Origin: an uncultured Planctomycetia bacterium | GTDB lineage: Bacteria; Omnitrophota; Gorgyraeia; Duberdicusellales; 4484-171 | Assembly (NCBI GenBank): GCA_964536865.1 | Contig: CAZHYN010000004.1 | Coordinates: forward strand, 30,001-62,000 | Length of the DNA stretch: 32,000 nucleotides | Reading direction: 5' to 3' | In this document: piece after piece, positions 1 through 32,000 of the stretch | Position numbering within the stretch: position 1 is the first letter of the stretch | How the letters are laid out: each line of letters begins with the position of its first letter | Notes under the pieces: model-generated | Told to the model about the DNA's origin: nothing | Databases searched by the model: none | What the model saw: the letters and a program-made list of their open reading frames with translations, nothing else | Translations under genes and position numbers: made by a program

Positions 1-1
1 T

Positions 2-529
2 AGCTTTTCTCGAGAAAAATTTATAAAAAGGATAAATTCTGATCTAGCTAATGATTTGGGGAATTTGGTATTTAGAGTGCTTAATATGAGTGAGAAATAC
101 TTTGGGGGAAAAGTTTCTTCTCTAAGAAGAGAACCGCCTTGGGAATTTAAATCTTCATTGGATGAGTTAAATAAGAGTTATACCTCCCTTATGGACAATT
201 TAGAATTTTATTCTGCTTTAGAAAAGATTTGGTCTTTTATAAATCTTATGAATAAATTTATTGAGGATAAGAAACCTTGGGTTATGTGGAAGGAAAAGAG
301 AATAGAGGAGTTAAAATACTTTCTACTTTCTCTTCTGGAGGGGATAAGAATAGTAACAGTGTATATCTCTCCTTTCCTTCCACAAGCAGTAGTAGATATT
401 CTGTCTCAGTTAGGTCAAAGTAGTTTAAAAGAGAATTTAACCTTAGAGGATGTGCGTTGGAAACCTCAAGGATTTATCACTCAGAAAGGAACTCCTCTTT
501 TTCCTCGGATAGATGAGAGTGTTCTTTAA
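2..529 (+). CDS. metG: methionyl-tRNA synthetase, C-terminal anticodon-binding part (5' end outside window)
   Basis: Frame is open from nt 2 (SFSREKFIKRINSDLANDLGNLVFRVLNM...). The SDLANDLGNL motif and the following KPW-containing helical domain are typical of class I MetRS. TAA stop at 527-529. Confidence 0.85.
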   Translation, partial: SFSREKFIKRINSDLANDLGNLVFRVLNMSEKYFGGKVSSLRREPPWEFKSSLDELNKSYTSLMDNLEFYSALEKIWSFINLMNKFIEDKKPWVMWKEKRIEELKYFLLSLLEGIRIVTVYISPFLPQAVVDILSQLGQSSLKENLTLEDVRWKPQGFITQKGTPLFPRIDESVL

Positions 530-555
530 GTTCTTTAATTGATAATTCTGTAAAC

Positions 556-594
556 CCCGAACCCCGCCCTTTCAAGGAAAGGGCGGGGTTCGGG
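556..594 (+). terminator. perfect 18-bp GC-rich hairpin downstream of metG (terminator-like)
   Basis: CCCGAACCCCGCCCTTTC-AAG-GAAAGGGCGGGGTTCGGG starts 27 nt after the metG stop. The trailing tract ATAAATCTTGTTTG is only weakly U-rich. Confidence 0.5.
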
Positions 595-612
595 ATAAAT
601 CTTGTTTGCAGT

Positions 613-1371
613 TTGATGGATTCTGGCATCCTGATAGATACACACTGTCATATAAATTCTCTAGATGACCACTCCAGAGAAGAGTTATTTGTTTTGGGGA
701 AAAAAAGGTTTATTTTTGTCGACGTAAGTACAGATTCCTCTAGTGCAAGGCTTTCTGTTGCCTTATCTTCTCAATATTCTTTTATCTACTCCTGTTTAGG
801 ATTTCATCCTTTAGGAGCTCACAATTTTAAGGAGGAAGTTATAGATGAGTTTGAAGAATTGTTTCATCAAAGTAAAAAGGTAGTAGGTATTGGAGAGATC
901 GGGATAGATTATAAATCTCAAGCATCTTTTAACACCCAAGTAAAGGTTTTTAAGAGATTTATAGAGTTAGCAAGAAGGTTAGATCTGCCAATAGTAGTGC
1001 ATAATCGATGGAACTCTTTGTCTTTGTTTGATATTCTAGATGGATATTTTTCTTCCTATCGTAAGATAATCTTTCATTGCTTCTCTCAAGACAGAAACAC
1101 ATTAGAAAGAATTTTGAGAAAAGATGGATGGGTTTCCTTCTCTCTAAATATATTAAGAGGAAAAAGAAAGCTTATTGAAGCTTTGAAAGTTGTTCCTTTC
1201 GAAAATCTTCTTCTAGAAACTGATTCCCCCTATATGTTCATAAATAGGAAAAAGTCTCACCCCTTAAATATAAAGGATGTGTATAATTTTGTTGCCCAGG
1301 TCAAGAATATCTCTTTAGAGGAGTTATCTCAAATAATTTTGGTTAACGCTAGAAAGGTTTTCAAAATCTAA
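613..1371 (+). CDS. tatD: TatD-family metal-dependent hydrolase/DNase
   Basis: IDTHCHIN, GEIGIDY, VVHNR, FHCFS and LLLETDSPYM match TatD metal-ligand motifs. TTG at 613 or ATG at 616. Confidence 0.85.
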   Translation: MMDSGILIDTHCHINSLDDHSREELFVLGKKRFIFVDVSTDSSSARLSVALSSQYSFIYSCLGFHPLGAHNFKEEVIDEFEELFHQSKKVVGIGEIGIDYKSQASFNTQVKVFKRFIELARRLDLPIVVHNRWNSLSLFDILDGYFSSYRKIIFHCFSQDRNTLERILRKDGWVSFSLNILRGKRKLIEALKVVPFENLLLETDSPYMFINRKKSHPLNIKDVYNFVAQVKNISLEELSQIILVNARKVFKI

Positions 1372-1617
1372 ATGTCTAAAGAATTAGCTGATAGAAATGG
1401 CTTTAAATTACTCTATCCTGAAAATTCTATTATTAGAGAAGATATATCTTTATCTTGGTGGGTAGATGGATTTAAGATTGTAAACTTACCTAAACTTAAA
1501 ACCCATGATATAATGGAGCTGATTTTAGTAATGAGGAATCTTTTGTGTTGTAACGAAGTATGTGAATTCTCTGCGATAAAATTGAATAAGAGTTTTCTTT
1601 TGAGACTAATTAGATAA
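1372..1617 (+). CDS. small hypothetical protein (81 aa); NLPKLKTH segment resembles a DUF362-type motif
   Basis: ATG follows the tatD TAA directly, and its own stop overlaps the mtnA ATG (TAATG), so it is embedded in the operon. No confident family assignment by eye. Confidence 0.45.
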   Translation: MSKELADRNGFKLLYPENSIIREDISLSWWVDGFKIVNLPKLKTHDIMELILVMRNLLCCNEVCEFSAIKLNKSFLLRLIR

Positions 1618-2657
1618 TGACTTCTGCACTCATTTTTAAAAATCAGAAGCTATACTATTTAGACCAAAGAAAACTTCCTTTAAAGGAAGAATGGAAAGAA
1701 TGTAAAAATCTTAGAGAAGCCTTTTTAGCTATAAGGGAGTTAAGGATAAGAGGAGCTCCTCTTATTGGAGTATTTGCTGGCTACAGTGTGTATATTGCTA
1801 TGAAGAATCATAGAGAAAAGGGAGAGATTAAGTTTTTTAAATCCTTAGAAAGAGTGATTAGTTTTCTTAAGACCTCCAGACCCACAGCGGTAAATCTTTT
1901 TTGGGCTTTGGATAGAATAAAGAGGATTGTCTACCAAAATAAAGGCAAGAGTATAAAAGAATTGAAAGAATTGATTCTTAAAGAGGCAAAAATGATTCAT
2001 TATGAAGATATATTACTGTGTCGTAGAATATCTAGAAATGGCGTAAGGCTTATAAAAAAGGGAGATAGAATTTTGACCCATTGTAATACGGGGTTTCTAG
2101 CTACTTCAGGAGAAGGTACAGCCTTAGGAGTTATCTATGAGGGTGTTCGTCGCTATAAAAATATAAAAGTATACGTGGATGAGACCAGACCACTTCTGCA
2201 AGGTGCACGGTTAACTAGTTGGGAATTGACTAAAAGAAAGATTGACGCCACTCTTATTACTGACAATATGGCTGCTTATTTGATGCAGAGGAGAGAAATT
2301 GATAAAATATTCGTAGGAGCAGATAGAATTACTCGATGTGGAGATGTGGCCAATAAAATTGGAACTTATAATTTAGCAGTTTTAGCAAAGTATCATCACC
2401 TGCCCTTCTATGTAGTAGCTCCATCTACCAGTTTCGATCTCACTATAGAGAAAGGGGAGGAGATATCTATTGAGCAGAGAAGTCCTGATGAGGTGAGGAA
2501 AGTATTAGGGAGAATATATATATCTCCTAAAAGAGTTAGAGTGTATAACCCTGCGTTTGATGTTACTCCTCACCGGTTAATCTCAGCAATAGTAACTGAT
2601 AGAGGGATAATCAAACCCCCGTTTAGGGAGAATATATTGAAGGTATTTTATGGATGA
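1617..2657 (+). CDS. mtnA: S-methyl-5-thioribose-1-phosphate isomerase (eIF-2B alpha/beta/delta family)
   Basis: LDQRKLP, IRGAPLIG, RPTAVNL, THCNTG, ETRPLLQGARLT, GADRI, NKIGTY and NPAFDVTP are characteristic MtnA motifs. Confidence 0.85.
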   Translation: MTSALIFKNQKLYYLDQRKLPLKEEWKECKNLREAFLAIRELRIRGAPLIGVFAGYSVYIAMKNHREKGEIKFFKSLERVISFLKTSRPTAVNLFWALDRIKRIVYQNKGKSIKELKELILKEAKMIHYEDILLCRRISRNGVRLIKKGDRILTHCNTGFLATSGEGTALGVIYEGVRRYKNIKVYVDETRPLLQGARLTSWELTKRKIDATLITDNMAAYLMQRREIDKIFVGADRITRCGDVANKIGTYNLAVLAKYHHLPFYVVAPSTSFDLTIEKGEEISIEQRSPDEVRKVLGRIYISPKRVRVYNPAFDVTPHRLISAIVTDRGIIKPPFRENILKVFYG

Positions 2658-3495
2658 AATAGGTTGGGTTGATTTTCTAAAACGTTACTTAGGGAGCTCA
2701 AAAAAAGTGATAGCTTCTTTTGGAGAGGATTGCGCAATAGTAAAAGACAAGGATAAATTTATTCTTTTGAGTAGTGACTTATTCATAGAAGGTGTACATT
2801 TTGACTTAAAGAAGATAAGTTTTAAAAACTTGGGGAAGAGAGCGGTAGCAAGAGCTGTCTCTGATATAGTTGCTTGTGCTGGTATACCTAAATTTTTAGG
2901 AGTTTCCTTAGGTATTTCTCCTTCCTTAACTTTTAGAGAATTAAAGAGTATAATCCTAGGAGTGAAGGAAATATGTAGAGCTTTCCAAATAGAGTTTGTA
3001 GGAGGAGATACTGCTAAGGCAAAGTTTTTGTTCTTGGATGTATGGGTAGTGGGAGAAACACAAAAGTATGTACTAAGAAGCTCAGCCAAGGAAGGAGACT
3101 ATATTTTTCTTACAGGAAGATTAGGAGAATTAAAGTTTAACCAAGTTCCTCACTTAAGAATTAGAGAGATTCATAGATTAGTAGAGAAGTTTAAAATAAA
3201 TGCTATGATTGATATTTCTGATGGGTTTGTTCTTGATTTATGGCGTCTTTTAAGAGAAAGTAGGAAAGGAGCTCTAATTTATTTGGAAAATTTACCCCTT
3301 ACTCGAGGAATAAGAGATATCTACCGAGGAGAGGATTATGAGTTAATTTTTACTGTGTCTATAGATCAAGATTTATCACTCCTTAAGAGGAAGTATTTCC
3401 TCGTAGGAGAAATCAAGAATAAAGAATTTGGTTATAAAATAAAATCTAAAGAAGGAATCAAGAAGCTCAAGATAAAAGGATTTCTTCATTTTTAA
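2650..3495 (+). CDS. thiL: thiamine-monophosphate kinase
   Basis: GEDCAIV, EGVHF, SDIVACAG, VGGDT, DISDGFVLDL and GEDYELIFTV follow the ThiL/AIR-synthase-related pattern. 8-nt overlap with mtnA. Confidence 0.8.
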   Translation: MDEIGWVDFLKRYLGSSKKVIASFGEDCAIVKDKDKFILLSSDLFIEGVHFDLKKISFKNLGKRAVARAVSDIVACAGIPKFLGVSLGISPSLTFRELKSIILGVKEICRAFQIEFVGGDTAKAKFLFLDVWVVGETQKYVLRSSAKEGDYIFLTGRLGELKFNQVPHLRIREIHRLVEKFKINAMIDISDGFVLDLWRLLRESRKGALIYLENLPLTRGIRDIYRGEDYELIFTVSIDQDLSLLKRKYFLVGEIKNKEFGYKIKSKEGIKKLKIKGFLHF

Positions 3496-3497
3496 AG

Positions 3498-3917
3498 ATG
3501 GAATTTATAACCGCTTCAGAGGAAGAAACAAAACTTTTGGCTTCTAAGTTTTCTAAAAATCTAAAGATAGGAGATGTAATTCTCTTAATTGGTCCTTTAG
3601 GGGTGGGTAAGACAGTATTTGCAAAAGGGATTCTTAAAGGGTTAGGAGAGAAGGAGGAGAGAGTAAGAAGTCCTTCTTTTACTCTTATAAGAGAATATCA
3701 AACTAAGCGAGGCAAGGTATATCATATCGATTTGTATCGGGTAAGGAGAAAGAAGGAACTGATAAACTTAGGATATCAGGATTACTTTTATTCTCCATCT
3801 GCTATCGTACTGATTGAGTGGGCAAATAAAGTGGAGAGGTTAATTCCTAAAAGTAAAAAGGTAGTTATAGATTTTTTAGGAATTAATACAAGGAGAGTAA
3901 AGATAGTAGAGAAGTAA
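3498..3917 (+). CDS. tsaE: tRNA t6A37 biosynthesis ATPase TsaE
   Basis: P-loop GPLGVGKT, SPSFTLIREY, HIDLYR and IEW, with the typical size of 139 aa. Confidence 0.85.
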   Translation: MEFITASEEETKLLASKFSKNLKIGDVILLIGPLGVGKTVFAKGILKGLGEKEERVRSPSFTLIREYQTKRGKVYHIDLYRVRRKKELINLGYQDYFYSPSAIVLIEWANKVERLIPKSKKVVIDFLGINTRRVKIVEK

Positions 3918-3924
3918 AAGTTAT

Positions 3925-4593
3925 ATGGTCCTTTTAGGTATTGAGGCTTCTTCAGAAATTATCTCTCTGGGTGCGGTAGACAATAAAAGAGTGATTTTTA
4001 AGTTTAAGAAAAAGCTGAGGAAAGGGGCATCCTACATAGTAGCTTATCTTGAGAGATATTTAAAAAAGAATCTTTTAAGGTGGGAGGATGTAAGTTCTCT
4101 GGTAATAGGGAAAGGACCGGGATCTTTTACTAGTTTAAGAGTGTCTTTTAGTGTAATAAAGGGATTAGCGGTAGCTTTAAATAAACCTGTAATAGCTTTG
4201 GGTAGTTTTTTTTCTATAGCTCATAAACTGAGAAGCAAGTTTCACAAACTTGCAGTAGTCTGTGATGCTCGGAGAAATCTAATTTATGCGGCTACTTTCA
4301 GAGTTAGGAATTATACTCGATTAATAAGGAAAAGGAAAGAAAATCTATATTCCTTAGAGGAGTTTGTTCAACTTTATCCCGATTATCTTTACGTAACTTA
4401 TCATAGTCATATAAGAGAAAATGCAAGGAAGATTTTCCCTCAGATAAATTTTTATCCATTAGATATATATCCTGATGTTATTTATCTTTTGGAGATAGCT
4501 AAAGATTTTTATAGGAGAAGATTGTTTACAACATTGGAGAGTTTGGAGCCTTTATATATTTACCCTAAGGAGTGCCAGATAAAGAATGTTTAG
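3925..4593 (+). CDS. tsaB: tRNA t6A37 biosynthesis protein TsaB
   Basis: GPGSFTSLRV motif, about 220 aa, immediately downstream of tsaE. Confidence 0.75.
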   Translation: MVLLGIEASSEIISLGAVDNKRVIFKFKKKLRKGASYIVAYLERYLKKNLLRWEDVSSLVIGKGPGSFTSLRVSFSVIKGLAVALNKPVIALGSFFSIAHKLRSKFHKLAVVCDARRNLIYAATFRVRNYTRLIRKRKENLYSLEEFVQLYPDYLYVTYHSHIRENARKIFPQINFYPLDIYPDVIYLLEIAKDFYRRRLFTTLESLEPLYIYPKECQIKNV

Positions 4594-5689
4594 ACCTCTA
4601 TGGATAGAGATTAAACTAGGAAATTTAAGAAAGAACTTATCTTTAGTAAGGAGATATGTTGGAGAGTCTGTAAAGATCTTAGCTACCGTTAAACAGAATG
4701 CTTACGGTCATGGTCTTATAAGGATAGCTAAGGAGTTAGATAATTTAGGAGTGAACTTTTTTGGTGTGGGAAGTCTTGAGGAGGCTATAGCTTTGAGGGA
4801 AGCTGGGATTAAGAAGCCAATTTTAGTTCTTACTGCTTTACTTCCTTCTACAATAAAGCTTCTCATAAAGTATAGAGTGAGGCCTACTGTAGTGGATTTA
4901 GCTTTTGCTAGAAGATTAGACAAAGAGGCGAAGAGGTTAGCTAAAAAAGTTGATATACATATAAAAGTAGATACAGGAATGGGGAGATTAGGAGTTTGGT
5001 GGGAAGATGCTAAGAAGTTTATCTGCAAAGTTTGCAACCTAAAAAATCTATATGTAGAGGGACTTTTTACTCACTTTTCCTCTGCGGATACCGACTATTC
5101 TTTTACTACATTCCAGATTAAGTCTTTTAATACTCTGATTAAGGAATGTGCAAAGGAAGGGATATTTTTTAAGTACCTCCATTCCGCTAATAGTATTGCA
5201 CTCATTAAGTACAAGAGCTCGCATTTTAATTTAGTAAGGCCAGGTTTGATTCTCTATGGGATAAATCCTTACTCCAAGATGAATATTGAGTTAGCGCCTT
5301 TACTTTCTTTAAAATCAAAAGTTATATTTTTAAAGAAAGTGGACAGAGGACGAAGTATAAGCTACGGAAGGACCTATATAACTAAAAGACCTACCACTAT
5401 TGCTACTGTAGGATGTGGGTATGCCGATGGATATCCTTTTGTTCTATCTAATCGAGGCAAAGTAATTATAAAAGGAGAGTTCTTTAATATAGTAGGAAGA
5501 GTATGTATGGATCACTTTATGATTGAGGTAGGGAGTAATGAGAAGATAAAAATAAGAGATACAGTTACCCTCATAGGGAAAGAAAAAAATGCTTACTTGA
5601 AGGCAGAAGATTTGGCAAGATGGGCAAATACTATACCTTATGAGATTGTAAGTAGATTATCTTTAAGTATTCCCCGTATTTATAAATAA
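4586..5689 (+). CDS. alr: alanine racemase
   Basis: PLP-lysine motif VKQNAYGHG, full-length TIM-barrel plus beta-domain layout, 367 aa. Confidence 0.9.
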   Translation: MFRPLWIEIKLGNLRKNLSLVRRYVGESVKILATVKQNAYGHGLIRIAKELDNLGVNFFGVGSLEEAIALREAGIKKPILVLTALLPSTIKLLIKYRVRPTVVDLAFARRLDKEAKRLAKKVDIHIKVDTGMGRLGVWWEDAKKFICKVCNLKNLYVEGLFTHFSSADTDYSFTTFQIKSFNTLIKECAKEGIFFKYLHSANSIALIKYKSSHFNLVRPGLILYGINPYSKMNIELAPLLSLKSKVIFLKKVDRGRSISYGRTYITKRPTTIATVGCGYADGYPFVLSNRGKVIIKGEFFNIVGRVCMDHFMIEVGSNEKIKIRDTVTLIGKEKNAYLKAEDLARWANTIPYEIVSRLSLSIPRIYK

Positions 5690-5691
5690 CT

Positions 5692-6777
5692 TTATCTGAG
5701 AAGAAGGAGAGCGCTTATTCCTGCAGTAAAGAAGAATAAAGGTGCTGTCCATACACACAAAGAAGGCAGAAGTACTCCTGCTTTACCTAAGGCTAAACTT
5801 ACTGAAAATATTAGATAATAAAGAAAACTAAAAATAAAGGCTAAGCCTAGAGAAGAGAGGGCAACCCTGCGTTTTCTTATTTCTAATACAAAAGGAAGTG
5901 CTCCTATTATGAGAAAAAAATGAGAAAAAGGTTGTGCTATCTTCTGATGGAATTGGATAGTAAGATTAGAGAGAATATTATATGCCTTTATCTTAATAAG
6001 TCGATGTATTTCTTTTCTTAAGTCTTTGAGAGAGAGAAATTCTCCTAAGGCAGTTCTCTTGATTAAAAGCTCCTCTGGCTTTTCTTCTAACTCTATTACT
6101 TTGGTCTTAAAGTATAAAGGTCTGTTGGAAATTTTTCCTTGGAAGTTCACCTTATAGGAGATAACCTCATTTGCTACCCACATACCTTTTAAGTAAATCA
6201 TCTTTTTTATCATCATTTTTTCCGTAATGTTCCCCTGATTATCTTCTTTAAAAATTACTACTTCCTTTAGGGATTTCTGATGAGGAATAAAGCGAGATAC
6301 AAAAAAGAACATATTTTGATATCTGAAGGTAATATTCTTCCTCTGTGAAGATATTTTTTTCTTCTTTATATATTTTATCTTTATTTCCTCTACTTTTTCT
6401 TGTGAGATAAATAGTAATCTCTCTTGAATAAGTAAAGAGGTAGATGAAACTATGAAAGATAAAATTAGTGCTGCTAAAGAGATTCTAAAGACACTTAACC
6501 CAAAGGTTCGCATGCCCAGAACCTCGTTACTTTTATTCAACCTTGCAAATGTATAAATGGTACTTATGAGAAGAGAAAAAGGACTTACTCTTAAAAGTAT
6601 TAAAGGCAGGTTATAAAAATAGTAGGTTACTAAAATATTAAAAGGAATTTTGGTTTCTAAAAAACTTCCTAAATTAGAGAAAAGGTCCACAATTACATAT
6701 AATCCTATAAAAGCAGAAAGTACGGTGAGGTAACTTTTTACAATTTTGAGAGAAATATATCTGTCTAGAATGTACAT
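5692..6777 (-). CDS. lptG: LPS export ABC permease, LptG-like (YjgP/YjgQ family)
   Basis: Transmembrane helices, periplasmic beta-jellyroll insert, then three more helices. It is the second gene of a paralogous pair. Confidence 0.7.
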   Translation of the reverse strand: MYILDRYISLKIVKSYLTVLSAFIGLYVIVDLFSNLGSFLETKIPFNILVTYYFYNLPLILLRVSPFSLLISTIYTFARLNKSNEVLGMRTFGLSVFRISLAALILSFIVSSTSLLIQERLLFISQEKVEEIKIKYIKKKKISSQRKNITFRYQNMFFFVSRFIPHQKSLKEVVIFKEDNQGNITEKMMIKKMIYLKGMWVANEVISYKVNFQGKISNRPLYFKTKVIELEEKPEELLIKRTALGEFLSLKDLRKEIHRLIKIKAYNILSNLTIQFHQKIAQPFSHFFLIIGALPFVLEIRKRRVALSSLGLAFIFSFLYYLIFSVSLALGKAGVLLPSLCVWTAPLFFFTAGISALLLLR

Positions 6778-7847
6778 CTTATTAGAAGGTAGATGCCCAA
6801 TATTAGAAAGATTATGTTAGGGATCCACATTCCTAAAGAGGAGACTACGATATTAGATTTCGCCAGAGTTTCTCCTAAGATTAAAAGGAGATAGTAACTA
6901 ACGGCAAGAAGAAAAGTTACCCCAAAGTTAATCGATTTCTCTCTATGCCGCACCCGTGTTGCTATTCCAAACCCCAAGATTACGAATATTAAAGGTGAAA
7001 GGGAGATGCTAATTCTTTTGTGAAATTCTATAATGAGGTCTTTGGGGAAAATTTTAAGATTTCTGAGATAAGCTATTTTTTCTTTTAGCTCTTCCATAGT
7101 TAAATCTTTCGGTTTCTTTTTAATTGGAGTTTTAATTTTCTCTTCTATAGGTATATCCATAAAAAATATTTTGAAACTTAATCTGTAGAGTTCGTTTCTG
7201 TCCTTAGGATTTATTTCATCCCTAAATCCATTTTCTAATTTCAATTTTAAAATTTTTTCCTGAGAGATGAATTCTCCTTTTTTAGCAAAAGTAATCTGCT
7301 TCAAACTATCATTTTCTATCTGATAAATAAAGATATTCTTCATTTTATTTCCTTTAACATCTCCCACATAAAGGATGTAGTTACCAAAATTTTCCAAAAA
7401 TATGCCTGGTTCAATCACTGCAGAGATATTCTTTCTATATAAGTTTTTTATGCGTCGATAATAGCGATAGTGAAAATTAGGGAGTATCTTATCATTGAGA
7501 ATGAAGAGGCACGCAGAGAAGATGACCCCTAAGATTAGGAATATTCTTAAGATTCTTGCTAAGGATATTCCTGCCACATGCATAGCTACAATCTCATTAT
7601 CAGCAATTAGCCTTCCTAAGGAGAGGAGGATTCCTAAGAGGAGAGATAGAGGTATAGTAAATCTCAAAAGATAAGGAACAAAGAAAAGAAAAAGTGCTGT
7701 TGCATCTTTTAAAGCTACGCCCTTCCTTATTACCATATCAGAAAGCTTTATAAGGTTACCCAAGACCATTACCATAGTAATGGAAAGAAGAGAAAAGGTG
7801 AATGCGGAAAAAAAATCTTTGAGGATATAGTTTCTGAGAATTCTCAT
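6765..7847 (-). CDS. lptF: LPS export ABC permease, LptF-like (YjgP/YjgQ family)
   Basis: Same architecture as its neighbour, and upstream member of the pair. 13-nt overlap with lptG. Confidence 0.7.
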   Translation of the reverse strand: MRILRNYILKDFFSAFTFSLLSITMVMVLGNLIKLSDMVIRKGVALKDATALFLFFVPYLLRFTIPLSLLLGILLSLGRLIADNEIVAMHVAGISLARILRIFLILGVIFSACLFILNDKILPNFHYRYYRRIKNLYRKNISAVIEPGIFLENFGNYILYVGDVKGNKMKNIFIYQIENDSLKQITFAKKGEFISQEKILKLKLENGFRDEINPKDRNELYRLSFKIFFMDIPIEEKIKTPIKKKPKDLTMEELKEKIAYLRNLKIFPKDLIIEFHKRISISLSPLIFVILGFGIATRVRHREKSINFGVTFLLAVSYYLLLILGETLAKSNIVVSSLGMWIPNIIFLILGIYLLIRCTF

Positions 7848-8554
7848 CGTACTCTAGCTAAGGTTATAACGGTAATAGATGAGGCTCCTTTTTCTTTCAG
7901 TACCTTACTGCACTCCGAGACAGTAGCTTTTGTAGTTACTACATCATCAACTAATATTATATTTTTCCCTGTAAGGTCGCCTTGAGCATAAAATTTCCCT
8001 TTTATATTTATGATTCTTTCTCGGAAGTTAAATTGAGTTTGTGTTTTGTAGTATTTTGTGCATATAAGAGTATTTTTGCTGTGGGGAATATTCAGAGAGA
8101 GAGATAACTCCTCAGCTAGAAGTTGAGATTGATTATATCCCTTTTCTCTTATCCGGAGAGGGTGAGAGGGTACGTTTACTATAAGGTTATAGGGGATAAA
8201 ATCAAAGCCTATTCTTTTTAGATGAGTTACCATCAGGGAAGTAAAGAACTTTTTTAAGAAGGCATACTCTTTATATTTAAAAAGGTGAATAAGAGAGCTC
8301 AAGGGATTTTGATAAAGAGCTACACTTATAAGCTGGTCATAAAAGAAATATTTATTTCTACAGTTTCTACATAAGTTCGTTTCTGGATTTACAGGAAGGG
8401 AGCACATTTTACATAGGGGAGGAGTTAAAAAGACTATTTTTTCAAAGCATGACTGGCAGAGAATTCCTTCTTTTATTTTTCTTTCACATATAAAACATAC
8501 AGAAGGAAAGAAGATTCCTTTTAGAGTTTCCCACCAAGAGTTACTTCCTTTCAT
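7844..8554 (-). CDS. comF: ComF-family protein (Cys-rich zinc finger plus phosphoribosyltransferase domain)
   Basis: N-terminal CxxC...CxxC...CxxC...CxxC and C-terminal PRTase motif IILVDDVVTTKATV. 4-nt overlap with lptF. Confidence 0.8.
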   Translation of the reverse strand: MKGSNSWWETLKGIFFPSVCFICERKIKEGILCQSCFEKIVFLTPPLCKMCSLPVNPETNLCRNCRNKYFFYDQLISVALYQNPLSSLIHLFKYKEYAFLKKFFTSLMVTHLKRIGFDFIPYNLIVNVPSHPLRIREKGYNQSQLLAEELSLSLNIPHSKNTLICTKYYKTQTQFNFRERIINIKGKFYAQGDLTGKNIILVDDVVTTKATVSECSKVLKEKGASSITVITLARVR

Positions 8555-8561
8555 GGATTTT

Positions 8562-8590
8562 ATTTTAATTTATTAACAGAGGATTGTAAA
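8562..8590 (-). promoter_or_regulatory. candidate sigma70-type promoter for comF-lptFG
   Basis: On the minus strand: TTTACA, 17 nt, TAAAAT, 7 nt, ATG of comF. AT-rich context raises the chance of a random match. Confidence 0.4.
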
Positions 8591-8685
8591 CTGATTTCTT
8601 AAAAGCTTATTTTTGAATTCCTCTGAATTTCTTGATTTGAGGGAGTAAATATGGTAAAAAGAAAGCAGAGAGGAGGTGATAAATT

Positions 8686-9396
8686 ATGAAAAGGGGTTAT
8701 TCCCTCATAGAAATTATAATGGTAGTAGTAGTCAGTCTTGTTATTGCTACCTTTACTGTGGTGGGGTATCGGCAGCTTTTGGAGAATGCTCGTCAAAGAG
8801 TATGTTCTACCAATTTAAAAGCCTTAGGGGCAGCGGTAGAGATTTATGCTTTAGAAAACGATGTTTTGCCCGCTACTTTGGGAGATTTAAAACTAGAGCA
8901 TCTTCTAAAAGGTTATGCTAAGGTGATAGATAGTAGAGATTGGTTTACAAAATTTTCTTATTTTTTTATCAAAATTAATACTCCCCCTGATGTTTATGCT
9001 CAGTTTTTAACCCCTGAAAACTTAAAAAAATATGGGGTAACTCCAGAAATATTTAGATGTCCTGCAGATACAAATGGTCCTCCTTCTTATGGTATAAACG
9101 CTAACTTGGCAGGTAAGAAGTTAGAGAATATTCCCCCGGGAGAGATTATAGTTGCTGAGTGCGACCACTATACTTTTACTTCCCAGGATGAACTTTCCTT
9201 TCGTCACTTCTCTGGTTTTGGTCTTAAGAAGCTTGCGCAGATGTTAGTAGTTGCTGAGGAAGGGAAAGGGCAAGAAAAAGGGAAAAAAATGAAGATGATG
9301 AAGAGGAAGATGATGAAGATGAAGAAGACGAAGATGATTGAAATTCCTCTGAAGGGAAGGTTAAAAAATAAGAGGAGGGATAAACAGGAGAAGTAG
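8686..9396 (+). CDS. prepilin-type N-terminal cleavage/methylation domain protein (T2SS/T4P pseudopilin-like) with a K/M-rich C-terminal tail
   Basis: MKRGYSLIEIIMVVVVSLVIA is a class III signal peptide (G|YSLIE plus hydrophobic helix). GGAGGTG RBS lies about 9 nt upstream of the ATG. Confidence 0.75.
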   Translation: MKRGYSLIEIIMVVVVSLVIATFTVVGYRQLLENARQRVCSTNLKALGAAVEIYALENDVLPATLGDLKLEHLLKGYAKVIDSRDWFTKFSYFFIKINTPPDVYAQFLTPENLKKYGVTPEIFRCPADTNGPPSYGINANLAGKKLENIPPGEIIVAECDHYTFTSQDELSFRHFSGFGLKKLAQMLVVAEEGKGQEKGKKMKMMKRKMMKMKKTKMIEIPLKGRLKNKRRDKQEK

Positions 9397-9424
9397 ATAG
9401 TAGACTCCATAGTATCTTTTTATA

Positions 9425-11788
9425 ATGAAATTTTTCAAGGATAAAGATTTTCTCTTCCCTTTAATAATTTGGTTTATAATTATTTTCTGGTATTTAATCT
9501 TTGCGTATAGTTTTTTTTACCCTTTTCGTATTCGTCTACAGGATAAACTGAATTGCCAGGCATTTTATGTATTTTCTCATCCTCCTTCCTCTGTAAACAA
9601 AGTAGTAATTGTAGCTATTGACTCAGCTTCACGCCAGTATCTTCAGCTTAAATGGCCATGGCCAAGGAGGATTACCGCTCGTCTTCTTCGTAACATTATG
9701 GAGTTCTCTCCCAAAGTTATAGGATTGGACATTATCTTTGCGGGTAAATCCTCTTCCGAAGATGATGAAGAGTTGCTCAGTGTGTTAAAAAACTATCCTC
9801 ATACAGTATTAGCGTATACTCTATCTGAAAAAAGCTGCGAATATCCCTGGGAAGGATTTAAAAGAGTGGCTCCTTCTTTAGGATTCATAAATAAGCCAGG
9901 AGAGAAAGATAGGGTAGTGAGAAGTATCCGTACCTTCTATATAGATAGAGAATGGAGGACGCATTACTCTTTAGATACCCAGATTTTAATTCACTATTTT
10001 AATATTAAAAAAGAAGATATTAAGGTTGAGCTGGCTAAAGGAATTTTCTTAGGAGAGAGACTTTTTGTGCCTTCATCAGGGGGAATAACTCCTCTTAATT
10101 ACTTGGCCCATCCTAGTGATTTTATCACCGTCCCTGCTTTTTTGGTGTTAAATAAGAAAGTCGACTCCGATATATTTAAAGATAAAATTGTCCTTGTAGG
10201 TGCTACCGACCCTTTGATTCATGATGTTTGCTCTACGCCCATAGGAGTTTTCCCAGGAGTAACAGTCATAGCTAACTCCTTGGTAATGATGTTAAGTGGA
10301 CGTTTCCTCTACTATCTTCCTTTAGGAGTAACTGTTCTTCTTTCCTTGGGTGTAGGTATTGGAATTATGATGATTAATAAGAAATTTTCTTTGAGTTTTT
10401 CTTCGCTAATTACTTTTGTAATTTTAATTTTTTCTTATTTTTTACTTCTCTACTTAAGGGCAAAAGATATTCAGATTGACTACTTTACTTTTTTCTTTCT
10501 AGGAGTTTCTGCTTATTTGGTTCCCAATGTATACAAGTATAGCTATGCCATATATATGGGCACTACACTCAAGAACCTGGCTATAAGAGATCCTCTTACA
10601 GGATTCTACACCTTCCGTTACTTTTCCTTAAAAATTGAGGAGGCATTGAAGGAGAAATCAAAAAGTATAGGATTAGTTATCATTATGTTTTCTAATTATA
10701 AAAAGCTTTCTCTAAAGTTAAGTTTTGAGCACTTGAAAAGACTGGTTAAGCTACTTTCTAATTTTCTTCAGGTGAGTGTCTCTAAGGAATTTAAGCGGTT
10801 CTTCTTCTCCCGTATTTCTGAAGATTCAATAGCAATAGCTCTTTTAGAAGAAGATAGGGAAAAGATAGAAAAATTTTTAAAAATTATGTTAGAGGAGTCC
10901 AAGCATAAAGAGTTTAAGGTGGAAGATTATTCTGTAAAAGTCTTTTTTAGAGGAGTGATATTCTACAAGAGGAAAGGGATTCGCCTGAGCAGAGAAGTTT
11001 TGCTTTCTAAAATAGAGAGTTTCTTGAGAGAATTCCGCAAAAAGAGTGATGAACTTGCTATTTTGGAATTAGAAGAAAGTAAGGAAGAGACAAGGGATAC
11101 TCTTTTGCCATGGGAAAGTTGGGATTTTTTGATTACTGATCTGGAGGAGAGAAATAAAGAATTAGAGAGGGCATTGAAAGAGACTCTCGATACCAAAAGA
11201 GAGACAGAAGAAGCATATTTTGGGCTAATTTATTCTCTTGTCAAAGCGTTGGAGGAAAAGGATACTTATACTCAAGGACATTCGGAGAGAGTGGCTAACT
11301 ATGCTAAAGCTATCGCTGAAGAAGTGGGTTTAGACGAGGAGGAGTGTGAGTTAATTTACAAAGCAGGACTTTTACATGATATAGGCAAAATTGGCATTCC
11401 TGATTATATTCTCCATAAAAAGAAAGAGCTTACCTCCCAGGAAAGGGAGTTTATAAGAAAACACGAAATAATGAGTGTAGAAATACTTAGGCCTATCAAA
11501 GCCTTCCACCGGTTGCTTCCTATAATTTTGCATCATCATGAGCGTTTCGATGGTACCGGTTACCCTTATGGTTTGAGTGGAAATATGATTCCTCGTGGTG
11601 CTCAAATTTTGGCAGTGGCAGATGCTTTTGATGCTGTAACCTGTGGTAGGGGATATAAGAAAGGAATAAGTTTTGAGGAGGCGATTAGAGAATTAGAGAA
11701 TAATAGTGGTACACAATTTAATCCTGTTTATGTTGAGGCACTGAAGAAGGTAATTAACAGGTCTTTTAAGAATGAAGATTTTTCCTAA
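9425..11788 (+). CDS. membrane sensor: CHASE2 domain, TM segments, degenerate GGDEF and HD-GYP phosphodiesterase domain
   Basis: VVIVAIDSASRQYL..WPWPRR (CHASE2). RDPLTGFYTFRYF starts a GGDEF fold, but SEDSI replaces GGDEF. HSERVANYA, LLHDIGKIGIPD and HHERFDGTGYP mark HD-GYP. Confidence 0.85.
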   Translation: MKFFKDKDFLFPLIIWFIIIFWYLIFAYSFFYPFRIRLQDKLNCQAFYVFSHPPSSVNKVVIVAIDSASRQYLQLKWPWPRRITARLLRNIMEFSPKVIGLDIIFAGKSSSEDDEELLSVLKNYPHTVLAYTLSEKSCEYPWEGFKRVAPSLGFINKPGEKDRVVRSIRTFYIDREWRTHYSLDTQILIHYFNIKKEDIKVELAKGIFLGERLFVPSSGGITPLNYLAHPSDFITVPAFLVLNKKVDSDIFKDKIVLVGATDPLIHDVCSTPIGVFPGVTVIANSLVMMLSGRFLYYLPLGVTVLLSLGVGIGIMMINKKFSLSFSSLITFVILIFSYFLLLYLRAKDIQIDYFTFFFLGVSAYLVPNVYKYSYAIYMGTTLKNLAIRDPLTGFYTFRYFSLKIEEALKEKSKSIGLVIIMFSNYKKLSLKLSFEHLKRLVKLLSNFLQVSVSKEFKRFFFSRISEDSIAIALLEEDREKIEKFLKIMLEESKHKEFKVEDYSVKVFFRGVIFYKRKGIRLSREVLLSKIESFLREFRKKSDELAILELEESKEETRDTLLPWESWDFLITDLEERNKELERALKETLDTKRETEEAYFGLIYSLVKALEEKDTYTQGHSERVANYAKAIAEEVGLDEEECELIYKAGLLHDIGKIGIPDYILHKKKELTSQEREFIRKHEIMSVEILRPIKAFHRLLPIILHHHERFDGTGYPYGLSGNMIPRGAQILAVADAFDAVTCGRGYKKGISFEEAIRELENNSGTQFNPVYVEALKKVINRSFKNEDFS

Positions 11789-12380
11789 GACTTTCTTTCT
11801 TTTTTTCTTCCTTCCTTCGTTAATTTTTGGATGCAGTTATCCAATTAAAAACTTAGATTCTCCAGGAGAGATAATAATATGTTTTGGAGATAGTATAACC
11901 CGGACAGAGGGAATTCCTTTAGAGAAAACCTACCCTGCAATTCTAAGTGAACTTTTACATAGAGAAGTTATAAATGCCGGTGTTTCTGGTGATACAACTG
12001 CCACTGCTCTAAGAAGATTAGAGAGAGATGTTTTAAGGAAGAATCCCTACTTGGTTATCGTGGAGTTAGGAGGCAATGATTTTTTAACTGGGATCTCTAA
12101 AGAAATCACTTTAAGGAACTTGGAAGAGATAATCGTTAAGATTCAAGAAGTGAAAGCTATAGTTGTTCTTTGCGATATAAGCTGTGGTTTCATCCTCTCA
12201 GGGTATAGGAAAGATTTTTACCAGTTGGCTAAGAAGACAGGTGCCATTTTCGTTTCTCAACTACTGGAGGGAATCTTAGATAATCCTTCTGCAAAACAGG
12301 ATTATATCCATCCCAATGTTGAAGGTCATAGACTTATCGCTCAAAAAATCTACCAAGTGATAAAGCCCTACCTCAAATAA
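11772..12380 (+). CDS. SGNH/GDSL-family hydrolase lipoprotein (TesA/arylesterase-like)
   Basis: Lipobox LIFGC. SGNH blocks FGDSIT, GVSGDTT, ELGGNDF and DYIHPNVEGH. Confidence 0.8.
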   Translation: MKIFPKTFFLFFFLPSLIFGCSYPIKNLDSPGEIIICFGDSITRTEGIPLEKTYPAILSELLHREVINAGVSGDTTATALRRLERDVLRKNPYLVIVELGGNDFLTGISKEITLRNLEEIIVKIQEVKAIVVLCDISCGFILSGYRKDFYQLAKKTGAIFVSQLLEGILDNPSAKQDYIHPNVEGHRLIAQKIYQVIKPYLK

Positions 12381-12455
12381 TTAAGGTAAATGTCGGACAG
12401 CAGACTTCTAATAGTTTCCCTTGATTTTAGTTATAAATCTCCAGTTCAAAGAAAA

Positions 12456-12497
12456 AGTTAATGAATGTGAGGTTAAACCATGCCGAGGGCGGGAGTC
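12456..12497 (-). repeat. duplicate of the tRNA-Leu 3' end (17 nt, positions 57-73) plus 25 nt of its 3' flank
   Basis: 42 nt match 12807-12848 with one mismatch (AGTTAATGAATGTGAG[G/A]TTAAACCATGCCGAGGGCGGGAGTC on the + strand). Confidence 0.9.
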
Positions 12498-12536
12498 AAG
12501 GCACTGAGTGCTTCGCACTATTTTAACCAGTGCCTT
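12498..12536. other. bipartite stem-loop module W abutting a tRNA-Leu 3' fragment
   Basis: Outer stem AAGGCACTG/CAGTGCCTT (9 bp). Inner hairpin AGTGC-TTC-GCACT next to the fragment-proximal strand. 8 unpaired nt (ATTTTAAC). Confidence 0.7.
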
Positions 12537-12619
12537 CATAGGGACTCTGTCCACTTGAGGCTCGGCTCATAGGAAAAAATCACAGAAAATAACTTCGCCT
12601 CGCTGTCACCCTGAAGTAT
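12533..12619 (-). repeat. about 87-nt segment homologous to 13398-13482, in inverted orientation
   Basis: Minus strand reads ATACTTCAGGGTGACAGCGAGGCG...GGACAGAGTCCCTATGAAGG. Shared blocks with the partner are ATACT, GGGTGACAGC, CAGAG and CTATGA. Confidence 0.6.
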
Positions 12620-12707
12620 TATCAAAGAAGATATTGTTAATAATTATTTTTAGAAGGTATTTAAAAAGAATAATGTAGACCCCAATTCTGACTTTAAAAA
12701 CAAAAAG

Positions 12708-12725
12708 TGCCGAGGGCGGGAGTCG
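12708..12725 (-). repeat. second isolated copy of the tRNA-Leu 3' end (positions 56-73)
   Basis: TGCCGAGGGCGGGAGTCG is identical to 12832-12849. On the minus strand it is followed by CTTTTTGTTTTT. Confidence 0.9.
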
Positions 12726-12726
12726 T

Positions 12727-12761
12727 AACAAATTCGCCAAAGGCGATTTCCCTTATTTGTT
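12727..12761. other. bipartite stem-loop module Y abutting a tRNA-Leu 3' fragment
   Basis: Outer stem AACAAAT/ATTTGTT (7 bp). Inner hairpin TCGCC-AAA-GGCGA next to the fragment-proximal strand. 8 unpaired nt (TTTCCCTT). Confidence 0.7.
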
Positions 12762-12831
12762 CCGACAATACTTTCGTTTCAGAGTTAACTTCTAGCTTAA
12801 AAAAGAAGTTAATGAATGTGAGATTAAACCA

Positions 12832-12915
12832 TGCCGAGGGCGGGAGTCGAACCCGCACAGAGTTACCTCTACCGGTTTTTGAGACCGACGCGTCTGCCAA
12901 TTCCGCCACCTCGGC
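12832..12915 (-). tRNA. tRNA-Leu (anticodon CAA), class II with long variable arm, no encoded CCA
   Basis: Minus strand: GCCGAGG TG GCGGAATTGGCAGACGC G TCGGT CTCAAAA ACCGG TAGAGGTAACTCTGT GCGGG TTCGACT CCCGC CCTCGGC A. All stems pair and the anticodon loop is CU-CAA-AA. Confidence 0.93.
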
Positions 12916-12990
12916 ATTTACTTTATATTATTATCCTACTCCTATTAGTCTTGCTCCTTAACAACTTCTCTCTTCTATTAACTACACGGG

Positions 12991-13033
12991 AACAACTAAA
13001 TTGAGCTTCGCTGTAATAACAGCGAAAGTTGTT
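12991..13033. other. bipartite stem-loop module X abutting the tRNA-Leu 5' fragment
   Basis: Outer stem AACAACT/AGTTGTT (7 bp). Inner hairpin TTCGCTGT-AATA-ACAGCGAA next to the fragment-proximal strand. 9 unpaired nt (AAATTGAGC). Confidence 0.7.
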
Positions 13034-13034
13034 A

Positions 13035-13081
13035 CCGCCACCTCGGCATTTACTTTATATTATTATCCTACTCCTATTAGT
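13035..13081 (-). repeat. duplicate of tRNA-Leu positions 1-13 plus 34 nt of its upstream flank
   Basis: 47 nt identical to 12903-12949 (CCGCCACCTCGGCATTTACTTTATATTATTATCCTACTCCTATTAGT on the + strand). Confidence 0.92.
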
Positions 13082-13200
13082 TCTGTCTATAGGATTTTTT
13101 CTATTAACTAATAATAACTACTAAATTAGTCTTTACCTCTTGACGGAGAAGACTATTTTTTCTTGGTCTCTATTTCTTTATTTGTTCCGGGAACTTTAAA

Positions 13201-13229
13201 ATCTTAGCATTAGCAAAATTCTTTGTCAA
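13201..13229 (-). promoter_or_regulatory. candidate sigma70 promoter facing the tRNA-Leu locus
   Basis: Minus strand: TTGACA (13229-13224), 17 nt, TAAGAT (13206-13201). Confidence 0.45.
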
Positions 13230-13258
13230 TTGACAATTTTTCTGTTAGATGATATATT
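13230..13258 (+). promoter_or_regulatory. near-consensus sigma70 promoter facing the tRNA-Ala array
   Basis: TTGACA (13230-13235), 17 nt, TATATT (13253-13258). The -35 is the right half of the palindrome TTGTCAATTGACAA. Confidence 0.6.
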
Positions 13259-13310
13259 TTAGTTTAAAGTTTCTCCCTAAAGTAGACAGAGCATATAGAT
13301 AGATGAGAGA

Positions 13311-13350
13311 GGCCGTAGTTTCCGCCAAAGGCGGACCCACTTATGAGGGG
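13311..13350 (+). repeat. degenerate tRNA-Ala 5' fragment (GGCCGTAGTT) followed by a 30-nt twin-hairpin element copy
   Basis: GGCCGTAGTT, then TCCGCCAAAGGCGGA, then CCCACTTATGAGGGG. The second hairpin has lost one base pair relative to the other copies. Confidence 0.75.
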
Positions 13351-13397
13351 CGATCCTTGATGGGCCATTTAAAAATAAATAAATTTCTTCTTTGGTC

Positions 13398-13482
13398 ATA
13401 CTCTAGGGGTGACAGCAAGCCGTGTTTAACTACCTCGGATTTACTTATAGGCTTGCGTCAGAGGGGCAGAGCCCCTATGAGG
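13398..13482 (+). repeat. about 85-nt segment homologous to 12533-12619 (inverted partner)
   Basis: ATACTCTAGGGGTGACAGCAAGCCG...GGCTTGCGTCAGAGGGGCAGAGCCCCTATGAGG. It contains stem GCAAGCC/GGCTTGC and hairpin GGGGC-AGA-GCCCC. Confidence 0.6.
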
Positions 13483-13495
13483 AGCGTAAGCGACA

Positions 13496-13547
13496 GGGCC
13501 GTAGTTTCCGCCAAAGGCGGACCCGCTTATGAGCGGGCAGCAGGGAG
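13496..13547 (+). pseudogene. truncated tRNA-Ala 5' fragment (positions 2-22) with the 31-nt twin-hairpin insert between nt 12 and 13
   Basis: GGGCCGTAGTT[TCCGCCAAAGGCGGACCCGCTTATGAGCGGG]CAGCAGGGAG. Identity to the tRNA stops after G22. Confidence 0.85.
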
Positions 13548-13548
13548 T

Positions 13549-13594
13549 AAGTTGTCTGCAACGTTAAGTTGCAGTATTCTTAAATATACAACTT
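13549..13594. other. bipartite stem-loop module S1 abutting the tRNA-Ala 5' fragment
   Basis: Outer stem AAGTTGT/ACAACTT (7 bp). Inner hairpin CTGCAAC-GTTAA-GTTGCAG next to the fragment-proximal strand. 13 unpaired nt. Confidence 0.7.
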
Positions 13595-13658
13595 CCTCCA
13601 TTGTTTATGATGTTAAAGATAGGCTGTCTCTTTAAAATAGAAGCTAAAGAAAAGTGAT

Positions 13659-13734
13659 GGGGCCGTAGTTCAGCAGGGAGAACGCTACGCTGGCAGCGTA
13701 GAGGTCAGGGGTTCAAATCCCCTCGGCTCCACCA
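13659..13734 (+). tRNA. tRNA-Ala (anticodon GGC), intact, CCA encoded
   Basis: GGGGCCG TA GTTC AGCAGGGA GAAC G CTACG CTGGCAG CGTAG AGGTC AGGGG TTCAAAT CCCCT CGGCTCC A CCA. The G3:U70 alanine identity pair is present. Confidence 0.95.
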
Positions 13735-13819
13735 GTTAGATTGTTAAATTCTCATTTTTAGGTGATATAAATGTTTTTATTAATAGATGGTAATTTTTAA
13801 GGTTTTCCAGTAAAATTGC

Positions 13820-13872
13820 GGGGCCGTAGTTTCCGCCAAAGGCGGACCCGCTTATGAGCGGGCAGCAGGGAG
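13820..13872 (+). pseudogene. second truncated tRNA-Ala 5' fragment (positions 1-22) with the 31-nt insert between nt 12 and 13
   Basis: GGGGCCGTAGTT[31-nt insert 13832-13862]CAGCAGGGAG. It is a copy of 13496-13547 offset by 325 bp. Confidence 0.85.
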
Positions 13873-13873
13873 T

Positions 13874-13919
13874 AAGTTGTCTGCAACGTTAAGTTGCAGT
13901 ATTCTTAAATATACAACTT
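13874..13919. other. bipartite stem-loop module S2 (copy of S1)
   Basis: Identical to 13549-13594, offset by 325 bp. Confidence 0.7.
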
Positions 13920-13983
13920 CCTCCATTGTTTATGATGTTAAAGATAGGCTGTCTCTTTAAAATAGAAGCTAAAGAAAAGAGAT

Positions 13984-14090
13984 GGGGCCGTAGTTCAGCA
14001 GGGAGAACGCTACGCTGGCAGCGTAGAGGTCACGGGTTTCCGCCAGAGGCGGACCCGCCTTTAGGCGGGCAAATCCCGTCGGCTCCACCA
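13984..14090 (+). tRNA. tRNA-Ala (GGC) copy interrupted in the T-loop by a 31-nt insert (intron-bearing gene or recent pseudogene)
   Basis: It matches 13659-13734 at all positions except a compensatory T-stem pair (ACGGG/CCCGT) and the insert at 14039-14069 between T55 and C56. CCA is encoded. Confidence 0.7.
14039..14069 (+). repeat. 31-nt twin GC-hairpin element, T-loop copy
   Basis: TCCGCC-AGA-GGCGGA followed by CCCGCC-TTTA-GGCGGG. Same length and architecture as 13507-13537 and 13832-13862. Confidence 0.85.
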
Positions 14091-14107
14091 GCCAATTCCT
14101 TAAAGAG

Positions 14108-14965
14108 TTGTTAAGGTTAGGTGTTCAAGTTTCAATTGCTGGTGGTATCCATTTCTCCGTAGATAGAGCGTTGAAATTAGGGTGTAATGCTATGCAGATA
14201 TTCTCTCGTAATCCACGGAAGTTTAGAAAGAGTTTTCTAAAAGTGGAAGATATAGAACTTTTTAAAAAAAAGATCAGTGGTTCTTCTATCTTTCCCCTGG
14301 TTATTCATACTCCTTATACCTTAAATTTAGCTACCCCTCAAAAATTCCTTCATTGGATTACTACTAAGGAGTTTATCGCTGATTTAATAGAGGCAGACAA
14401 GTTAGGCGCTCACTACTTAGTTACTCATCCAGGCTGTTATAAAGGAACTACTAAAGAGGGAGGGTTAAATCAAGTAGTAAAGGGTTTAAGGAGAATATTG
14501 AAAAATACTCAAGAGGTAAAGACAGAGATTCTTTTAGAAAATACTGCAGGGGGTGGCACGTGTCTGGGATCTAAAATTTCTCAGTATAGATTCATATTGG
14601 AAAAGTTGGATTTCACTCCCCGGATAGGTATATGTTTAGATACTGCTCATGCATGGTGTGCAGGTTATAGGATAAATACTCACCAAGGTTTAGAAGAACT
14701 ACTTCAAGAGATAGAAAAAGAGGTAGGTATCCAAAGATTAAAACTTATTCACCTTAATGATACCCTTGAAGAATTGGGTTCAAAGAAAGACCGTCATTAT
14801 CATATTGGGGAAGGTATGATTGGGAGAGATGGTTTTTCTTTGATAGTTAACCATCCTTTTCTTAAGAACTTACCTTTTATTTTAGAGACACCTAAAAAGA
14901 ACGATAGGGATGATATAAAGAATTTAAATACTGTAAGAGCACTTTATAGAGATGAATTACTCTAA
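14108..14965 (+). CDS. nfo: endonuclease IV (AP endonuclease, xylose-isomerase-like TIM barrel)
   Basis: LGVQVSIAGG, HTPYTLNLA, LVTHPG, ILLENTAG, GICLDTAHAW and IHLNDT. TTG start lies 17 nt after the tRNA CCA. Confidence 0.85.
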   Translation: MLRLGVQVSIAGGIHFSVDRALKLGCNAMQIFSRNPRKFRKSFLKVEDIELFKKKISGSSIFPLVIHTPYTLNLATPQKFLHWITTKEFIADLIEADKLGAHYLVTHPGCYKGTTKEGGLNQVVKGLRRILKNTQEVKTEILLENTAGGGTCLGSKISQYRFILEKLDFTPRIGICLDTAHAWCAGYRINTHQGLEELLQEIEKEVGIQRLKLIHLNDTLEELGSKKDRHYHIGEGMIGRDGFSLIVNHPFLKNLPFILETPKKNDRDDIKNLNTVRALYRDELL

Positions 14966-17408
14966 AGAGATTGACAAAAAGTGGCAAGATTACTGGAAAG
15001 AGATTAGGCTTTTTAACGTTGATGTGAAAGATAAGTCAAAGCCCAAGTATTACTGCCTGGTGATGTTTCCTTATCCTTCCAGTGAGCTTCATGTAGGGCA
15101 TGCACGGAACTATATTATTGGCGATGCTGTAGCTCGGTATAAGATAATGCAGGGCTATAAAGTTTTGTCTCCTATGGGATGGGATGCTTTTGGATTGCCC
15201 GCAGAGAATCAGGCTATAAAACATAATATCCATCCTAAGAAGTGGACATTCGATAATATAAATCGGATTAAAGAGCAACTTAACAGTTGGGGCATTGGTT
15301 ACGATTGGGATAAAGAGGTAAATAGTTGCCTCCCTGAGTATTATAGATGGACACAGTGGATTTTTTTAAAACTTTACTCCCAGGGCTTGGCTTATAAGAA
15401 AGAAGCTTCGGTAAACTGGTGCCCCCATTGTTTAACTGTGTTAGCTAATGAGCAGGTAGTTGGAGGAAGGTGTGAGAGATGCTCTTCAGAAGTAGAGCAG
15501 AAAAAATTAAAACAATGGTTCTTTAAAATTACTGATTATGCCGAAAGACTCCTCAAGGATTTAGATTTATTAGAGGATTGGCCAGAGAGAGTTAAGATAA
15601 TGCAAAAGAATTGGATTGGTAGATCTGAGGGGGTAGAGATTTACTTTCCTTTGAAAGATACCCAGCTTAGGATTAACTGTTTTACTACCCGTGTTGATAC
15701 AATCTTTGGAGCTACGTTTTTAGCCTTAAGCTGGGATCATCCTTTTATAGAAGTTCTTCTTCACAATAACCCTAAAAGAGAGGCGATAGTTAACTTTATT
15801 GAGAAGATTAAAAATCAACCATACTCAATAAGACTTTTGGATAATTTTGAAAAAGAAGGCATTTTTACTGGTAAATTTGCTATTAATCCTATGACTAATA
15901 AAGAGATTCCTATCTGGGTTGCTAATTATATCCTTTCTGAATATGGTACAGGAGCAATAATGTGTGTGCCTGCTCACGATAAGAGGGATTTTGATTTTGC
16001 AAAGAAATACGGACTTCCCATTGTGGAGGTAATTAGAGATTTTCAGAAGGAGAGGGAAGTTACTTTGGAGGAAGCTTATGAAGGGGAAGGTGTTTTGGTT
16101 AATTCAGGAGAATTTAGTGGGCTTAGTTCTCAACAAGCTAAAGAGAAAATTGCTGATTTTATGGAGGAAAACGATATAGGTAAAAGAAAAATTAATTATA
16201 AATTGAGAGATTGGCTTATATCTCGACAGCGTTACTGGGGCACCCCCATTCCTATTGTTTACTGTGATAAGTGTGGAGAGGTTCCTGTTCCTGAGGAACA
16301 ACTTCCTGTCCTCCTTCCGGAGAAGGTTAAATTTCTTCCTACCGGGCAGTCACCTCTAACTTATGTGGAAGATTTTATTAAGACTAGTTGTCCTCGTTGT
16401 GGAGGGCCTGCGCTTAGAGAAACTGATACTATGGACACATTCGTGGATTCCAGTTGGTATTATCTCAGATACATCTCTTCCAAAGATGAAAAGTCTCCTT
16501 TTATTAGGGAAGATGTAAATTACTGGTTACCTGTAGACCAATACATTGGAGGAGTAGAACATGCTATTCTACATCTTATGTATGCACGTTTTATCAATAA
16601 GTTCTTTTATGATTTAGGTCTAATAAATTTTAAAGAACCGTTCAGGCGTCTATTTACTCAGGGAATGATTGTAAAAGATGGAGCAAAAATGTCCAAATCT
16701 AAAGGGAATGTGGTTTCCCCCGATTATATTATAGATACCTATGGCGCTGATACTATGAGGCTTTACATCCTTTTTATTGGTCCTCCCCAGAAAGACGCAG
16801 AGTGGCATGATGAGGGGCTTTTAGGCTGTTTTCGATTTATAGGTAGAGTGTTAAGACTTCTGGATTTATTTTCTCAGTATAAAGAAATTGATGTTGATAA
16901 AGATAATCCCCATCAAAAGTTACTCCTTAGAAAAATGCATCACACAATTAAGGAAGTTACCCAAGATTTGGAAGGCAATTTTCAATTTAATACTGCTATA
17001 AGTAAGATTATGGAATTAGTGAATCAGATATACAAGTCTTTAGATACCGCACAAATCAGTAAAGAGTTATTTCGTCAGGCAATAGATACCGTATTTTTGC
17101 TTTTGGCTCCTTTTACTCCCCATATAAGCGAAGAGGCAAATAAAGCTTTAGGCAATTCCGGTTCTATTTTTCATAGAAATTGGCCTATTTATGAGCCTAA
17201 GTATCTAGAACAGGAGGAGACAGAGATTGCTATTCTTATCGATGGAAAATTGAGAGCTCACCTTAAGATAAATACTACCTGGAGTGAAAAAAAAGTAGTA
17301 GAGGAAGCCCTCTCTTTAGAGAAAGTAAAAAATTATCTTAAAGGCACCCTTCCTAAAAAAACCTTCTACGTAAGAAATAAAGTTCTTAATCTCGTTACTA
17401 AGAAATGA
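14952..17408 (+). CDS. leuS: leucyl-tRNA synthetase
   Basis: HIGH motif (HVGHARNY), KMSKS motif (KMSKSKGN), CP1 editing insert and zinc-binding CxxC pairs. 818 aa. Confidence 0.95.
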   Translation: MNYSKEIDKKWQDYWKEIRLFNVDVKDKSKPKYYCLVMFPYPSSELHVGHARNYIIGDAVARYKIMQGYKVLSPMGWDAFGLPAENQAIKHNIHPKKWTFDNINRIKEQLNSWGIGYDWDKEVNSCLPEYYRWTQWIFLKLYSQGLAYKKEASVNWCPHCLTVLANEQVVGGRCERCSSEVEQKKLKQWFFKITDYAERLLKDLDLLEDWPERVKIMQKNWIGRSEGVEIYFPLKDTQLRINCFTTRVDTIFGATFLALSWDHPFIEVLLHNNPKREAIVNFIEKIKNQPYSIRLLDNFEKEGIFTGKFAINPMTNKEIPIWVANYILSEYGTGAIMCVPAHDKRDFDFAKKYGLPIVEVIRDFQKEREVTLEEAYEGEGVLVNSGEFSGLSSQQAKEKIADFMEENDIGKRKINYKLRDWLISRQRYWGTPIPIVYCDKCGEVPVPEEQLPVLLPEKVKFLPTGQSPLTYVEDFIKTSCPRCGGPALRETDTMDTFVDSSWYYLRYISSKDEKSPFIREDVNYWLPVDQYIGGVEHAILHLMYARFINKFFYDLGLINFKEPFRRLFTQGMIVKDGAKMSKSKGNVVSPDYIIDTYGADTMRLYILFIGPPQKDAEWHDEGLLGCFRFIGRVLRLLDLFSQYKEIDVDKDNPHQKLLLRKMHHTIKEVTQDLEGNFQFNTAISKIMELVNQIYKSLDTAQISKELFRQAIDTVFLLLAPFTPHISEEANKALGNSGSIFHRNWPIYEPKYLEQEETEIAILIDGKLRAHLKINTTWSEKKVVEEALSLEKVKNYLKGTLPKKTFYVRNKVLNLVTKK

Positions 17409-17725
17409 TTCCCCTTACTTATAGAGAAAGGAAGATTCTTTTGTTAATAGGGGTTCTCCTCCTTTTAGGAGGGATACTAAGACTCTCTAAGATTAGCTAT
17501 CCTTCTTTTGAAGAAGAAAAGCCTACCTCTTTAAAGAAGGTTAATATAAACACTGCTACCTTAGAAGAATTAACTACCCTTCCCTATATAGGAGAAAAAA
17601 TCGCTCTCAGAATTATTAATCATCGCAAACTCCAAGGGGAGTTTAAAAGCTTAGAGGACCTTCTAAAGATTAAAGGGATAGGTCATAAAAAATTAGAGCT
17701 GATTAAGGATTATGTAATCTTTTAA
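17405..17725 (+). CDS. comEA: ComEA-family helix-hairpin-helix DNA-binding protein
   Basis: N-terminal TM anchor, then VNINTATLEELTTLPYIGEKIALRII..R....FKSLEDLLKIKGIG.KKLE. Confidence 0.8.
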   Translation: MIPLTYRERKILLLIGVLLLLGGILRLSKISYPSFEEEKPTSLKKVNINTATLEELTTLPYIGEKIALRIINHRKLQGEFKSLEDLLKIKGIGHKKLELIKDYVIF

Positions 17726-17737
17726 GACTTTAAGAGT

Positions 17738-19222
17738 TTGCATAATTTCTTCCTCTTTATTTCTTTAATTGTAGGTATCCTTATAGGGCGTGTTGCTAAA
17801 GATTTTTCCCTCTTCATTGTTTTCTTAGCAATCCTTTTCTTCTTTTCTTCTTATTTTTTCCACAGGAAAAATAAACCGATTGCCTGGGGAATTTGTTTTT
17901 TCTTATTTTTTACAGTTTTAGGTACTCTTTGGAGTTTACCTAAATATTTTACTACTCCTGAGGAAGCGTTAGCAAAAAGTAAGAGATTTCATCTCAAGGT
18001 AATATCCTTTCCTAAGAGAGTTTCAATCAAACAAATTTACTTTGCCCAGATATTTAGAGTAGATGACTCTCCCTTTTATCTTAAGACAAGAGTTGTGGAT
18101 TTCTCTCCTCTATCGAAGGAATACTTAAGTAAATATCAAGTGGAAGGAAAACTTTCTCTCCATATCTATAAGGGGAGGAAATTTTATACTCTCTGGATAA
18201 GTAAAGATACTTTCCAACTTAAGTGTAAAGATAAATGGATTGATAATCTTTTAAAAAAGGTAACGTTTTTTTTGACTAACCTCTATAAGTCTAAATTATC
18301 TGCCCAAGCATATTCTTTTCTCTCTGCAACATTTTTAGGAAGGAGAGAATTACTTCCAAGGAAAGTAAAGAAAATTTTTGCTGCTTCAGGAACCTCTCAT
18401 CTTCTAGCTATAAGTGGATTACATATAGGGATGACAGCTTTGGTATTAATCTACCTTTTAAGATTTTTTAAACTAATCTTTCCTAAAAGGATAGTTATTT
18501 CTATTCTTTTTCTCTTTTTCTACACATTTCTGGTGGGGGCAAGAGCCTCCACTCTAAGGGCTGCTATTATGTATACAATTTTTGGTATAAGTTTTCTTTT
18601 GCAGAGAAAGACTCATCCTCTTAACTCTTTAGGTCTATCTGGAATAATTTCTTTATTCATAAATCCTTTATGGGTTTTTGATGTAGGATTTCAGCTCTCC
18701 TTTATCTCAGTATTGGGAATTATTTTAGGATATAGAACTTTTAGAGTAAGTATATCTTCATCAACTTTTCTGGTTACTTACTTTAAAAACATTCTCTTTA
18801 CTTCTCTATTCGTTTTACTATCTATTGGGGGATTGACTTCTTATTACTTTGGAAAGGTTTATATCTCCAGTATATTGACTAACTGGATTCTAATTCCTCT
18901 TTTTGTATTTATTATCTTTGTTAATTTTCTGTTCATAATTTTATCTTTTTTCCCCTTCTTAGGAGAGTGTATGGGCTCTTTAGTTTCTTTCCTCATCTTT
19001 GGTTTCATAAAGATTGCAAGTTTTCTTTCTTGGTTAAGTAGGATTAATTTGGACTTTTATTTTTCTAGGGAAGGGGTCATCGCCTACTATTTAATTTTAA
19101 CCTCCTTAGGAAGTTTGATGTATAGATTTAGAGGAAAGTTTGGAAAGATTAATTCTGTTTTCAAAAGGCCAGCTTTATGTATAATAAATATAATATGGAA
19201 AAAATTCATAAATCTAAAGTAA
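17738..19222 (+). CDS. comEC: ComEC/Rec2-family DNA uptake channel protein lacking the C-terminal metallo-beta-lactamase domain
   Basis: N-terminal DUF4131-like region and the competence-domain signature SGTSHLLAISGLHIG. Polytopic membrane protein of 494 aa. TTG start. Confidence 0.8.
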   Translation: MHNFFLFISLIVGILIGRVAKDFSLFIVFLAILFFFSSYFFHRKNKPIAWGICFFLFFTVLGTLWSLPKYFTTPEEALAKSKRFHLKVISFPKRVSIKQIYFAQIFRVDDSPFYLKTRVVDFSPLSKEYLSKYQVEGKLSLHIYKGRKFYTLWISKDTFQLKCKDKWIDNLLKKVTFFLTNLYKSKLSAQAYSFLSATFLGRRELLPRKVKKIFAASGTSHLLAISGLHIGMTALVLIYLLRFFKLIFPKRIVISILFLFFYTFLVGARASTLRAAIMYTIFGISFLLQRKTHPLNSLGLSGIISLFINPLWVFDVGFQLSFISVLGIILGYRTFRVSISSSTFLVTYFKNILFTSLFVLLSIGGLTSYYFGKVYISSILTNWILIPLFVFIIFVNFLFIILSFFPFLGECMGSLVSFLIFGFIKIASFLSWLSRINLDFYFSREGVIAYYLILTSLGSLMYRFRGKFGKINSVFKRPALCIINIIWKKFINLK

Positions 19223-19860
19223 TTTTTCTAGAGATCTTAAGAGGAGTACTTCTACCTTTCTTTTTCCTTATTCTCTTAGGAAGTTTATACTCTATCTATA
19301 GGTACAGATTTGCTAATTCTTTATCTAGTGCTATCCAGAGTCAAATTGTAAAATACATCCGCACTTTTTTTATCGTTAATATTACTTTTCTTTTTCAAAG
19401 AGCAATAGGAGGGGCTTTCTCTTGGTATGAAAAGAAAGTCGCTCCTCAGACAAAGACTCATTTAGATGAGGAATTAATTCCTCTCCTAAGAAGAACAGCG
19501 AAGATTGGACTATGGGTTATCTCCTTACTTATAATTCTACCTCTATTTGGTGTAAACATTACTGCCTTAGTTACTGCTTTAGGAGTGGGTTCCTTAGCTA
19601 TTGCTTTAGCTGCCCAAGATACAATTGCTAATATAATTGCAGGATTTATGATTATGATAGATAGACCTTTTAGGATAGGGGACAGAATAAAATTACCTAC
19701 GGGAGAGATGGTTACTGTCTTAGATATCGGAATAAGACGCTCTAAATTCTCATTGGATGAGCAAGCGATAGTGATCGTTCCTAATTTAGAATTAAGTAAA
19801 AACAAAATTGTGAATTTTACCTATGCTGAGGAGAGGCAAAAAGAGTCTGCTAAGAAATGA
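19195..19860 (+). CDS. small-conductance mechanosensitive channel (MscS family)
   Basis: ALAAQDTIANIIAGFMIMIDRPFRIGDRIKL is the MscS TM3/beta-domain signature. Start is ATG 19195 (MEKIHKS), or 19177 as in the ORF track. Confidence 0.75.
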   Translation: MEKIHKSKVIFLEILRGVLLPFFFLILLGSLYSIYRYRFANSLSSAIQSQIVKYIRTFFIVNITFLFQRAIGGAFSWYEKKVAPQTKTHLDEELIPLLRRTAKIGLWVISLLIILPLFGVNITALVTALGVGSLAIALAAQDTIANIIAGFMIMIDRPFRIGDRIKLPTGEMVTVLDIGIRRSKFSLDEQAIVIVPNLELSKNKIVNFTYAEERQKESAKK

Positions 19861-19929
19861 AACAACTAATAGGAAAGATTTAGTTTTTAGAAGAATAAAG
19901 AGAGACATTTAGGAGGTTTAGTTTTTCCT

Positions 19930-22257
19930 ATGGAAGAGTATTATCGTTCCTACTGCGATGATGATCTCTGGTTAATTAGAGAAACTGTATGGGCCCCTTC
20001 TCTTCAAAATATCCGTGAATCCCAGTTTACCTTGGGCAATGGTTACTTTGCTAGTCGAGGAGTTTTAGAGGAGATCCCTTACCAGGCTATGTCTGGCACC
20101 TACATTGCAGGAATTTACGATGGAATTGGTTCTCAGGTTAAGGAGTTAGTAAATTTCCCTAATCCCTTCAATTTCCGTTTTACAGTGAAGGGAGAAAAAG
20201 TTGGTTTAGCAACAATGAGGAATGTATTTCATAAGCGTATCTTAAATACTAAGAAGGCAGTCTTGGTAAGGCATACACTTTTTGAGAATGTAAGAAGACA
20301 CAGATTCGATTACCAGTCTATAAGGTTCGTTTCTCTAGATAATAAGAATTTAGGAGTCATGCAGATTATCTTTACTCCCCTAGATAAAAATTGCCTTTTA
20401 GATATCTATACAGGAATTGATACTTCAGTTTTTAATGTAGGTACAGTTACTGAAGGTAAGAAAAGACACTTTAAAGTTAAGGAAGCAGGTCAGTTCAAAG
20501 ACGCAGGTTATTTGGCAGTTGTAACTTTAGAGAAGAAGTATGTAGTGATTTACTGGGCAGGATTTTACTATGAAGTTGATGGGAAAAAGATACCTGCTTC
20601 TGACAATGTTTTTCAACTCGAACTTAAGAAAGACCAGAGTGTGAAATTTACTAAATTATTTTTTATAAAACATTTTCCTTATCGAGAAGATATCCACCTT
20701 TACAAAGAAAGGACATTTGTTAGATTTTCTCAAGCCTTCCGCACGGATTTTAATAAGCTTATCACTCAACATATAAAGAAGTGGGAGAGTGTATGGAGAA
20801 AGGTAGATATACTCATTGAGGGGACAGCTAATCTGCAGCAAAATTTAAGATTCAACCTCTATCATCTTCTCATAGCTGCTCCCCAAGATAGAGGATTTTC
20901 CAGTATTGGTGCTCGAACTTTAAGTGGAGAAGGTTACCGGGGACATGTCTTTTGGGATACTGAGTTATTTGTGATGCCTTTCTATCTTTATACTCTCCCT
21001 CAAGTTGCCAAAAATATTCTTCTCTATCGCTACCGAAGGTTACCTAAAGCTAGGGAGTTAGCCAAGAATGAAGGATATAATGGAGCTAAATTTCCTTGGG
21101 AATCTGCAGATACGGGAGAGGAAGAAACACCTGCCTGGGCAAGAGATTTCGATAGTTCCATTATAAAGATTCAAACCCATCTTTACGAACATCATATAAC
21201 TGCGGATGTAGCTTATGCTTTCTATAGATACTACTTAGCTACTGGTGACGAAGAGTTCTTAAAAAAATATGCCTGCGAAGTTATTTTTGAGACAGCACGT
21301 TTCTGGGCTTCTCGAGTTTTTTACAATAGAACTACTAAGAGATACGAGATAAGAGGGATAATTGGGCCAGATGAGTTTCACATTAATGTGAATAACAATG
21401 CTTATACTAATGGCTTGGTACAGTGGATTCTTTCTTTAGGTCATACTCTCTTTTTCTACCTTAAAAAGAGAGCGCCATCATCTTTCTCTCAACTTAAGGA
21501 GAAATTAGGACTTAGGGAGAAGGAAGTAAAGGAGTGGGTAAAGATCGCTAAGAAGCTTAAGTTAAATATAGATAAGAAGAGTAGAGTTATTGAACAATTT
21601 GATGGATATTTTAAATTGAGAGAGATAGAACTTGAGAAAACCGATGAGAATGGCATTCCTCTTCTTCCTAAGTACCTTAAAGCTAAAGACTTAAGGTATA
21701 CAAAACTCATAAAACAGGCTGACGTTTTGATGCTTCTCTATATCTTAACGAATAAGTTTAGTTCCTCCGTAATAAGAGCCAACTATAATTACTACATAAA
21801 AAGGACTCTTCATAAATCCTCTCTCAGTGCTCCTATTCATGCCATAATGGCAGTAAAGTGTGAAGACATGCACCGGGCTTATAATCTTTTTAATGTTTCT
21901 CTCCGTACTGATATAAGCAATCTTTACGGTAATACTCAGGAAGGTATTCATGCGGCAAGCTTAGGAGGAACGTGGCAAGCGGTAGTTTTTGGTTTTTGTG
22001 GGATAGAATTTATAGATGATATAATTAGTGTTACCCCTAAATTTCCTCGTACCTGGCAAAAGGTGAAATTCTCTCTCACTTATCGAGGCGATAGAGTAGA
22101 ATTTGATTTGACAAATGAGGAGGTGAGAGTAAAAATAGTATCTAAAAAGAAGAAAAAAACGAAAGTGGTAGTATTTGGTAAACCTTATTCTATTTTGACT
22201 AATAAAAAGTATAAGTTTTTCAAAAAAGGTGTTAAGAAGGAGGAGTACTATTACTAA
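19930..22257 (+). CDS. glycoside hydrolase family 65 protein (disaccharide phosphorylase-like), paralog 1
   Basis: N-terminal SQFTLGNGYFASRG, GEGYRGHVFWDTELF, FPWESADTGEE and the catalytic-acid region GPDEFHINVNNNAYTN. Confidence 0.85.
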   Translation: MEEYYRSYCDDDLWLIRETVWAPSLQNIRESQFTLGNGYFASRGVLEEIPYQAMSGTYIAGIYDGIGSQVKELVNFPNPFNFRFTVKGEKVGLATMRNVFHKRILNTKKAVLVRHTLFENVRRHRFDYQSIRFVSLDNKNLGVMQIIFTPLDKNCLLDIYTGIDTSVFNVGTVTEGKKRHFKVKEAGQFKDAGYLAVVTLEKKYVVIYWAGFYYEVDGKKIPASDNVFQLELKKDQSVKFTKLFFIKHFPYREDIHLYKERTFVRFSQAFRTDFNKLITQHIKKWESVWRKVDILIEGTANLQQNLRFNLYHLLIAAPQDRGFSSIGARTLSGEGYRGHVFWDTELFVMPFYLYTLPQVAKNILLYRYRRLPKARELAKNEGYNGAKFPWESADTGEEETPAWARDFDSSIIKIQTHLYEHHITADVAYAFYRYYLATGDEEFLKKYACEVIFETARFWASRVFYNRTTKRYEIRGIIGPDEFHINVNNNAYTNGLVQWILSLGHTLFFYLKKRAPSSFSQLKEKLGLREKEVKEWVKIAKKLKLNIDKKSRVIEQFDGYFKLREIELEKTDENGIPLLPKYLKAKDLRYTKLIKQADVLMLLYILTNKFSSSVIRANYNYYIKRTLHKSSLSAPIHAIMAVKCEDMHRAYNLFNVSLRTDISNLYGNTQEGIHAASLGGTWQAVVFGFCGIEFIDDIISVTPKFPRTWQKVKFSLTYRGDRVEFDLTNEEVRVKIVSKKKKKTKVVVFGKPYSILTNKKYKFFKKGVKKEEYYY

Positions 22258-23452
22258 GAAGGAGAAAGTTCACAAAAAAAAGTTAAGTATTGCTCACCTC
22301 CATTGGGGATTCCCCCCTATTATAGGAGGGGTAGAAACCCACCTTACCATAATTCTCCCTCAGATGGCAAAAAAAGGTTATAAGGTGTCTCTTTTAACTT
22401 GTTCTGCAGAAAAGGCGAAAGCAAGAGAAAGTTACTGTGGTGTAGAAGTTTTTCGTTATCCCATTATGGACTTAAACTGGCTCTATAAAAGAGGGTTACA
22501 GGGATTGGAGGAGGAGGTAACTCACATTTTCACTTCCTTTATAGATAAGACTAAACCTCATATTCTTCATGCCCATAATATGCATTATTTTAGTGAGATT
22601 CACGCTTTCACTCTAGAAAGAATAGCGAAGAAGAAGGGTATTCCTTTGATTCTTACTGCTCATAATGTTTGGGATGACGTTTTATTTTTAGAACTTACTC
22701 ATAAGATAGATTGGCAGCATATTATTGCGGTAAGCCACTATATTAAGAGAGAAATTATAGGGATAGGTGTTGATGATAGAAAAATTACTGTTGTTCATCA
22801 TGGTTTAGATGAAACTAAGTTCCATCCTCGGATCAAATCATCACGAATTTTGAAAAAATATCCTCAGCTTAAGGGTAGGAAAGTAATTTTTCATCCTGCA
22901 AGAATTGGTTTAGCTAAGGGATGTGACATAAGTATTAAGGCTGTAAATATCGTAAGAGAGAAGTATCCCGAAGTAATTTTAGTATTAGCGGGTTCTAGAA
23001 ATATCATCGATTGGGGAGCGACTCAGCAGAAAGATATCGCTTACATGGTAAATCTTATAAAACATTTTAGGTTAGAAAAAAATATTCTCATTGATTTCTA
23101 TTCTTTGGAAGAGATGCGTGAACTTTATGCTCTGAGCGATATTTGTGTTTATCCTTCTACAGTTCCTGAACCTTTTGGATTGACGATGCTGGAGGCTCAG
23201 GCTTGTGGCAAACCCATGGTAGTTACTAACTCAGGAGGAATGCCTGAGATAATAAAAGATGGGGTAAATGGTTTTGTTATTAATATTAGAGATTTTGAGA
23301 ACTTAGCAGCTAAAATTGTTCAATTGCTAGAAGATAGGCGTTTGCGAGAAAGATTAGGTTATACAGGGAGGCAGATTGTGGAGTCTTATTATACTAAGGA
23401 GAGGGTTACTCACGATACACTTGCAGTTTATAAGAAGTTTATTAATTTTTAG
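22229..23452 (+). CDS. GT4-family (GT-B) glycosyltransferase, acceptor unknown
   Basis: N-terminal PPIIGGVETH. C-terminal EPFGLTMLEAQACGKPMVVTNSGGMPEIIKDGVNGF. The start codon is uncertain: GTG 22229 overlaps the end of GH65-1. Confidence 0.75.
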   Translation: MLRRRSTITKKEKVHKKKLSIAHLHWGFPPIIGGVETHLTIILPQMAKKGYKVSLLTCSAEKAKARESYCGVEVFRYPIMDLNWLYKRGLQGLEEEVTHIFTSFIDKTKPHILHAHNMHYFSEIHAFTLERIAKKKGIPLILTAHNVWDDVLFLELTHKIDWQHIIAVSHYIKREIIGIGVDDRKITVVHHGLDETKFHPRIKSSRILKKYPQLKGRKVIFHPARIGLAKGCDISIKAVNIVREKYPEVILVLAGSRNIIDWGATQQKDIAYMVNLIKHFRLEKNILIDFYSLEEMRELYALSDICVYPSTVPEPFGLTMLEAQACGKPMVVTNSGGMPEIIKDGVNGFVINIRDFENLAAKIVQLLEDRRLRERLGYTGRQIVESYYTKERVTHDTLAVYKKFINF

Positions 23453-23461
23453 AAGTTAGAT

Positions 23462-24931
23462 ATGCTTAGGGGATGGAGCAAAAAAACTGTAATAGACCTA
23501 GTAAAGACTAAGTTAGAGAGGGCCTTATTTGTCGTTGTCTCTAACCGCCAACCTTACATCCATAAATTTATTAAAGGGAAAATTCATTGTTTAAAAGGTC
23601 CGGGAGGAGTGGTAACCGCTATTGATCCTGTAATGCAGGAGATTAAAGGTTTATGGGTCTGCTGTGGTAGTGGAGATGCCGATAAAATTGTGGCTAAAGA
23701 TAGTAAAGTGAATGTTCCTCCGGAGATGCCATCTTATCAAGTTAAGTATGTATGGTTAACTAAGGAAGAGAATTTAGGTTATTATTATGGATTTTCTAAT
23801 CAAGCTCTCTGGCCTCTCTCTCATCTGGTTTTTGTTAAACCAATATTTAGAGACGAGGATTGGAGAATCTATAAAGAGGTGAATAAAAAATTTGCTCAAA
23901 GTATCTATGAAGAAATAAAGGATAAGAGGGCAGTAGTGTTTATTCAGGATTATCATCTTGCTATGGTAAGTAAGTATTTAAAGGAGAGCAAACCCGATGT
24001 TGTTACTATTCTTTTTTGGCATATTCCCTGGCCTACTTACGATGTGTTTAGAATCCTTCCCTGTAAACAAGAATTTTTAGAAGGTTTACTTAGTTATAAT
24101 CTCTTAGGGTTTCATATAAGGTACTTCTGTAACAATTTCTTTGAGGCAGTAGCAAACGAACTGGAGAGCAAAATAAATAGAGAGACTTCTACTATTATCT
24201 ATCAAGGTAAATCTACATTAGTAAAAGCTTATCCTATAAGTATTGATTTTGAAGGGATAAGTAATAAGAGTGGAGAAAAAGATGTAGAAGAGGCTATGGT
24301 GTCTTTAAAAGAAGAGTTTGGTTTAGAGGGTTACAAGATTATTGTGGGGTTAGATAGAATAGATTATACCAAAGGAATAGTAGAGAGAATTCTAGCCATA
24401 GATAAACTCCTTCAGTTGCACCCCGAGCTTAGAGAGAAGATTATATTCATTCAGATGGGTGAAATATCTCGTATTCATATAGCTCAGTACAAACAACTCA
24501 ACGATCAAATAAATGCCTTGGTAGAGGAGGTAAACTTTAAGCATTCTACCGATAGTTGGCGACCTATAATTTTTGTAAGGAGACACCTTTCTTTCAGTGA
24601 ACTTTTAGCCTTCTATAGATTAGCAAATGTATGTATAGTAAGTTCTCTCCATGATGGAATGAATCTGGTAGCTAAGGAATTTATCTCTTCTCGGTGTGAC
24701 GAATTAGGAGTACTCCTCTTAAGTAGGTTTACAGGAGCAGCACGAGAGCTTAAAGAAGCGGTTCTTATCAATCCTTACTCTCAAAGGGAGAGTGCAGAAG
24801 CGCTTTTCTTTGCTCTTGGTATGAAGGAAGAGGAACAAAAAAGGAGGATGAAAGCTTTAAGAGTGTATATTCAGCGTAACAATATCTGGCGTTGGATTGG
24901 TAAAATAGTTGTTGATATTCCTTGGAAGTGA
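23462..24931 (+). CDS. otsA: alpha,alpha-trehalose-phosphate synthase (GT20)
   Basis: VVSNRQPY, GGVVTAIDP, WPLSH, IQDYHL, FWHIPWP, GLDRIDYTKGI and LHDGMNLVAKEF. Confidence 0.9.
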   Translation: MLRGWSKKTVIDLVKTKLERALFVVVSNRQPYIHKFIKGKIHCLKGPGGVVTAIDPVMQEIKGLWVCCGSGDADKIVAKDSKVNVPPEMPSYQVKYVWLTKEENLGYYYGFSNQALWPLSHLVFVKPIFRDEDWRIYKEVNKKFAQSIYEEIKDKRAVVFIQDYHLAMVSKYLKESKPDVVTILFWHIPWPTYDVFRILPCKQEFLEGLLSYNLLGFHIRYFCNNFFEAVANELESKINRETSTIIYQGKSTLVKAYPISIDFEGISNKSGEKDVEEAMVSLKEEFGLEGYKIIVGLDRIDYTKGIVERILAIDKLLQLHPELREKIIFIQMGEISRIHIAQYKQLNDQINALVEEVNFKHSTDSWRPIIFVRRHLSFSELLAFYRLANVCIVSSLHDGMNLVAKEFISSRCDELGVLLLSRFTGAARELKEAVLINPYSQRESAEALFFALGMKEEEQKRRMKALRVYIQRNNIWRWIGKIVVDIPWK

Positions 24932-26523
24932 TGGATGATGTTGCTTTTCCTTTCCAAGCAGTTGTTTTTGATTTAGATGGTGTAATTACCCAAACTGCCT
25001 ACCTTCATTTCCAAGCTTGGAAGCAAACCTTTGATGAGTATTTACGTTTCAGAGAGAAAGAAAAATTTAGAGAATTTACTGAGCAAGATTATCTTAACTA
25101 TGTAGATGGAAGACCACGCTATGATGGAGTTAAGACTTTTCTTTCCTCTCGAGGGATTCAAATTAGTTGGGGAGAGCCTACTGATTCTCCTGGTGAGGAA
25201 ACAATCTGCGGGTTAGGGAATAAAAAAAATGTGATTTTTAAAAATCTTTTAGAAAGTAAAGGAGCCAAAAAGTATCCTACCACAGTAGAGTTTATCCAAG
25301 AGCTTAAAGAAAAGGGAATAAAGATAGGTGTAGCCTCTTCCTCTAAAAATTGTCGTGCTATTCTCAGCTCTACCCGAATTATAGATCTCTTTGATGCTTG
25401 TGTAGATGGGATAGTTTCTCAACAGTTTAATCTTCAGGGTAAACCTGAACCAGATATATTTCTCTTAACTAGTAAAGATTTGAAGGTTTCCCCTTCCAAG
25501 ACAGTTGTAGTTGAAGATGCTAGTTCAGGGGTAGAGGCAGCTCGCAATGGAGGTTTCGGATTAGTCATAGGAGTTGCCCGCAAAGATAATAAAGAAGATC
25601 TCTTAAATTCGGGAGCGGATTTAGCATTGAGTGATCTAAAGTTCATAGATATAGAGTGGATCAATGAATGGTTTAAAAAAAGCCCTTTTTACCTTTTTGA
25701 TTTCTGGGATAGAGGAACAAGAGAGGAATTAGGAGTTTTTAAGAAGAACGAAGATATAGTTTTAAACCCCTGGTATTTTTTGAGCTTTAAAGATGCTATT
25801 TTTTCCAGAAAGCAGTTAGCCTTTTTCTTTGATTATGATGGCACACTTACCCCTATTGTTAAGAGACCAGAATTAGCAGTGTTATCTACCCAGATGCGCT
25901 CCTTAATTAAAAAAATAGCTAAGAAATACCCTACCGCCATAGTGAGCGGAAGACAGAGAGAAGAGGTAGAAAAGTTAGTAGGAGTAGAAGGCATTTACTA
26001 TGTAGGAAGCCATGGTTTTGATATAAAAGGAGGCGGTTTTTCTTATATTCATCCCCAGCTAAAGGGAATAGTTCCTTTAATCTCTCATATAGCAGAAGAG
26101 TTTTCTACCAAGTTGAGAAGTATCCAGGGGGTGATCATTGAGAATAAGAAGTTCAGTGTTGCTCTCCATTATCGTCTGGTAGAGGATAAGTTCTTAGACA
26201 ATATTAAGAAGGTAGTAGATGAAGTAAAGAGAGAGTATTCTAACTTGCGGTTAATGTGTGGCAAGAAGGTTTTTGAATTTATGCCTGATATTGATTGGGA
26301 TAAAGGTAAAGCCATAAGATGGCTTCTTAGTATACTAAATATTTCTTGGAGAGAGTATGCAGTAATTTATATTGGCGATGATACTACTGATGAAGATGCA
26401 TTCAGAATGGTGCGGACTAGGGGAATAGGGATTCTAGTTTCTGAAGGTAAGGCTACTTCAGCAGCTGATTACTTTGTTCACTCTCCCCAGGAAGTTAGAA
26501 AGCTTTTAGAAAGATTTGTATGA
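24931..26523 (+). CDS. fusion protein: beta-phosphoglucomutase-like HAD domain (N-terminal) plus trehalose-6-phosphate phosphatase domain (C-terminal)
   Basis: N-terminal half: VVFDLDGVIT, GVASSS and EDASSGVEAA. C-terminal half: FFFDYDGTLTPIV, VSGR and GDDTTDEDAF. The ATG overlaps the otsA TGA (TGATG). The ORF track starts it at TTG 24922. Confidence 0.8.
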   Translation: MDDVAFPFQAVVFDLDGVITQTAYLHFQAWKQTFDEYLRFREKEKFREFTEQDYLNYVDGRPRYDGVKTFLSSRGIQISWGEPTDSPGEETICGLGNKKNVIFKNLLESKGAKKYPTTVEFIQELKEKGIKIGVASSSKNCRAILSSTRIIDLFDACVDGIVSQQFNLQGKPEPDIFLLTSKDLKVSPSKTVVVEDASSGVEAARNGGFGLVIGVARKDNKEDLLNSGADLALSDLKFIDIEWINEWFKKSPFYLFDFWDRGTREELGVFKKNEDIVLNPWYFLSFKDAIFSRKQLAFFFDYDGTLTPIVKRPELAVLSTQMRSLIKKIAKKYPTAIVSGRQREEVEKLVGVEGIYYVGSHGFDIKGGGFSYIHPQLKGIVPLISHIAEEFSTKLRSIQGVIIENKKFSVALHYRLVEDKFLDNIKKVVDEVKREYSNLRLMCGKKVFEFMPDIDWDKGKAIRWLLSILNISWREYAVIYIGDDTTDEDAFRMVRTRGIGILVSEGKATSAADYFVHSPQEVRKLLERFV

Positions 26524-28946
26524 AAGATTCTACCTGGACGATTACCTACACTCACTTTGAACCTGCTCATGAGGGACTACGGGAGGCCCTATGTACTTTG
26601 GGTAACGGTTACTTTGCTACTCGAGGAGCCGCTCCTGAAGGGATAATCTCAAAAATTCACTATCCAGGAACTTACATTGCTGGAGTTTATAATAAACTCT
26701 CTACTAACCTAGCAGGGAAAATAGTAGTTAATGAAGATTTAGTAAATTGTCCTAACTGGCTCTATATTACCTTTAAGGTCGGAGAGGAAGATTGGTTTAT
26801 TCCTTCAGAAGCTAACCTCACCTTTTACCATCAGGAGTTAGATATGCGTGAAGGCATATTGAAGAGAACACTTAAATTTAAAGATAAACAAGGAAGAGTT
26901 ACTCAGGTATTTACCGAGAGGTTAGTTCATATGAGGTATCCCCATATAGGAGCATTGAGGTATCTTATTGCTCCTTTAAACTATGACGGTTGGATTACTG
27001 TAAGAGTTATGCTTGATGGAGCAGTAGAGAATAGAGGAGTGGAGAGATACCGGCAATTGAATTCCAAACATCTTAAACCTTCTGCCTTAGGTAGCTTTGG
27101 AAAAGATGGTATATACTTGGTTATGGTTACTTCTCAATCGAAGATAAAAATAGCCCAAGCTTGCAGAGTTTCGTTCTTTATAAATGGAGAGAGAGCAAGG
27201 CCAGTGATAAAGACCGTACGCCGGCGATTGATGGAAGGTAGAGAAAGGATTGGTCAGGAGTTCCGTTTCTTCGCTCGTCGGAGAGTTTCCTATGAGGTGC
27301 AGAAGATTGTCTCTATATATACCTCTAAAGATTTCTTGAAAAGAGACCCTGCCAAAGAAGCAATCAGAGCGGTAAAGAGGGTGCCCTCTTTTATTAAATT
27401 GGTAGCTCATCAAAGGCAAACCTGGCAAAGTCTTTGGAATAGATTCGATATAACTATTCAGGGAGATAAATTTTCTCAGTGGGCGTTAAGGGTCCATATT
27501 TTTCATCTTTTGCAAACAGCCTCTCCTAACAATGTCAATTTAGATGTAAGCATTCCTGCTCGTGGTCTTCATGGAGAAGCTTACCGAGGTCATATCTTTT
27601 GGGATGAGATTTTTATTATGCACTTTTATGATCTTCACTATCCTCAGATTTCTAAGGTCTTTCTCTTGTACCGTTACCGGAGATTAGAGAAAGCAAGACA
27701 GTTAGCTAAGAGATTCGGTTACAAAGGGGCTATGTATCCTTGGCAAAGTGCCTCAACGGGAGATGAGGAGACTCAGATGTATCACTTGAATCCTCTCTCG
27801 GGTAAGTGGGGACCCGATTATAGTTCTTATCAAAGACATATCTCTTTTGCTGTTGCTTATAACGTATGGAAGTACTGGGAAAGAACTTTGGATTTTCAAT
27901 TCCTTATTCACTTCGGTGCAGAGATGATTCTTTCTATAGCTCAGTTTGGAGCAAGCCTTGTTAGTTACAGTAGAAAAGATAAGCGCTACCATACTGAAAG
28001 AGTGATGGGGCCAGACGAATTTCATGAAAGATATCCTCATGCTAAGCAACCAGGGCTTAGAGATAATACCTATACTAACTTTATGATTGTCTGGACTCTC
28101 AATAAGGCCAAGGAGGTTATTAAAATTCTACCTTCCTCTTATAAAAACAGACTTTTCAAAAAACTAGGAATAACTGAGAAGGATTTGAAACTTTGGGATG
28201 ATATTACCAGAAGGATGAATATAGTGATCAATCGCAGGGGTATCATTGCTCAATTTGATGGTTACTTTGCTCTTAAAGAATTAGATTGGAAAAAGTACAT
28301 GTTTGAGTACGGGGACGTTAAAAGGATGGATAGAATCTTAAAAGCCGAGGGGAAAACTCCTGATGAATACAAGGTAACTAAGCAGGCAGATGTCCTTATG
28401 ATTTTTTATCTTTTCTCTCTTCGAGAAATCAAGAAAGTTTTTAATGAGTTAGGATATAGATTTGATCTTAAAATGTTGAGAAAAAACTATGAATACTATA
28501 GTAGGAGAACCTCTCATGGTTCTACTCTGAGCAAAGTTGTACATTGTTTTGTAGCTCATAGTCTAGGGAAGAAAGAAGAAGCGTGGGATTGGTTTGTAGA
28601 TACGTTAGAATCAGATATATATGATACTCAGAGAGGGACTACTCCTGAAGGAATTCATACGGGAGTTATGGGAGGTTCCATCGATGTAGTAGTAAGAGCA
28701 TTTGCAGGTTTAAGTCTGGGTGATTCTATCAGGATAAATCCTTCTCTTCCTAAAAAATGGAGAAAACTCAGTTTAAAATTTCTCTACAGAGACCTGTGGT
28801 TTACTCTTTCTATTAGAGATAGAGCTTTTACACTCTCTGTAGATAAGGAAAAAAGGAGTAAAATATCTACTTCCATAGATATTGTAGTAGGGAATAGAGT
28901 TTATAAATTCCCCTTAGTAAGGAAGGCTACCTTCTCTATAAAGTAA
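26520..28946 (+). CDS. glycoside hydrolase family 65 protein (disaccharide phosphorylase-like), paralog 2
   Basis: REALCTLGNGYFATRGA, GEAYRGHIFWDEIF, YPWQSASTGDE and GPDEFHERYP. The ATG overlaps the preceding TGA (ATGA). Confidence 0.85.
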   Translation: MKDSTWTITYTHFEPAHEGLREALCTLGNGYFATRGAAPEGIISKIHYPGTYIAGVYNKLSTNLAGKIVVNEDLVNCPNWLYITFKVGEEDWFIPSEANLTFYHQELDMREGILKRTLKFKDKQGRVTQVFTERLVHMRYPHIGALRYLIAPLNYDGWITVRVMLDGAVENRGVERYRQLNSKHLKPSALGSFGKDGIYLVMVTSQSKIKIAQACRVSFFINGERARPVIKTVRRRLMEGRERIGQEFRFFARRRVSYEVQKIVSIYTSKDFLKRDPAKEAIRAVKRVPSFIKLVAHQRQTWQSLWNRFDITIQGDKFSQWALRVHIFHLLQTASPNNVNLDVSIPARGLHGEAYRGHIFWDEIFIMHFYDLHYPQISKVFLLYRYRRLEKARQLAKRFGYKGAMYPWQSASTGDEETQMYHLNPLSGKWGPDYSSYQRHISFAVAYNVWKYWERTLDFQFLIHFGAEMILSIAQFGASLVSYSRKDKRYHTERVMGPDEFHERYPHAKQPGLRDNTYTNFMIVWTLNKAKEVIKILPSSYKNRLFKKLGITEKDLKLWDDITRRMNIVINRRGIIAQFDGYFALKELDWKKYMFEYGDVKRMDRILKAEGKTPDEYKVTKQADVLMIFYLFSLREIKKVFNELGYRFDLKMLRKNYEYYSRRTSHGSTLSKVVHCFVAHSLGKKEEAWDWFVDTLESDIYDTQRGTTPEGIHTGVMGGSIDVVVRAFAGLSLGDSIRINPSLPKKWRKLSLKFLYRDLWFTLSIRDRAFTLSVDKEKRSKISTSIDIVVGNRVYKFPLVRKATFSIK

Positions 28947-28957
28947 ATAGTTCATAA

Positions 28958-29614
28958 GTGGGAGGAGAATACTTTCATTTCCATACTCGGGTAACTCAGG
29001 TAGAGCTTTTAGGGTATACCGCTCGCAATGTAAAGGAGTTGTATCAAGGGATAAAAAGAGTTCCCTCTTCCAGTATATATCACCACACCCATCGTTATCT
29101 TGAGCAACACCGGTATTTTTCTCCTGAACATCCCAATGATTTTTCTTATTGGATTAATAATAGTTTAGGACTTAGGAAGTTGGGAGAGAGGATTGCTAGT
29201 GTTGATATCTTTCAGTTTTCTGATATAGAGGATTTACGAAAAGAATTTCTAATAATTTTAGATGAATATCTTAAAACTGCTCCTGCTTTAAGAGGTTGTC
29301 TTCCAGGGGAGGAGTTTCGTTTCCTTTCTTCAAAGATTTTTATTCTTCCTACACCTTTCAAGGCACATAATCTTGAAGAGTTTTCTCTTTATCTTAAGAG
29401 GGTTACTGTACACTCTCTCTACTTTCATATATTTGAAGCAAAGGTAAGATTAAAAAGAGCAGATAATGATTTCTCCTGTTGGCTAAGAGATCTAGGATAT
29501 AAGGAGTTAGCAGAAAAGATTTCCAAAATCGATCCATATACACATACTTTAGAAGGACTTAGGCAAAAGATCATAAATCTTGTAAGTGAACACCTATATG
29601 GCAAGGATAGATGA
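28958..29614 (+). CDS. hypothetical protein (218 aa), coupled to the TreT-like gene
   Basis: Only long ORF in this interval. GTG start lies 11 nt after the GH65-2 stop, and the 3' end overlaps the treT-like ATG by 17 nt. No motif I can assign. Confidence 0.6.
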   Translation: MGGEYFHFHTRVTQVELLGYTARNVKELYQGIKRVPSSSIYHHTHRYLEQHRYFSPEHPNDFSYWINNSLGLRKLGERIASVDIFQFSDIEDLRKEFLIILDEYLKTAPALRGCLPGEEFRFLSSKIFILPTPFKAHNLEEFSLYLKRVTVHSLYFHIFEAKVRLKRADNDFSCWLRDLGYKELAEKISKIDPYTHTLEGLRQKIINLVSEHLYGKDR

Positions 29615-30818
29615 TTACCGTCCCATCGTAGGCAACCAGACTATTGATGAGCTTTACCTTCTGGGAGAAAAGCTAAAGAATATCACTATTCAAAATATAA
29701 ATTCGACTCCTTCGGGGGGAGGTGTGGCAGAGATTCTTTCTCGAATGGTACCTCTCATGAAAGATGTAGGGTTAGATGTATGGTGGGATGTGATCAGAGG
29801 AGATGATCGTTTTTTTCAGATTACCAAAAAGATTCATAATGCTCTTCATGGAATAGAGGTTTCTCTTACTAGAGAGGAATTATCTTATTTTTTAGAGGTT
29901 AATCAAGAGAACGCTAAATCTATTAAAAAGTGGGCAGATATTGTTTTTGTCCATGATCCCCAACCTATCTACCTAGTTAGAGAGAAGAGAAAGCTTAAAA
30001 ATAAATGGATCTGGCGTTGTCATATTGATTTCTCTAACCCTAAAAGAGATGTATGGCTATTTTTGAAGAAGCTCATTGAGAAGTATGATGCTAGTGTATT
30101 TTCCGCTCCTACGTTTGCTCGGAGATTATCTATCAGACAAGTTCTTATTTACCCTTCTATTGACCCTTTAAGCGATAAGAACAAAGAGTTGGATCAAAGA
30201 TTTATCGATAACGTTTTAGAAAGGTTTGGTATCGATAGACAGAGGCCCATCGTCACTCAGATTTCCCGCTTTGATTATTTAAAAGACCCTATGGGAGTGA
30301 TTAAAGCCTTTCGCTTGGTAAAAAAGTATATAGATTGCCAGCTTATTTTAGCAGGAGGAGGGGCTAGAGATGATCCTGAAGGGGAGAGAGTGTTAAACGA
30401 GGTGAGGGAAGAGGCTAGGAAGGAGAGAGATATTCATATTATTTATCTTCCTCCAGAAAGTAATTTAGAGATAAATGCCTTACAACGTGCTTCTACGGTA
30501 ATTCTTCAAAAATCTTTGAAAGAGGGCTTCGGTCTTACTGTAGCAGAAGCTTTGTGGAAAGAAAAACCAGTTATTGCTTCTTGGGTGGGAGGCATACCTT
30601 TGCAGATTGCTCATAAGTATTCAGGGATTCTTACTTACACTATCGAGGGGACCGCCCACTGGATAAAGCGACTAATTAATGAGCTGGAGTATGCCAAAAG
30701 ATTAGCTAGGAATGGTAAGCAACATGTCAAAAATAATTTTCTTATTCTCCGTCAGATTCAAGATTACTTCCTCTTATTTTTATCCCTTTTTAACCCTCAA
30801 GATATAGTGTACCTTTGA
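29598..30818 (+). CDS. treT: trehalose glycosyltransferring synthase (TreT-like GT4)
   Basis: Recalled TreT hallmarks run along the whole length: IEDYRPIVG-type N-terminus, NSTPSGGGVAEIL, WRCHIDFSNP, DPLSDKN, ITQISRFD..KDP, DDPEG and LQKSLKEGFGLTVAEALWKEKPVIA. ATG at 29598; the track's GTG at 29586 is also possible. Confidence 0.8.
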   Translation: MARIDDYRPIVGNQTIDELYLLGEKLKNITIQNINSTPSGGGVAEILSRMVPLMKDVGLDVWWDVIRGDDRFFQITKKIHNALHGIEVSLTREELSYFLEVNQENAKSIKKWADIVFVHDPQPIYLVREKRKLKNKWIWRCHIDFSNPKRDVWLFLKKLIEKYDASVFSAPTFARRLSIRQVLIYPSIDPLSDKNKELDQRFIDNVLERFGIDRQRPIVTQISRFDYLKDPMGVIKAFRLVKKYIDCQLILAGGGARDDPEGERVLNEVREEARKERDIHIIYLPPESNLEINALQRASTVILQKSLKEGFGLTVAEALWKEKPVIASWVGGIPLQIAHKYSGILTYTIEGTAHWIKRLINELEYAKRLARNGKQHVKNNFLILRQIQDYFLLFLSLFNPQDIVYL

Positions 30819-30842
30819 AGGAAGCTGGAGGGCAAATTGCGT

Positions 30843-30871
30843 TTGACAAATTCTAGTGGTTCTGATATAGT
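30843..30871 (+). promoter_or_regulatory. near-consensus sigma70 promoter for the bamD-like gene
   Basis: TTGACA (30843-30848), 17 nt, TATAGT (30866-30871). The ATG lies 9 nt downstream and no Shine-Dalgarno is visible. Confidence 0.6.
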
Positions 30872-30880
30872 TTTTTTCTC

Positions 30881-31831
30881 ATGAAGAAAGTATTTATTGC
30901 TGTCTTTTTTTCTTTTCTGGTTTTTTCTCAAACTTATCCTTTTTGGATATGGTCTCCTAAAACCCAGAAGTGGAAAAATCCACAACTTTCTCCATTAGCT
31001 ACCCCTAAGCTCCAGTTAGAGAAAGCGTTAAAGGAGTTTAATGCTGGAAGGTATAAATCTGCTCTTCGAGAGTTCAAGAAAGTTATAGTTCACTATCCAG
31101 ATTCTTATCAAGCTTCGGAAGCTCGGTATTATATGGGTAGGTGTTGGGAAGAGTTAAAAAGACCTTATCAGGCTTTTTTGGAGTACCAAAAAGTAATCGA
31201 CTCTTATCCTAACAGTACTCGTATTCAGGAGATTATAGAAAGAGAGTATAAAATTGGAGAGTACTTTTTGAACCAGAAGCTTCAAAAATGGTTTGGGATC
31301 TCCTTATACGATTTAGTAGAGCACCCTTCTATAGAGATTTTTAGGAAAATAGTAAAAAGTGCTCCTTACTCAGAATACGCTCCTAAAGCTCAATATAAGT
31401 TAGGAATTCTCCTGCTCAATCTGGGTAGGCATGAGGAAGCAAGAGAAGCTTTCCAGAAACTTGTGGATAACTATCCTGATAGTGAATGGGCAGACGCTGC
31501 TAAGTATCAACTTGCTACTTCTAGCGTTAAGGCTTCTTTAGGGGTAGATTACGATGATACCTATCGGAAAGAGGCTATGAGGGGGTTTAAAGAGTTTATT
31601 TCGCGTCATCCCGAAGCAGAGTTTTCCCAAAAGGCTAAGGAGCAGCTAAAAATCTTGAGAGAAGAGGAGGCAAAGAAGAATTTTGATATTGCTGCTTTTT
31701 ATGAGAAACAGAAGAAATTTAAAAGCGCCATCCTTTACTATAAGTTAGTGGCTGAGGACTTTAAGGATACACGGTGGGCTAAAGAAGCAGAAAGGAAGCT
31801 GTCAGAGATCAAAGATAAAGTTAAAGAATGA
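30881..31831 (+). CDS. bamD: BamD/YfiO-like TPR outer-membrane assembly protein
   Basis: Signal peptide, repeated TPR-like units (YPDS/YPNS/YPDSEW) and C-terminal AKKNFDIAAFYEKQKKFKSAILYY typical of BamD. There is no lipobox Cys. Confidence 0.6.
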   Translation: MKKVFIAVFFSFLVFSQTYPFWIWSPKTQKWKNPQLSPLATPKLQLEKALKEFNAGRYKSALREFKKVIVHYPDSYQASEARYYMGRCWEELKRPYQAFLEYQKVIDSYPNSTRIQEIIEREYKIGEYFLNQKLQKWFGISLYDLVEHPSIEIFRKIVKSAPYSEYAPKAQYKLGILLLNLGRHEEAREAFQKLVDNYPDSEWADAAKYQLATSSVKASLGVDYDDTYRKEAMRGFKEFISRHPEAEFSQKAKEQLKILREEEAKKNFDIAAFYEKQKKFKSAILYYKLVAEDFKDTRWAKEAERKLSEIKDKVKE

Positions 31832-32000
31832 AGAGGGTAATTCTTTTGTTTCTCTTACTAGGAGGCTGTGGTTATACTACCTACCTTGTGAGTTCCTCAT
31901 TAGGAGAAGGTAAAATTTATGTAAAACCAGTAGCTAATGAGGTCAGAATAACTTCTGAAGATAGAGCCTATTCTGATTATACTGTTTATCCTGTTCTCTT
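31828..32000 (+). CDS. lipoprotein, LptE-like (3' end outside window)
   Basis: MKRVILLFLLLGGCGYTT has a lipobox (LGGC). The following IYVKPVANEV resembles the LptE N-terminus. The ATG overlaps the bamD TGA (ATGA). Confidence 0.5.
   Translation, partial: MKRVILLFLLLGGCGYTTYLVSSSLGEGKIYVKPVANEVRITSEDRAYSDYTVYPVL

Follow-up and report, generated by a model that had tools for sequence, protein, structure and literature searches.

The gene for tRNA-Leu(CAA) in this DNA of an uncultured Omnitrophota bacterium stands, intact, among copies of its own two ends, and with moderate confidence we take these copies to be units of tandem arrays that arose and changed through local duplication and unequal recombination. 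The window referred to throughout is the whole stretch of 32,000 nucleotides that was analysed, and L numbers are our own handles for the contigs and genomes compared with it. The duplication and unequal recombination of the units are what we infer; the anatomy of the locus, its conservation across a clade, the variation in copy number, the tracking of the gene by its fragments, the covariation within the hairpins and the absence of a recombinase were all observed. An intact gene nested among copies of its own ends and flanks was what the earlier note had described, and every piece of that description was found again in its place (Table 1); for the outer 3' repeat the copy itself was confirmed and the accompanying flank proved to be 41 nt long, not the 25 nt claimed. 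Every tRNA-Leu fragment adjoins a hairpin module.

Table 1. Pieces of the tRNA-Leu and tRNA-Ala loci, in window coordinates.
Feature	Position	Strand	Remarks
Outer 3' repeat: last 17 nt of tRNA-Leu (12481-12497) and 41 nt of 3' flank	12440-12497	minus	
Block W	12498-12707	minus	adjoins the last 3' fragment via the W-type element
W-type element in block W	12520-12665	minus	extended -10-like motif and structured segment of ~130 nt
Middle 3' fragment: tRNA-Leu end from T-loop to discriminator, 18 nt	12708-12725	minus	T-rich run after it
Trailer: 3' flank with hairpin 1, then module Y	12726-12830	minus	97% identity to L001
Intact tRNA-Leu(CAA)	12831/12832-12915/12916	minus	ARAGORN; Rfam tRNA model, 57.3 bits
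Proximal 34-nt 5' flank of intact tRNA-Leu	12916-12949	minus	
Insert between 5' repeats: module X and 35-nt spacer	12950-13034	minus	
Module X	about 12985-13034	minus	tRNA nt 10-13 from the distal fragment contribute to its closing stem
Distal 5' repeat (34 nt of 5' flank and Leu nt 1-13)	13035-13081	minus	47/47 identity to 12903-12949
Leu nt 1-13 of distal 5' repeat, GCCGAGGTGGCGG	13035-13047	minus	
Degenerate third upstream unit and leader	13082-13200	minus	weak homology to X unit
Back-to-back sigma-70-like promoters	13201-13258		one toward tRNA-Leu (-), the other toward tRNA-Ala (+)
Block upstream of tRNA-Ala	13311-13658	plus	
Ala nt 3-12 and double hairpin	13311-13350	plus	
W-type element in Ala block	13356-13497	plus	
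Ala nt 2-12, double hairpin and nt 13-22	13496-13547	plus	
Decayed tRNA-Ala body with leader	13548-13658	plus	aligns to tRNA-Ala body, z = 3.5, p about 0.003
Intact tRNA-Ala(GGC)	13659-13734	plus	ARAGORN; Rfam tRNA model, 66.9 bits
Second copy of Ala fragment, leader and tRNA-Ala	13821-14092	plus	218-nt repeat, 99% identity
Interrupted second tRNA-Ala	13984-14090	plus	Rfam tRNA model, 49.3 bits; 36-nt T-loop insertion
Double hairpin in T-loop of second tRNA-Ala	14039-14069	plus	30-31 nt, at GGGTT^CAAAT

The two 5' repeats (12903-12949 and 13035-13081) are spaced 132 nt apart, and weaker homology continues for about 30 nt farther upstream, where the degenerate third unit follows. On the other side of the gene, the 3' repeats 12440-12497 and 12791-12848 are 90% identical over 58 nt, and the homology of the outer one reaches weakly into the variable arm, with an extended alignment score of 88. 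The middle 3' fragment is identical to the tRNA-Leu end in 21 of 22 aligned columns, with one 1-nt gap. It is clear that these similarities exceed chance, as the repeats have local-alignment scores of 96, 88 and 37 and the maximum over 200 shuffles was 28. The 3' fragments sit 106 and 334 nt from the 3' end of the gene, the inserts between fragments measure 65-210 nt, and the identity of the 3' repeats runs 41-52 nt into the chromosomal 3' flank.

The units have the form repeat-insert-repeat with a non-local hairpin module as the insert and are not plain head-to-tail duplications, which agrees in spirit with the earlier note. The X stem, GCGG.AACAAC/GTTGTT.CCCG, is kept in 7/7 units from 4-5 lineages; 98.7% of its cells are paired, a share that sliding the partners lowers to 64% or less, and two of its pairs show compensatory changes. 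The insert that carries X shares 96% identity with L001. The Y stem, GUCG.AACAAAU/AUUUGUU.CGAC, is kept in all five sequences (5/5), and the whole Y structure has six compensatory pairs, the observed values being reached by 0/500 shuffles; a decayed 30-nt double hairpin (77% identity to the double hairpin) lies inside Y at about 12732-12762. The W-type element in block W is homologous (nhmmer, E values 1e-27 to 9e-42) to 13356-13497 on the plus strand, to L001 and L155, and to L168, where it forms the leader of the intact tRNA-Leu; in the window it stands before truncated or decayed copies. When all fetched sequence (1.3 Mb) was searched with a profile of the element, the only matches lay at this locus and at its orthologues. 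Scans with Rfam at gathering and permissive thresholds gave no family for the modules, only the tRNAs, a sub-threshold permuted-tmRNA match and a few chance hits. Module X was also tried as a decayed tRNA-Leu body and rejected, the alignment not being significant in the window (z = -2.8) or in L169 and marginal in L004 (z = 1.7), while the tRNA-Ala fragment is significant by the same test (z = 3.5). For comparison with MITEs (terminal inverted repeats, a short target-site duplication and many dispersed copies), X and Y carry inverted-repeat stems, and their flanks are tRNA-end repeats of 13-76 nt, not short duplications.

The layout is common to related Omnitrophota with 60-84% identity in their nfo or SGNH proteins (L001, L165, L004 and L169, and L003 for the 3' side only), and this synteny comparison contradicts the idea of an insertion unique to this tRNA-Leu. 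There is one extra 5' unit in the window (plus the degenerate one), two in L001, two in L155, one in L165, three in L004 and one in L169, numbers that come from metagenome assemblies in which repeats may be collapsed. The 3' side of L165 consists of two regular 123-nt tandem units, each headed by a 3' fragment, and the 5' side of L004 of three ~130-nt tandem units that begin every 133 nt, two of these units being identical. In L169 an X-like arm accompanies the 5' fragment, and a degenerate Y accompanies a decayed 3' fragment; L003 shows Y and a 3' fragment but lacks the 5' module. L001 and L165 are 98.6% identical, yet they differ by one X unit and by a 355-nt block at tRNA-Ala. The loci of three further SGNH homologues (P0003, P0012 and P0025) were uninformative because synteny with tRNA-Leu is not kept there, and no exact products are on record for the small ORFs of the region or for nfo.

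The fragments match the tRNA of their own lineage. The Leu nt 1-13 fragment, like its gene, reads GCCGAGGTGGCGG in the window and GCCGGGATGGCGG in L169, and the Ala D-loop, in gene and fragments alike, reads CAGCAGGGAG in the window and CAGTTGGGAG in L001; the tRNA-Ala of L168 has GGGGCT, and here too the fragments follow. In L169 fragment and gene share only 16 nt (TTT and nt 1-13), which is short for gene conversion by RecA. A census of 73 distinct tRNA genes from all fetched loci, with the first, middle and last 13 nt of each tested, found extra copies of the first 13 nt for 12 genes (upstream in 11 of the 12) and of the last 13 nt for 10 genes, all downstream; the middle 13 nt were copied for only 4. 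The exception upstream is the tRNA-Ala of the window, where the first-13-nt copies stem from its downstream duplicate. Units similar to the repeat-insert-repeat ones of Leu and Ala were also found at Pro, Arg, Ser and Leu(GAG) genes on unrelated metagenome contigs.

In the arrays that we propose, an upstream unit comprises 5' flank, tRNA nt 1-13 and hairpin X, and a downstream unit hairpin Y, the last 17-18 nt and 3' flank; the outermost 3' piece may be the remnant of a further gene copy with its own W-type promoter and leader. Such units could have come from local duplications that ran from a point within the gene, in the region of the D-loop or T-loop, to a point in the flank. Tandem duplication would always keep one gene intact, and for this reason truncated 5' pieces would pile up upstream and 3' pieces downstream. 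Units would then be gained, lost and homogenised via unequal recombination and gene conversion, which would be why the fragments track the functional gene and why copy number differs in close relatives, and the junction hairpins would be conserved leader and trailer structures. Repeats well above chance and the same pieces in the loci of relatives favour these arrays. Against them stands the apparent lack of recognisable neighbouring copies of the X and Y inserts, as plain tandem duplication would be expected to yield no inserts of this kind.

The two back-to-back promoters agree with the consensus in 11/12 and 10/12 positions and have the palindrome TTGTCAATTGACAA in common. This stretch is 60/60 identical to L001, and the palindrome is kept in L003-L006, L168 and L169. 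Since the pieces lie within transcription units set by these predicted conserved promoters, all tRNA-Leu pieces most likely belong to the leader and trailer of the pre-tRNA. The modules of the window are 94-100% identical to those of L001, compared with 72% at four-fold degenerate sites of neighbouring genes and 56% in 13082-13200, the only neutral-looking stretch. This difference, together with the compensatory changes in X and Y, points to selection on the modules, which would then not be passive remnants. For the Y region the conservation argument is weakened because L001 is nearer there to the window (97%) than to the conspecific L165 (about 89%), a pattern that suggests paralogous units or gene flow.

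The block upstream of the neighbouring tRNA-Ala is a clean indel of 355 nt, which L001 and L155 have and L165 lacks. Its borders are formed by the 12-nt repeat GGGGCCGTAGTT, which is nt 1-12 of tRNA-Ala, and therefore the gene stays intact with or without it. Because the window, an outgroup, has the block, a deletion between the 12-nt repeats most likely removed it from L165, which is probably not an empty target site. In L168 the tRNA-Ala fragment is present without the double hairpin, so the duplication there is older than the double hairpin. The speculation in the earlier note about a miniature element that brings its own tRNA copy is not supported for tRNA-Leu; its spirit survives at tRNA-Ala, in the indel and in the double hairpin that occupies a T-loop beside an intact gene.

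The 30-nt double hairpin is a truly mobile element. Four copies occur in the window, where none is expected by chance, and it is present in at least 120 metagenome contigs, which have 31-69% GC and come from many environments; strains L039 and L040 have an extra copy in block W, at about 12556. About 75% of copies are preceded by T at -1 and -2. Within long stop-free frames 30/35 copies are in phase 0, where they encode SAKGGPASGG or PA(E/K/R)GGSASGG, and the ORFs around four copies have Pfam domains of GyrB, DnaG, ATP synthase beta and TopA. The double hairpin also lies in the D-, anticodon- or T-loops of tRNAs beside intact copies of the same tRNA (L054, L098, L109, L115 and L125), and the junction hairpins would also be places where a palindromic mobile element of very small size inserts. 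The window encodes no candidate transposase for it (such as a RAYT), and we know of none associated with it. Literature searches with the DNA string CCGCCAAAGGCGG or the peptide GGPASGG, and for Omnitrophota repeats, returned nothing relevant. REP and REPIN elements are small palindromic repeats (PMC3116915, PMC3733652), and Rickettsia palindromic elements reside in frame within protein genes (PMC1166351, PMC10969869). Like them, the double hairpin is short, GC-rich, dispersed, strain-variable and tolerated inside genes, and as a dispersed, strain-polymorphic short hairpin in frame within protein genes it is REP/RPE-like; unlike them, it measures only 30 nt, consists of two hairpins and also occurs in tRNA loops. 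If indeed undescribed, it would rank with the smallest known elements that look mobile.

In other assemblies the short-read contigs stop at 12690, 12711, 12727, 13839 and 14003, and no independent contig of the exact window strain spans 12712-13838; therefore the exact unit copy numbers in the window could be mis-assembled. The same gap, and the contig ends of other assemblies inside or beside the repeats, might be taken to mean that the repeat region as such is chimeric or mis-joined, and yet this is extremely unlikely. Up to the break points independent contigs match base for base (the Logan contig L038 with about 100% identity over 9413-12711, the ENA and Logan contigs L162-L164 with 100% identity from 13839 and 14003 onward), and three other genomes (L001, L155 and L165) have the same order of fragments and modules, L165 on a single contig that spans from the SGNH hydrolase gene to nfo. 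The reading of the T-loop-to-3'-end repeats as the scar of a tyrosine integrase, which the earlier note had raised, is not borne out here. Decayed islands or prophages, repeatedly integrated into the tRNA-Leu 3' end, would explain why the 3' fragments run from T-loop to discriminator, the usual extent of the att identity block; they are very improbable all the same, and as a reading already largely ruled out. Pfam scans of the ORFs found no integrase, transposase or reverse transcriptase encoded in the 32-kb window, and only housekeeping genes, with no recombinase or island cargo, turned up among these ORFs and in the L162 gene list. To our knowledge, tRNA-targeting tyrosine integrases do not leave 5'-end fragments upstream, as are present here. 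Tyrosine-integrase islands have a regenerated target tRNA and a displaced 3' fragment (Islander database, PMC4383910). The present locus shares with them an intact gene followed by direct repeats of its T-loop-to-3'-end segment; unlike them, it has no integrase beside the tRNA and no kilobase insert, merely 53-210 nt between fragments, its repeat identity continues into the chromosomal flank (41-52 nt), its units are regular (123 nt in L165), and spacing and modules are kept across lineages.

Alternatively, the pieces may form a functional pre-tRNA architecture, which we consider rather unlikely. Here the 5' leader copy and the 3' trailer copy would act as pseudo-acceptor strands, with X in the leader as an extended D-arm-like hairpin and hairpin Y preceding the trailer 3' copy; the fragments would pair mutually, in 11 bp interrupted by a 2-nt bulge, or with strands of the tRNA itself. 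The resulting minihelix around the tRNA would guide or regulate processing by RNase P, RNase Z or other nucleases, or give rise to small RNAs, as the tyrT repeats of E. coli do with RttR. The placement of every piece downstream of conserved predicted promoters, the high identity of the modules to L001 relative to the four-fold sites and the adjacent neutral stretch, the stems of X and Y kept via compensatory changes, and the L169 fragment that follows its gene though just 16 nt are common to both are consistent with such a role. Furthermore, in the predicted MFE and centroid folds of the 351-nt precursor (z-scores of -3.7 in the window and -6.1 in L165) the distal 5' fragment pairs with the trailer 3' fragment around the cloverleaf. 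The fragments are copies of an acceptor stem, however, so complementarity is expected and the predicted helix is not independent evidence; moreover the 5' and 3' modules occur singly (3' only in L003, the 3' fragment decayed in L169), copy number differs between near-identical genomes and no Rfam family matches. It is also improbable that the inserts X, Y, the double hairpin and the W-type element are footprints of very small non-autonomous mobile elements in tRNA D-/T-loops, the gene being regenerated by a carried displaced end or by a long target duplication. The repeat-insert-repeat form with non-local inserts would fit, as would the clean Ala indel bounded by tRNA nt 1-12 in genomes that are 98.6% identical and the strain-variable double hairpin with its many contigs and its places in tRNA loops of unrelated contigs. 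In L168, though, the duplication is older than the double hairpin; the outgroup has the Ala block, which makes L165 most likely a deletion; X and Y are at orthologous positions over deep lineages and not scattered; the W-type element is confined to this locus; and there is no enzyme candidate, circles of 65-130 bp being implausible integrase substrates. Equally improbable is the proposal that the Leu and Ala units are footprints of a new kind of very small, non-autonomous hairpin element with the double hairpin as its smallest member; it would insert at loop positions of tRNA genes and keep them whole by duplicating the displaced gene end or bringing it along.

As tandem arrays, the tRNA-Leu pieces resemble the repeats at E. 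coli tyrT more closely than they do the scar that a mobile island leaves. At E. coli tyrT/tyrV, 178-bp units occur ~3 times downstream of tRNA-Tyr, and the small RNA RttR and the gene tpr are annotated inside them; the K-12 sequence downstream of tyrV, which was re-checked, has 178-nt-spaced repeats that overlap the tRNA-Tyr 3' end, with its last 19 nt in each unit. For the tRNA-Leu arrays we know of no small RNA or ORF product. The tyrT repeats were reportedly first described by Egan and Landy in 1978, Rossi et al. in 1981 and Boesl and Kersten in 1991. In both systems tandem units lie directly 3' of the tRNA gene and inside its transcription unit, which here is predicted from the promoters, each with the T-loop-to-3'-end segment, the first unit overlaps the gene and there is no recombinase. 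The window has two 3' copies and L165 two 123-nt units, each with the tRNA 3' end, and copy number varies between relatives, where assembly collapse is possible. Unlike tyrT, with its 178-bp units, the arrays here are on both sides of the gene, with 5'-end fragments upstream, shorter units (123-132 nt) and a conserved hairpin at each junction, and the layout is clade-wide with fragments that match each lineage's tRNA. Direct repeats of tRNA ends are routinely read as marks of integrated islands; here they arise and persist across a clade without an integrase, a point of relevance to programs that search for islands and to annotation in uncultured phyla. The locus also raises the question whether bacterial pre-tRNA leaders and trailers use copies of their own tRNA ends for processing or regulation, a role long suspected for the E. 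coli tyrT repeats.

Some other identities were considered and rejected. Split and permuted tRNA genes are known from archaea and red algae; like them, the locus has separate 5' and 3' tRNA pieces beside hairpin-forming sequence, but here the gene is intact and the pieces (nt 1-13 and the last 17-18 nt, without an anticodon arm) cannot jointly make a tRNA. The hairpin with its 17-nt tRNA match also prompted the idea of a homing spacer or guide. A CRISPR-associated transposon homing spacer and an omega or bridge RNA guide were both discarded, as there are no Cas, TnpB, IscB or IS110 genes and the units are regular repeats. A permuted tmRNA was rejected likewise: the RF04321 match at 13707-13828 has 32.5 bits, short of the gathering score of 47, and ARAGORN found no tmRNA; the match is there because the 3' end of tRNA-Ala is followed by the next Ala 5' fragment.

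The intact tRNA-Leu(CAA) gene is bordered on both sides by further copies of its own ends. Local alignments of these repeats scored 96, 88 and 37, whereas 200 shuffles never gave more than 28, and every piece lies where the earlier note had placed it, which bears out the nested arrangement that it described. Upstream of the distal 5' copy, weak homology runs on into a degenerate third unit. The first 13 nt of the tRNA (GCCGAGGTGGCGG, 12903-12915) are complementary to the 3' segment of the same tRNA (CCGCCCUCGGC, 12832-12849) over 11 bp with a 2-nt bulge, and the 5' fragment stops at the very point where the complementarity runs out.

Positions of the repeats, tRNA genes and elements (window coordinates unless a locus is named)
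Feature	Position	Strand	Details
tRNA-Leu(CAA)	12832-12915	-	intact; ARAGORN and Rfam
5' repeat pair	12903-12949 and 13035-13081	-	Leu nt 1-13 + 34 nt 5' flank; 47/47 identical; distal copy 132 nt further upstream
Third 3' copy	12708-12725	-	Leu last 18 nt
Outer 3' repeat	12440-12497	-	Leu last 17 nt + 41 nt 3' flank; 90% identity
tRNA-Ala(GGC)	13659-13734	+	intact
Second tRNA-Ala(GGC)	13984-14092		double hairpin within T-loop, GGGTT^CAAAT
Double hairpin	13321-13350, 13507-13537, 13832-13862, 14039-14069		TCCGCCARAGGCGGACCCGCCTNNGGCGGG; begins TCCGCCARAGGCGGACCCGC; 4 window copies, 0 expected by chance
Extra double hairpin	L039 1245-1273; L040 1200-1228		TCCACCAGAGGTGGATCCGCCTCAGGCGGA; inside W-type element at ~12556
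W-type element	12520-12665 (-); 13356-13497 (+); L168 5821-5959		~140 nt
355-nt indel	L165 4930-4990; L001 560-990		present in L001, absent from L165
Divergent promoters	13201-13258	both	sigma-70-like, back to back
Promoter palindrome	13219-13241		TTGTCAATTGACAA
Leucyl-tRNA synthetase gene	14952-17408		~2 kb from tRNA-Leu

The layout is common to relatives and is not unique to the window; the reading of the Leu pieces as a unique mini-element insertion is not supported by the synteny comparison. L001, the Candidatus Omnitrophota genome with the closest nfo protein (84% identity), and L155, both with ~88% nucleotide identity to the window, carry two extra 5' units of hairpin module X, Leu nt 1-13 and flank, and on the 3' side hairpin module Y, after which the contigs end. 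L165, 98.6% identical to L001 and unbroken from the SGNH hydrolase gene to nfo, has one extra 5' unit and, downstream, two regular 123-nt units of part of Y, the last 18 nt and 3' flank, the W block (12498-12707) being absent. In L004 (nfo 65% identical) three 5' units of ~130 nt start 133 nt apart, two of them identical to each other, while in L169-L171 (SGNH 64% identical) the leader holds the nt 1-13 of its own tRNA (GCCGGGATGGCGG, differing from the window's at positions 5 and 7) with an X-like arm, and a decayed Y with a 3' fragment follows the gene. L003 (nfo 60% identical) has Y with a 3' fragment and no visible 5' unit; upstream of its tRNA-Leu (5100-5380), a long, low-complexity run of short repeats (agctcttag, tcaatagtcaat) stands in place of X units.

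In other assemblies the contigs agree with the window at every base until they break off in or next to the repeats; agreement with L038 reaches 12711, L162 begins at 13839, and L163 and L164 begin at 14003. Since at least six other assemblies have contigs that stop within or beside repeats (12690, 12711, 12727, 13839, 14003), the locus is probably broken up or collapsed in most short-read genomes. Among the assemblies compared, no independent contig of the window's strain spans 12712-13838, and the unit numbers are therefore provisional.

The gene content of the 32 kb is housekeeping (TatD, IF-2B-like, TsaE, a TsaD-family protein, alanine racemase, LptF/G, a CHASE2-HD signalling protein, SGNH hydrolase, nfo, LeuRS, ComEA/ComEC and trehalose metabolism), with no integrase, transposase, reverse transcriptase or Cas gene among the window genes. 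tRNA-Leu and tRNA-Ala diverge from the back-to-back promoters, and every fragment lies downstream of these predicted promoters. The palindrome TTGTCAATTGACAA, common to both, supplies both -35 boxes and is conserved in all relatives examined, without change down to ~50% nfo identity, even in L004, where the pair of tRNA genes has the opposite orientation with respect to nfo; a second role as an operator is possible. Only tRNA-Ala and nfo lie between tRNA-Leu and the leucyl-tRNA synthetase gene, and this neighbourhood is retained in relatives.

The closest known case is E. coli tyrT/tyrV, where tandem units of 178 bp each overlap the final 19 nt of tRNA-Tyr, with the annotated sRNA RttR and tpr inside the units. 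The Omnitrophota locus differs: its arrays flank the gene on both sides, the units are shorter, the junction hairpins are conserved and so is the layout across the clade. We lean towards tyrT-like arrays of tRNA-end units, kept by unequal recombination and gene conversion, as the best explanation. Tandem duplication with one end in the gene would always leave an intact gene and an outward truncated copy, which predicts first-end copies upstream and last-end copies downstream. Among 73 distinct tRNA genes in the fetched loci, a set skewed to contigs picked for the double hairpin, 12 have extra first-13-nt copies, upstream in 11 of them, and 10 have extra last-13-nt copies, downstream in every case; only 4 have a duplicated middle 13-mer. 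The exception is the window tRNA-Ala, whose first-13-nt copies belong to its downstream duplicate. Unequal recombination would make unit number vary between close genomes and keep array units near-identical; L001 and L165 differ in unit number despite their 98.6% identity, and units inside an array are near-identical. The T-loop-to-3'-end repeats had also been likened to tyrosine-integrase scars. In tRNA-integrated islands a regenerated target and a displaced fragment mark the island ends (PMC4383910); here the window lacks an integrase, the inserts are very short, 5' fragments occur as well and the units repeat regularly, which excludes such an origin. The locus likewise failed the tests for a split or permuted tRNA and for tmRNA.

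Local duplication does not fully explain the X and Y inserts, which are not copies of local sequence, the conservation of the modules, or the L169 fragment, which tracks its own gene with only 16 shared nt; these features favour selection, for example for a leader-trailer helix. A functional role of fragments and hairpins in the pre-tRNA nevertheless seems unlikely to us. Window and L001 share 94-100% identity in the modules, against 72% at neighbouring 4-fold sites and 56% in the adjacent 13082-13200, and predicted folds of a 351-nt precursor, for both the window and L165, pair Leu nt 1-13 with the 3' fragment around the tRNA, in keeping with their 11-bp complementarity. However, such pairing already follows from the origin of the fragments, the 5' and 3' modules are also found one without the other, and, because L001 resembles the window more than it resembles L165 in the Y region, the apparent conservation may be exaggerated by paralogy or gene flow. 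Pairing holds in 98.7% of cells for the X stem (at most 64% with slid partners) and in 91.6% for Y, which has 6 compensatory pairs and whose values none of 500 shuffles reached, albeit in small samples of 5-7 sequences; the Y stem covaries in L003, and the outer stem of the X-like arm of L169 shows a compensatory change (AACAAT/ATTGTT vs AACAAC/GTTGTT). Hairpin conservation alone cannot distinguish RNA structure from a DNA palindrome. Still more doubtful is a target-regenerating mini-element that split tRNA-Leu and brought a replacement; the mobile mini-element of the earlier note is not supported for tRNA-Leu but has a real counterpart next door, at tRNA-Ala.

The neighbouring tRNA-Ala repeats the pattern of tRNA-Leu and offers the clearest comparisons. 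The segment preceding the intact tRNA-Ala reads Ala nt 3-12, a double hairpin, a W-type element, Ala nt 2-12, another double hairpin, nt 13-22 and a decayed gene copy of ~53 nt, which matches the remainder of tRNA-Ala better than shuffles do (z = 3.5, p ~0.003). The unit of fragment, leader and tRNA is duplicated (218 nt, 99% identity). The second, interrupted copy scores 49.3 bits with the Rfam tRNA model with a 36-nt insertion and is confirmed by contigs L162-L164; the double hairpin accounts for this copy, not for the origin of the Leu fragments. Its T-stem is that of the L001 orthologue, and the intact upstream copy has a compensatory T-stem change. A permuted tmRNA at 13707-13828 was rejected (Rfam, 32.5 bits, gathering score 47), the match arising because the tRNA-Ala T-arm, acceptor strand and CCA are followed by the next Ala 5' fragment. 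Since locus L168 has an Ala nt 1-22 fragment without any double hairpin, the partial or decayed Ala copy is older than the double hairpin. Ala fragments track the gene of their own lineage (D-loop CAGCAGGGAG vs CAGTTGGGAG; acceptor GGGGCC vs GGGGCT), and L003, L005 and L168 also carry tRNA-Ala 3'-end fragments, behind a conserved hairpin. Upstream of tRNA-Ala, L001 and L155 carry 355 nt that L165 lacks; this block comprises a pair of Ala 5' fragments, a pair of double hairpins, one W-type element and the decayed tRNA body. The indel edges are exactly the 12-nt repeat GGGGCCGTAGTT, and in L165 the original upstream flank adjoins the first fragment. Because the more distant window also has the block, its deletion in L165 between the 12-nt repeats is the most economical reading.

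The W-type element consists of an extended -10-like motif, GGGGTGACAGC, a variable stem, the hairpin GGGGC-AGA-GCCCC and then CUAUGAGG; it has no Rfam match, and one stem shows a five-position compensatory change between window and L001. What follows it directly is always a tRNA or a fragment of one: in L168 the intact tRNA-Leu, whose leader it forms, and in the window the truncated tRNA-Leu 3' part and the decayed tRNA-Ala copy. On the simplest reading, the window copies are remnants of more gene copies, each once with a W-type leader.

The most unexpected by-product of the analysis is that the 30-nt double hairpin is pan-environmental. A decayed copy lies within module Y, and the extra copy in L039 and L040, each with ~97% identity to the window, shows that its presence varies between strains. 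A metagenome scan found it in at least 120 contigs (L042-L161); among the matches listed, 96 of 108 copies are 30 nt long, ~75% have T at -1 and -2, and host contigs have 31-69% GC. In contigs below 50% GC, 30 of 35 thirty-nt copies within stop-free frames of at least 150 codons are in phase 0, encoding SAKGGPASGG or, in the opposite orientation, PA(E/K/R)GGSASGG. Pfam assigns domains of GyrB, DnaG, ATP synthase beta and TopA to the ORFs that enclose four of the in-frame copies; further hosts, recognised by eye only, are GyrA, NusA and a class I aminoacyl-tRNA synthetase. No relevant paper came up in a literature search for the DNA string CCGCCAAAGGCGG or for the peptide GGPASGG. The double hairpin behaves as a very small relative of the Rickettsia palindromic elements. 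In unrelated contigs it sits at the D-, anticodon- or T-loop of partial tRNAs adjoining the same tRNA intact (Leu(GAG) in L054, Pro in L098 and L109, Arg in L115, Ser in L125). Neighbouring pairs occur in L087 and L042, in L101 one copy is nested in the loop of another, and in the GC-rich contigs L043, L059 and L119 it lies in the loop of GTAG-tagged REP-like palindromes.

Follow-up and report, generated by a model that had tools for sequence, protein, structure and literature searches.

What are the stem-loops that adjoin partial tRNA gene copies around the tRNA-Leu(CAA) and tRNA-Ala(GGC) genes of an uncultured Omnitrophota bacterium, and by what process did they arise? These questions were addressed in a 32-kb stretch of DNA from this organism, the whole of which is here called the window, and in related genomes. 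The host is a diderm bacterium (LptF/G), the gene content of the window is housekeeping only, and the evidence base consists of the two tRNA genes.

Organization of the locus

The intact tRNA-Leu(CAA) gene occupies positions 12831 to 12916 on the minus strand (ARAGORN; Rfam 57.3 bits), and two copies of tRNA-Ala(GGC) are found on the plus strand. Copy 1 (13659 to 13734) is intact and has the T stem AGGGG/CCCCT. Copy 2 (13984 to 14092) has the T stem ACGGG/CCCGT and carries in its T loop a 31-nt double hairpin, DH; its Rfam tRNA score, insertion included, is 49.3 bits. The two tRNA-Ala copies represent a simple tandem duplication of 325 nt, the upstream copy of which holds a decayed nfo start. 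A bidirectional promoter on the palindrome TTGTCAATTGACAA (13201 to 13258), with two TTGACA −35 boxes, drives tRNA-Leu leftward and tRNA-Ala rightward. The repeat units are located in tRNA leaders and trailers, the 5′-type units lying in the leaders because the promoter fires outward to both genes. The promoter motif is kept in eight related loci (L005, L007, L008, L009, L010, L043, L045, and L046).

Two copies of the tRNA-Leu 3′ end lie on the minus strand. The outermost, with its copied downstream flank (12440 to 12497; repeat D5, 58 nt, 90% identity to 12791 to 12848), has a fragment proper at 12480 to 12497 that covers tRNA positions about 57 to 73 and shows two substitutions in a related strain (L002/L003). 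It is followed on the plus strand by module W (12498 to 12536), with the outer stem AAGGCACTG/CAGTGCCTT, the inner hairpin AGTGC-TTC-GCACT, and an 8-nt bulge. The body of the W-Y unit (12537 to 12707) contains a decayed DH-like hairpin at about 12541 to 12560, and a related strain has an extra DH insertion of 30 to 31 nt at about 12557. By local alignment, about 12537 to 12660 is also homologous, in inverted orientation, to 13365 to 13470. The second 3′-end copy (12708 to 12725; repeat D3) begins at C56 in the T loop and adjoins module Y (12727 to 12761; 12722 to 12766 with its extension, plus strand). Here the order is GTCG, linker T, module, linker C, CGAC, where GTCG represents the final 4 nt of the tRNA fragment on the plus strand and all four extension positions pair.

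On the 5′ side of tRNA-Leu, the gene end (positions 1 to 13) with 34 nt of upstream flank (12903 to 12949, minus strand) forms the proximal copy of repeat D7. It is 100% identical to the displaced copy at 13035 to 13081 (minus strand), which contains a −10-like GATAAT. Between them, module X (12991 to 13033; 12986 to 13038 with its extension) reads on the minus strand GCGG, T, AACAACT-TTCGCTGT-TATT-ACAGCGAA-GCTCAATTT-AGTTGTT, C, CCGT. Farther out, alignment with the second X unit of L005 revealed a decayed distal X-type unit (13082 to 13170, minus strand), in which AACTACT-AAATT is followed by another hairpin (AGTCTT..AAGACT) and the tRNA fragment is gone.

The tRNA-Ala parts are all on the plus strand. 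A first 5′ fragment (positions 1 to 12, 13311 to 13320) adjoins a DH copy at 13321 to 13351 (together 13311 to 13351, repeat D2), with non-tRNA sequence downstream. A second (positions 1 to 22, 13497 to 13547) is split after GTAGTT by DH at 13507 to 13537 and is followed by module S1 (13549 to 13594; 13544 to 13599 with its extension), arranged as GGAG, T, module, C, CTCC. S1 is carried by L005 and L042 with single substitutions. The same set of 5′ fragment, DH, and S module, the latter being S2 (13874 to 13919), recurs at 13822 to 13924 and is also present in an independent contig (L095). Both sets belong to repeat D1, a tandem repeat of 218 nt that is 99% identical and lies within the 325-nt duplication.

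The modules are real stem-loops

All five modules, W, Y, X, S1, and S2, were found where they had been predicted, with their outer and inner stems, and the tRNA fragments and their spacing to the modules agree as well. The layout was confirmed: the outer stem stacks on the inner hairpin, and a bulge of 8 to 13 nt occurs on one side only, the side facing away from the tRNA fragment. The modules are 35 to 46 nt long (45 to 56 nt with the extension) and the inner hairpins 13 to 20 nt. The bracketed segments, predicted at 81, 85, 111, and 210 nt, measure about 85, 105, 110, and 210 nt.

Folded with DNA parameters, the modules gave −7.4 to −12.1 kcal/mol (z = −3.9 to −6.3; module W, −11.5 kcal/mol and z = −5.7), and none of 200 shuffles matched the fold energy of any module. 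With RNA parameters, four of the five were equally significant and Y was weaker, with 12 of 200 shuffles as good. A strict descriptor of the layout gave 5 matches in the 1.7 kb from 12381 to 14107, against a mean of 0.03 in dinucleotide shuffles of that segment (maximum, 1 match), and just 2 matches in the remaining 30.3 kb of the window. The five stem-loops are thus real and far beyond chance.

Three statements of the original prediction needed to be narrowed. Not every tRNA fragment abuts a bipartite stem-loop, given that 13311 to 13320 adjoins DH instead. Five modules are present, but four are independent, since S1 and S2 are the same sequence in the tandem repeat D1. The modules, held to differ almost completely in sequence, are mostly distinct but not wholly unrelated, because the X and Y outer stems have 6 of 7 bases in common and the Y interior matches DH at 77% identity (repeat D6).

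It could be argued that AT-rich spacer folds in this way by chance, or that strain variants were joined artificially during assembly. Public contigs do break within the region, and a loose form of the descriptor has a background of about 0.45 matches per kb per strand in related genomes. This explanation is effectively refuted by the excess over shuffles and by the recurrence of the units. Three independent assemblies carry W with 100% identity, and a fourth (L003) has it with one additional T. An independent MAG contains Y, X, and S, a JGI contig contains X and S, and S2 and the DH-bearing tRNA occur in three assemblies. Moreover, an assembler cannot have invented units that differ mutually in sequence.

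A common plan at the joints

Comparison of the modules revealed a joint with a fixed order of parts. On the strand that has the tRNA piece at the 5′ side, this piece ends in G and is followed by one unpaired base, usually T, a stem of 7 to 9 bp, a directly stacked hairpin of 5 to 8 bp, a one-sided bulge of 7 to 14 nt, the closing strand of the stem, an invariant C, and 3 to 4 nt that can pair with the final bases of the tRNA piece. Beyond a 1x1 mismatch, the stem continues for 3 to 4 bp within the tRNA fragment. This is the case in 14 of 15 scorable modules from four families and in none of 97 background hairpins; W is the sole module with just two of four extension pairs. The linker mismatch varies, being C.C in L043 and A.C in L045 and in units 2 and 3 of L008, where A.C corresponds to a G.T pair on the opposite strand. 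The four outer bases are GCGG, GGAG, GTCG, or TTTG. Stems that start AAC...GTT are limited to the X, Y, and L050 families, S and W having AAG and the L007 type ATG.

In every independent joint, the break lies within the D arm or the T loop, at G^AA(C), or (G)TT^C when read on the opposite strand. The DH insertion of this strain uses the same kind of site. In tRNA-Ala copy 2, DH (14039 to 14069) separates T55 from C56 of the T loop, with TT before it, C after it, and no target duplication; it is present in three assemblies of this strain, whereas L005 has the empty site. DH occurs once in each of the three tRNA-Ala 5′ fragments and in the second tRNA-Ala gene, and is a precise presence/absence polymorphism of 30 to 31 nt after TT at two sites, the second following CTCTT. 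GTAG stands upstream of DH solely where the tRNA-Ala D arm provides it. The insertion site can be read clearly for DH, and among the bipartite modules for one junction.

The plan at 3′ pieces is the exact reverse complement of that at 5′ pieces. This mirror image therefore belongs to the DNA rather than to its transcript; it is expected of a DNA joint and not of an RNA element. It bears directly on the suggestion that leader and trailer hairpins together with tRNA pieces form a structured RNA, acting as processing or stability signals, as RNase P or RNase Z decoys, or as small RNAs, a suggestion that we consider quite unlikely. It accords with the conserved promoter, which puts 5′-type units in the leader and 3′-type units in the trailer, with several G.U pairs on the tRNA-sense strand of 5′-type modules, and with the identity of Y, X, and S to their L005 counterparts (95 to 97%, versus about 87% for coding DNA). 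In RNA, however, the bulge side and the linker bases (U.C versus G.A) would differ between the two types, because one plan is the reverse complement of the other. In L006 the wobble pair falls on the antisense strand, and L045 and unit 2 of L008 pair the linker only on the other strand. No Rfam match to the modules was obtained even at E = 5. Leader-trailer pairing is not general, because arrays may be 5′-only or 3′-only, and the obligatory tRNA end and its co-variation with the gene, described below, are left unexplained.

Conservation and turnover in related Omnitrophota

The same layout caps end-fragments of tRNA-Leu(CAA) and tRNA-Ala(GGC) in related Omnitrophota, recurring at orthologous and non-orthologous joints (L005, L006, L007, L008, L043, L045, and L047). 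The loose descriptor matched 114 times in 125.6 kb of related loci, and 17 of these matches adjoin tRNA fragments; about 0.03 would be expected by our own estimate from the background match density. Partial tRNA copies are clade-specific, with 16 around 19 tRNAs inside the clade and none around 37 outside it. Architecture rather than sequence persists among genomes whose spacers are randomised. Y is identical in L005, and the orthologous position in L007 holds another sequence with the same plan.

The number of X units changes from one in the window to two in L005, three in L008, and none in L046, which has an identical tRNA-Leu and promoter. The X orthologues in L005, L008, L043, and L045 show compensatory outer-stem changes; in this family 98.5% of cells stay paired, with two compensatory pairs. 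Distal units are more decayed copies. Each module family is confined to its own locus, as a search of about 750 kb turned up neither the modules nor DH at a second locus, and neither an excised form nor an empty site was seen inside one population.

The fragments follow the resident genes. In L043, fragment and gene share GCCGGGATGGCGG, with an identity block of just 13 to 15 nt; L007 and L047 differ in a T-stem strand (CCCGT versus CCCCT) in fragment and gene alike, as do L005 and the window in the D loop. This co-variation holds even with non-homologous flanks.

A passive origin, requiring neither a dedicated enzyme nor a function, has to be weighed against these data. tRNA genes would duplicate in tandem with their flanks, the spare copy would degenerate, intrastrand template switching would perfect and lengthen its internal inverted repeats (quasi-palindrome correction), and gene conversion with the neighboring gene would keep identical just the block outside the palindrome. 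Ordinary duplication does operate at the locus, given the 325-nt tRNA-Ala duplication with its decayed nfo start and a collinear variable-arm remnant retained in the Y unit (14 of 15 matches, p = 0.03). The X units of L008 contain the T-arm-like GCGCGGTTGTTCCCGC and a CCTCATCA tail, the interior of S resembles tRNA-Ala positions 23 to 38, every palindrome is unique in sequence and restricted to a single locus, and the inner hairpins are close to tRNA-arm length. Nevertheless, homology of the unit interiors to tRNA is not significant except in Y (p = 0.19 to 0.99 in the others), and templated arm extension should remove the 1x1 mismatch, yet a mismatch separates the paired segments in every family. 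The independent breaks are not scattered, the identity block of L043 is short for homologous conversion, and the plan survives divergence that has randomised the spacers. We regard this origin as rather unlikely.

Comparison with known systems

Does any described system account for such joints? The modules had been likened to folded recombination sites. This likening is supported in part. The persistent architecture, the compensatory changes, the stem completed by the tRNA piece, the mirrored plan, and the variable copy number favor a recognised fold with a role at the DNA level; membership in the attC or dif families is unsupported. Neither recombinase nor transposase is encoded in the 32-kb window, Y1 HUH transposase (tnpA) included; none was seen near the arrays, and no dif-like site was recognised.

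Integron attC sites carry RYYYAAC/GTTRRRY boxes with an AAC triplet, extrahelical bases, and a central spacer of 5 to 6 nt, over 57 to 141 bp (PMC5027507). Like them, the modules are imperfect hairpins kept in structure and not in sequence, with unpaired features that distinguish the two strands, and those of the X, Y, and L050 families have AAC...GTT at the stem. In attC, the next unit supplies with its first bases the missing part of the stem base; in the modules, the last 3 to 4 nt of the adjacent tRNA piece do so. As in integron arrays, units are stacked beside one primary site with the oldest outermost. The modules, however, lack the RYYYAAC/GTTRRRY boxes, their outer bases not being RYYY, have a 1x1 linker and a one-sided bulge in place of extrahelical bases and the central spacer, and are shorter. 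The units carry no ORFs, the window has no intI, attI, or Pc context, and the primary site is a tRNA gene with a duplicated end. On the grounds of boxes, spacer, length, and the missing ORF cassettes next to intI/attI, attC membership was rejected.

The IS200/IS605-REP systems also use small imperfect palindromes as folded single strands. Proteins acting on folded single-stranded DNA recognise stem irregularities (PMC8266576), which these systems need and which the modules likewise display. In IS608, the 4-nt target is chosen through base pairing with element sequence (PMC3201880, PMC5934647), and the modules hold a 4-nt target complement; DH resembles such elements in inserting 3′ of a short motif without target duplication. 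The IS608 guide, however, is the 4 nt immediately 5′ of the hairpin foot, pairing with the cleavage or target site (PMC3201880), whereas the complement in the modules is 3′ of the hairpin and merely prolongs the helix. Moreover, the units carry a copy of the end of the target gene. REP/RAYT palindromes are high-copy, dispersed, and intergenic, with GTAG upstream (PMC8266576). The modules are not dispersed high-copy repeats, the GTAG rule is inapplicable, and REP/RAYT membership was rejected on the absence of second-locus copies. By analogy, the modules are best read as resembling attC and IS200/IS605-REP sites in logic while belonging to neither.

Islands and ICEs that target tRNA genes likewise restore the gene, bracket inserted DNA by direct repeats of the tRNA end, have 3′ fragments that begin in the T loop, and may form arrays. 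Integrating elements that partially duplicate tRNA genes are a general source of tRNA gene fragments (PMC9897764). The units could be scars of kilobase islands or phages that accreted in tandem at the tRNA genes and subsequently lost everything but their att-proximal ends; the hairpins would then be arm sites or terminators of the lost elements. The fragments at W and Y span positions 56/57 to the 3′ end, as do the tRNA-Ala 3′ fragments of L007 and L047. The block from T loop to 3′ end is reported (Williams 2002) to be the classical identity block of tRNA-targeting integrases, and tandem accretion of integrative elements (CIME/ICE) is known. However, integrase and element genes are absent at all of about 10 loci, and independent families are similarly small (119 to 162 bp). 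Duplication of 5′ ends with a promoter flank is atypical, the extra base at the joint lies within the would-be overlap region, the extension of the hairpin into the fragment is unexpected of arm sites or terminators, and the diagnostic A+CAAATCCC..CTCCA joint is on no viral contig. Such scars are very unlikely. A classical tyrosine-integrase island was also rejected, as there is neither integrase nor kilobase cargo and the brackets are gene-free and 85 to 210 nt long. In contrast with islands, the units are 105 to 230 bp and gene-free, 5′ ends are duplicated as well, and a structured palindrome adjoins and pairs with the displaced fragments.

At dif, the single-stranded attP of CTX-type phages (IMEX) integrates as a folded site, regenerates its target, and forms tandem arrays, all of which recalls the units. 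Here the target is a tRNA gene and not dif, no XerCD-type half-sites were recognised, and there are no phage genes. Quasi-palindrome template switching creates or perfects inverted repeats locally and mimics compensatory change; it predicts no fixed break site, retained linker mismatch, or mirrored plan.

Two further candidates were rejected. Intrinsic terminators have a GC-rich hairpin with a U tract after it on the transcribed strand. A scan for them flagged just the S and Y inner hairpins, leaving W and X unflagged; it flagged Y on both strands, and part of the tail is itself paired, with the closing strand of the outer stem. In split or intron-containing tRNA genes of archaea, the halves together make the sole copy of the tRNA, and complementary leader and trailer form a bulge-helix-bulge (BHB) motif. 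This model does not apply, since intact genes are present, the host is bacterial, and the complementarity lies within the modules and not between fragments.

Proposed origin of the joints

The arrangement looks like the footprint of an undescribed process of hairpin-guided insertion or recombination. Our working reading, plausible but held tentatively, is that each module is the joint of a small gene-restoring insertion and that an enzyme acting in trans makes or recombines such joints on single-stranded DNA in its folded form. The modules are imperfect palindromes at the inner joint of serially reiterated units of about 105 to 230 bp, each comprising one tRNA gene end and the outer flank of that end. 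A unit behaves like an insertion or duplication that restores the gene, in that the tRNA stays intact and a palindrome-capped copy of its end is left farther out. The anatomy of the joints, its departure from chance, its conservation, the changes in copy number, and the presence or absence of DH are observations, whereas the enzyme, the folding of a single strand, and the order of events are inferred. An enzyme encoded elsewhere may act on the folded strand, either an HUH/Y1 transposase related to those of IS200/IS605-REP systems or a tyrosine recombinase resembling that of integrons. The 4-nt extension would be the element-borne complement of the target, and repeated events would push older units outward, where they decay.

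Some observations run against an enzymatic reading. Even where selection is absent, template switching from arm to arm of a palindrome can imitate compensatory change. The linker mismatch is not the same in all modules, and wobble pairs favor neither strand as the folded one. No recombinase was found in the window or near the arrays, no dispersed module copies were found in about 750 kb, and no excised form or empty site was seen in one population. The Y remnant and the 325-nt duplication show that ordinary duplication is at work here, and the evidence comes from just two tRNA genes.

It is possible, although more doubtful, that the units are undescribed miniature gene-restoring cassettes active in this Omnitrophota clade, integrating at tRNA G^AAC/GTT^C via a target-completed hairpin, much as an integron would at a tRNA gene, with DH as a minimal mobile relative.

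Implications

If the units arose passively, the locus is a clean natural case of palindrome growth in pseudo-tRNA copies, ordinary in mechanism and still useful to annotators, who would otherwise label such pieces tRNA genes or att sites. The finding shows why metagenome assemblies break at tRNA loci in this phylum, and how essential single-copy tRNA genes can withstand repeated invasion. If the joints do form on folded single-stranded DNA, recombination or transposition that depends on hairpins would gain a new class of target, the D arm and T loop of tRNA genes, and a new site architecture. The 4-nt extension would then spell out the target, a rule that is open to testing and potentially programmable.

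Bipartite modules at tRNA fragments

Re-reading of the sequence found all five modules of the original prediction, W (12498-12536), Y (12727-12761), X (12991-13033), S1 (13549-13594) and S2 (13874-13919), with the stems ascribed to them. All of them fold into an outer stem on which an inner hairpin is stacked, and a bulge of 8 to 13 nt lies on one side. Folded as DNA, the modules gave z scores of −3.9 to −6.3 and were equaled by none of 200 shuffles; as RNA, Y was weaker, and the other four were equally significant. A descriptor of the strict layout matched five times in the spacer that holds the array, versus 0.03 times in dinucleotide shuffles, which leaves the conserved fold standing; it matched twice in the remaining 30.3 kb of the window. 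The association with tRNA also withstood scrutiny, as 17 of 114 matches to a looser layout abut tRNA fragments in 125.6 kb of loci, versus an expectation that we estimate at about 0.03 from the background density.

The tRNA fragments themselves are real. They comprise two 3′ ends of tRNA-Leu (12480-12497 and 12708-12725), a tRNA-Leu 5′ end with 34 nt of its flank (13035-13081), and tRNA-Ala 5′ ends starting at 13311, 13497 and 13822. Two claims had to be narrowed. S1 and S2 sit in a 218-nt tandem repeat (99% identical) and are therefore copies of one module, so that only four of the five are independent. Moreover, a module had been placed at every fragment, but the one at 13311 is capped instead by a 31-nt double hairpin (DH).

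Among independent assemblies, three contigs share an identical W, and the W of a fourth has one extra T. Y, X and S recur in the nearest public genome, a Guaymas Basin “Candidatus Omnitrophota” metagenome-assembled genome (L005), X and S also in L042, and S2 with the interrupted tRNA-Ala in three assemblies. On these grounds the assembly-artefact reading is rejected, an artefactual origin of the pattern being extremely improbable. The observation stands firmly and holds for a clade.

Locus and transcription

The host is a low-GC (about 35%) diderm bacterium, and the window encodes LptF/LptG, LeuRS, ComEC and a trehalose gene cluster. This dense cluster (19930-30818) holds two GH65 phosphorylases, OtsA-like and TreT-like proteins, a trehalose-phosphatase fusion, GT4 and DUF5752. 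The array lies in a 1.7-kb spacer between a GDSL hydrolase gene (11772-12380) and nfo (14108-14965), in a locus that is syntenic across Omnitrophota; the nfo protein is 84% identical to that of L005, and coding DNA is about 87% identical. An exact protein look-up with nfo (L or M start) and two spurious open reading frames returned no strain variants of the locus on record.

The spacer carries an intact tRNA-Leu(CAA) (12831-12916, minus strand), an intact tRNA-Ala(GGC) (13659-13734, plus strand) and a second tRNA-Ala (13984-14092, plus strand), which ARAGORN missed because of a 31-nt insertion in its T loop. A search of 21 kb of extended contig found no further tRNA, and the analysis is confined to these two tRNA loci. 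tRNA-Leu and tRNA-Ala are divergently driven from TTGTCAATTGACAA (13201-13258), a perfect palindrome that provides back-to-back TTGACA −35 boxes for both promoters. The same motif occurs in L005, L007 to L010, L043, L045 and L046, and is kept across distant Omnitrophota loci.

The units, each a tRNA gene end with its outer flank capped by a module, are co-transcribed with the tRNAs. Their fold might accordingly serve as RNA in the leader and trailer, a role that we regard as improbable. Wobble-pair counts and strand-specific energies single out no folding strand, a terminator scan led to rejection of the terminator reading, and Rfam searches returned tRNAs only, at the gathering score and at E values up to 5, and no other family.

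A common plan of the joint

On the strand that places the tRNA piece 5′, the joint has one order in every family. The fragment ends in G and is followed by one linker base (usually T), an outer strand starting with A, the inner hairpin, the bulge, an outer strand ending in T, an invariant C and 3 to 4 nt that complement the fragment end. The fragment-end/extension pairs are GCGG/CCGY, GGAG/CTCC, GTCG/CGAC and TTTG/CAAA, and 14 of 15 scorable modules have the full extension, versus 0 of 97 background matches. The plan at 3′ fragments is the reverse complement of that at 5′ fragments. All breaks fall at G^AA(C) on the plan strand, which is TT^C on the opposite strand, and lie at 55/56 in the T loop, 13/14 in tRNA-Leu and 22/23 in tRNA-Ala.

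Pairing is maintained where sequence is not. The X-family outer stems keep 98.5% of pairing, with two compensatory pairs; two compensatory pairs separate Y from its L007 orthologue, whose inner hairpin is wholly different; and paralogous units of L008 differ by compensatory inner-stem pairs. Two further regularities were considered. An inner hairpin always following TT is contradicted by the Y, S, W and L007 modules, and a fixed unit length of about 132 bp was weakened by independent families of 119, 124, 130 to 133, 152, 162 and 227 bp.

An unlikely, though credible, source of such joints is the passive growth of palindromes in tandemly arranged pseudo-tRNA copies. When unit interiors were aligned with the cognate tRNA, both locally and over the whole unit, and judged by shuffles, only a variable-arm remnant in the Y unit reached significance (P = 0.03); L008 and S hold suggestive collinear tRNA pieces. 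The units are therefore not claimed to be full pseudo-tRNAs.

The DH element and local duplications

Four DH copies (TCCGCCAAAGGCGGA-CCCGCTTATGAGCGGG) lie in the window (13321-13351, 13507-13537, 13832-13862 and 14039-14069), only in tRNA-Ala-derived sequence and always after TT. In the second tRNA-Ala copy DH lies exactly between T55 and C56, with no target duplication; this insertion is present in three same-strain assemblies and absent from L005. At about 12557, a position that lacks DH in the window, a related strain (L002/L003) carries a variant copy whose stem changes are compensatory. Given this presence and absence, DH is mobile or recently mobile. The L002 copy lies at 1244-1273, and DH copies (30 to 31 nt) are polymorphic between strains and species, with stem differences that are compensatory. 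The TT^C site is common to DH and the module joints, and the Y interior is 77% identical to DH (repeat D6).

An ordinary tandem duplication of 325 nt (13496-14092) accounts for the tRNA-Ala pair; it comprises 5′ fragment, DH, S and tRNA-Ala and took in even the start of nfo, a decayed copy of which persists in the sequence flanking the upstream copy. One T-stem pair has changed in a compensatory manner between the two tRNA-Ala copies (AGGGG/CCCCT versus ACGGG/CCCGT). The tRNA-Leu trailer unit (12537-12660) and the tRNA-Ala leader (13365-13470) share about 125 nt of homologous sequence in opposite orientations, and each contains a DH-like hairpin that has decayed (AGGGGC-AGA-GCCCCT at 13463-13477).

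Distribution among relatives

Partial tRNA copies occur only in relatives with nfo at least 58% identical to the query (16 around 19 tRNAs), and none was found around 37 tRNAs in more distant loci. Except for a truncated one in L009, each new fragment abuts a hairpin, mostly of the bipartite plan; that of L051 is long and stacked without the one-sided bulge, and that of L050 is cut by the contig start. tRNA-Ala 3′ fragments start at C56 behind bipartite hairpins in L007/L048, L047 and L006; the L050 fragment also starts at C56, and that of L051 one or two bases past it. In L007 the site orthologous to Y is occupied by a tRNA-Leu 3′ fragment, and the hairpin that precedes it differs in sequence from Y.

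X-type units (tRNA-Leu positions 1 to 13) number one in the window, two in L005/L042, three in L008, one each in L043 and L045, and none in L046, which has the identical tRNA-Leu and promoter and therefore serves as an empty site. In each genome the fragments agree with the resident gene, including L043, whose flanks are unrelated, and the decayed units are the distal ones. Units are 95 to 97% identical to those of L005, above coding DNA (about 87%); in more distant relatives, nothing but the fragment, the fold and the closing C is retained.

Other small repeats accompany these loci. Comparison of L009 (5788-5900) with L051 (515-690) shows that L009 lacks a 55-nt piece, the hairpin and most of the tRNA-Ala 3′ fragment, between two CGGCT repeats, a module loss by short-repeat deletion. 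In the tRNA-Leu leaders of both (L009, 5290-5470; L051, 40-200), five or so differing GC-rich mini-hairpins form a small tandem array, in which the stems vary and the tail behind each, GAAATAT(A), is constant. Hairpin units of GTGCCCGCGAGGGTGCTT stand in tandem downstream of tRNA-Ala in L010 (5935-5975) and L052 (3870-3940), in differing copy numbers. Public short-read contigs of the strain and its relatives (L001 to L003, L095 to L097) end at repeats at about 12690-12711, 13839 and 14003, and many metagenome loci begin some hundreds of bases upstream of nfo; assembly is systematically interrupted by the arrays.

A proposed DNA-level process at tRNA ends

The window encodes no recombinase or transposase, no module or DH copy was found at another locus in about 750 kb of sequence searched, and viral contigs scanned for the diagnostic tRNA-Ala 3′ joint gave no match. 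Remnants of deleted classical islands, which would place such fragments at tRNA genes, are a decidedly improbable source.

The likening of the modules to folded recombination sites finds partial support in its logic and stays a conjecture; the families named do not apply. In integron cassette arrays the stem takes its last part from the following unit, and the most recent unit adjoins the primary site (PMC5027507), and IS200/IS605-REP systems read a target tetranucleotide by pairing and require stem irregularities (PMC3201880, PMC5934647, PMC8266576). The proposed process resembles both, but each family has defining features that tests did not find in the modules, which are therefore assigned to neither family.

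Several features jointly point to a DNA-level process that the fold specifies: the mirror symmetry, a fixed break site that the joints have in common with a hairpin element whose insertion is demonstrable, pairing that extends 4 bp into the target past a linker that has been kept, changes in copy number, and fragments that match the resident gene. Our preferred, still tentative reading is that this process would make gene-restoring insertions at tRNA ends. ComFC-like, ComEA-like and ComEC genes (7844-8554, minus strand, and 17405-19222, plus strand) suggest natural transformation with uptake of single-stranded DNA, a possible source of the single-stranded substrates that this reading assumes.

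Follow-up and report, generated by a model that had tools for sequence, protein, structure and literature searches.

The inserts that interrupt tRNA-Ala genes in the DNA analyzed here are copies of a double hairpin of 30–31 nt, which we call E (TCCGCC-ARA-GGCGGA-CCCGCC-TTT-GGCGGG), apparently an undescribed, very small, non-autonomous, GC-rich mobile element. We found more than 250 copies in Patescibacteria, Omnitrophota, Planctomycetota, Chloroflexota, and others, among them many uncultivated phyla. The explanation that we consider the best overall, and probably correct, is that E inserts next to TT and is retained in redundant gene copies, with the breaks in a neighboring tRNA-Leu being a separate matter. 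An earlier note on this DNA had pointed out that breakpoints in the two unrelated tRNAs coincide near cloverleaf positions 12–13 and 55–57. On this explanation, the coincidence is mainly a product of the placement of TT or AA in both genes and of the persistence of pieces that are harmless.

Results

A decayed hot spot around two tRNA genes

Two tRNA genes of an Omnitrophota genome, transcribed divergently, form the core of a decayed hot spot at 12.4–14.1 kb of the window (the whole stretch of DNA that was analyzed, 32 kb in length). On the tRNA-Ala side of this hot spot (13,311–14,090), tRNA calls and comparison with the related loci L118, L120, and L121 identified an intact tRNA-Ala(GGC), copy 1, at 13659–13734 on the plus strand. 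Copy 2 (13984–14090, plus strand, in two parts, 13984–14038 and 14070–14090) is complete and interrupted by E, and it scored 49.3 bits against the Rfam tRNA family. Its E, the 31-nt variant TCCGCCAGAGGCGGACCCGCCTTTAGGCGGG (14039–14069, plus strand), lies between T55 and C56. Excision of this insert in silico restores the tRNA, with the junction after nt 55, and in the predicted RNA fold of copy 2 the cloverleaf is retained and E forms a separate extension. The T stem of copy 2 (ACGGG/CCCGT) is that of L118, L120, and L121, and copy 1 carries another allele (AGGGG/CCCCT). A compensatory T-stem change as a sign that copy 2 is functional was rejected, as the C50–G64 pair is also present in the three related loci; the odd one out for pair 50–64 is the intact copy 1, not copy 2.

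Three 5′ fragments of tRNA-Ala, starting at 13311, 13495, and 13820, carry a 31-nt insert between T12 and C13 (12^13, the caret marking the point of insertion). The first (13311–13351, plus strand; assigned from repeats and synteny) consists of nt 3–12 and a degenerate E (13321–13351) and occupies the position of the original start of the Ala gene. The second (13495–13547, plus strand; assigned from sequence and repeats) consists of nt 1–12, E (13507–13537), and nt 13–22, with a further break at 22^23 where it meets spacer S (13548–13658, plus strand), which has a terminator-like hairpin at its start (13556–13574) and homologues in L123 and L125. The third belongs to the second of two 325-bp duplication units and has the same order of Ala nt 1–12, E (13832–13862), nt 13–22, and S (13820–13983, plus strand; repeat D1, 218 nt, 99% identity). 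A unique 86-nt spacer joins both units. The three inserts at 12^13 are copies of one old event that is common to L118, L120, and L123, and both Ala insertion sites, 12^13 and 55^56, read GTT^CA.

The tRNA-Leu side (12,425–13,258) contains an intact tRNA-Leu(CAA) at 12831–12916 on the minus strand (ARAGORN; Rfam, 57.3 bits). A 5′ fragment of nt 1–13 (13047–13035, minus strand), recognized from the 47/47 identical repeat D7 and from synteny with L121, adjoins the original upstream region and promoter, and after this fragment the upstream region is duplicated over 100 nt. Two 3′ fragments are present, C56–A73 (12725–12708, minus strand; sequence and repeat family D3) and G57–A73 (12497–12481, minus strand; sequence and repeat families D3 and D5), the latter forming with its downstream flank (12425–12509) a duplicate of 12777–12863, a direct repeat of 79.5%. 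Hairpin element K (AAGGCACTG..CAGTGCCTT; 12498–12536, plus strand; ssDNA fold −11.5 kcal/mol, z −5.7) adjoins the broken end of the 57–73 fragment. Hairpin element B1 (TAACAAAT..ATTTGTTCC; 12726–12763, plus strand; −7.9 kcal/mol, z −5.0) encloses a degenerate E-like hairpin, TCGCC-AAA-GGCGA, that matches E at 77% (repeat D6). Hairpin element B2 (TAACAAC..GTTGTTCC; 12989–13034, minus strand; −12.3 kcal/mol, z −6.5) adjoins nt 13 of the 5′ fragment in the orientation opposite to that of B1, and the junction of Leu 13^14 with a hairpin of this family is also found in L118, L120, and L124, in the last as three tandem units. Strong ssDNA hairpin folds are predicted for all junction elements. The Leu breaks read GG^AA (13^14), GTT^CG (55^56), and TC^GA (56^57); since the adjoining hairpins begin with GG or CG, these positions carry an uncertainty of up to 2 nt.

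An inverted, diverged copy of a segment X lies at 12536–12657 and matches 13365–13480 at 68.5% (repeats I1 and I6), the pair forming an inverted repeat of 41–124 nt. Back-to-back sigma-70-like promoters at 13201–13258 (TTGACA-17-TATATT on the plus strand and TTGACA-17-TAAGAT on the minus strand) are common to both tRNA genes, and their ttgtcaattgacaa motif is kept in L118, L120, L121, L124, and L125. Rfam reported tRNAs only, with no family for E, X, S, or the hairpins.

Comparison with relatives orders some of these events. L121 has the simplest arrangement, with one Leu gene, one Ala gene, no fragments, and no E. L125 carries the Ala fragments 1–22 and 56–76 free of E, which makes E at 12^13 secondary. 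The insert at T55^C56 is identical in the distant L099, where the 5′ half of the E-bearing copy has decayed, and is missing from the closer L120 and L118. L120 is 97% identical to the window, with synteny breaking at this locus.

Sequence and origin of E

The predicted ssDNA fold of E (−12.5 to −13.5 kcal/mol, z about −4 to −5) has two hairpins, which are terminal rather than subterminal, and copies of E are also nested in the loops of other palindromic repeats. Literature searches for its DNA sequence and its peptide returned nothing relevant, and searches by topic returned known analogues only. We rejected a phage or plasmid origin, as neither IMG/VR viral contigs nor GenBank phages contained a match and plasmid matches were at chance level. 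The near-identity of E across phyla goes beyond ordinary biology of miniature inverted-repeat transposable elements (MITEs).

E inserts precisely and adjoins TT or AA

Filled and empty tRNA sites differ by exactly E (30–31 nt), with zero duplicated bases. The Ala fragment is empty in L125 (gtagtt^cagttgggag) and filled in L123, L118, L120, and the window (gtagtt[E]cag..), and E occupies the Ala T loop in the window, whereas this site is empty in L120 and L118. At L109, L079, L180, and L003, an E-bearing fragment lies beside an E-free intact copy.

T occupies position −2 in 107 of 120 E copies and position −1 in 96 of 120. A 5′ TT or a 3′ AA flanks 106 of 126 canonical copies and 105 of 126 palindromic-variant copies (84%), against a background of 10%; among canonical copies, 71% have 5′ TT, 30% have 3′ AA, and 16% have neither. 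This rule holds in ORFs, intergenic DNA, and RNA genes alike. Five of the six breakpoints in the window adjoin TT^ or ^AA (p = 3e-5), the exception being Leu 56^57 (TC^GA). The word TAGTT^CA found at 12^13 is also a target of E in an unrelated Pirellulales tRNA-Arg with the same D stem (L072). Opposite orientations of E were seen at one tRNA site (L081 and L002), which misfits the strict IS200/IS605 rule that the target word lies 5′ of the left end.

Insertions cluster in the D arm and T loop of tRNAs

The Ala inserts at 12^13 and 55^56 and the Leu ends at nt 13, 56, and 57 all lie where the earlier note had placed them, and the clustering that it predicted for a larger sample was upheld. That sample comprised ~18 tRNA-associated E insertions from unrelated MAGs, with two at 12^13, six at 17^18, two at 35^36, six at 55^56, one at 56^57, and one at 62^63. 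These positions reject a uniform model (p about 2e-15) and pile up in the D arm and T loop; breaks scattered along the entire tRNA, which the note had named as the outcome that would speak against it, were not seen in these ~18 insertions. Its suggestion that tRNA structure or position is recognized stands only in part. Most of the signal is a sequence word, the TT/AA flank, but D-loop insertions at 17^18 account for 6 of 18 events versus 9% expected from TT alone (p = 0.003). The anticodon-loop TT received 0 of 18 events (p = 0.012) and other TT sites at most 1 of 18 (p = 0.003). This D-loop residue may reflect which gene pieces survive (the first ~13–38 nt, or nt ~47–57 to the 3′ end) or may be a real structural component. 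The note had also argued from the differing D-arm sites of the two tRNAs; the sites do differ (GG^AA in Leu versus GTT^CA in Ala), but at Leu 13^14 the gene fragment abuts a hairpin element other than E, and this break, being common to L118, L120, and L124, is not an independent data point.

E resides in redundant copies of RNA genes

In tRNA and 5S rRNA genes, E almost always occurs in a truncated copy that adjoins an intact gene. All ~18 tRNA cases and the one 5S rRNA case (L003) are in partial copies, most of them with an intact gene of the same kind ~13–300 nt away, and in nearly all cases the truncated side of the E-bearing copy ends 4–21 nt past E. Removal of E in silico produced a normal-length tRNA at 0 of 252 public sites (L109 gave one 84-nt chimeric call); copy 2 in the window does give one. 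Duplication of local flanking sequence was observed at 10 of 83 E sites compared to 3 of 410 controls.

E in protein genes

E is free of stop codons in every frame and is present in-frame in RecG, RpoC, GyrA, and AlaRS, in the case of RecG at the identical site in several MAGs. At 57 of 79 sites, E falls in a long open reading frame, 28 of these sites being deep in the frame and 29 close to one of its ends, and it contributes 10 residues, (P/S)AKGGSASGG; many N termini are among the targets. E is antisense to the ORF in 41 of the 57 cases, a bias that selection on the encoded peptide may cause.

Discussion

Our preferred explanation combines a simple insertion rule with selection. E inserts precisely, without target duplication, directly beside TT (TT^, or ^AA on the other strand). 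tRNA genes offer few such sites, the conserved ones being T16T17 (D loop) and T54T55 (T loop), and this tRNA-Ala adds T11T12. Because insertion into a needed tRNA gene would be harmful, E would be kept only in redundant copies, which are nearly always cut off a few to ~20 nt beyond E and lie beside an intact gene; selection, and not the mechanism of insertion, would be behind the neighboring intact copy. The Leu breaks, of an origin that is related but distinct, are places where partial gene duplicates join the hairpins B1, B2, and K. A counterpoint to this explanation is that TT alone fails to reproduce the distribution of insertions within tRNAs. Further counterpoints are the two orientations of E at one tRNA site, the Leu 56^57 break that departs from the flank rule, and the near-identity of E across phyla.

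We infer that E moves as single-stranded hairpin DNA by means of a strand transferase of the HUH class, of IS200/IS605 TnpA or RAYT type, acting in trans. The 32-kb window contains no integrase or transposase, TnpA (Y1 HUH) included, and no TnpA was a recurrent neighbor in windows of ~1–15 kb in other genomes. We compared the 1434 ORFs lying up to 3 kb from E at 117 loci with one another and, as no family occurred at more than 5 loci, rejected a linked transposase; the shared ORF families near E that we examined were housekeeping genes containing E.

The excess of flank duplications, together with the truncation of gene copies so close to E, raises a stronger version of the story, in which insertion and duplication may be mechanistically coupled rather than linked through selection. 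E would then be an ultra-small (30 nt), almost invariant mobile DNA that crosses phyla, its insertion would be mechanistically tied to the duplication of part of the target, which backs up the interrupted gene, a conserved enzyme would move or write E, and the D- and T-loop preference would be part of the mechanism. Candidates for this enzyme are an HUH strand transferase with hairpin DNA as its substrate and a repair system that makes templated insertions. We regard this version as tentative, a possibility that we would not bet on.

The partial tRNA copies could instead be att duplications left by integrase-mediated integration, with the elements since shrunk to 40–300 nt and the hairpins and E being passengers or parts of them. 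This account is consistent with several 3′ fragments beginning in the T loop or stem (Leu 56–73 and 57–73; Ala 56–76 in L125; L028, L029, L010, and L199), which match the identity blocks reported for T-loop-targeting integrases. Displaced fragments also adjoin native flank while the intact gene carries a different T-arm allele (copy 1 in the window, L029, and L199), and the locus is a synteny breakpoint relative to the 97%-identical L120. A displaced repeat running from the T loop or T stem to the 3′ end beside native flank is present, whereas an integrase-bearing element between the repeats is absent, the spacers being 13–300 nt. The window and most loci lack an integrase, and the supposed elements are uniformly tiny across many phyla (spacers of 13–130 nt), which is not expected from random deletion. 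Moreover, 5′ fragments of 12–22 nt beside the native promoter are atypical of integrase products, and the same architecture occurs in 5S rRNA (L003) and within ORFs (L116 and L019). We therefore judge this origin to be rather improbable, if a serious competitor.

Direct recognition of tRNA structure or position by the insertion machinery, either as a cloverleaf extruded in ssDNA or as the tRNA transcript, seems to us unlikely. It would account for the D- and T-loop excess over TT frequency, for hits in all three loops (17^18, 35^36, and 55^56), for both orientations at one tRNA site, for the nesting of E in palindrome loops, and for the ~2.5-fold excess of E sites near tRNA genes over expectation (19 of 252, p = 4e-4). 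Against it, no excess of loop-closing stems was seen around E: stems of at least 6 bp closing a loop at the insertion point were found at 3.9% of 77 sites versus 3.3% of TT controls (Mann–Whitney p = 0.75). Most E copies lie in ORFs or plain intergenic DNA and obey the same TT/AA rule, and 12^13 is inside the D stem, where TAGTT^CA sets the site in two unrelated tRNAs. The limited extent of the surviving fragments could alone restrict hits to the D and T loops.

An artefact of assembly or binning, with collapsed strain variants posing as a tandem duplication or a contaminant spliced in, is very improbable. The contigs of relatives (L118, L119, L122, and L123) do start inside the region, which indicates that the repeats trouble assemblers, but independent assemblies of L118, L119, L120, and L123 recovered the same architecture with substitutions specific to each lineage, the 86-nt spacer between the 325-bp units is unique, and E is present in the assemblies of many studies, made with many assemblers, as well as in one single-cell genome (L046), with stem-preserving variants and a shared in-frame RecG site in several MAGs. 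Finally, we give almost no credence to a reading of the fragments as split tRNA genes and of the inserts as tRNA introns, whether archaeal with a bulge-helix-bulge motif or spliced in some other way. In its favor, archaeal introns are known at non-canonical positions such as those of the inserts, the insert ends could pair in a 4-bp CCGC/GCGG helix, and copy 2 has an otherwise intact predicted cloverleaf. An archaeal-type intron would call for an archaeon or eukaryote with a splicing endonuclease, but the host is a Gram-negative Omnitrophota bacterium (homologues of LptFG, ComEC, and Nfo). The bulge-helix-bulge motif is missing: the 5′ side allows a bulge, but on the 3′ side 6 nt in a row are unpaired, with neither a 3-nt bulge nor an outer helix. 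E also occurs in-frame in ORFs, in 5S rRNA, and in intergenic DNA, and E-bearing copies stand beside intact ones and decay (L099). Host taxonomy, the missing motif, and E in ORFs led us to reject an archaeal intron or split tRNA.

E, being nearly the same across Patescibacteria, Omnitrophota, Planctomycetota, Chloroflexota, and others, would rank among the smallest mobile DNAs known and would be a rare marker of DNA exchange between uncultivated phyla. Through E, essential proteins gain a 10-residue peptide, truncated copies of tRNA and 5S rRNA genes are left behind, assemblies break at tRNA loci, and programs that call genes or find tRNAs can go astray. E also offers a concrete explanation, with no integrase involved, for the fragments of tRNA genes that occur in small genomes. 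If the coupling of insertion and duplication were true, it would be a new route by which a genome tolerates a parasite that strikes essential genes.

Comparison with known systems

The closest parallels to E are systems of mobile hairpins. Like E, the miniature IS200/IS605 elements (PATEs, of the Y1 HUH TnpA) are non-autonomous, have hairpins at both ends with strong predicted ssDNA folding, and insert precisely, without duplication (for E, at the tRNA sites). They are moved in trans, as E would be, and insert directly 3′ of a short target word, which E follows in part, with 5′ TT at 71% of canonical copies. Unlike PATEs, E is only 30 nt long, with no room for guide sequences, and its target is merely TT; 16% of copies have no TT/AA flank, both orientations occur at one site, and no linked TnpA was found. 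REP/BIME sequences and REPINs, mobilized by RAYT, resemble E as short, GC-rich, non-coding, multi-copy palindromes that nest with other repeats. REPs, however, are extragenic and species-specific with a GTAG or CGTC head, whereas E starts with TCCGCC beside a TT flank, lies in ORFs at 57 of 79 sites, and is near-identical across phyla. Rickettsia palindromic elements share with E a stop-free palindrome that occurs in-frame in protein genes, including essential ones, and in RNA genes, but they measure 100–150 bp and are confined to Rickettsia, in contrast to the 30 nt, 10 residues, and many phyla of E. The fixed-length target-site duplication that defines a MITE moved by cut-and-paste with a DDE transposase is absent for E.

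At tRNA attachment sites of integrative elements, a displaced 3′ tRNA fragment beginning in the T loop or T stem reportedly lies beside the native downstream flank, as in the loci described here. Unlike such sites, the window has no integrase and no element body, it contains 5′ fragments as well, and the same pattern is found in 5S rRNA and ORFs. Heterocystous cyanobacteria reportedly harbor mobile, non-coding hairpin repeats of ~21–27 nt that also insert into one another; these small dispersed repeats differ from E in sequence and are lineage-restricted, and we know of no report that associates them with truncated tRNA copies. The GC clusters of yeast mitochondria and the double-hairpin elements of chytrid mitochondria are GC-rich hairpin micro-elements in AT-rich genomes, present in coding and rRNA genes among other places. 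These mitochondrial elements have the double-hairpin architecture of E, but they are organellar, have other sequences, and in some cases are accompanied by target duplications.

Breakpoints in the tRNA genes of the window

The window (G+C ~35%) derives from a Gram-negative bacterium and encodes LptF/G, ComEC, LeuRS, alanine racemase, and a trehalose gene cluster; its 32 kb contain neither an integrase nor a transposase gene. The endonuclease IV of the window shares 99% identity with a protein from a Candidatus Omnitrophota MAG, and those of the best 120 matches to this enzyme that name a source are nearly all from Omnitrophota. Two tRNA genes were recognized, tRNA-Leu(CAA), intact at 12831–12916 on the minus strand, and tRNA-Ala(GGC), intact as copy 1 at 13659–13734 on the plus strand, with a back-to-back promoter pair between them (13201–13258).

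The breakpoints reported in the earlier note, which lie at junctions 12/13 and 55/56 of tRNA-Ala and after nt 13 and before nt 56 and 57 of tRNA-Leu, were all present in the sequence and in repeat maps, with an ambiguity of up to 2 nt in the Leu junctions. A 5' fragment of tRNA-Leu (nt 1–13, 13047–13035) leads into a 100-nt duplicate of the tRNA-Leu upstream region, and two 3' fragments comprise C56–A73 (12725–12708) and G57–A73 (12497–12481). Copy 2 of tRNA-Ala (13984–14090) is complete and is interrupted between T55 and C56 by a 31-nt insert (14039–14069); it scores 49.3 bits as a tRNA (Rfam) with the insert in place. Three 5' fragments of tRNA-Ala are interrupted between T12 and C13 by 31-nt inserts (13321–13351, 13507–13537, and 13832–13862), and two of these fragments run on into nt 13–22 and then a 111-nt spacer, S, with an additional Ala breakpoint at 22/23. 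Two of the three D-arm copies in the window result from a 325-bp duplication (13496–13713 repeated as 13821–14038, 99% identity). The tRNA-Leu block and the shared promoter also lie between the two arms of a 124-nt inverted repeat of a segment, X (12536–12657 versus 13365–13480, 68.5% identity), which could mark an inversion, element ends, or a small RNA.

The inserts are copies of a precise, widespread hairpin element

The tRNA-Ala inserts, copies of an element we call E, consist of two adjoining hairpins, TCCGCC-ARA-GGCGGA and CCCGC(C)-loop-(G)GCGGG, and the predicted single-stranded DNA fold of the insert (−13.5 kcal/mol) is ~5 SD below that of shuffled sequences. The 30-nt consensus is TCCGCCARAGGCGGACCCGCCTTTGGCGGG; another form that is common, TCCGCCARAGGCGGATCCGCCTCNGGCGGA, is almost a perfect palindrome, and stem changes among variants keep the pairing. 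In longer variants (L002, L015, L065), the loop of hairpin 2 contains additional hairpins.

Comparison of filled and empty sites showed that they differ by exactly E, with zero bases duplicated or lost. The Ala 5' fragment lacks E in the related genome L125 (gtagtt/cagttgggag) and contains it in L123, L118, L120, and the window, and the tRNA-Ala T loop, which carries E in the window, is empty in L120 (97% identity to the window, downstream) and L118 (88%). E thus behaves as a precise non-autonomous mobile element. Its left flank has T at −2 in 107 of 120 copies and T at −1 in 96 of 120; a 5' TT or 3' AA flank accompanies 106 of 126 copies of E and 105 of 126 of the palindromic form, compared to a background of 10%.

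A 24-nt degenerate pattern located at least 117 E loci in GTDB species-representative genomes, and a slightly looser pattern at least 120 more in JGI metagenomes, both among the matches listed. According to the names in the records, the hosts among these matches are mostly Patescibacteria of many classes, together with Omnitrophota (including one single-cell genome), Planctomycetota, Chloroflexota, Melainabacteria, Lentisphaerae, Actinomycetota, and several MAGs labelled Proteobacteria. E had no occurrence in IMG/VR viral contigs or GenBank phages, had only chance-level matches in PLSDB plasmids, and is not among the Rfam families; text searches of the literature for its DNA words and encoded peptides returned nothing relevant, and no protein family recurred beside E at 117 loci. 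E also recurs inside other palindromic repeats, nested in the loops of two families, GGGCGGAGCT[E]AAAGCTCCGCCCCTACG and GAT(T/C)CCCGCTTT[E]CGCGGG(A/G)ATGAC (L153, L159, L193, L213, L229; L101, L108, L115, L175, L201).

E resides in redundant copies of tRNA and 5S rRNA genes

Among all loci inspected there were ~18 independent tRNA-associated insertions of E, at junctions 12/13 (the window; a tRNA-Arg in L072 with the same TAGTT/CA), 17/18 (L109, L079, L033, L107, L180, and, with E reversed, L081), 35/36 (L110, L140), 55/56 (the window and L099; L029; L028, with two copies; L199; and, with E reversed, L002), 56/57 (L010), and 62/63 (L095). The E-bearing sequence was a partial copy in all ~18 of these cases and in L003 (2380–2700), where a 5S rRNA 5' fragment contains E at GAAGTT/AAGC and an intact 5S gene lies ~95 nt downstream, matching the architecture of the tRNA cases. 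Most E-bearing tRNA copies had an intact gene of the same kind 13–300 nt away. Copies of the 5' type keep their native upstream side and end 5–21 nt past E, and those of the 3' type keep their native downstream side and begin 4–10 nt ahead of E. In L028 (3300–3560), a tRNA is followed by two tandem micro-units of ggtt, E, nt 56–76, and 27 nt.

Removal of E in silico yielded a normal-length tRNA at 0 of 252 public sites, the sole call being a chimeric 84-nt tRNA in L109. Copy 2 of the window is the exception; deletion of its 31-nt insert restores the tRNA with the junction after nt 55, and copy 2 therefore looks like a recent insertion. L099 has a 31-nt variant of identical sequence at the same site, in a copy whose 5' half has decayed. 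Because L099 and the window are only ~73% identical in nfo-leuS, their common insert points to repeated insertion at the site or to lateral transfer.

The tRNA-Leu breaks adjoin different hairpins

The breakpoints in tRNA-Leu are no E insertions; each broken end adjoins a different hairpin element: B2 (12989–13034) at nt 13, B1 (12726–12763) at nt 56, and K (12498–12536) at nt 57. All three fold strongly, with a common predicted fold of an outer 7–9 bp stem, an inner hairpin stacked directly on it, and an 8–9 nt bulge on the 3' side, and B1 encloses a degenerate E-like hairpin; judged by this fold, they may be a second element family. The complementary strand of the fold has the topology of an acceptor/T-arm minihelix.

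L118, L120, and L124 also have the Leu 13/14 junction with a member of the same hairpin family, and this D-arm break is thus inherited or recurrent in the clade. L124 (2470–2880) has three tandem 133-nt units of Leu 1–13, hairpin, and about 70 nt ahead of the intact gene, and the D loop and the hairpin start share AACAG as microhomology. L120 has the whole nested arrangement with a different tRNA-Leu allele, and its fragments match its own allele; its tRNA-Leu is 83.5% identical to that of the window, though the flanks are 97% identical, and has a different acceptor stem.

Sequence preference and redundancy explain most of the coincidence

At least 12 of the 18 tRNA-associated insertions fall at two junctions (p ~2 × 10^−15), and the uniform model is rejected; among these ~18 insertions, breakpoints were not spread over the whole tRNA. 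The earlier note suggested that the coinciding breakpoints in tRNA-Ala and tRNA-Leu reflect recognition of tRNA-gene structure or position, instead of or besides a simple sequence word, an interpretation that our results support only in part. Five of the six window breakpoints adjoin a preceding TT or a following AA (TT/CA, GG/AA, AG/AA, TT/CA, and TT/CG; the exception is TC/GA), compared to an expected 9% per junction (p = 3 × 10^−5). Both tRNA-Ala E sites are the word GTT/CA, Ala and Leu have the near-universal GTTC in common at their T-loop sites, and the Leu D-arm site, GG/AA, is the AA of the D loop, which by happenstance lies one position off T11T12 of tRNA-Ala. A direct test for insertion of E into hairpin loops was negative. 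The coinciding numbering therefore arises mainly from a short sequence preference and the placement of conserved TT and AA in tRNA genes, and also from retention only in dispensable copies.

This explanation leaves over an excess in the D loop beyond its TT content. With expectations weighted by TT content across 92 tRNA genes, hits in the D loop were over-represented (6 of 18 versus 9% expected; p = 0.003), and TT sites in the anticodon loop (p = 0.012) and elsewhere (p = 0.003) were under-represented; E was also found in both orientations at one site. These features may reflect survival as fragments of only the first ~13–38 nt or the stretch from ~47–57 to the 3' end, or may reflect a real structural component.

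Fragments arose before E entered them

The simplest arrangement among relatives is that of L121 (Nfo 73% identical), with one tRNA-Leu, the shared promoter, one tRNA-Ala, and then nfo, and with neither fragments nor E at the locus. In L125 neither Ala fragment carries E: the 5' fragment (nt 1–22) is accompanied by an S homologue, the 3' fragment (nt 56–76) adjoins nfo, and the locus also has an intact gene. Because E occupies 12/13 of the same 5' fragment in L123, L118, and L120, we conclude that the fragments arose without E and that its insertion at 12/13 came second, into a piece that was dispensable. The locus comparison also indicates that the outermost fragments of both genes adjoin the original promoters and that the intact genes lie farther away.

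The T stem of E-bearing copy 2 (ACGGG paired with CCCGT) is that of L118, L120, and L121, and intact copy 1 has a different allele (AGGGG paired with CCCCT); the apparent compensatory change is thus uninformative as a sign of copy 2 function. The tRNA-Ala D loop (window 13672–13679) reads AGCAGGGA in the window, AGCGGGGA in L120, AGTTGGGA in L118, L121, and L125, and AGCTGGGA in L123; TT/GG, the commonest E target in other genomes, is missing from that of the window and L120. Synteny breaks at the tRNA locus (window 12380–13300 versus L120 1–940), with 97% identity on the right side and no homology on the left. The contigs of L099 and of the related L118, L119, L122, and L123 end within the repeat-rich tRNA region, which therefore fragments short-read assemblies.

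E is inserted in frame in essential proteins

Read directly, all six frames of E are free of stop codons, and 57 of the 79 copies with sufficient flanking sequence fall inside a long open reading frame. A single orientation and phase, encoding PAKGGSASGG and then Lys, accounts for 33 of these 57 (p = 2 × 10^−12 versus 1/6). In RecG, which like the other E-bearing proteins was identified by sequence motifs rather than family search, E lies in frame between M and K of the same HG(S/R)MK site in L005, L022, and L088, three MAGs assigned by their records to different Patescibacteria groups; E is identical and the surrounding DNA diverged, a pattern that suggests repeated site-specific insertion or lateral spread. 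In-frame copies also add PAKGGSASGG to RpoC (L100), GyrA (L112), and AlaRS (L019). In many unrelated reading frames E immediately follows a candidate start codon, at ATG/AAA (L004, L007, L035, L049, L059, L086, L163, L189, L198, L206, L231, L245), with a predicted N terminus of M(P/S)AKGGSASGGK and, at several loci, a similar short in-frame MNKNM upstream; start codons at these loci may be misplaced by gene callers. E is an extremely small, cross-phylum, apparently undescribed mobile hairpin element that marks redundant tRNA and 5S copies and inserts in frame in essential proteins.

How E might move

By analogy with known elements, the most likely mechanism, which we favor only tentatively, is that E would move as single-stranded DNA through the action of an HUH strand transferase, as a miniature IS200/IS605 or RAYT-type element. 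Alternatively, E could be placed by templated insertion during break repair, which would also account for the short distance from E to the truncation (4–21 nt) and for local flank duplications; the 16-nt flanks of E were repeated within 400 nt at 10 of 83 sites, compared to 3 of 410 TT controls (p = 2 × 10^−6). After DNA uptake, E could also be spread by recombination between homologous, conserved flanks; the genome of the window encodes a ComEA-like protein as well as ComEC. Copy-choice or template switching during replication is a further alternative. What HUH-mediated movement and these alternatives explain least well is that E is nearly invariant across phyla, and the chance that E moves by a new mechanism is appreciable.

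We group E with REP, RPE, SDR, and GC-cluster-like micro-elements. Like miniature IS200/IS605 and RAYT-type elements, which an HUH transferase would mobilize, E inserts precisely at a fixed dinucleotide and has terminal hairpins, without coding capacity or target duplication; unlike them, it is flexible in orientation, and in this respect the comparison fits poorly.

What the first reader, a model, noticed from the sequence alone, without database searches (positions are those of the whole stretch)
13311..14069. Family of 30-31-nt twin GC-hairpin elements always inserted at GTT|C(A), with no target duplication
There are four copies: 13321-13350, 13507-13537, 13832-13862 and 14039-14069. Each is two tandem hairpins: TCCGCC-ARA-GGCGGA, then CCCGC-TTATGA-GCGGG or CCCGCC-TTTA-GGCGGG. 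Length is conserved at 31 nt even where the stem and loop of hairpin 2 changed in a compensatory way. The left flank is always GTT and the right flank always C. The two distinct contexts are G10-T11-T12|C13-A14 in the D-stem and G53-T54-T55|C56-A57 in the T-loop of tRNA-Ala, so the same GTT|CA pentamer is used in both. No flanking duplication is visible. Hairpin-ended elements that insert 3' of a short specific target without target-site duplication are the hallmark of single-strand HUH/Y1 transposition (IS200/IS605, REP/RAYT). No such transposase, nor any other, is in this window. Caveat: the three D-stem copies may descend from one insertion by segmental duplication, so only two independent insertion events are demonstrable here.
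Basis: partly seen in the sequence, partly recalled or inferred. Interest (0 to 1): 0.8.

Follow-up and report, generated by a model that had tools for sequence, protein, structure and literature searches.

The report
Tiny twin-hairpin mobile DNA element
Four copies of a 30-31-base, two-hairpin piece of selfish DNA sit in and beside alanine-tRNA genes of an uncultured Omnitrophota bacterium. The same element is scattered through many uncultured bacterial phyla and inserts cleanly at TT|VR sites, even inside essential protein genes. The enzyme that moves it is unknown.

Summary
Four twin GC-hairpin elements lie at 13321-13350, 13507-13537, 13832-13862 and 14039-14069, each flanked GTT|...|C with no target duplication.

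Ten related Omnitrophota contigs carry copies 1 and 2. Each has a single tRNA-Ala(GGC) with an uninterrupted T loop. Copy 4 is therefore a recent, exact 31-nt insertion between T55 and C56. Copy 3 comes from a local duplication.

The family is not local. One pattern scan of 185,579 species genomes stopped at its 120-locus limit. The hits were in Patescibacteria, Omnitrophota, Planctomycetota, Kiritimatiellia, Chloroflexota and others.

- Consensus is TCCGCC-NNA-GGCGGA-CCCGCC-TNN-GGCGGG, 30 nt.
- The target is TT|VR, with no duplication and no strand bias.
- A third of copies lie inside long ORFs, including RecG, UvrA, SecA and LeuRS.
- 83% of those are in the one frame that reads (S/P)AxGG(P/S)AxGG, so they are translated, not spliced.
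- In tRNA or 5S rRNA contexts, wherever the neighbourhood was readable the element lies in a redundant or partial copy next to an intact gene.

No transposase was found, and two features do not fit IS200/IS605. I found no published description.

The parts
13321..13350 (+). Element copy 1. Hairpin 1 is intact and hairpin 2 is decayed (CCCAC-TTATGA-GGGG). It sits at a chimeric junction between tRNA-Ala positions ~3-12 and the 3' part of a tRNA-Ile-like gene.
   Evidence: The same copy is present in relatives L129-L138.
13311..13320 (+). tRNA-Ala 5' fragment (GGCCGTAGTT, ending at T12), the left flank of copy 1.
   Evidence: family D2. Compared with the tRNA-Ala at 13659.
13351..13367 (+). CGATCCTTGATGGGCCA, which looks like positions 56-76 of a tRNA-Ile-like gene. 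It is the right flank of copy 1, so copy 1 joins a D-stem site to a T-loop site.
   Evidence: Compared with the end of tRNA-Ile and the spacer that follows it in the rRNA operon contig L142. This is inference from sequence similarity.
13368..13495 (+). ~130-nt spacer module, paralogous to the rRNA-operon spacer downstream of tRNA-Ile. An inverted, ~70%-identical copy lies at about 12540-12660.
13496..13506 (+). tRNA-Ala 5' fragment (positions 2-12), the left flank of copy 2.
13507..13537 (+). Element copy 2 (31 nt), inserted between T12 and C13 of a tRNA-Ala 5' fragment. Shared with all relatives.
13538..13547 (+). tRNA-Ala positions 13-22 (CAGCAGGGAG), the right flank of copy 2. The fragment ends here.
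   Evidence: These bases track the D loop of the intact gene in each lineage.
13659..13734 (+). Intact tRNA-Ala(GGC), T stem AGGGG/CCCCT. It serves as the in-window empty site for both insertion positions.
13821..13831 (+). tRNA-Ala 5' fragment, the left flank of copy 3.
13832..13862 (+). Element copy 3. It is identical to copy 2 and arose with the 218-nt duplication (13496-13713 = 13821-14038).
   Evidence: Absent from relatives.
13984..14090 (+). Second tRNA-Ala(GGC), T stem ACGGG/CCCGT, interrupted in the T loop. Otherwise it is a perfect cloverleaf.
   Evidence: Rfam tRNA model, 49.3 bits with a 36-nt insert. Fold. Orthologues in L129-L138 are uninterrupted.
14039..14069 (+). Element copy 4 (31 nt, TCCGCC-AGA-GGCGGA-CCCGCC-TTTA-GGCGGG). 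It is a recent, exact insertion between T55 and C56.
   Evidence: The empty site CACGGGTT|CAAATCCCGTC is seen in ten related contigs. The filled site is seen in three independent assemblies, L001-L003.

Best explanation
The four sequences belong to a widespread family of very small (30-31 bp), non-autonomous mobile DNA elements. Each is two abutting GC hairpins, TCCGCC-NNA-GGCGGA and CCCGCC-TNN-GGCGGG.

Shown:
- The element is inserted as an exact unit at 5'-TT|VR-3' sites, with no target duplication.
- It is translated when it lands in a protein gene. It persists mainly in the one frame that gives the flexible peptide (S/P)-A-x-G-G-(P/S)-A-x-G-G.
- In structural RNA genes, wherever the neighbourhood was readable, it lies in a redundant or partial copy beside an intact gene.
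- In this window, copies 1 and 2 are old insertions in tRNA-Ala-derived spacer DNA, inherited from an rRNA-operon-like segment. Copy 3 is a local duplicate. Copy 4 is a recent insertion that disrupted the T loop of one of two tRNA-Ala(GGC) genes.

Inferred:
- The element is moved in trans by an enzyme encoded elsewhere that recognises the two hairpins. The most likely candidate is a single-strand-DNA HUH-type (Y1) nuclease/ligase. That is the main well-characterised bacterial chemistry that gives hairpin-dependent, duplication-free insertion with no shared crossover core. I put about 0.35 on this step.
- Recombination between copies explains the chimeric tRNA fragments around it.

I put about 0.9 on the mobile-element part.
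For: My own estimate for equiprobable bases is about 1-2 chance hits.

Conserved flanks: T at -2 in 81%, T at -1 in 74%, non-T at +1 in 95%, A or G at +2 in 89%.

No target duplication: k=2-6 matches are at or near chance, with none at k>=4.

Empty sites:
- The orthologous tRNA-Ala is uninterrupted in L129-L138.
- 10-residue gaps appear at the insertion sites in orthologous RecG, UvrA, SecA and LeuRS.
- The RecG site is occupied only patchily among its 120 closest homologues.

Translation rather than splicing: 35 of 42 ORF-embedded copies are in one frame. Available target sites would predict 60% for sense and 48% for antisense copies; p = 0.014 and 0.002.

Hairpins: DNA folds and a compensatory stem change between copies 2 and 4.

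Redundant-copy rule: every EL-bearing tRNA or 5S piece whose neighbourhood could be read has an intact gene of the same identity 100-400 nt away.

Copy 1 joins an Ala D-stem flank to an Ile-like T-loop flank.
Against: - No transposase was seen in the window, in 10 kb further downstream, or recurrently in 120 x 8 kb around other copies.
- The target preference spans the insertion point, whereas IS200/IS605 targets lie wholly 5' of it.
- Orientation is unbiased relative to GC skew, 54:50.
- The hairpins abut the ends, leaving no room for the guide sequences known from IS608.
- The element is rare in this genome. No other copy was found in about 42 kb sampled (the window plus 10 kb downstream), and no source for copy 4 was found.
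- The family was sampled with a pattern that fixes the stems, so the apparent sequence invariance is partly by construction.
Confidence: 0.6

Rival explanations
1. It is an RNA-level intervening sequence: a mini-intron or excised spacer removed from tRNA and mRNA after transcription. On this view the interrupted genes remain functional.
For: - The interrupted tRNA-Ala (13984-14090) and the tRNA-Val of L022 are otherwise perfect cloverleaves.
- The element extends from the T loop as a self-contained stem.
- It occurs in essential genes.
Against: - The strong reading-frame bias in ORFs, 35 of 42, would not be needed if the element were spliced out.
- Decayed peptide versions persist in RecG homologues.
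- Every interrupted tRNA or 5S piece whose neighbourhood could be read has an intact twin nearby.
- There is no bulge-helix-bulge pairing with the exons.
- The element occurs in both orientations relative to the host gene.
Confidence: 0.05
2. It is moved by a double-strand mechanism: a dimeric enzyme makes a blunt cut in the quasi-palindromic target TT|VR (Y at -2 on both strands) and joins in the 30-bp duplex. No single-stranded HUH chemistry is involved.
For: - Target information is roughly symmetric about the insertion point.
- There is no strand bias.
- The element is itself quasi-symmetric, since its reverse complement is again a twin hairpin.
Against: - I know of no bacterial transposase family that gives blunt, duplication-free insertion.
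- No enzyme candidate was found.
- The two ends are consistently different, T...A-closed versus C...G-closed hairpins.
Confidence: 0.15
3. It is primarily a host-useful structured motif, such as a terminator, processing signal or protein-binding site like REP/BIME. On this view it spreads by duplication and recombination rather than transposition.
For: - Copies 1 and 2 lie in transcribed-spacer-like DNA that is also found in the rRNA operon.
- Some copies sit at the tip of longer inverted repeats or between inverted short-repeat arrays.
Against: - Copy 4 is a new insertion into a T loop with no flanking DNA carried along.
- Copies lie inside conserved protein cores.
- The flanks share only TT|VR.
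Confidence: 0.07
4. The tRNA fragments and hairpins are attachment-site scars of integrase-driven genomic islands that target tRNA genes.
For: The region 12400-14100 is full of tRNA-Leu and tRNA-Ala fragments whose breakpoints lie in the T loop and D stem.
Against: - No integrase is present.
- The fragments are only 100-400 nt from the intact genes.
- The same 30-mer occurs inside ORFs and 5S rRNA in other phyla.
- Copy 4 is a clean 31-nt insertion.
Confidence: 0.03
5. It is a chance palindrome or an assembly artefact confined to this locus.
For: The locus is repetitive, and other assemblies break there.
Against: - 4 matches against 0.08 expected.
- Three independent assemblies share copy 4.
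- More than 120 loci were found in unrelated projects, including a single-cell genome.
Confidence: 0.01

Closest known systems
Rickettsia palindromic elements (RPE)
   Same: Palindromic selfish repeats that insert in frame into protein-coding genes, and also into RNA genes, and are translated as tolerated peptide insertions. The in-frame insertion is described in the MITE review PMC10969869, read. The RNA-gene point is from my own knowledge.
   Different: RPEs are about 100-150 bp, confined to Rickettsia, and unrelated in sequence. This element is 30 bp, occurs in many phyla, and has a defined TT|VR target with exact, duplication-free insertion.
REP / REPIN elements mobilised by RAYT (HUH Y1) transposases
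   Same: Short GC-rich hairpins of 20-40 bp occurring as an inverted pair. Here the hairpin-1 loop NNA mirrors the hairpin-2 loop TNN. They are non-autonomous and are thought to be moved in trans through single-stranded DNA.
   Different: This element carries neither of the tetranucleotide tags (GTAG or CGTC) that mark most REPs (PMC3733652 abstract; flanks). REPs are extragenic, whereas a third of these copies are inside ORFs. No RAYT was identified.
IS200/IS605 family and its palindrome-associated derivatives (PATEs)
   Same: No terminal inverted repeats, a hairpin at each end, no target duplication, and a T-rich sequence immediately 5' of the left end.
   Different: Here the target information lies on both sides of the insertion point. 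The hairpins are terminal and leave no guide spacers. No replication-strand bias was seen by the GC-skew proxy. No TnpA was found. The element is several-fold smaller than described PATEs (the size comparison is my own knowledge).
Mitochondrial double-hairpin elements (Allomyces and other fungi/protists) and yeast mitochondrial GC clusters
   Same: GC-rich two-hairpin units of tens of bases that are mobile within AT-rich genomes. They are found in spacers, rRNA and protein genes, and their mobilising activity is unknown. This is from my own knowledge; the papers listed mention them.
   Different: They occur in organelles, are unrelated in sequence, and some classes are reported with short flanking repeats. 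No bacterial counterpart turned up in my searches.

Membership tests
IS200/IS605-derived non-autonomous element (PATE) | Insertion without target-site duplication | tested here: met
   Matches between k-mers left and right of 120 copies are at or near chance, with none at k>=4. Exact empty sites are seen in tRNA-Ala orthologues.
IS200/IS605-derived non-autonomous element (PATE) | Hairpins at both ends and no terminal inverted repeats | tested here: met
   Twin 6-bp hairpins fold at z about -5. However, the hairpins are terminal rather than subterminal.
IS200/IS605-derived non-autonomous element (PATE) | Target is a fixed tetra- or pentanucleotide lying wholly 5' of the left end | tested here: inconclusive
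   TT at -2/-1 carries about 1 bit per position. Positions +1 and +2 also carry 0.28 and 0.66 bit, and positions -3 to -7 are weak.
IS200/IS605-derived non-autonomous element (PATE) | Orientation bias toward the lagging-strand template | tested here: not met
   Local GC skew on the element's forward strand was positive in 54 loci and negative in 50. This is a proxy from 8-kb stretches only.
IS200/IS605-derived non-autonomous element (PATE) | Cognate Y1 (HUH) TnpA in the same genome with matching end hairpins | not testable with these tools
   None in the window or the adjacent 10 kb. No hairpin-1...cargo...hairpin-2 unit was found in 120 loci. No recurrent transposase-like cluster was found. 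Whole genomes could not be read.
REP/REPIN-RAYT | Conserved GTAG or CGTC tag at one end of the palindrome | tested here: not met
   The element starts TCCGCC and its flank logo shows only TT|VR. The tags are as described in the abstract of PMC3733652, which says most, not all, REPs carry one.
REP/REPIN-RAYT | Extragenic location | tested here: not met
   42 of 123 copies lie deep inside ORFs of at least 150 codons.
REP/REPIN-RAYT | Two hairpins in inverted orientation forming the mobile unit | tested here: met
   The loop asymmetry NNA versus TNN is mirrored between hairpins 1 and 2. The loops are not mutually complementary beyond chance, 13 observed versus 12.2 expected.
Rickettsia palindromic elements | In-frame, translated insertion into conserved protein genes | tested here: met
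   35 of 42 copies are in one frame. Clean 10-residue insertions are seen in RecG, UvrA, SecA and LeuRS.
Rickettsia palindromic elements | ~100-150 bp consensus families of Rickettsia | tested here: not met
   The element is 30 nt in 114 of 124 copies, and its hosts are other phyla. No direct sequence comparison with RPE consensus sequences was run.
Classical TIR MITE (DDE transposase) | Terminal inverted repeats plus a target-site duplication of fixed length | tested here: not met
   No duplication was found.
tRNA intron (archaeal bulge-helix-bulge type or group I) | Removed from the transcript, so that the interrupted gene is the functional copy | tested here: not met
   An intact same-anticodon gene is always adjacent where the neighbourhood was readable. 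There is no exon-intron helix. The frame bias in ORFs argues against removal. No RNA data were available.

The most novel reading that the evidence does not exclude
This is a previously undescribed class of minimal prokaryotic transposon. It is a self-contained 30-bp twin hairpin that is harmless when translated in one frame in either orientation. It inserts exactly at TT|VR and has spread horizontally among Patescibacteria, Omnitrophota, PVC phyla, Chloroflexota and others. The enzyme that moves it has not been identified and may be a new hairpin-recognising nuclease/ligase. The element also remodels tRNA and 5S gene neighbourhoods, because only hits in duplicated copies survive.
Probability: 0.35. 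Interest if true: 0.9.

Novelty: new variant of a known kind. Interest (0 to 1): 0.75.

Why it matters
If this holds, it is among the smallest mobile units known in bacteria, and it lives in the least-studied phyla.

- It offers a clean system for finding a new hairpin-specific DNA-insertion enzyme: an exact 30-bp payload, a 4-bp target and no duplication.
- It explains unexpected Gly/Ala/Ser/Pro decapeptide insertions in conserved proteins of CPR bacteria and Omnitrophota.
- It explains pseudo-tRNA fragments and assembly breaks next to tRNA and rRNA genes in metagenome-assembled genomes.
- It gives a natural marker for recent insertion events between closely related uncultured strains.

Tried and rejected
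- Rfam, at gathering and permissive thresholds, names nothing at the elements apart from the tRNAs.
- Searching for a cargo-bearing autonomous version, with hairpin 1 and hairpin 2 separated by 150-4000 nt, found only trivial pairs in 120 loci.
- All-against-all clustering of 2,209 ORFs around 120 copies gave no recurrent transposase-like family. It found only housekeeping genes, with RecG in 7 loci, and spurious ORFs across tRNA-Ser fragments.
- The idea that the element targets hairpin loops was dropped. Flank complementarity of at least 5 bp occurs in only 7 copies, against 2.7 expected.
- The idea that the 30-mer is one long hairpin was dropped. The loops do not co-vary, 13 versus 12.2, although the consensus with complementary loops can fold that way.
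- Viral contigs gave 1 hit in 2.9 million, so there is no sign that phages carry it.
- E. coli genomes gave no match, and plasmids gave only weak partial matches at E about 0.9.
- A metagenome scan for the copy-4 subtype gave 0 hits. The scan for the copy-2 subtype gave 2 hits, one of them the rRNA-operon contig L142.
- Six literature searches, including literal sequence strings, found no description.
- ARAGORN on element-deleted flanks recovered only 2 full tRNAs, because most hosts are fragments. An nhmmer tRNA profile and reading by eye were needed.
- A look-up of the TatD protein at the left edge of the window found no record, so the upstream flank of the contig was not examined.
Full report
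**1. The observation**

The window is bacterial, about 35% G+C, and encodes housekeeping genes. Exact protein matches place it in a Candidatus Omnitrophota metagenome-assembled genome, on an 86.7-kb contig.

Between a GDSL-lipase gene ending at 12380 and an endonuclease-IV-like gene starting at 14108 lies 1.7 kb of non-coding DNA. It holds tRNA-Leu(CAA) at 12831-12916 on the minus strand, an intact tRNA-Ala(GGC) at 13659-13734, and many tRNA fragments.

The hairpin-1 pattern occurs 4 times against 0.08 expected. As single-stranded DNA, copies 2-4 fold into two adjacent 6-bp hairpins, z about -5.3. Copy 1 has a decayed second hairpin.

The flanks are GTAGTT|...|C for copies 1-3, which is tRNA-Ala position 12|13. 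For copy 4 they are GGGTT|...|CAAATCC, which is position 55|56. Rfam's tRNA model reads 13984-14087 as a tRNA with a 36-nt T-loop insert, 49.3 bits.

**2. History of the four copies**

Ten contigs from related Omnitrophota populations in other samples cover the same intergenic region (L129, and L130-L138 except L137). All of them have the same layout:
- copy 1;
- a ~130-150-nt module;
- copy 2 inside a tRNA-Ala 5' fragment (positions 1-22);
- a ~115-nt spacer;
- one tRNA-Ala(GGC) with the T arm CACGGGTTCAAATCCCGTC.

That T arm is the same variant as the window's interrupted gene, but without the insert. Copy 4 is therefore a recent, exact 31-nt insertion with no duplication and no loss of target bases. 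Independent assemblies L001-L003 carry the filled site.

Copy 3 belongs to a 218-nt, 99%-identical repeat that only the window genome has. That extra segment supplies the second, intact tRNA-Ala.

Copy 4 differs from copies 1-3 at five positions, including a compensatory T-A to C-G pair in hairpin 2. It was not copied from its neighbours. Its source was not found in about 42 kb of this genome (the window plus 10 kb downstream) or in the JGI metagenome scan.

The module, fragment-plus-element and spacer also precede tRNA-Ala(UGC) in an rRNA operon spacer in the sample that also holds the window's organism (L142). The old copies therefore sit in DNA derived from transcribed spacer.

Copy 1's right flank, CGATCCTTGATGGGCCA, resembles positions 56-76 of the tRNA-Ile that precedes this module in the rRNA operon. 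Copy 1 thus joins an Ala D-stem site to an Ile-like T-loop site. That is what recombination or deletion between two element copies would leave. This last point is inference.

**3. The family beyond the window**

I scanned one genome per species (185,579 species) with TCCGCCNNNGGCGGACCCRCN{4,8}GYGGG. The scan stopped at its 120-locus limit. My own estimate for equiprobable bases is 1-2 chance hits.

The hosts are almost all uncultured:
- Patescibacteria/CPR, about 45 loci;
- Omnitrophota, about 22, including a single-cell genome;
- Planctomycetota, about 14;
- Kiritimatiellia and Lentisphaerota;
- Chloroflexota;
- low-G+C genomes labelled Gammaproteobacteria;
- Melainabacteria, Ignavibacteria and others.

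The element is 30 nt long in 114 of 124 copies. Loop 1 is NNA and loop 2 is TNN, so the two hairpins are mirror images, but the loops are not mutually complementary beyond chance.

It is essentially absent elsewhere. There is 1 hit in 2.9 million viral contigs, none in 5,426 E. coli genomes, and only weak partial matches in 72,556 plasmids. Because the pattern fixes the stems, the true family is probably broader. Variants seen in passing include hairpin-1/hairpin-1 doublets and compensatory CCCACC/GGTGGG stems.

**4. Target and insertion chemistry**

Flank information is confined to four positions. T at -2 and T at -1 carry 1.09 and 0.89 bit. Non-T at +1 carries 0.28 bit. A or G at +2 carries 0.66 bit. 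TT|CA is the commonest site, at 23 of 112.

There is no target duplication at any length from 2 to 6. Orientation does not correlate with local GC skew, 54:50. Only a minority of copies sit at the tip of a pre-existing inverted repeat, 7 against 2.7 expected.

**5. Copies inside protein genes**

Forty-two of 123 copies lie deep inside ORFs of at least 150 codons. Thirty-five of these are in a single frame. Sense copies read S-A-x-G-G-P-A-x-G-G and antisense copies read P-A-x-G-G-S-A-x-G-G.

TT|VA sites are themselves commoner at codon boundaries: 60% for sense and 48% for antisense. The observed 83% still exceeds this, p = 0.014 and 0.002. Selection against the other frames, which give PPKADPPLAG or RQRRTRLRR, is therefore the likely cause.

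The hosts include essential, conserved genes: RecG, UvrA, SecA, LeuRS, IleRS, PheT, TopA, PriA, PyrG and pyruvate kinase. Alignments with orthologues show clean 10-residue insertions, for example:
- UvrA: glgvegwf[PAQGGSALGG]sveecp versus glgvenlw----------sekice;
- SecA: keyviv[PTEGGSASGG]kngeiiivdeftg versus rdyiv-...-engeviivdeftg.

Among the 120 closest homologues of one RecG, the site HG(K/R)(L/M)|K carries the peptide in six and decayed versions in others (PAKGGSAFGR, PAKDGSAVGG). Others lack it. The insert is therefore translated and can become part of the protein. A spliced element would not need a frame.

**6. Copies in RNA genes**

Roughly 15% of copies lie in or against tRNA- or 5S-derived sequence. 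The sites are the D loop (AGCTCAGTT|GG), the T loop (GGTT|CGA), the anticodon loop in antisense orientation (GGTTTT|CAAGACC in tRNA-Ser(UGA)), and 5S rRNA (GAAGTT|AAGC).

In every case whose neighbourhood could be read, the host is a partial or duplicate copy, and an intact gene of the same identity lies 100-400 nt away. Examples are Val-GAC, Ser-UGA, Ser-CGA, Thr-UGU, Pro-GGG, Val-CAC and 5S. In two cases (L075, L108) no same-identity gene was confirmed, because the contig ends or the scan showed none nearby.

The window shows the same thing directly: two tRNA-Ala(GGC) genes, one of them hit.

The simplest reading is survivorship, and it is inference. The conserved loops of tRNAs offer good TT|VR sites. 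Hits in a sole functional copy are lost, and hits in a duplicated copy persist and then decay or recombine.

**7. Mechanism**

Shown: exact insertion of a fixed 30-31-bp unit at TT|VR, no duplication, two hairpins with conserved but different closing pairs, and mobility since the divergence of close relatives.

Inferred: mobilisation in trans by a hairpin-recognising enzyme. DDE transposases give duplications, and here there are none. Tyrosine and serine recombinases need a crossover core shared between the donor junction and the target. Here the junction would be GGG|TCC against TT|VR, with nothing shared.

Points against the IS200/IS605 form of that model:
- the target information straddles the insertion point;
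- no strand bias was seen;
- there is no room for guide sequences;
- no TnpA was found.

I therefore give about 0.35 to HUH, about 0.15 to a symmetric double-strand mechanism, and leave the remainder open.

**8. Comparison with known elements**

In behaviour it is closest to Rickettsia palindromic elements, which are in-frame, translated palindromic insertions. In architecture it is closest to REP/REPIN doublets and to mitochondrial double-hairpin elements and GC clusters.

It fails defining tests for each family:
- for REP, it carries neither the GTAG nor the CGTC tag, and it is not extragenic;
- for RPE, the size and the hosts are wrong;
- for TIR-MITEs, there is no duplication;
- for tRNA introns, there is no evidence of removal.

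Six full-text searches, including literal sequence strings, found no description. That library is incomplete, so prior description cannot be excluded.

**9. Limits**

- Only 8 kb around each external copy could be read, so copy number per genome, replichore orientation and gene co-occurrence are untested.
- NCBI labels of some metagenome-assembled genomes may be wrong.
- The window's repeat region is hard to assemble, so the exact number of 325-nt units is less certain than the existence of copy 4.

Noticed in passing
window 12727-12761 (+) and 12991-13033 (element reads on the - strand); L129 471-512: A second hairpin-element family has the form AACAAnT-[inner hairpin]-~8 nt-AnTTGTT. It abuts a tRNA-Leu 3' fragment (12708-12725, break at T-loop position 55|56) and a tRNA-Leu 5' fragment (about 13034-13047). 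In the relative L129 the outer stem is kept but the inner hairpin is entirely different (CTGCGAC/GTCGCAG versus TCGCC/GGCGA).
   Followed up: partly
window 12481-12537: A tRNA-Leu 3' fragment (12481-12497) is joined at its T-loop end to a different palindrome, AAGGCACTG...CAGTGCCTT (12499-12537). The tRNA-Leu 3' end plus trailer therefore occurs three times, at about 12481, 12708 and 12831.
   Followed up: no
window 13368-13495 and 13548-13658; inverted copy about 12540-12660; L142 391-680: The spacer DNA around copies 1-3 is paralogous to the 16S-23S spacer between tRNA-Ile and tRNA-Ala(UGC). The 115-nt spacer has a hairpin (13556-13574) followed by CTCTTTAAAA (13628-13637), which resembles rrn boxB/boxA antitermination signals. 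That resemblance is my reading and was not tested.
   Followed up: partly
window 13538-13547 and 13863-13872 versus 13671-13680; L130-L138; L129: The ten bases after the element in the tRNA-Ala fragment always match the D loop of the neighbouring intact gene within a lineage: CAGCAGGGAG here, CAGTTGGGAG in L130-L138, and CAGTGGGGAG versus CAGCGGGGAG in L129. The lineages differ from one another. This points to concerted evolution by gene conversion, or to a function for the fragment.
   Followed up: no
L026, L031 (two copies), L037 (Omnitrophota BS750m-G21); L034, L007 (Omnitrophota single-cell genome AM-311-C11): In these genomes the element sits between inverted arrays of 6-7-nt tandem repeats (for example GTTACAG... 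| ...CTGTAAC). It forms the centre of a much longer imperfect palindrome in intergenic DNA.
   Followed up: no
L101 about 4760-4830; L052 about 3800-3880; window 13483-13493: Other, larger palindromic insertions interrupt tRNA D and T loops in Omnitrophota genomes. The one in L101 is also a twin hairpin (TCCGAC...GTCGGA, GTCCCGAC...GTCGGGA). It shares the 11-mer AGCGTAAGCGA with the window's spacer module.
   Followed up: no
L013, L027, L038, L066, L081, L123 and RecG homologues P0021-P0140: RecG is hit unusually often: 7 of 120 loci, at four or more different sites, in CPR and Omnitrophota. One site, HG(K/R)(L/M)|K, is occupied patchily across Magasanikbacteria-like homologues.
   Followed up: partly
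window 13303-13635 (+): A 110-codon ORF runs across copies 1 and 2 and the spacer. It has no Pfam match and is almost certainly spurious. Similar spurious ORFs across tRNA-Ser fragment plus element cluster together from 8 loci.
   Followed up: yes
window 19930-30818: A trehalose metabolism cluster: two GH65 phosphorylases, a GT4 glycosyltransferase, trehalose-6-phosphate synthase (GT20), a HAD/trehalose-phosphatase fusion, DUF5752 and a TreT-like synthase. It is conserved in the relatives.
   Followed up: no
window 13735-13820: The 86 nt after the intact tRNA-Ala has no counterpart in the relatives' locus. The extra tRNA-Ala unit is therefore not a simple tandem duplication of the ancestral arrangement, and its origin is unknown.
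   Followed up: no

Follow-up and report, generated by a model that had tools for sequence, protein, structure and literature searches.

Does a short insert in the T loop of a bacterial tRNA gene act as an intron, is it tolerated in the RNA, or has it broken a dispensable gene copy? The question is raised by a 32,000-nt stretch of DNA (the window) that carries two copies of tRNA-Ala(GGC). Copy 1 was called both by ARAGORN and by Rfam (RF00005, 66.9 bits). At 13984–14090, where copy 2 lies with its insert, no tRNA was called by Rfam at the gathering score or by ARAGORN, intron search included. On removal of the 31 nt at 14039–14069 (TCCGCCAGAGGCGGACCCGCCTTTAGGCGGG), ARAGORN recognized copy 2 as a 76-nt tRNA-Ala(GGC), with G50C and C64G as the sole differences from copy 1. 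The original prediction had described copy 2 as copy 1 plus a twin hairpin between T55 and C56 and a T-stem swap, with a cloverleaf restored by deletion, and both points were verified in sequence and coordinates. The edges of the insert are fixed by the flanks GGGTT and CAAATCC and cannot be shifted, leaving zero target duplication. Copy 2 still has perfect stems, the G3:U70 pair and an encoded CCA, and it shows no decay besides the insert.

The reading preferred here, with a probability of about 80%, is that a miniature element of the REP/RPE kind, named el below, was inserted at the DNA level into a spare tRNA copy, and that the insert is not an intron. El would be a non-coding twin-hairpin mobile element that lands after TT (here between GTT and CA) and makes no target duplication. 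Copy 2 would be the ancestral nfo-adjacent gene, and a 325-bp local duplication would have left an intact copy 1 carrying the other natural allele. With copy 1 supplying the function, el could disrupt copy 2 at no cost, and copy 2, its elbow nucleotides 55 and 56 parted by the insert, is most likely a dead or dying gene. The features of the region are collected in Table 1.

Table 1. Features of the tRNA-Leu and tRNA-Ala region, in window coordinates.
Feature	Position	Strand	Remark
tRNA-Leu 3' fragment with its break in the T loop, adjoined by another kind of hairpin-forming sequence	12480–12497	-	
Second tRNA-Leu 3' fragment (12708–12725), then, on the + strand, a decayed el-like hairpin (TCGCCAAAGGCGA...)	12708–12764	-	Repeat family D4
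tRNA-Leu(CAA), intact	12831–12916	-	ARAGORN and Rfam
tRNA-Leu 5' fragment (14 nt) and 33 nt of upstream flank	13035–13081	-	Exact repeat of 12903–12949, family D5
Divergent promoter partner, facing tRNA-Leu	13229–13201	-	
Sigma-70-type promoter, TTGACA-17-TATATT, TG-extended, inside the palindrome TTGTCAATTGACAA	13230–13258	+	11/12 matches
frag0, oldest tRNA-Ala 5' fragment (GGCCGTAGTT)	13311–13320	+	Kept in sister species
el0, degenerate twin hairpin (TCCGCCAAAGGCGGA CCCACTTATGAGGGG)	13321–13350	+	Intact in ortholog L124
frag1, tRNA-Ala 5' fragment, positions 2–12	13496–13506	+	
el1, twin hairpin between GTAGTT and CAGCAGGGAG (tRNA T12 and C13)	13507–13537	+	Empty version of the fragment in L171
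10 nt resuming the tRNA (CAGCAGGGAG) and conserved 111-nt spacer with hairpin 13556–13574	13538–13658	+	
tRNA-Ala(GGC) copy 1	13659–13734	+	Intact, G50:C64, encoded CCA; presumed functional
85-nt lineage-specific segment, copy 1 to second repeat unit	13735–13819	+	Missing from sister species
frag2, tRNA-Ala 5' fragment, positions 1–12, opening the second duplication unit	13820–13831	+	
el2	13832–13862	+	Identical to el1
Second copy of 10-nt stub and spacer	13863–13983	+	Repeat family D1, 99%
tRNA-Ala(GGC) copy 2, positions 1–55 (C50)	13984–14038	+	
el3, 31-nt twin hairpin, TCCGCC-AGA-GGCGGA and CCCGCC-TTTA-GGCGGG	14039–14069	+	Between T55 and C56
tRNA-Ala(GGC) copy 2, positions 56–76 (G64, CCA)	14070–14090	+	Followed by an nfo-like gene, as in the relatives

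The T-loop insert, el3, is one of four occurrences of the hairpin motif CCGCCNNNGGCGG in the window, against 0.06 expected. The three further copies (el0, el1 and el2; variant TCCGCCAAAGGCGGACCCGCTTATGAGCGGG) had been overlooked in the original prediction. Each is preceded by a tRNA-Ala 5' fragment ending in GGCCGTAGTT. El1 and el2 part GTAGTT from its continuation in the tRNA, and the tRNA sequence is not resumed after el0. The junction of GTT and CA is common to el1, el2 and el3. Nevertheless, el3 differs from el1/el2 at five positions and is therefore not a local copy of them. Copy 2 lies within the second unit of the 325-bp tandem duplication (13496–13713 and 13821–14038, 99% identical), whose 218-nt repeats differ at two positions, and intact copy 1 sits 250 nt upstream of it. 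Every tRNA-Ala fragment is located between the plus-strand promoter and the gene. The promoter motif also occurs upstream of tRNA-Ala in six relatives (L123 and L130–L134) and is identical in ortholog L124; it probably drives the whole tRNA-Ala leader, all fragments included. The 111-nt spacer is conserved in L124, L127 and L171. The divergent tRNA-Leu(CAA) is likewise ringed by its own 3' and 5' fragments, which abut other hairpin-forming sequences, and the copy number of the D5 repeat varies in the sister species.

Homologues of LeuRS place the organism in Candidatus Omnitrophota. A metagenome scan with the anticodon arm of the window's tRNA-Ala found 12 relatives; tRNA-Ala(GGC) adjoins nfo in 11 of these, with leuS next wherever the contig extends that far. 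The closest is a sister species with a LeuRS 93% identical, represented by five contigs (L124, L167, L168, L169, L172). Its order is the same promoter, frag0 with el0, frag1 with el1, the spacer and a single intact C50:G64 tRNA-Ala directly before nfo. Neither the duplication nor the T-loop insert was present in the five contigs.

The stem of copy 2, ACGGG/CCCGT (C50:G64), was found in uninterrupted genes of L124, L127, L128, L132 and L134, and that of copy 1, AGGGG/CCCCT (G50:C64), in L125, L131 and also L171. Other covarying T stems in the relatives are GAGGG/CCCTC, GAGAG/CTCTC and ATCGG/CCGAT. The original prediction had taken the double substitution in copy 2 as a compensatory change of a gene still selected for folding. 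C50:G64 is ancestral and uninterrupted in the sister species; the swap is therefore not compensatory after insertion, and that claim had to be given up. The chance that two random hits form a complementary pair is about 0.4% (1/75 × 1/3), and the T-stem pattern is therefore not decay either. Judged from the alleles of the relatives, copy 2 is the ancestral gene with the ancestral T stem and copy 1 the divergent one. The T-stem difference is explained by standing alleles and not by selection on the interrupted gene. The G50:C64 pair of copy 1 may derive from recombination with another allele around the T loop, by import or co-conversion. Alternatively, copy 1 may go back to an old paralogue, since lost from the sister species through recombination between repeats.

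Two sites could be compared in filled and empty form. In the T loop, the window has the element and the five sister-species contigs have an empty site. In the D arm, both the window and the sister species have it, and the site is empty in L171 (LeuRS 77% identical), within the same 22-nt 5' fragment and conserved spacer, where GTAGTT is followed directly by CAGTTGGGAG. In both comparisons the element alone differs, with no duplication. The stub of the fragment varies together with the D loop of the intact gene (CA in the window, TT in the sister species), which indicates gene conversion. In about 120 kb of DNA from this Omnitrophota family, no el was seen outside the tRNA-Ala locus of the window and of its sister species; recent activity in this lineage is therefore limited.

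The wider family was collected with the pattern TCCGCCNNNGGCGGACCCGC from one genome per species (185,579 species), giving at least 119 loci. The full twin hairpin was present in 86 of the 119 loci listed, the remainder being high-GC chance matches without hairpin 2. Among the matches listed, the consensus is YCCGCC-N3-GGCGGR, twice, with a modal length of 30 nt (69 of 86), nearly invariant stems and variable loops. The hosts, again among the matches listed and almost all of them MAGs, are Omnitrophota, many Patescibacteria lineages, Planctomycetota, Elusimicrobia and Verrucomicrobiota/Kiritimatiellae, and further Chloroflexota, Melainabacteria and some proteobacterial MAGs. At the flanks of the matches listed, T precedes the element at -2 in 67 of 83 and at -1 in 59 of 83, and A follows at +2 in 52 of 83. 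No target duplication was found at el junctions. Among IMG/VR viral contigs, the full element was matched only once, which gives no support for phages as the usual carriers. In the full-text literature searched, with partial coverage, no description of el or of this hairpin sequence was found, only organellar analogues, and the family is apparently undescribed.

Some general explanations of the hairpins were tried and set aside. Embedding of el in a larger palindrome (a T-shaped hairpin) is not general, the flank complementarity being barely above that of a shuffled control. A CRISPR repeat or a terminator is ruled out by in-frame genic copies. The boundaries cannot be shifted to fit IS91-type GTTC targeting or the TT cores of serine recombinases.

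The search of other genomes for interrupted tRNAs, suggested in the original prediction, met the insert family in many tRNA and 5S fragments across phyla. The interrupted tRNA fragments are those for Ser (L020, L021), Arg (L043, L049), Thr (L081), Met (L045), Leu (L086), Val (L033, L155, L175), Pro (L103), Lys (L135, L173) and Asn (L145, L156); a 5S rRNA fragment is interrupted in L057. Within RNA genes, el entered at position 9/10, in the D or anticodon loop, in the variable region or in the T loop. Almost all of the interrupted tRNA and 5S cases that were read have an intact counterpart of the same kind no more than about 400 nt away. As exceptions, the adjacent intact tRNA of L070 and L111 differs in sequence from the fragment, and in L176/L177 the adjacent tRNA is itself interrupted. 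The arrangement of a filled site followed by an empty one was confined to tRNA and 5S contexts. Proximity to tRNA genes exceeds the background, 11 of 90 el copies lying at most 150 nt from an intact tRNA (background 2.2%, p = 5e-6). Some copies are intergenic, with neither a tRNA nor a GIY-YIG gene nearby.

El also resides in protein genes. Copies of 30 nt lie in frame inside Pfam domains of intact genes for UvrA, RecG (four loci), LeuRS, SecA, pyruvate kinase, iPGM and GH57, and the Pfam alignments resume on both sides of the element; in DnaJ it falls between domains. The encoded peptide is SAxGGPAxGG or, in the opposite orientation, PAxGGSAxGG. The frames used are thus those of Gly/Ala/Ser/Pro, and Arg-rich frames were met in doubtful ORFs only. 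The el-bearing LeuRS of L077, set against the window LeuRS, has extra residues in a variable loop, with no clean 10-residue gap, and it is not counted as evidence of an empty site. The copies are always 30 nt, in frame and in Gly/Ala/Ser/Pro frames, as would be expected from translation and not from splicing. Read from these frames, the pattern indicates that el would stay in the RNA and be translated in protein genes. El has been retained where gene fragments are disposable, where a tRNA copy is redundant and where protein loops are tolerant.

An all-against-all comparison of the ORFs at el loci gave one notable cluster, of proteins directly beside el in 6 of the 86 loci. These proteins have 84–103 aa and consist of a GIY-YIG catalytic domain only (PF01541, 49–58 bits), with Y, G, H, E and R invariant in the alignment (A3). 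Among solved structures, the UPF0213 proteins 1zg2 and 1ywl come closest, and SLX1 is weakly similar. A profile search returned 2,572 GIY-YIG relatives; the best-scoring are mostly about 80–90 aa, and their named sources are Patescibacteria and Omnitrophota MAGs. Seven relatives were then sampled regardless of el (L135, L145, L155, L156, L173, L175, L176), and all seven loci had family hairpins in tRNA fragments beside the ORF. The layout in all seven is a tRNA 5' fragment, a twin or single hairpin, 5–10 nt resuming the tRNA, the ORF and then a tRNA. The hairpin stems at these loci are TCCGCC, CCCGCC, TCAGCC, CCAGCC or TCTGCC, and the hairpin ends 9–26 nt before the ORF start in all upstream-type cassettes. 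An intact tRNA was called next to the ORF in six of the seven, sometimes overlapping its stop codon; in L176/L177 the tRNA is interrupted in the anticodon region and ARAGORN gave no call. Further downstream, the order often continues with a short stub, then a further hairpin, then the 3' part of the tRNA.

All sampled GIY-YIG ORFs are flanked by family hairpins, and the ORF accompanies el in a minority of cases. An autonomous partner and its non-autonomous derivatives would give such a pattern, as RAYT genes and REPs do. The association makes it conceivable, although still short of an even chance, that el is mobilized in trans by small GIY-YIG nucleases at tRNA genes. It could also reflect a common preference for disposable tRNA fragments. 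To our knowledge, GIY-YIG nucleases do not serve as transposases. No GIY-YIG gene or relic was detected by tblastn in the 32-kb window; the fragment–el–spacer units there resemble remnants of such cassettes that lack the ORF. Regeneration of the intact tRNA may be what keeps the cassettes in tRNA genes, with the nuclease gene perhaps transcribed along with the tRNA.

The same loci admit a reading in which el is not independently mobile. It would be the junction or attachment scar of tRNA-targeting GIY-YIG cassettes that home by double-strand-break repair and bring a replacement tRNA part. Copy 2 would then be the displaced host gene and the T-stem difference a co-conversion tract. Such scars would account for the recurrent order, at loci with an ORF, of tRNA fragment, el, 5–10 nt of tRNA, GIY-YIG ORF and intact tRNA, and/or intact tRNA, short stub, el and 3' part of the tRNA, as well as for the 9–26 nt between el and the ORF start. 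Positions 50 and 64 lie on either side of the insert, each at most 9 nt away, and the gene conversion indicated by the covarying stub and D loop points the same way. Nevertheless, el also occurs alone, in frame in protein genes as well as in intergenic DNA, where neither a tRNA nor a GIY-YIG gene is near, and L171 has the 22-nt fragment and the spacer without el. Moreover, the proteins, at 80–103 aa, have the catalytic domain of a GIY-YIG homing endonuclease but no separate DNA-binding domain for sequence-specific homing. In most loci the intact tRNA beside the ORF retains the target sequence, so no immunity is evident. The scar reading is therefore regarded as unlikely, although it fares best among the alternatives to insertion of a mobile el.

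Much less probable is that the insert is tolerated and that copy 2 functions, with its T loop expanded, as a tRNA of 107 nt. The lack of other decay in copy 2 would suit such a gene, and hairpin expansions are borne by some RNA loops and protein loops. Nucleotides 55 and 56 form the elbow contacts G18–psi55 and G19–C56, which are needed by RNase P, EF-Tu and the ribosome. The insert parts precisely these nucleotides, and neither ARAGORN nor Rfam recognizes the gene. The absence of decay is ascribed instead to a recent insertion, since the 218-nt repeats of the duplication differ so little.

Slightly weaker still, and highly improbable, is a short bacterial tRNA intron, excised with ligation of the halves into a functional 76-nt C50:G64 tRNA-Ala. 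The attraction of this idea lay in the perfect cloverleaf obtained on deleting 31 nt and in the intact stems, G3:U70 and CCA of copy 2. The predicted RNA fold also retains the acceptor, D and anticodon arms, with the T stem closing around the insert. Nevertheless, the supposed compensatory change is the ancestral allele. A bulge-helix-bulge (BHB) has two 3-nt bulges about a 4-bp helix at the junctions of exon and intron. None was present in the minimum-free-energy fold, where the T stem encloses stacked hairpins and 2 and 5 nt are left unpaired beside them, and Rfam showed no intron family in the window. El also occurs in tRNA fragments too truncated for any splicing to yield a tRNA, and nearly every interrupted tRNA or 5S gene examined has an intact copy close by, here copy 1. 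In protein genes el is kept in frame, in tolerable frames and in both orientations, which would be needless were it spliced. El thus appears not to be spliced out, and removal of the insert at the RNA level, the central proposal of the original prediction, is not upheld; its fallback, a copy inactivated by a miniature mobile element, is the one that the evidence supports.

The three assemblies of this locus are from short reads and break in the repeat region, their contigs (ENA L120 and, from different runs, Logan L121 and L122) all beginning within it. An assembly or sequencing artefact can nevertheless be dismissed almost outright, the insert being real: both el3 junctions are spanned identically in these three independent assemblies, and many studies have yielded further members of the family, differing in their loops, in MAGs, a SAG and closed MAG chromosomes.

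El was compared with known systems. Rickettsia palindromic elements (RPEs) are short palindromic selfish DNA with many non-autonomous copies, about 100–150 bp long and confined to Rickettsia; they reside in frame in essential protein genes, where they are translated as a tolerated peptide, and also in RNA genes. We know of no nuclease associated with them. El shares the in-frame residence in protein genes and the occurrence in RNA genes, but it has 30 nt in two tandem hairpins with 6-bp stems, an unrelated sequence and hosts in many phyla. RPEs were reportedly described by Ogata et al. in 2000. With REP/REPIN sequences, el has in common that they are dispersed non-coding hairpin repeats of 20–40 nt whose copies flank a presumed mobilizing nuclease gene. 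REPs are extragenic, however, and RAYTs belong to the IS200/IS605 Y1 (HUH) family, whereas el enters genes and the ORF that it flanks is GIY-YIG (PF01541) and not Y1. El cassettes sit in tRNA genes, unlike REP/RAYT, and the resemblance is functional only.

Phage T4 SegB is a free-standing GIY-YIG homing endonuclease in a tRNA gene cluster, with more than 200 aa and DNA-binding domains. Like its gene, the small GIY-YIG genes are embedded among or next to tRNA genes, and their spread would involve recombination and co-conversion of the flanking tRNA. Hairpin elements and partial tRNA duplications are found at el cassettes but are not known as features of Seg loci. The GC clusters and double-hairpin elements (DHE) of fungal mitochondria resemble el as very short GC-rich elements of one or two hairpins that are mobile in AT-rich genomes; they occur in intergenic regions, introns and rRNA genes. 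Unlike el they are organellar, their sequences are unrelated, and they have no described architecture of tRNA-fragment or GIY-YIG cassettes. Archaeal BHB tRNA introns at non-canonical positions are, like el3, short intervening sequences outside the anticodon loop. El differs from them in having no BHB and a bacterial host (Omnitrophota) and in occurring also in gene fragments and protein genes.

Three further classes were considered. A group I or II intron would be expected to have a ribozyme core of more than 200 nt in the anticodon loop; the insert has 31 nt, lies in the T loop and matches no Rfam intron family. A MITE was rejected: there is no target duplication, and the ends TCCGCC and GGCGGG are stems of separate hairpins and not terminal inverted repeats. 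IS200/IS605-derived PATEs insert 3' of a fixed tetra- or pentanucleotide without target duplication and have subterminal hairpins with guide sequences. El agrees with them in making no duplication and in favouring TT on its left side; its hairpins, however, extend to both ends, so that guide sequences would have no space, and the el loci showed no TnpA close to el.

If the GIY-YIG association is taken further, el could belong to a hitherto unrecognized two-part mobile system spread over many uncultivated bacterial phyla, a proposal held a little more tentatively than mobilization in trans itself. An approximately 80-aa nuclease, a minimal enzyme related to structure-specific nucleases, would be carried in self-complementing tRNA-gene cassettes, and the 30-nt hairpin would be mobilized in trans. 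Each cassette would regenerate an intact tRNA, so that the host survives, and the nuclease gene would probably be co-transcribed with the tRNA. The hairpin would land after TT in tRNA, in 5S rRNA and, in frame, in essential protein genes.

The tempting claim of a T-loop intron in a bacterial tRNA thereby falls, since the window gives no evidence for one. The locus is one ordinary victim of a family of mini-elements that is unusual, apparently undescribed and worth studying for itself. This family crosses phyla with nearly invariant stems, and through it core enzymes in Patescibacteria, Omnitrophota and other phyla gain 10-residue loops of Gly/Ala/Ser/Pro. It litters tRNA and 5S loci with gene fragments and breaks short-read assemblies, and it matters for annotation because interrupted tRNAs go uncalled. 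El may explain the abundance of small GIY-YIG proteins in these genomes. If the link to the nuclease is true, it would represent a new mobilization mechanism and possibly provide a compact structure-specific nuclease of practical use.

Judged from sequence comparison among relatives carrying the tRNA-Ala locus, the T-loop junction 55|56 is a recurrent breakpoint, with more than one element using the same site. The relative L171 has a tRNA-Ala 3' fragment downstream of the intact gene that starts exactly at position 56 and is preceded by a hairpin element other than the ~30-nt twin-hairpin mini-element of the window (..GGATGCACT...AGTGCATA|CAAATCC). A sequence related to this element, ATTTGGATGCACTAA, was found 3' of tRNA-Ala in L125, L130 and L134. 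The T arm of tRNA-Ala(GGC) in L133 (Ga0208769_1002258) contains a tandem duplication of 10 nt, GTCGAGAGTT|GTCGAGAGTT, which ends exactly at the TT|CA site of the T loop; the gene is otherwise intact. Repair at that T-loop hot spot may have left this duplication as its footprint.

The intact tRNA-Ala has in its D loop a lineage-specific dinucleotide, which is CA in the window and TT in the sister species (L124), and the same dinucleotide recurs in the 10-nt stub that continues the tRNA after the window copy el1 of the mini-element. This sharing indicates gene conversion, across the site of the element, between the tRNA-Ala gene and the tRNA-Ala fragment that el1 interrupts. The spacer following the stub holds a long hairpin conserved in the window, L124, L127 and L171. 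Compensating changes were observed in L127 (TCAT/ATGA in place of TTGT/ACAA), and relatives have another sequence where the inner stem-loop lies. The hairpin could belong to a structured leader RNA or be left over from a cassette.

The tRNA-Leu(CAA) gene of the window is likewise flanked by its own fragments. Comparison of contigs showed that a 131/132-nt unit at this gene differs in copy number between those of the sister species. The gene, divergent promoters and the copy el0 with its preceding tRNA-Ala fragment are enclosed by an inverted repeat of ~60 nt (81-88% complementary). This repeat may have arisen when the beginning of a small ORF was duplicated, or it may mark the termini of an older element. 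A different hairpin-forming sequence adjoins each tRNA-Leu fragment in the window.

Features and their coordinates in the window and in compared loci
Feature	Sequence	Position	Strand	Remark
tRNA-Leu(CAA)	window	12831-12916	minus	flanked by own fragments, region 12400-13100
tRNA-Leu 3' fragments (n=2)	window	12480-12497; 12708-12725		breakpoint in T loop for both
tRNA-Leu 5' fragment plus upstream flank	window	13035-13081		47-nt exact repeat of 12903-12949
Inverted repeat	window	12596-12657 / 13365-13422		
Long hairpin GGGAGTAAGTTGT ... ACAACTTCCTCC	window	13548-13600; 13873-13925		spacer 3' of tRNA stub
tRNA-Ala 3' fragment	L171	region 2480-2590		
tRNA-Lys with single hairpins	L027	region 6500-7400		
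PF05635 genes	L155	1930-2295		beside cassettes
PF05635 genes	L156-L164	around 1056-1301		beside cassettes
tRNA adjoining GIY-YIG gene	L176/L177	1147-1500		

The mini-element also occurs within RecG, where it follows LHGRM/LHGKL/LHGSM at an identical position of the helicase C-terminal domain in three MAGs (L042, L059 and L112). Either the insertion is old and was inherited, or the element prefers this site. At the GIY-YIG/tRNA cassette locus L027, the two hairpins hpA and hpB lie apart, each inserted singly at one of two points of the tRNA-Lys T arm (GCGG|hpB...GTTCGAGT|...hpA|CCCGCC), and the GIY-YIG gene is tandemly duplicated together with a fragment. The basic unit of the element may be a single 15-nt hairpin.

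The tRNA adjoining the GIY-YIG gene in L176/L177 appears to be interrupted in its anticodon region by a structured insert of ~260 nt, which may be a group I intron, and for this reason ARAGORN did not call it. In loci from Omnitrophota and Moranbacteria, small PF05635 genes ('23S rRNA intervening sequence protein', a four-helix-bundle family) adjoin the GIY-YIG/tRNA cassettes, and PF05635 is a second small multicopy gene family in this niche.
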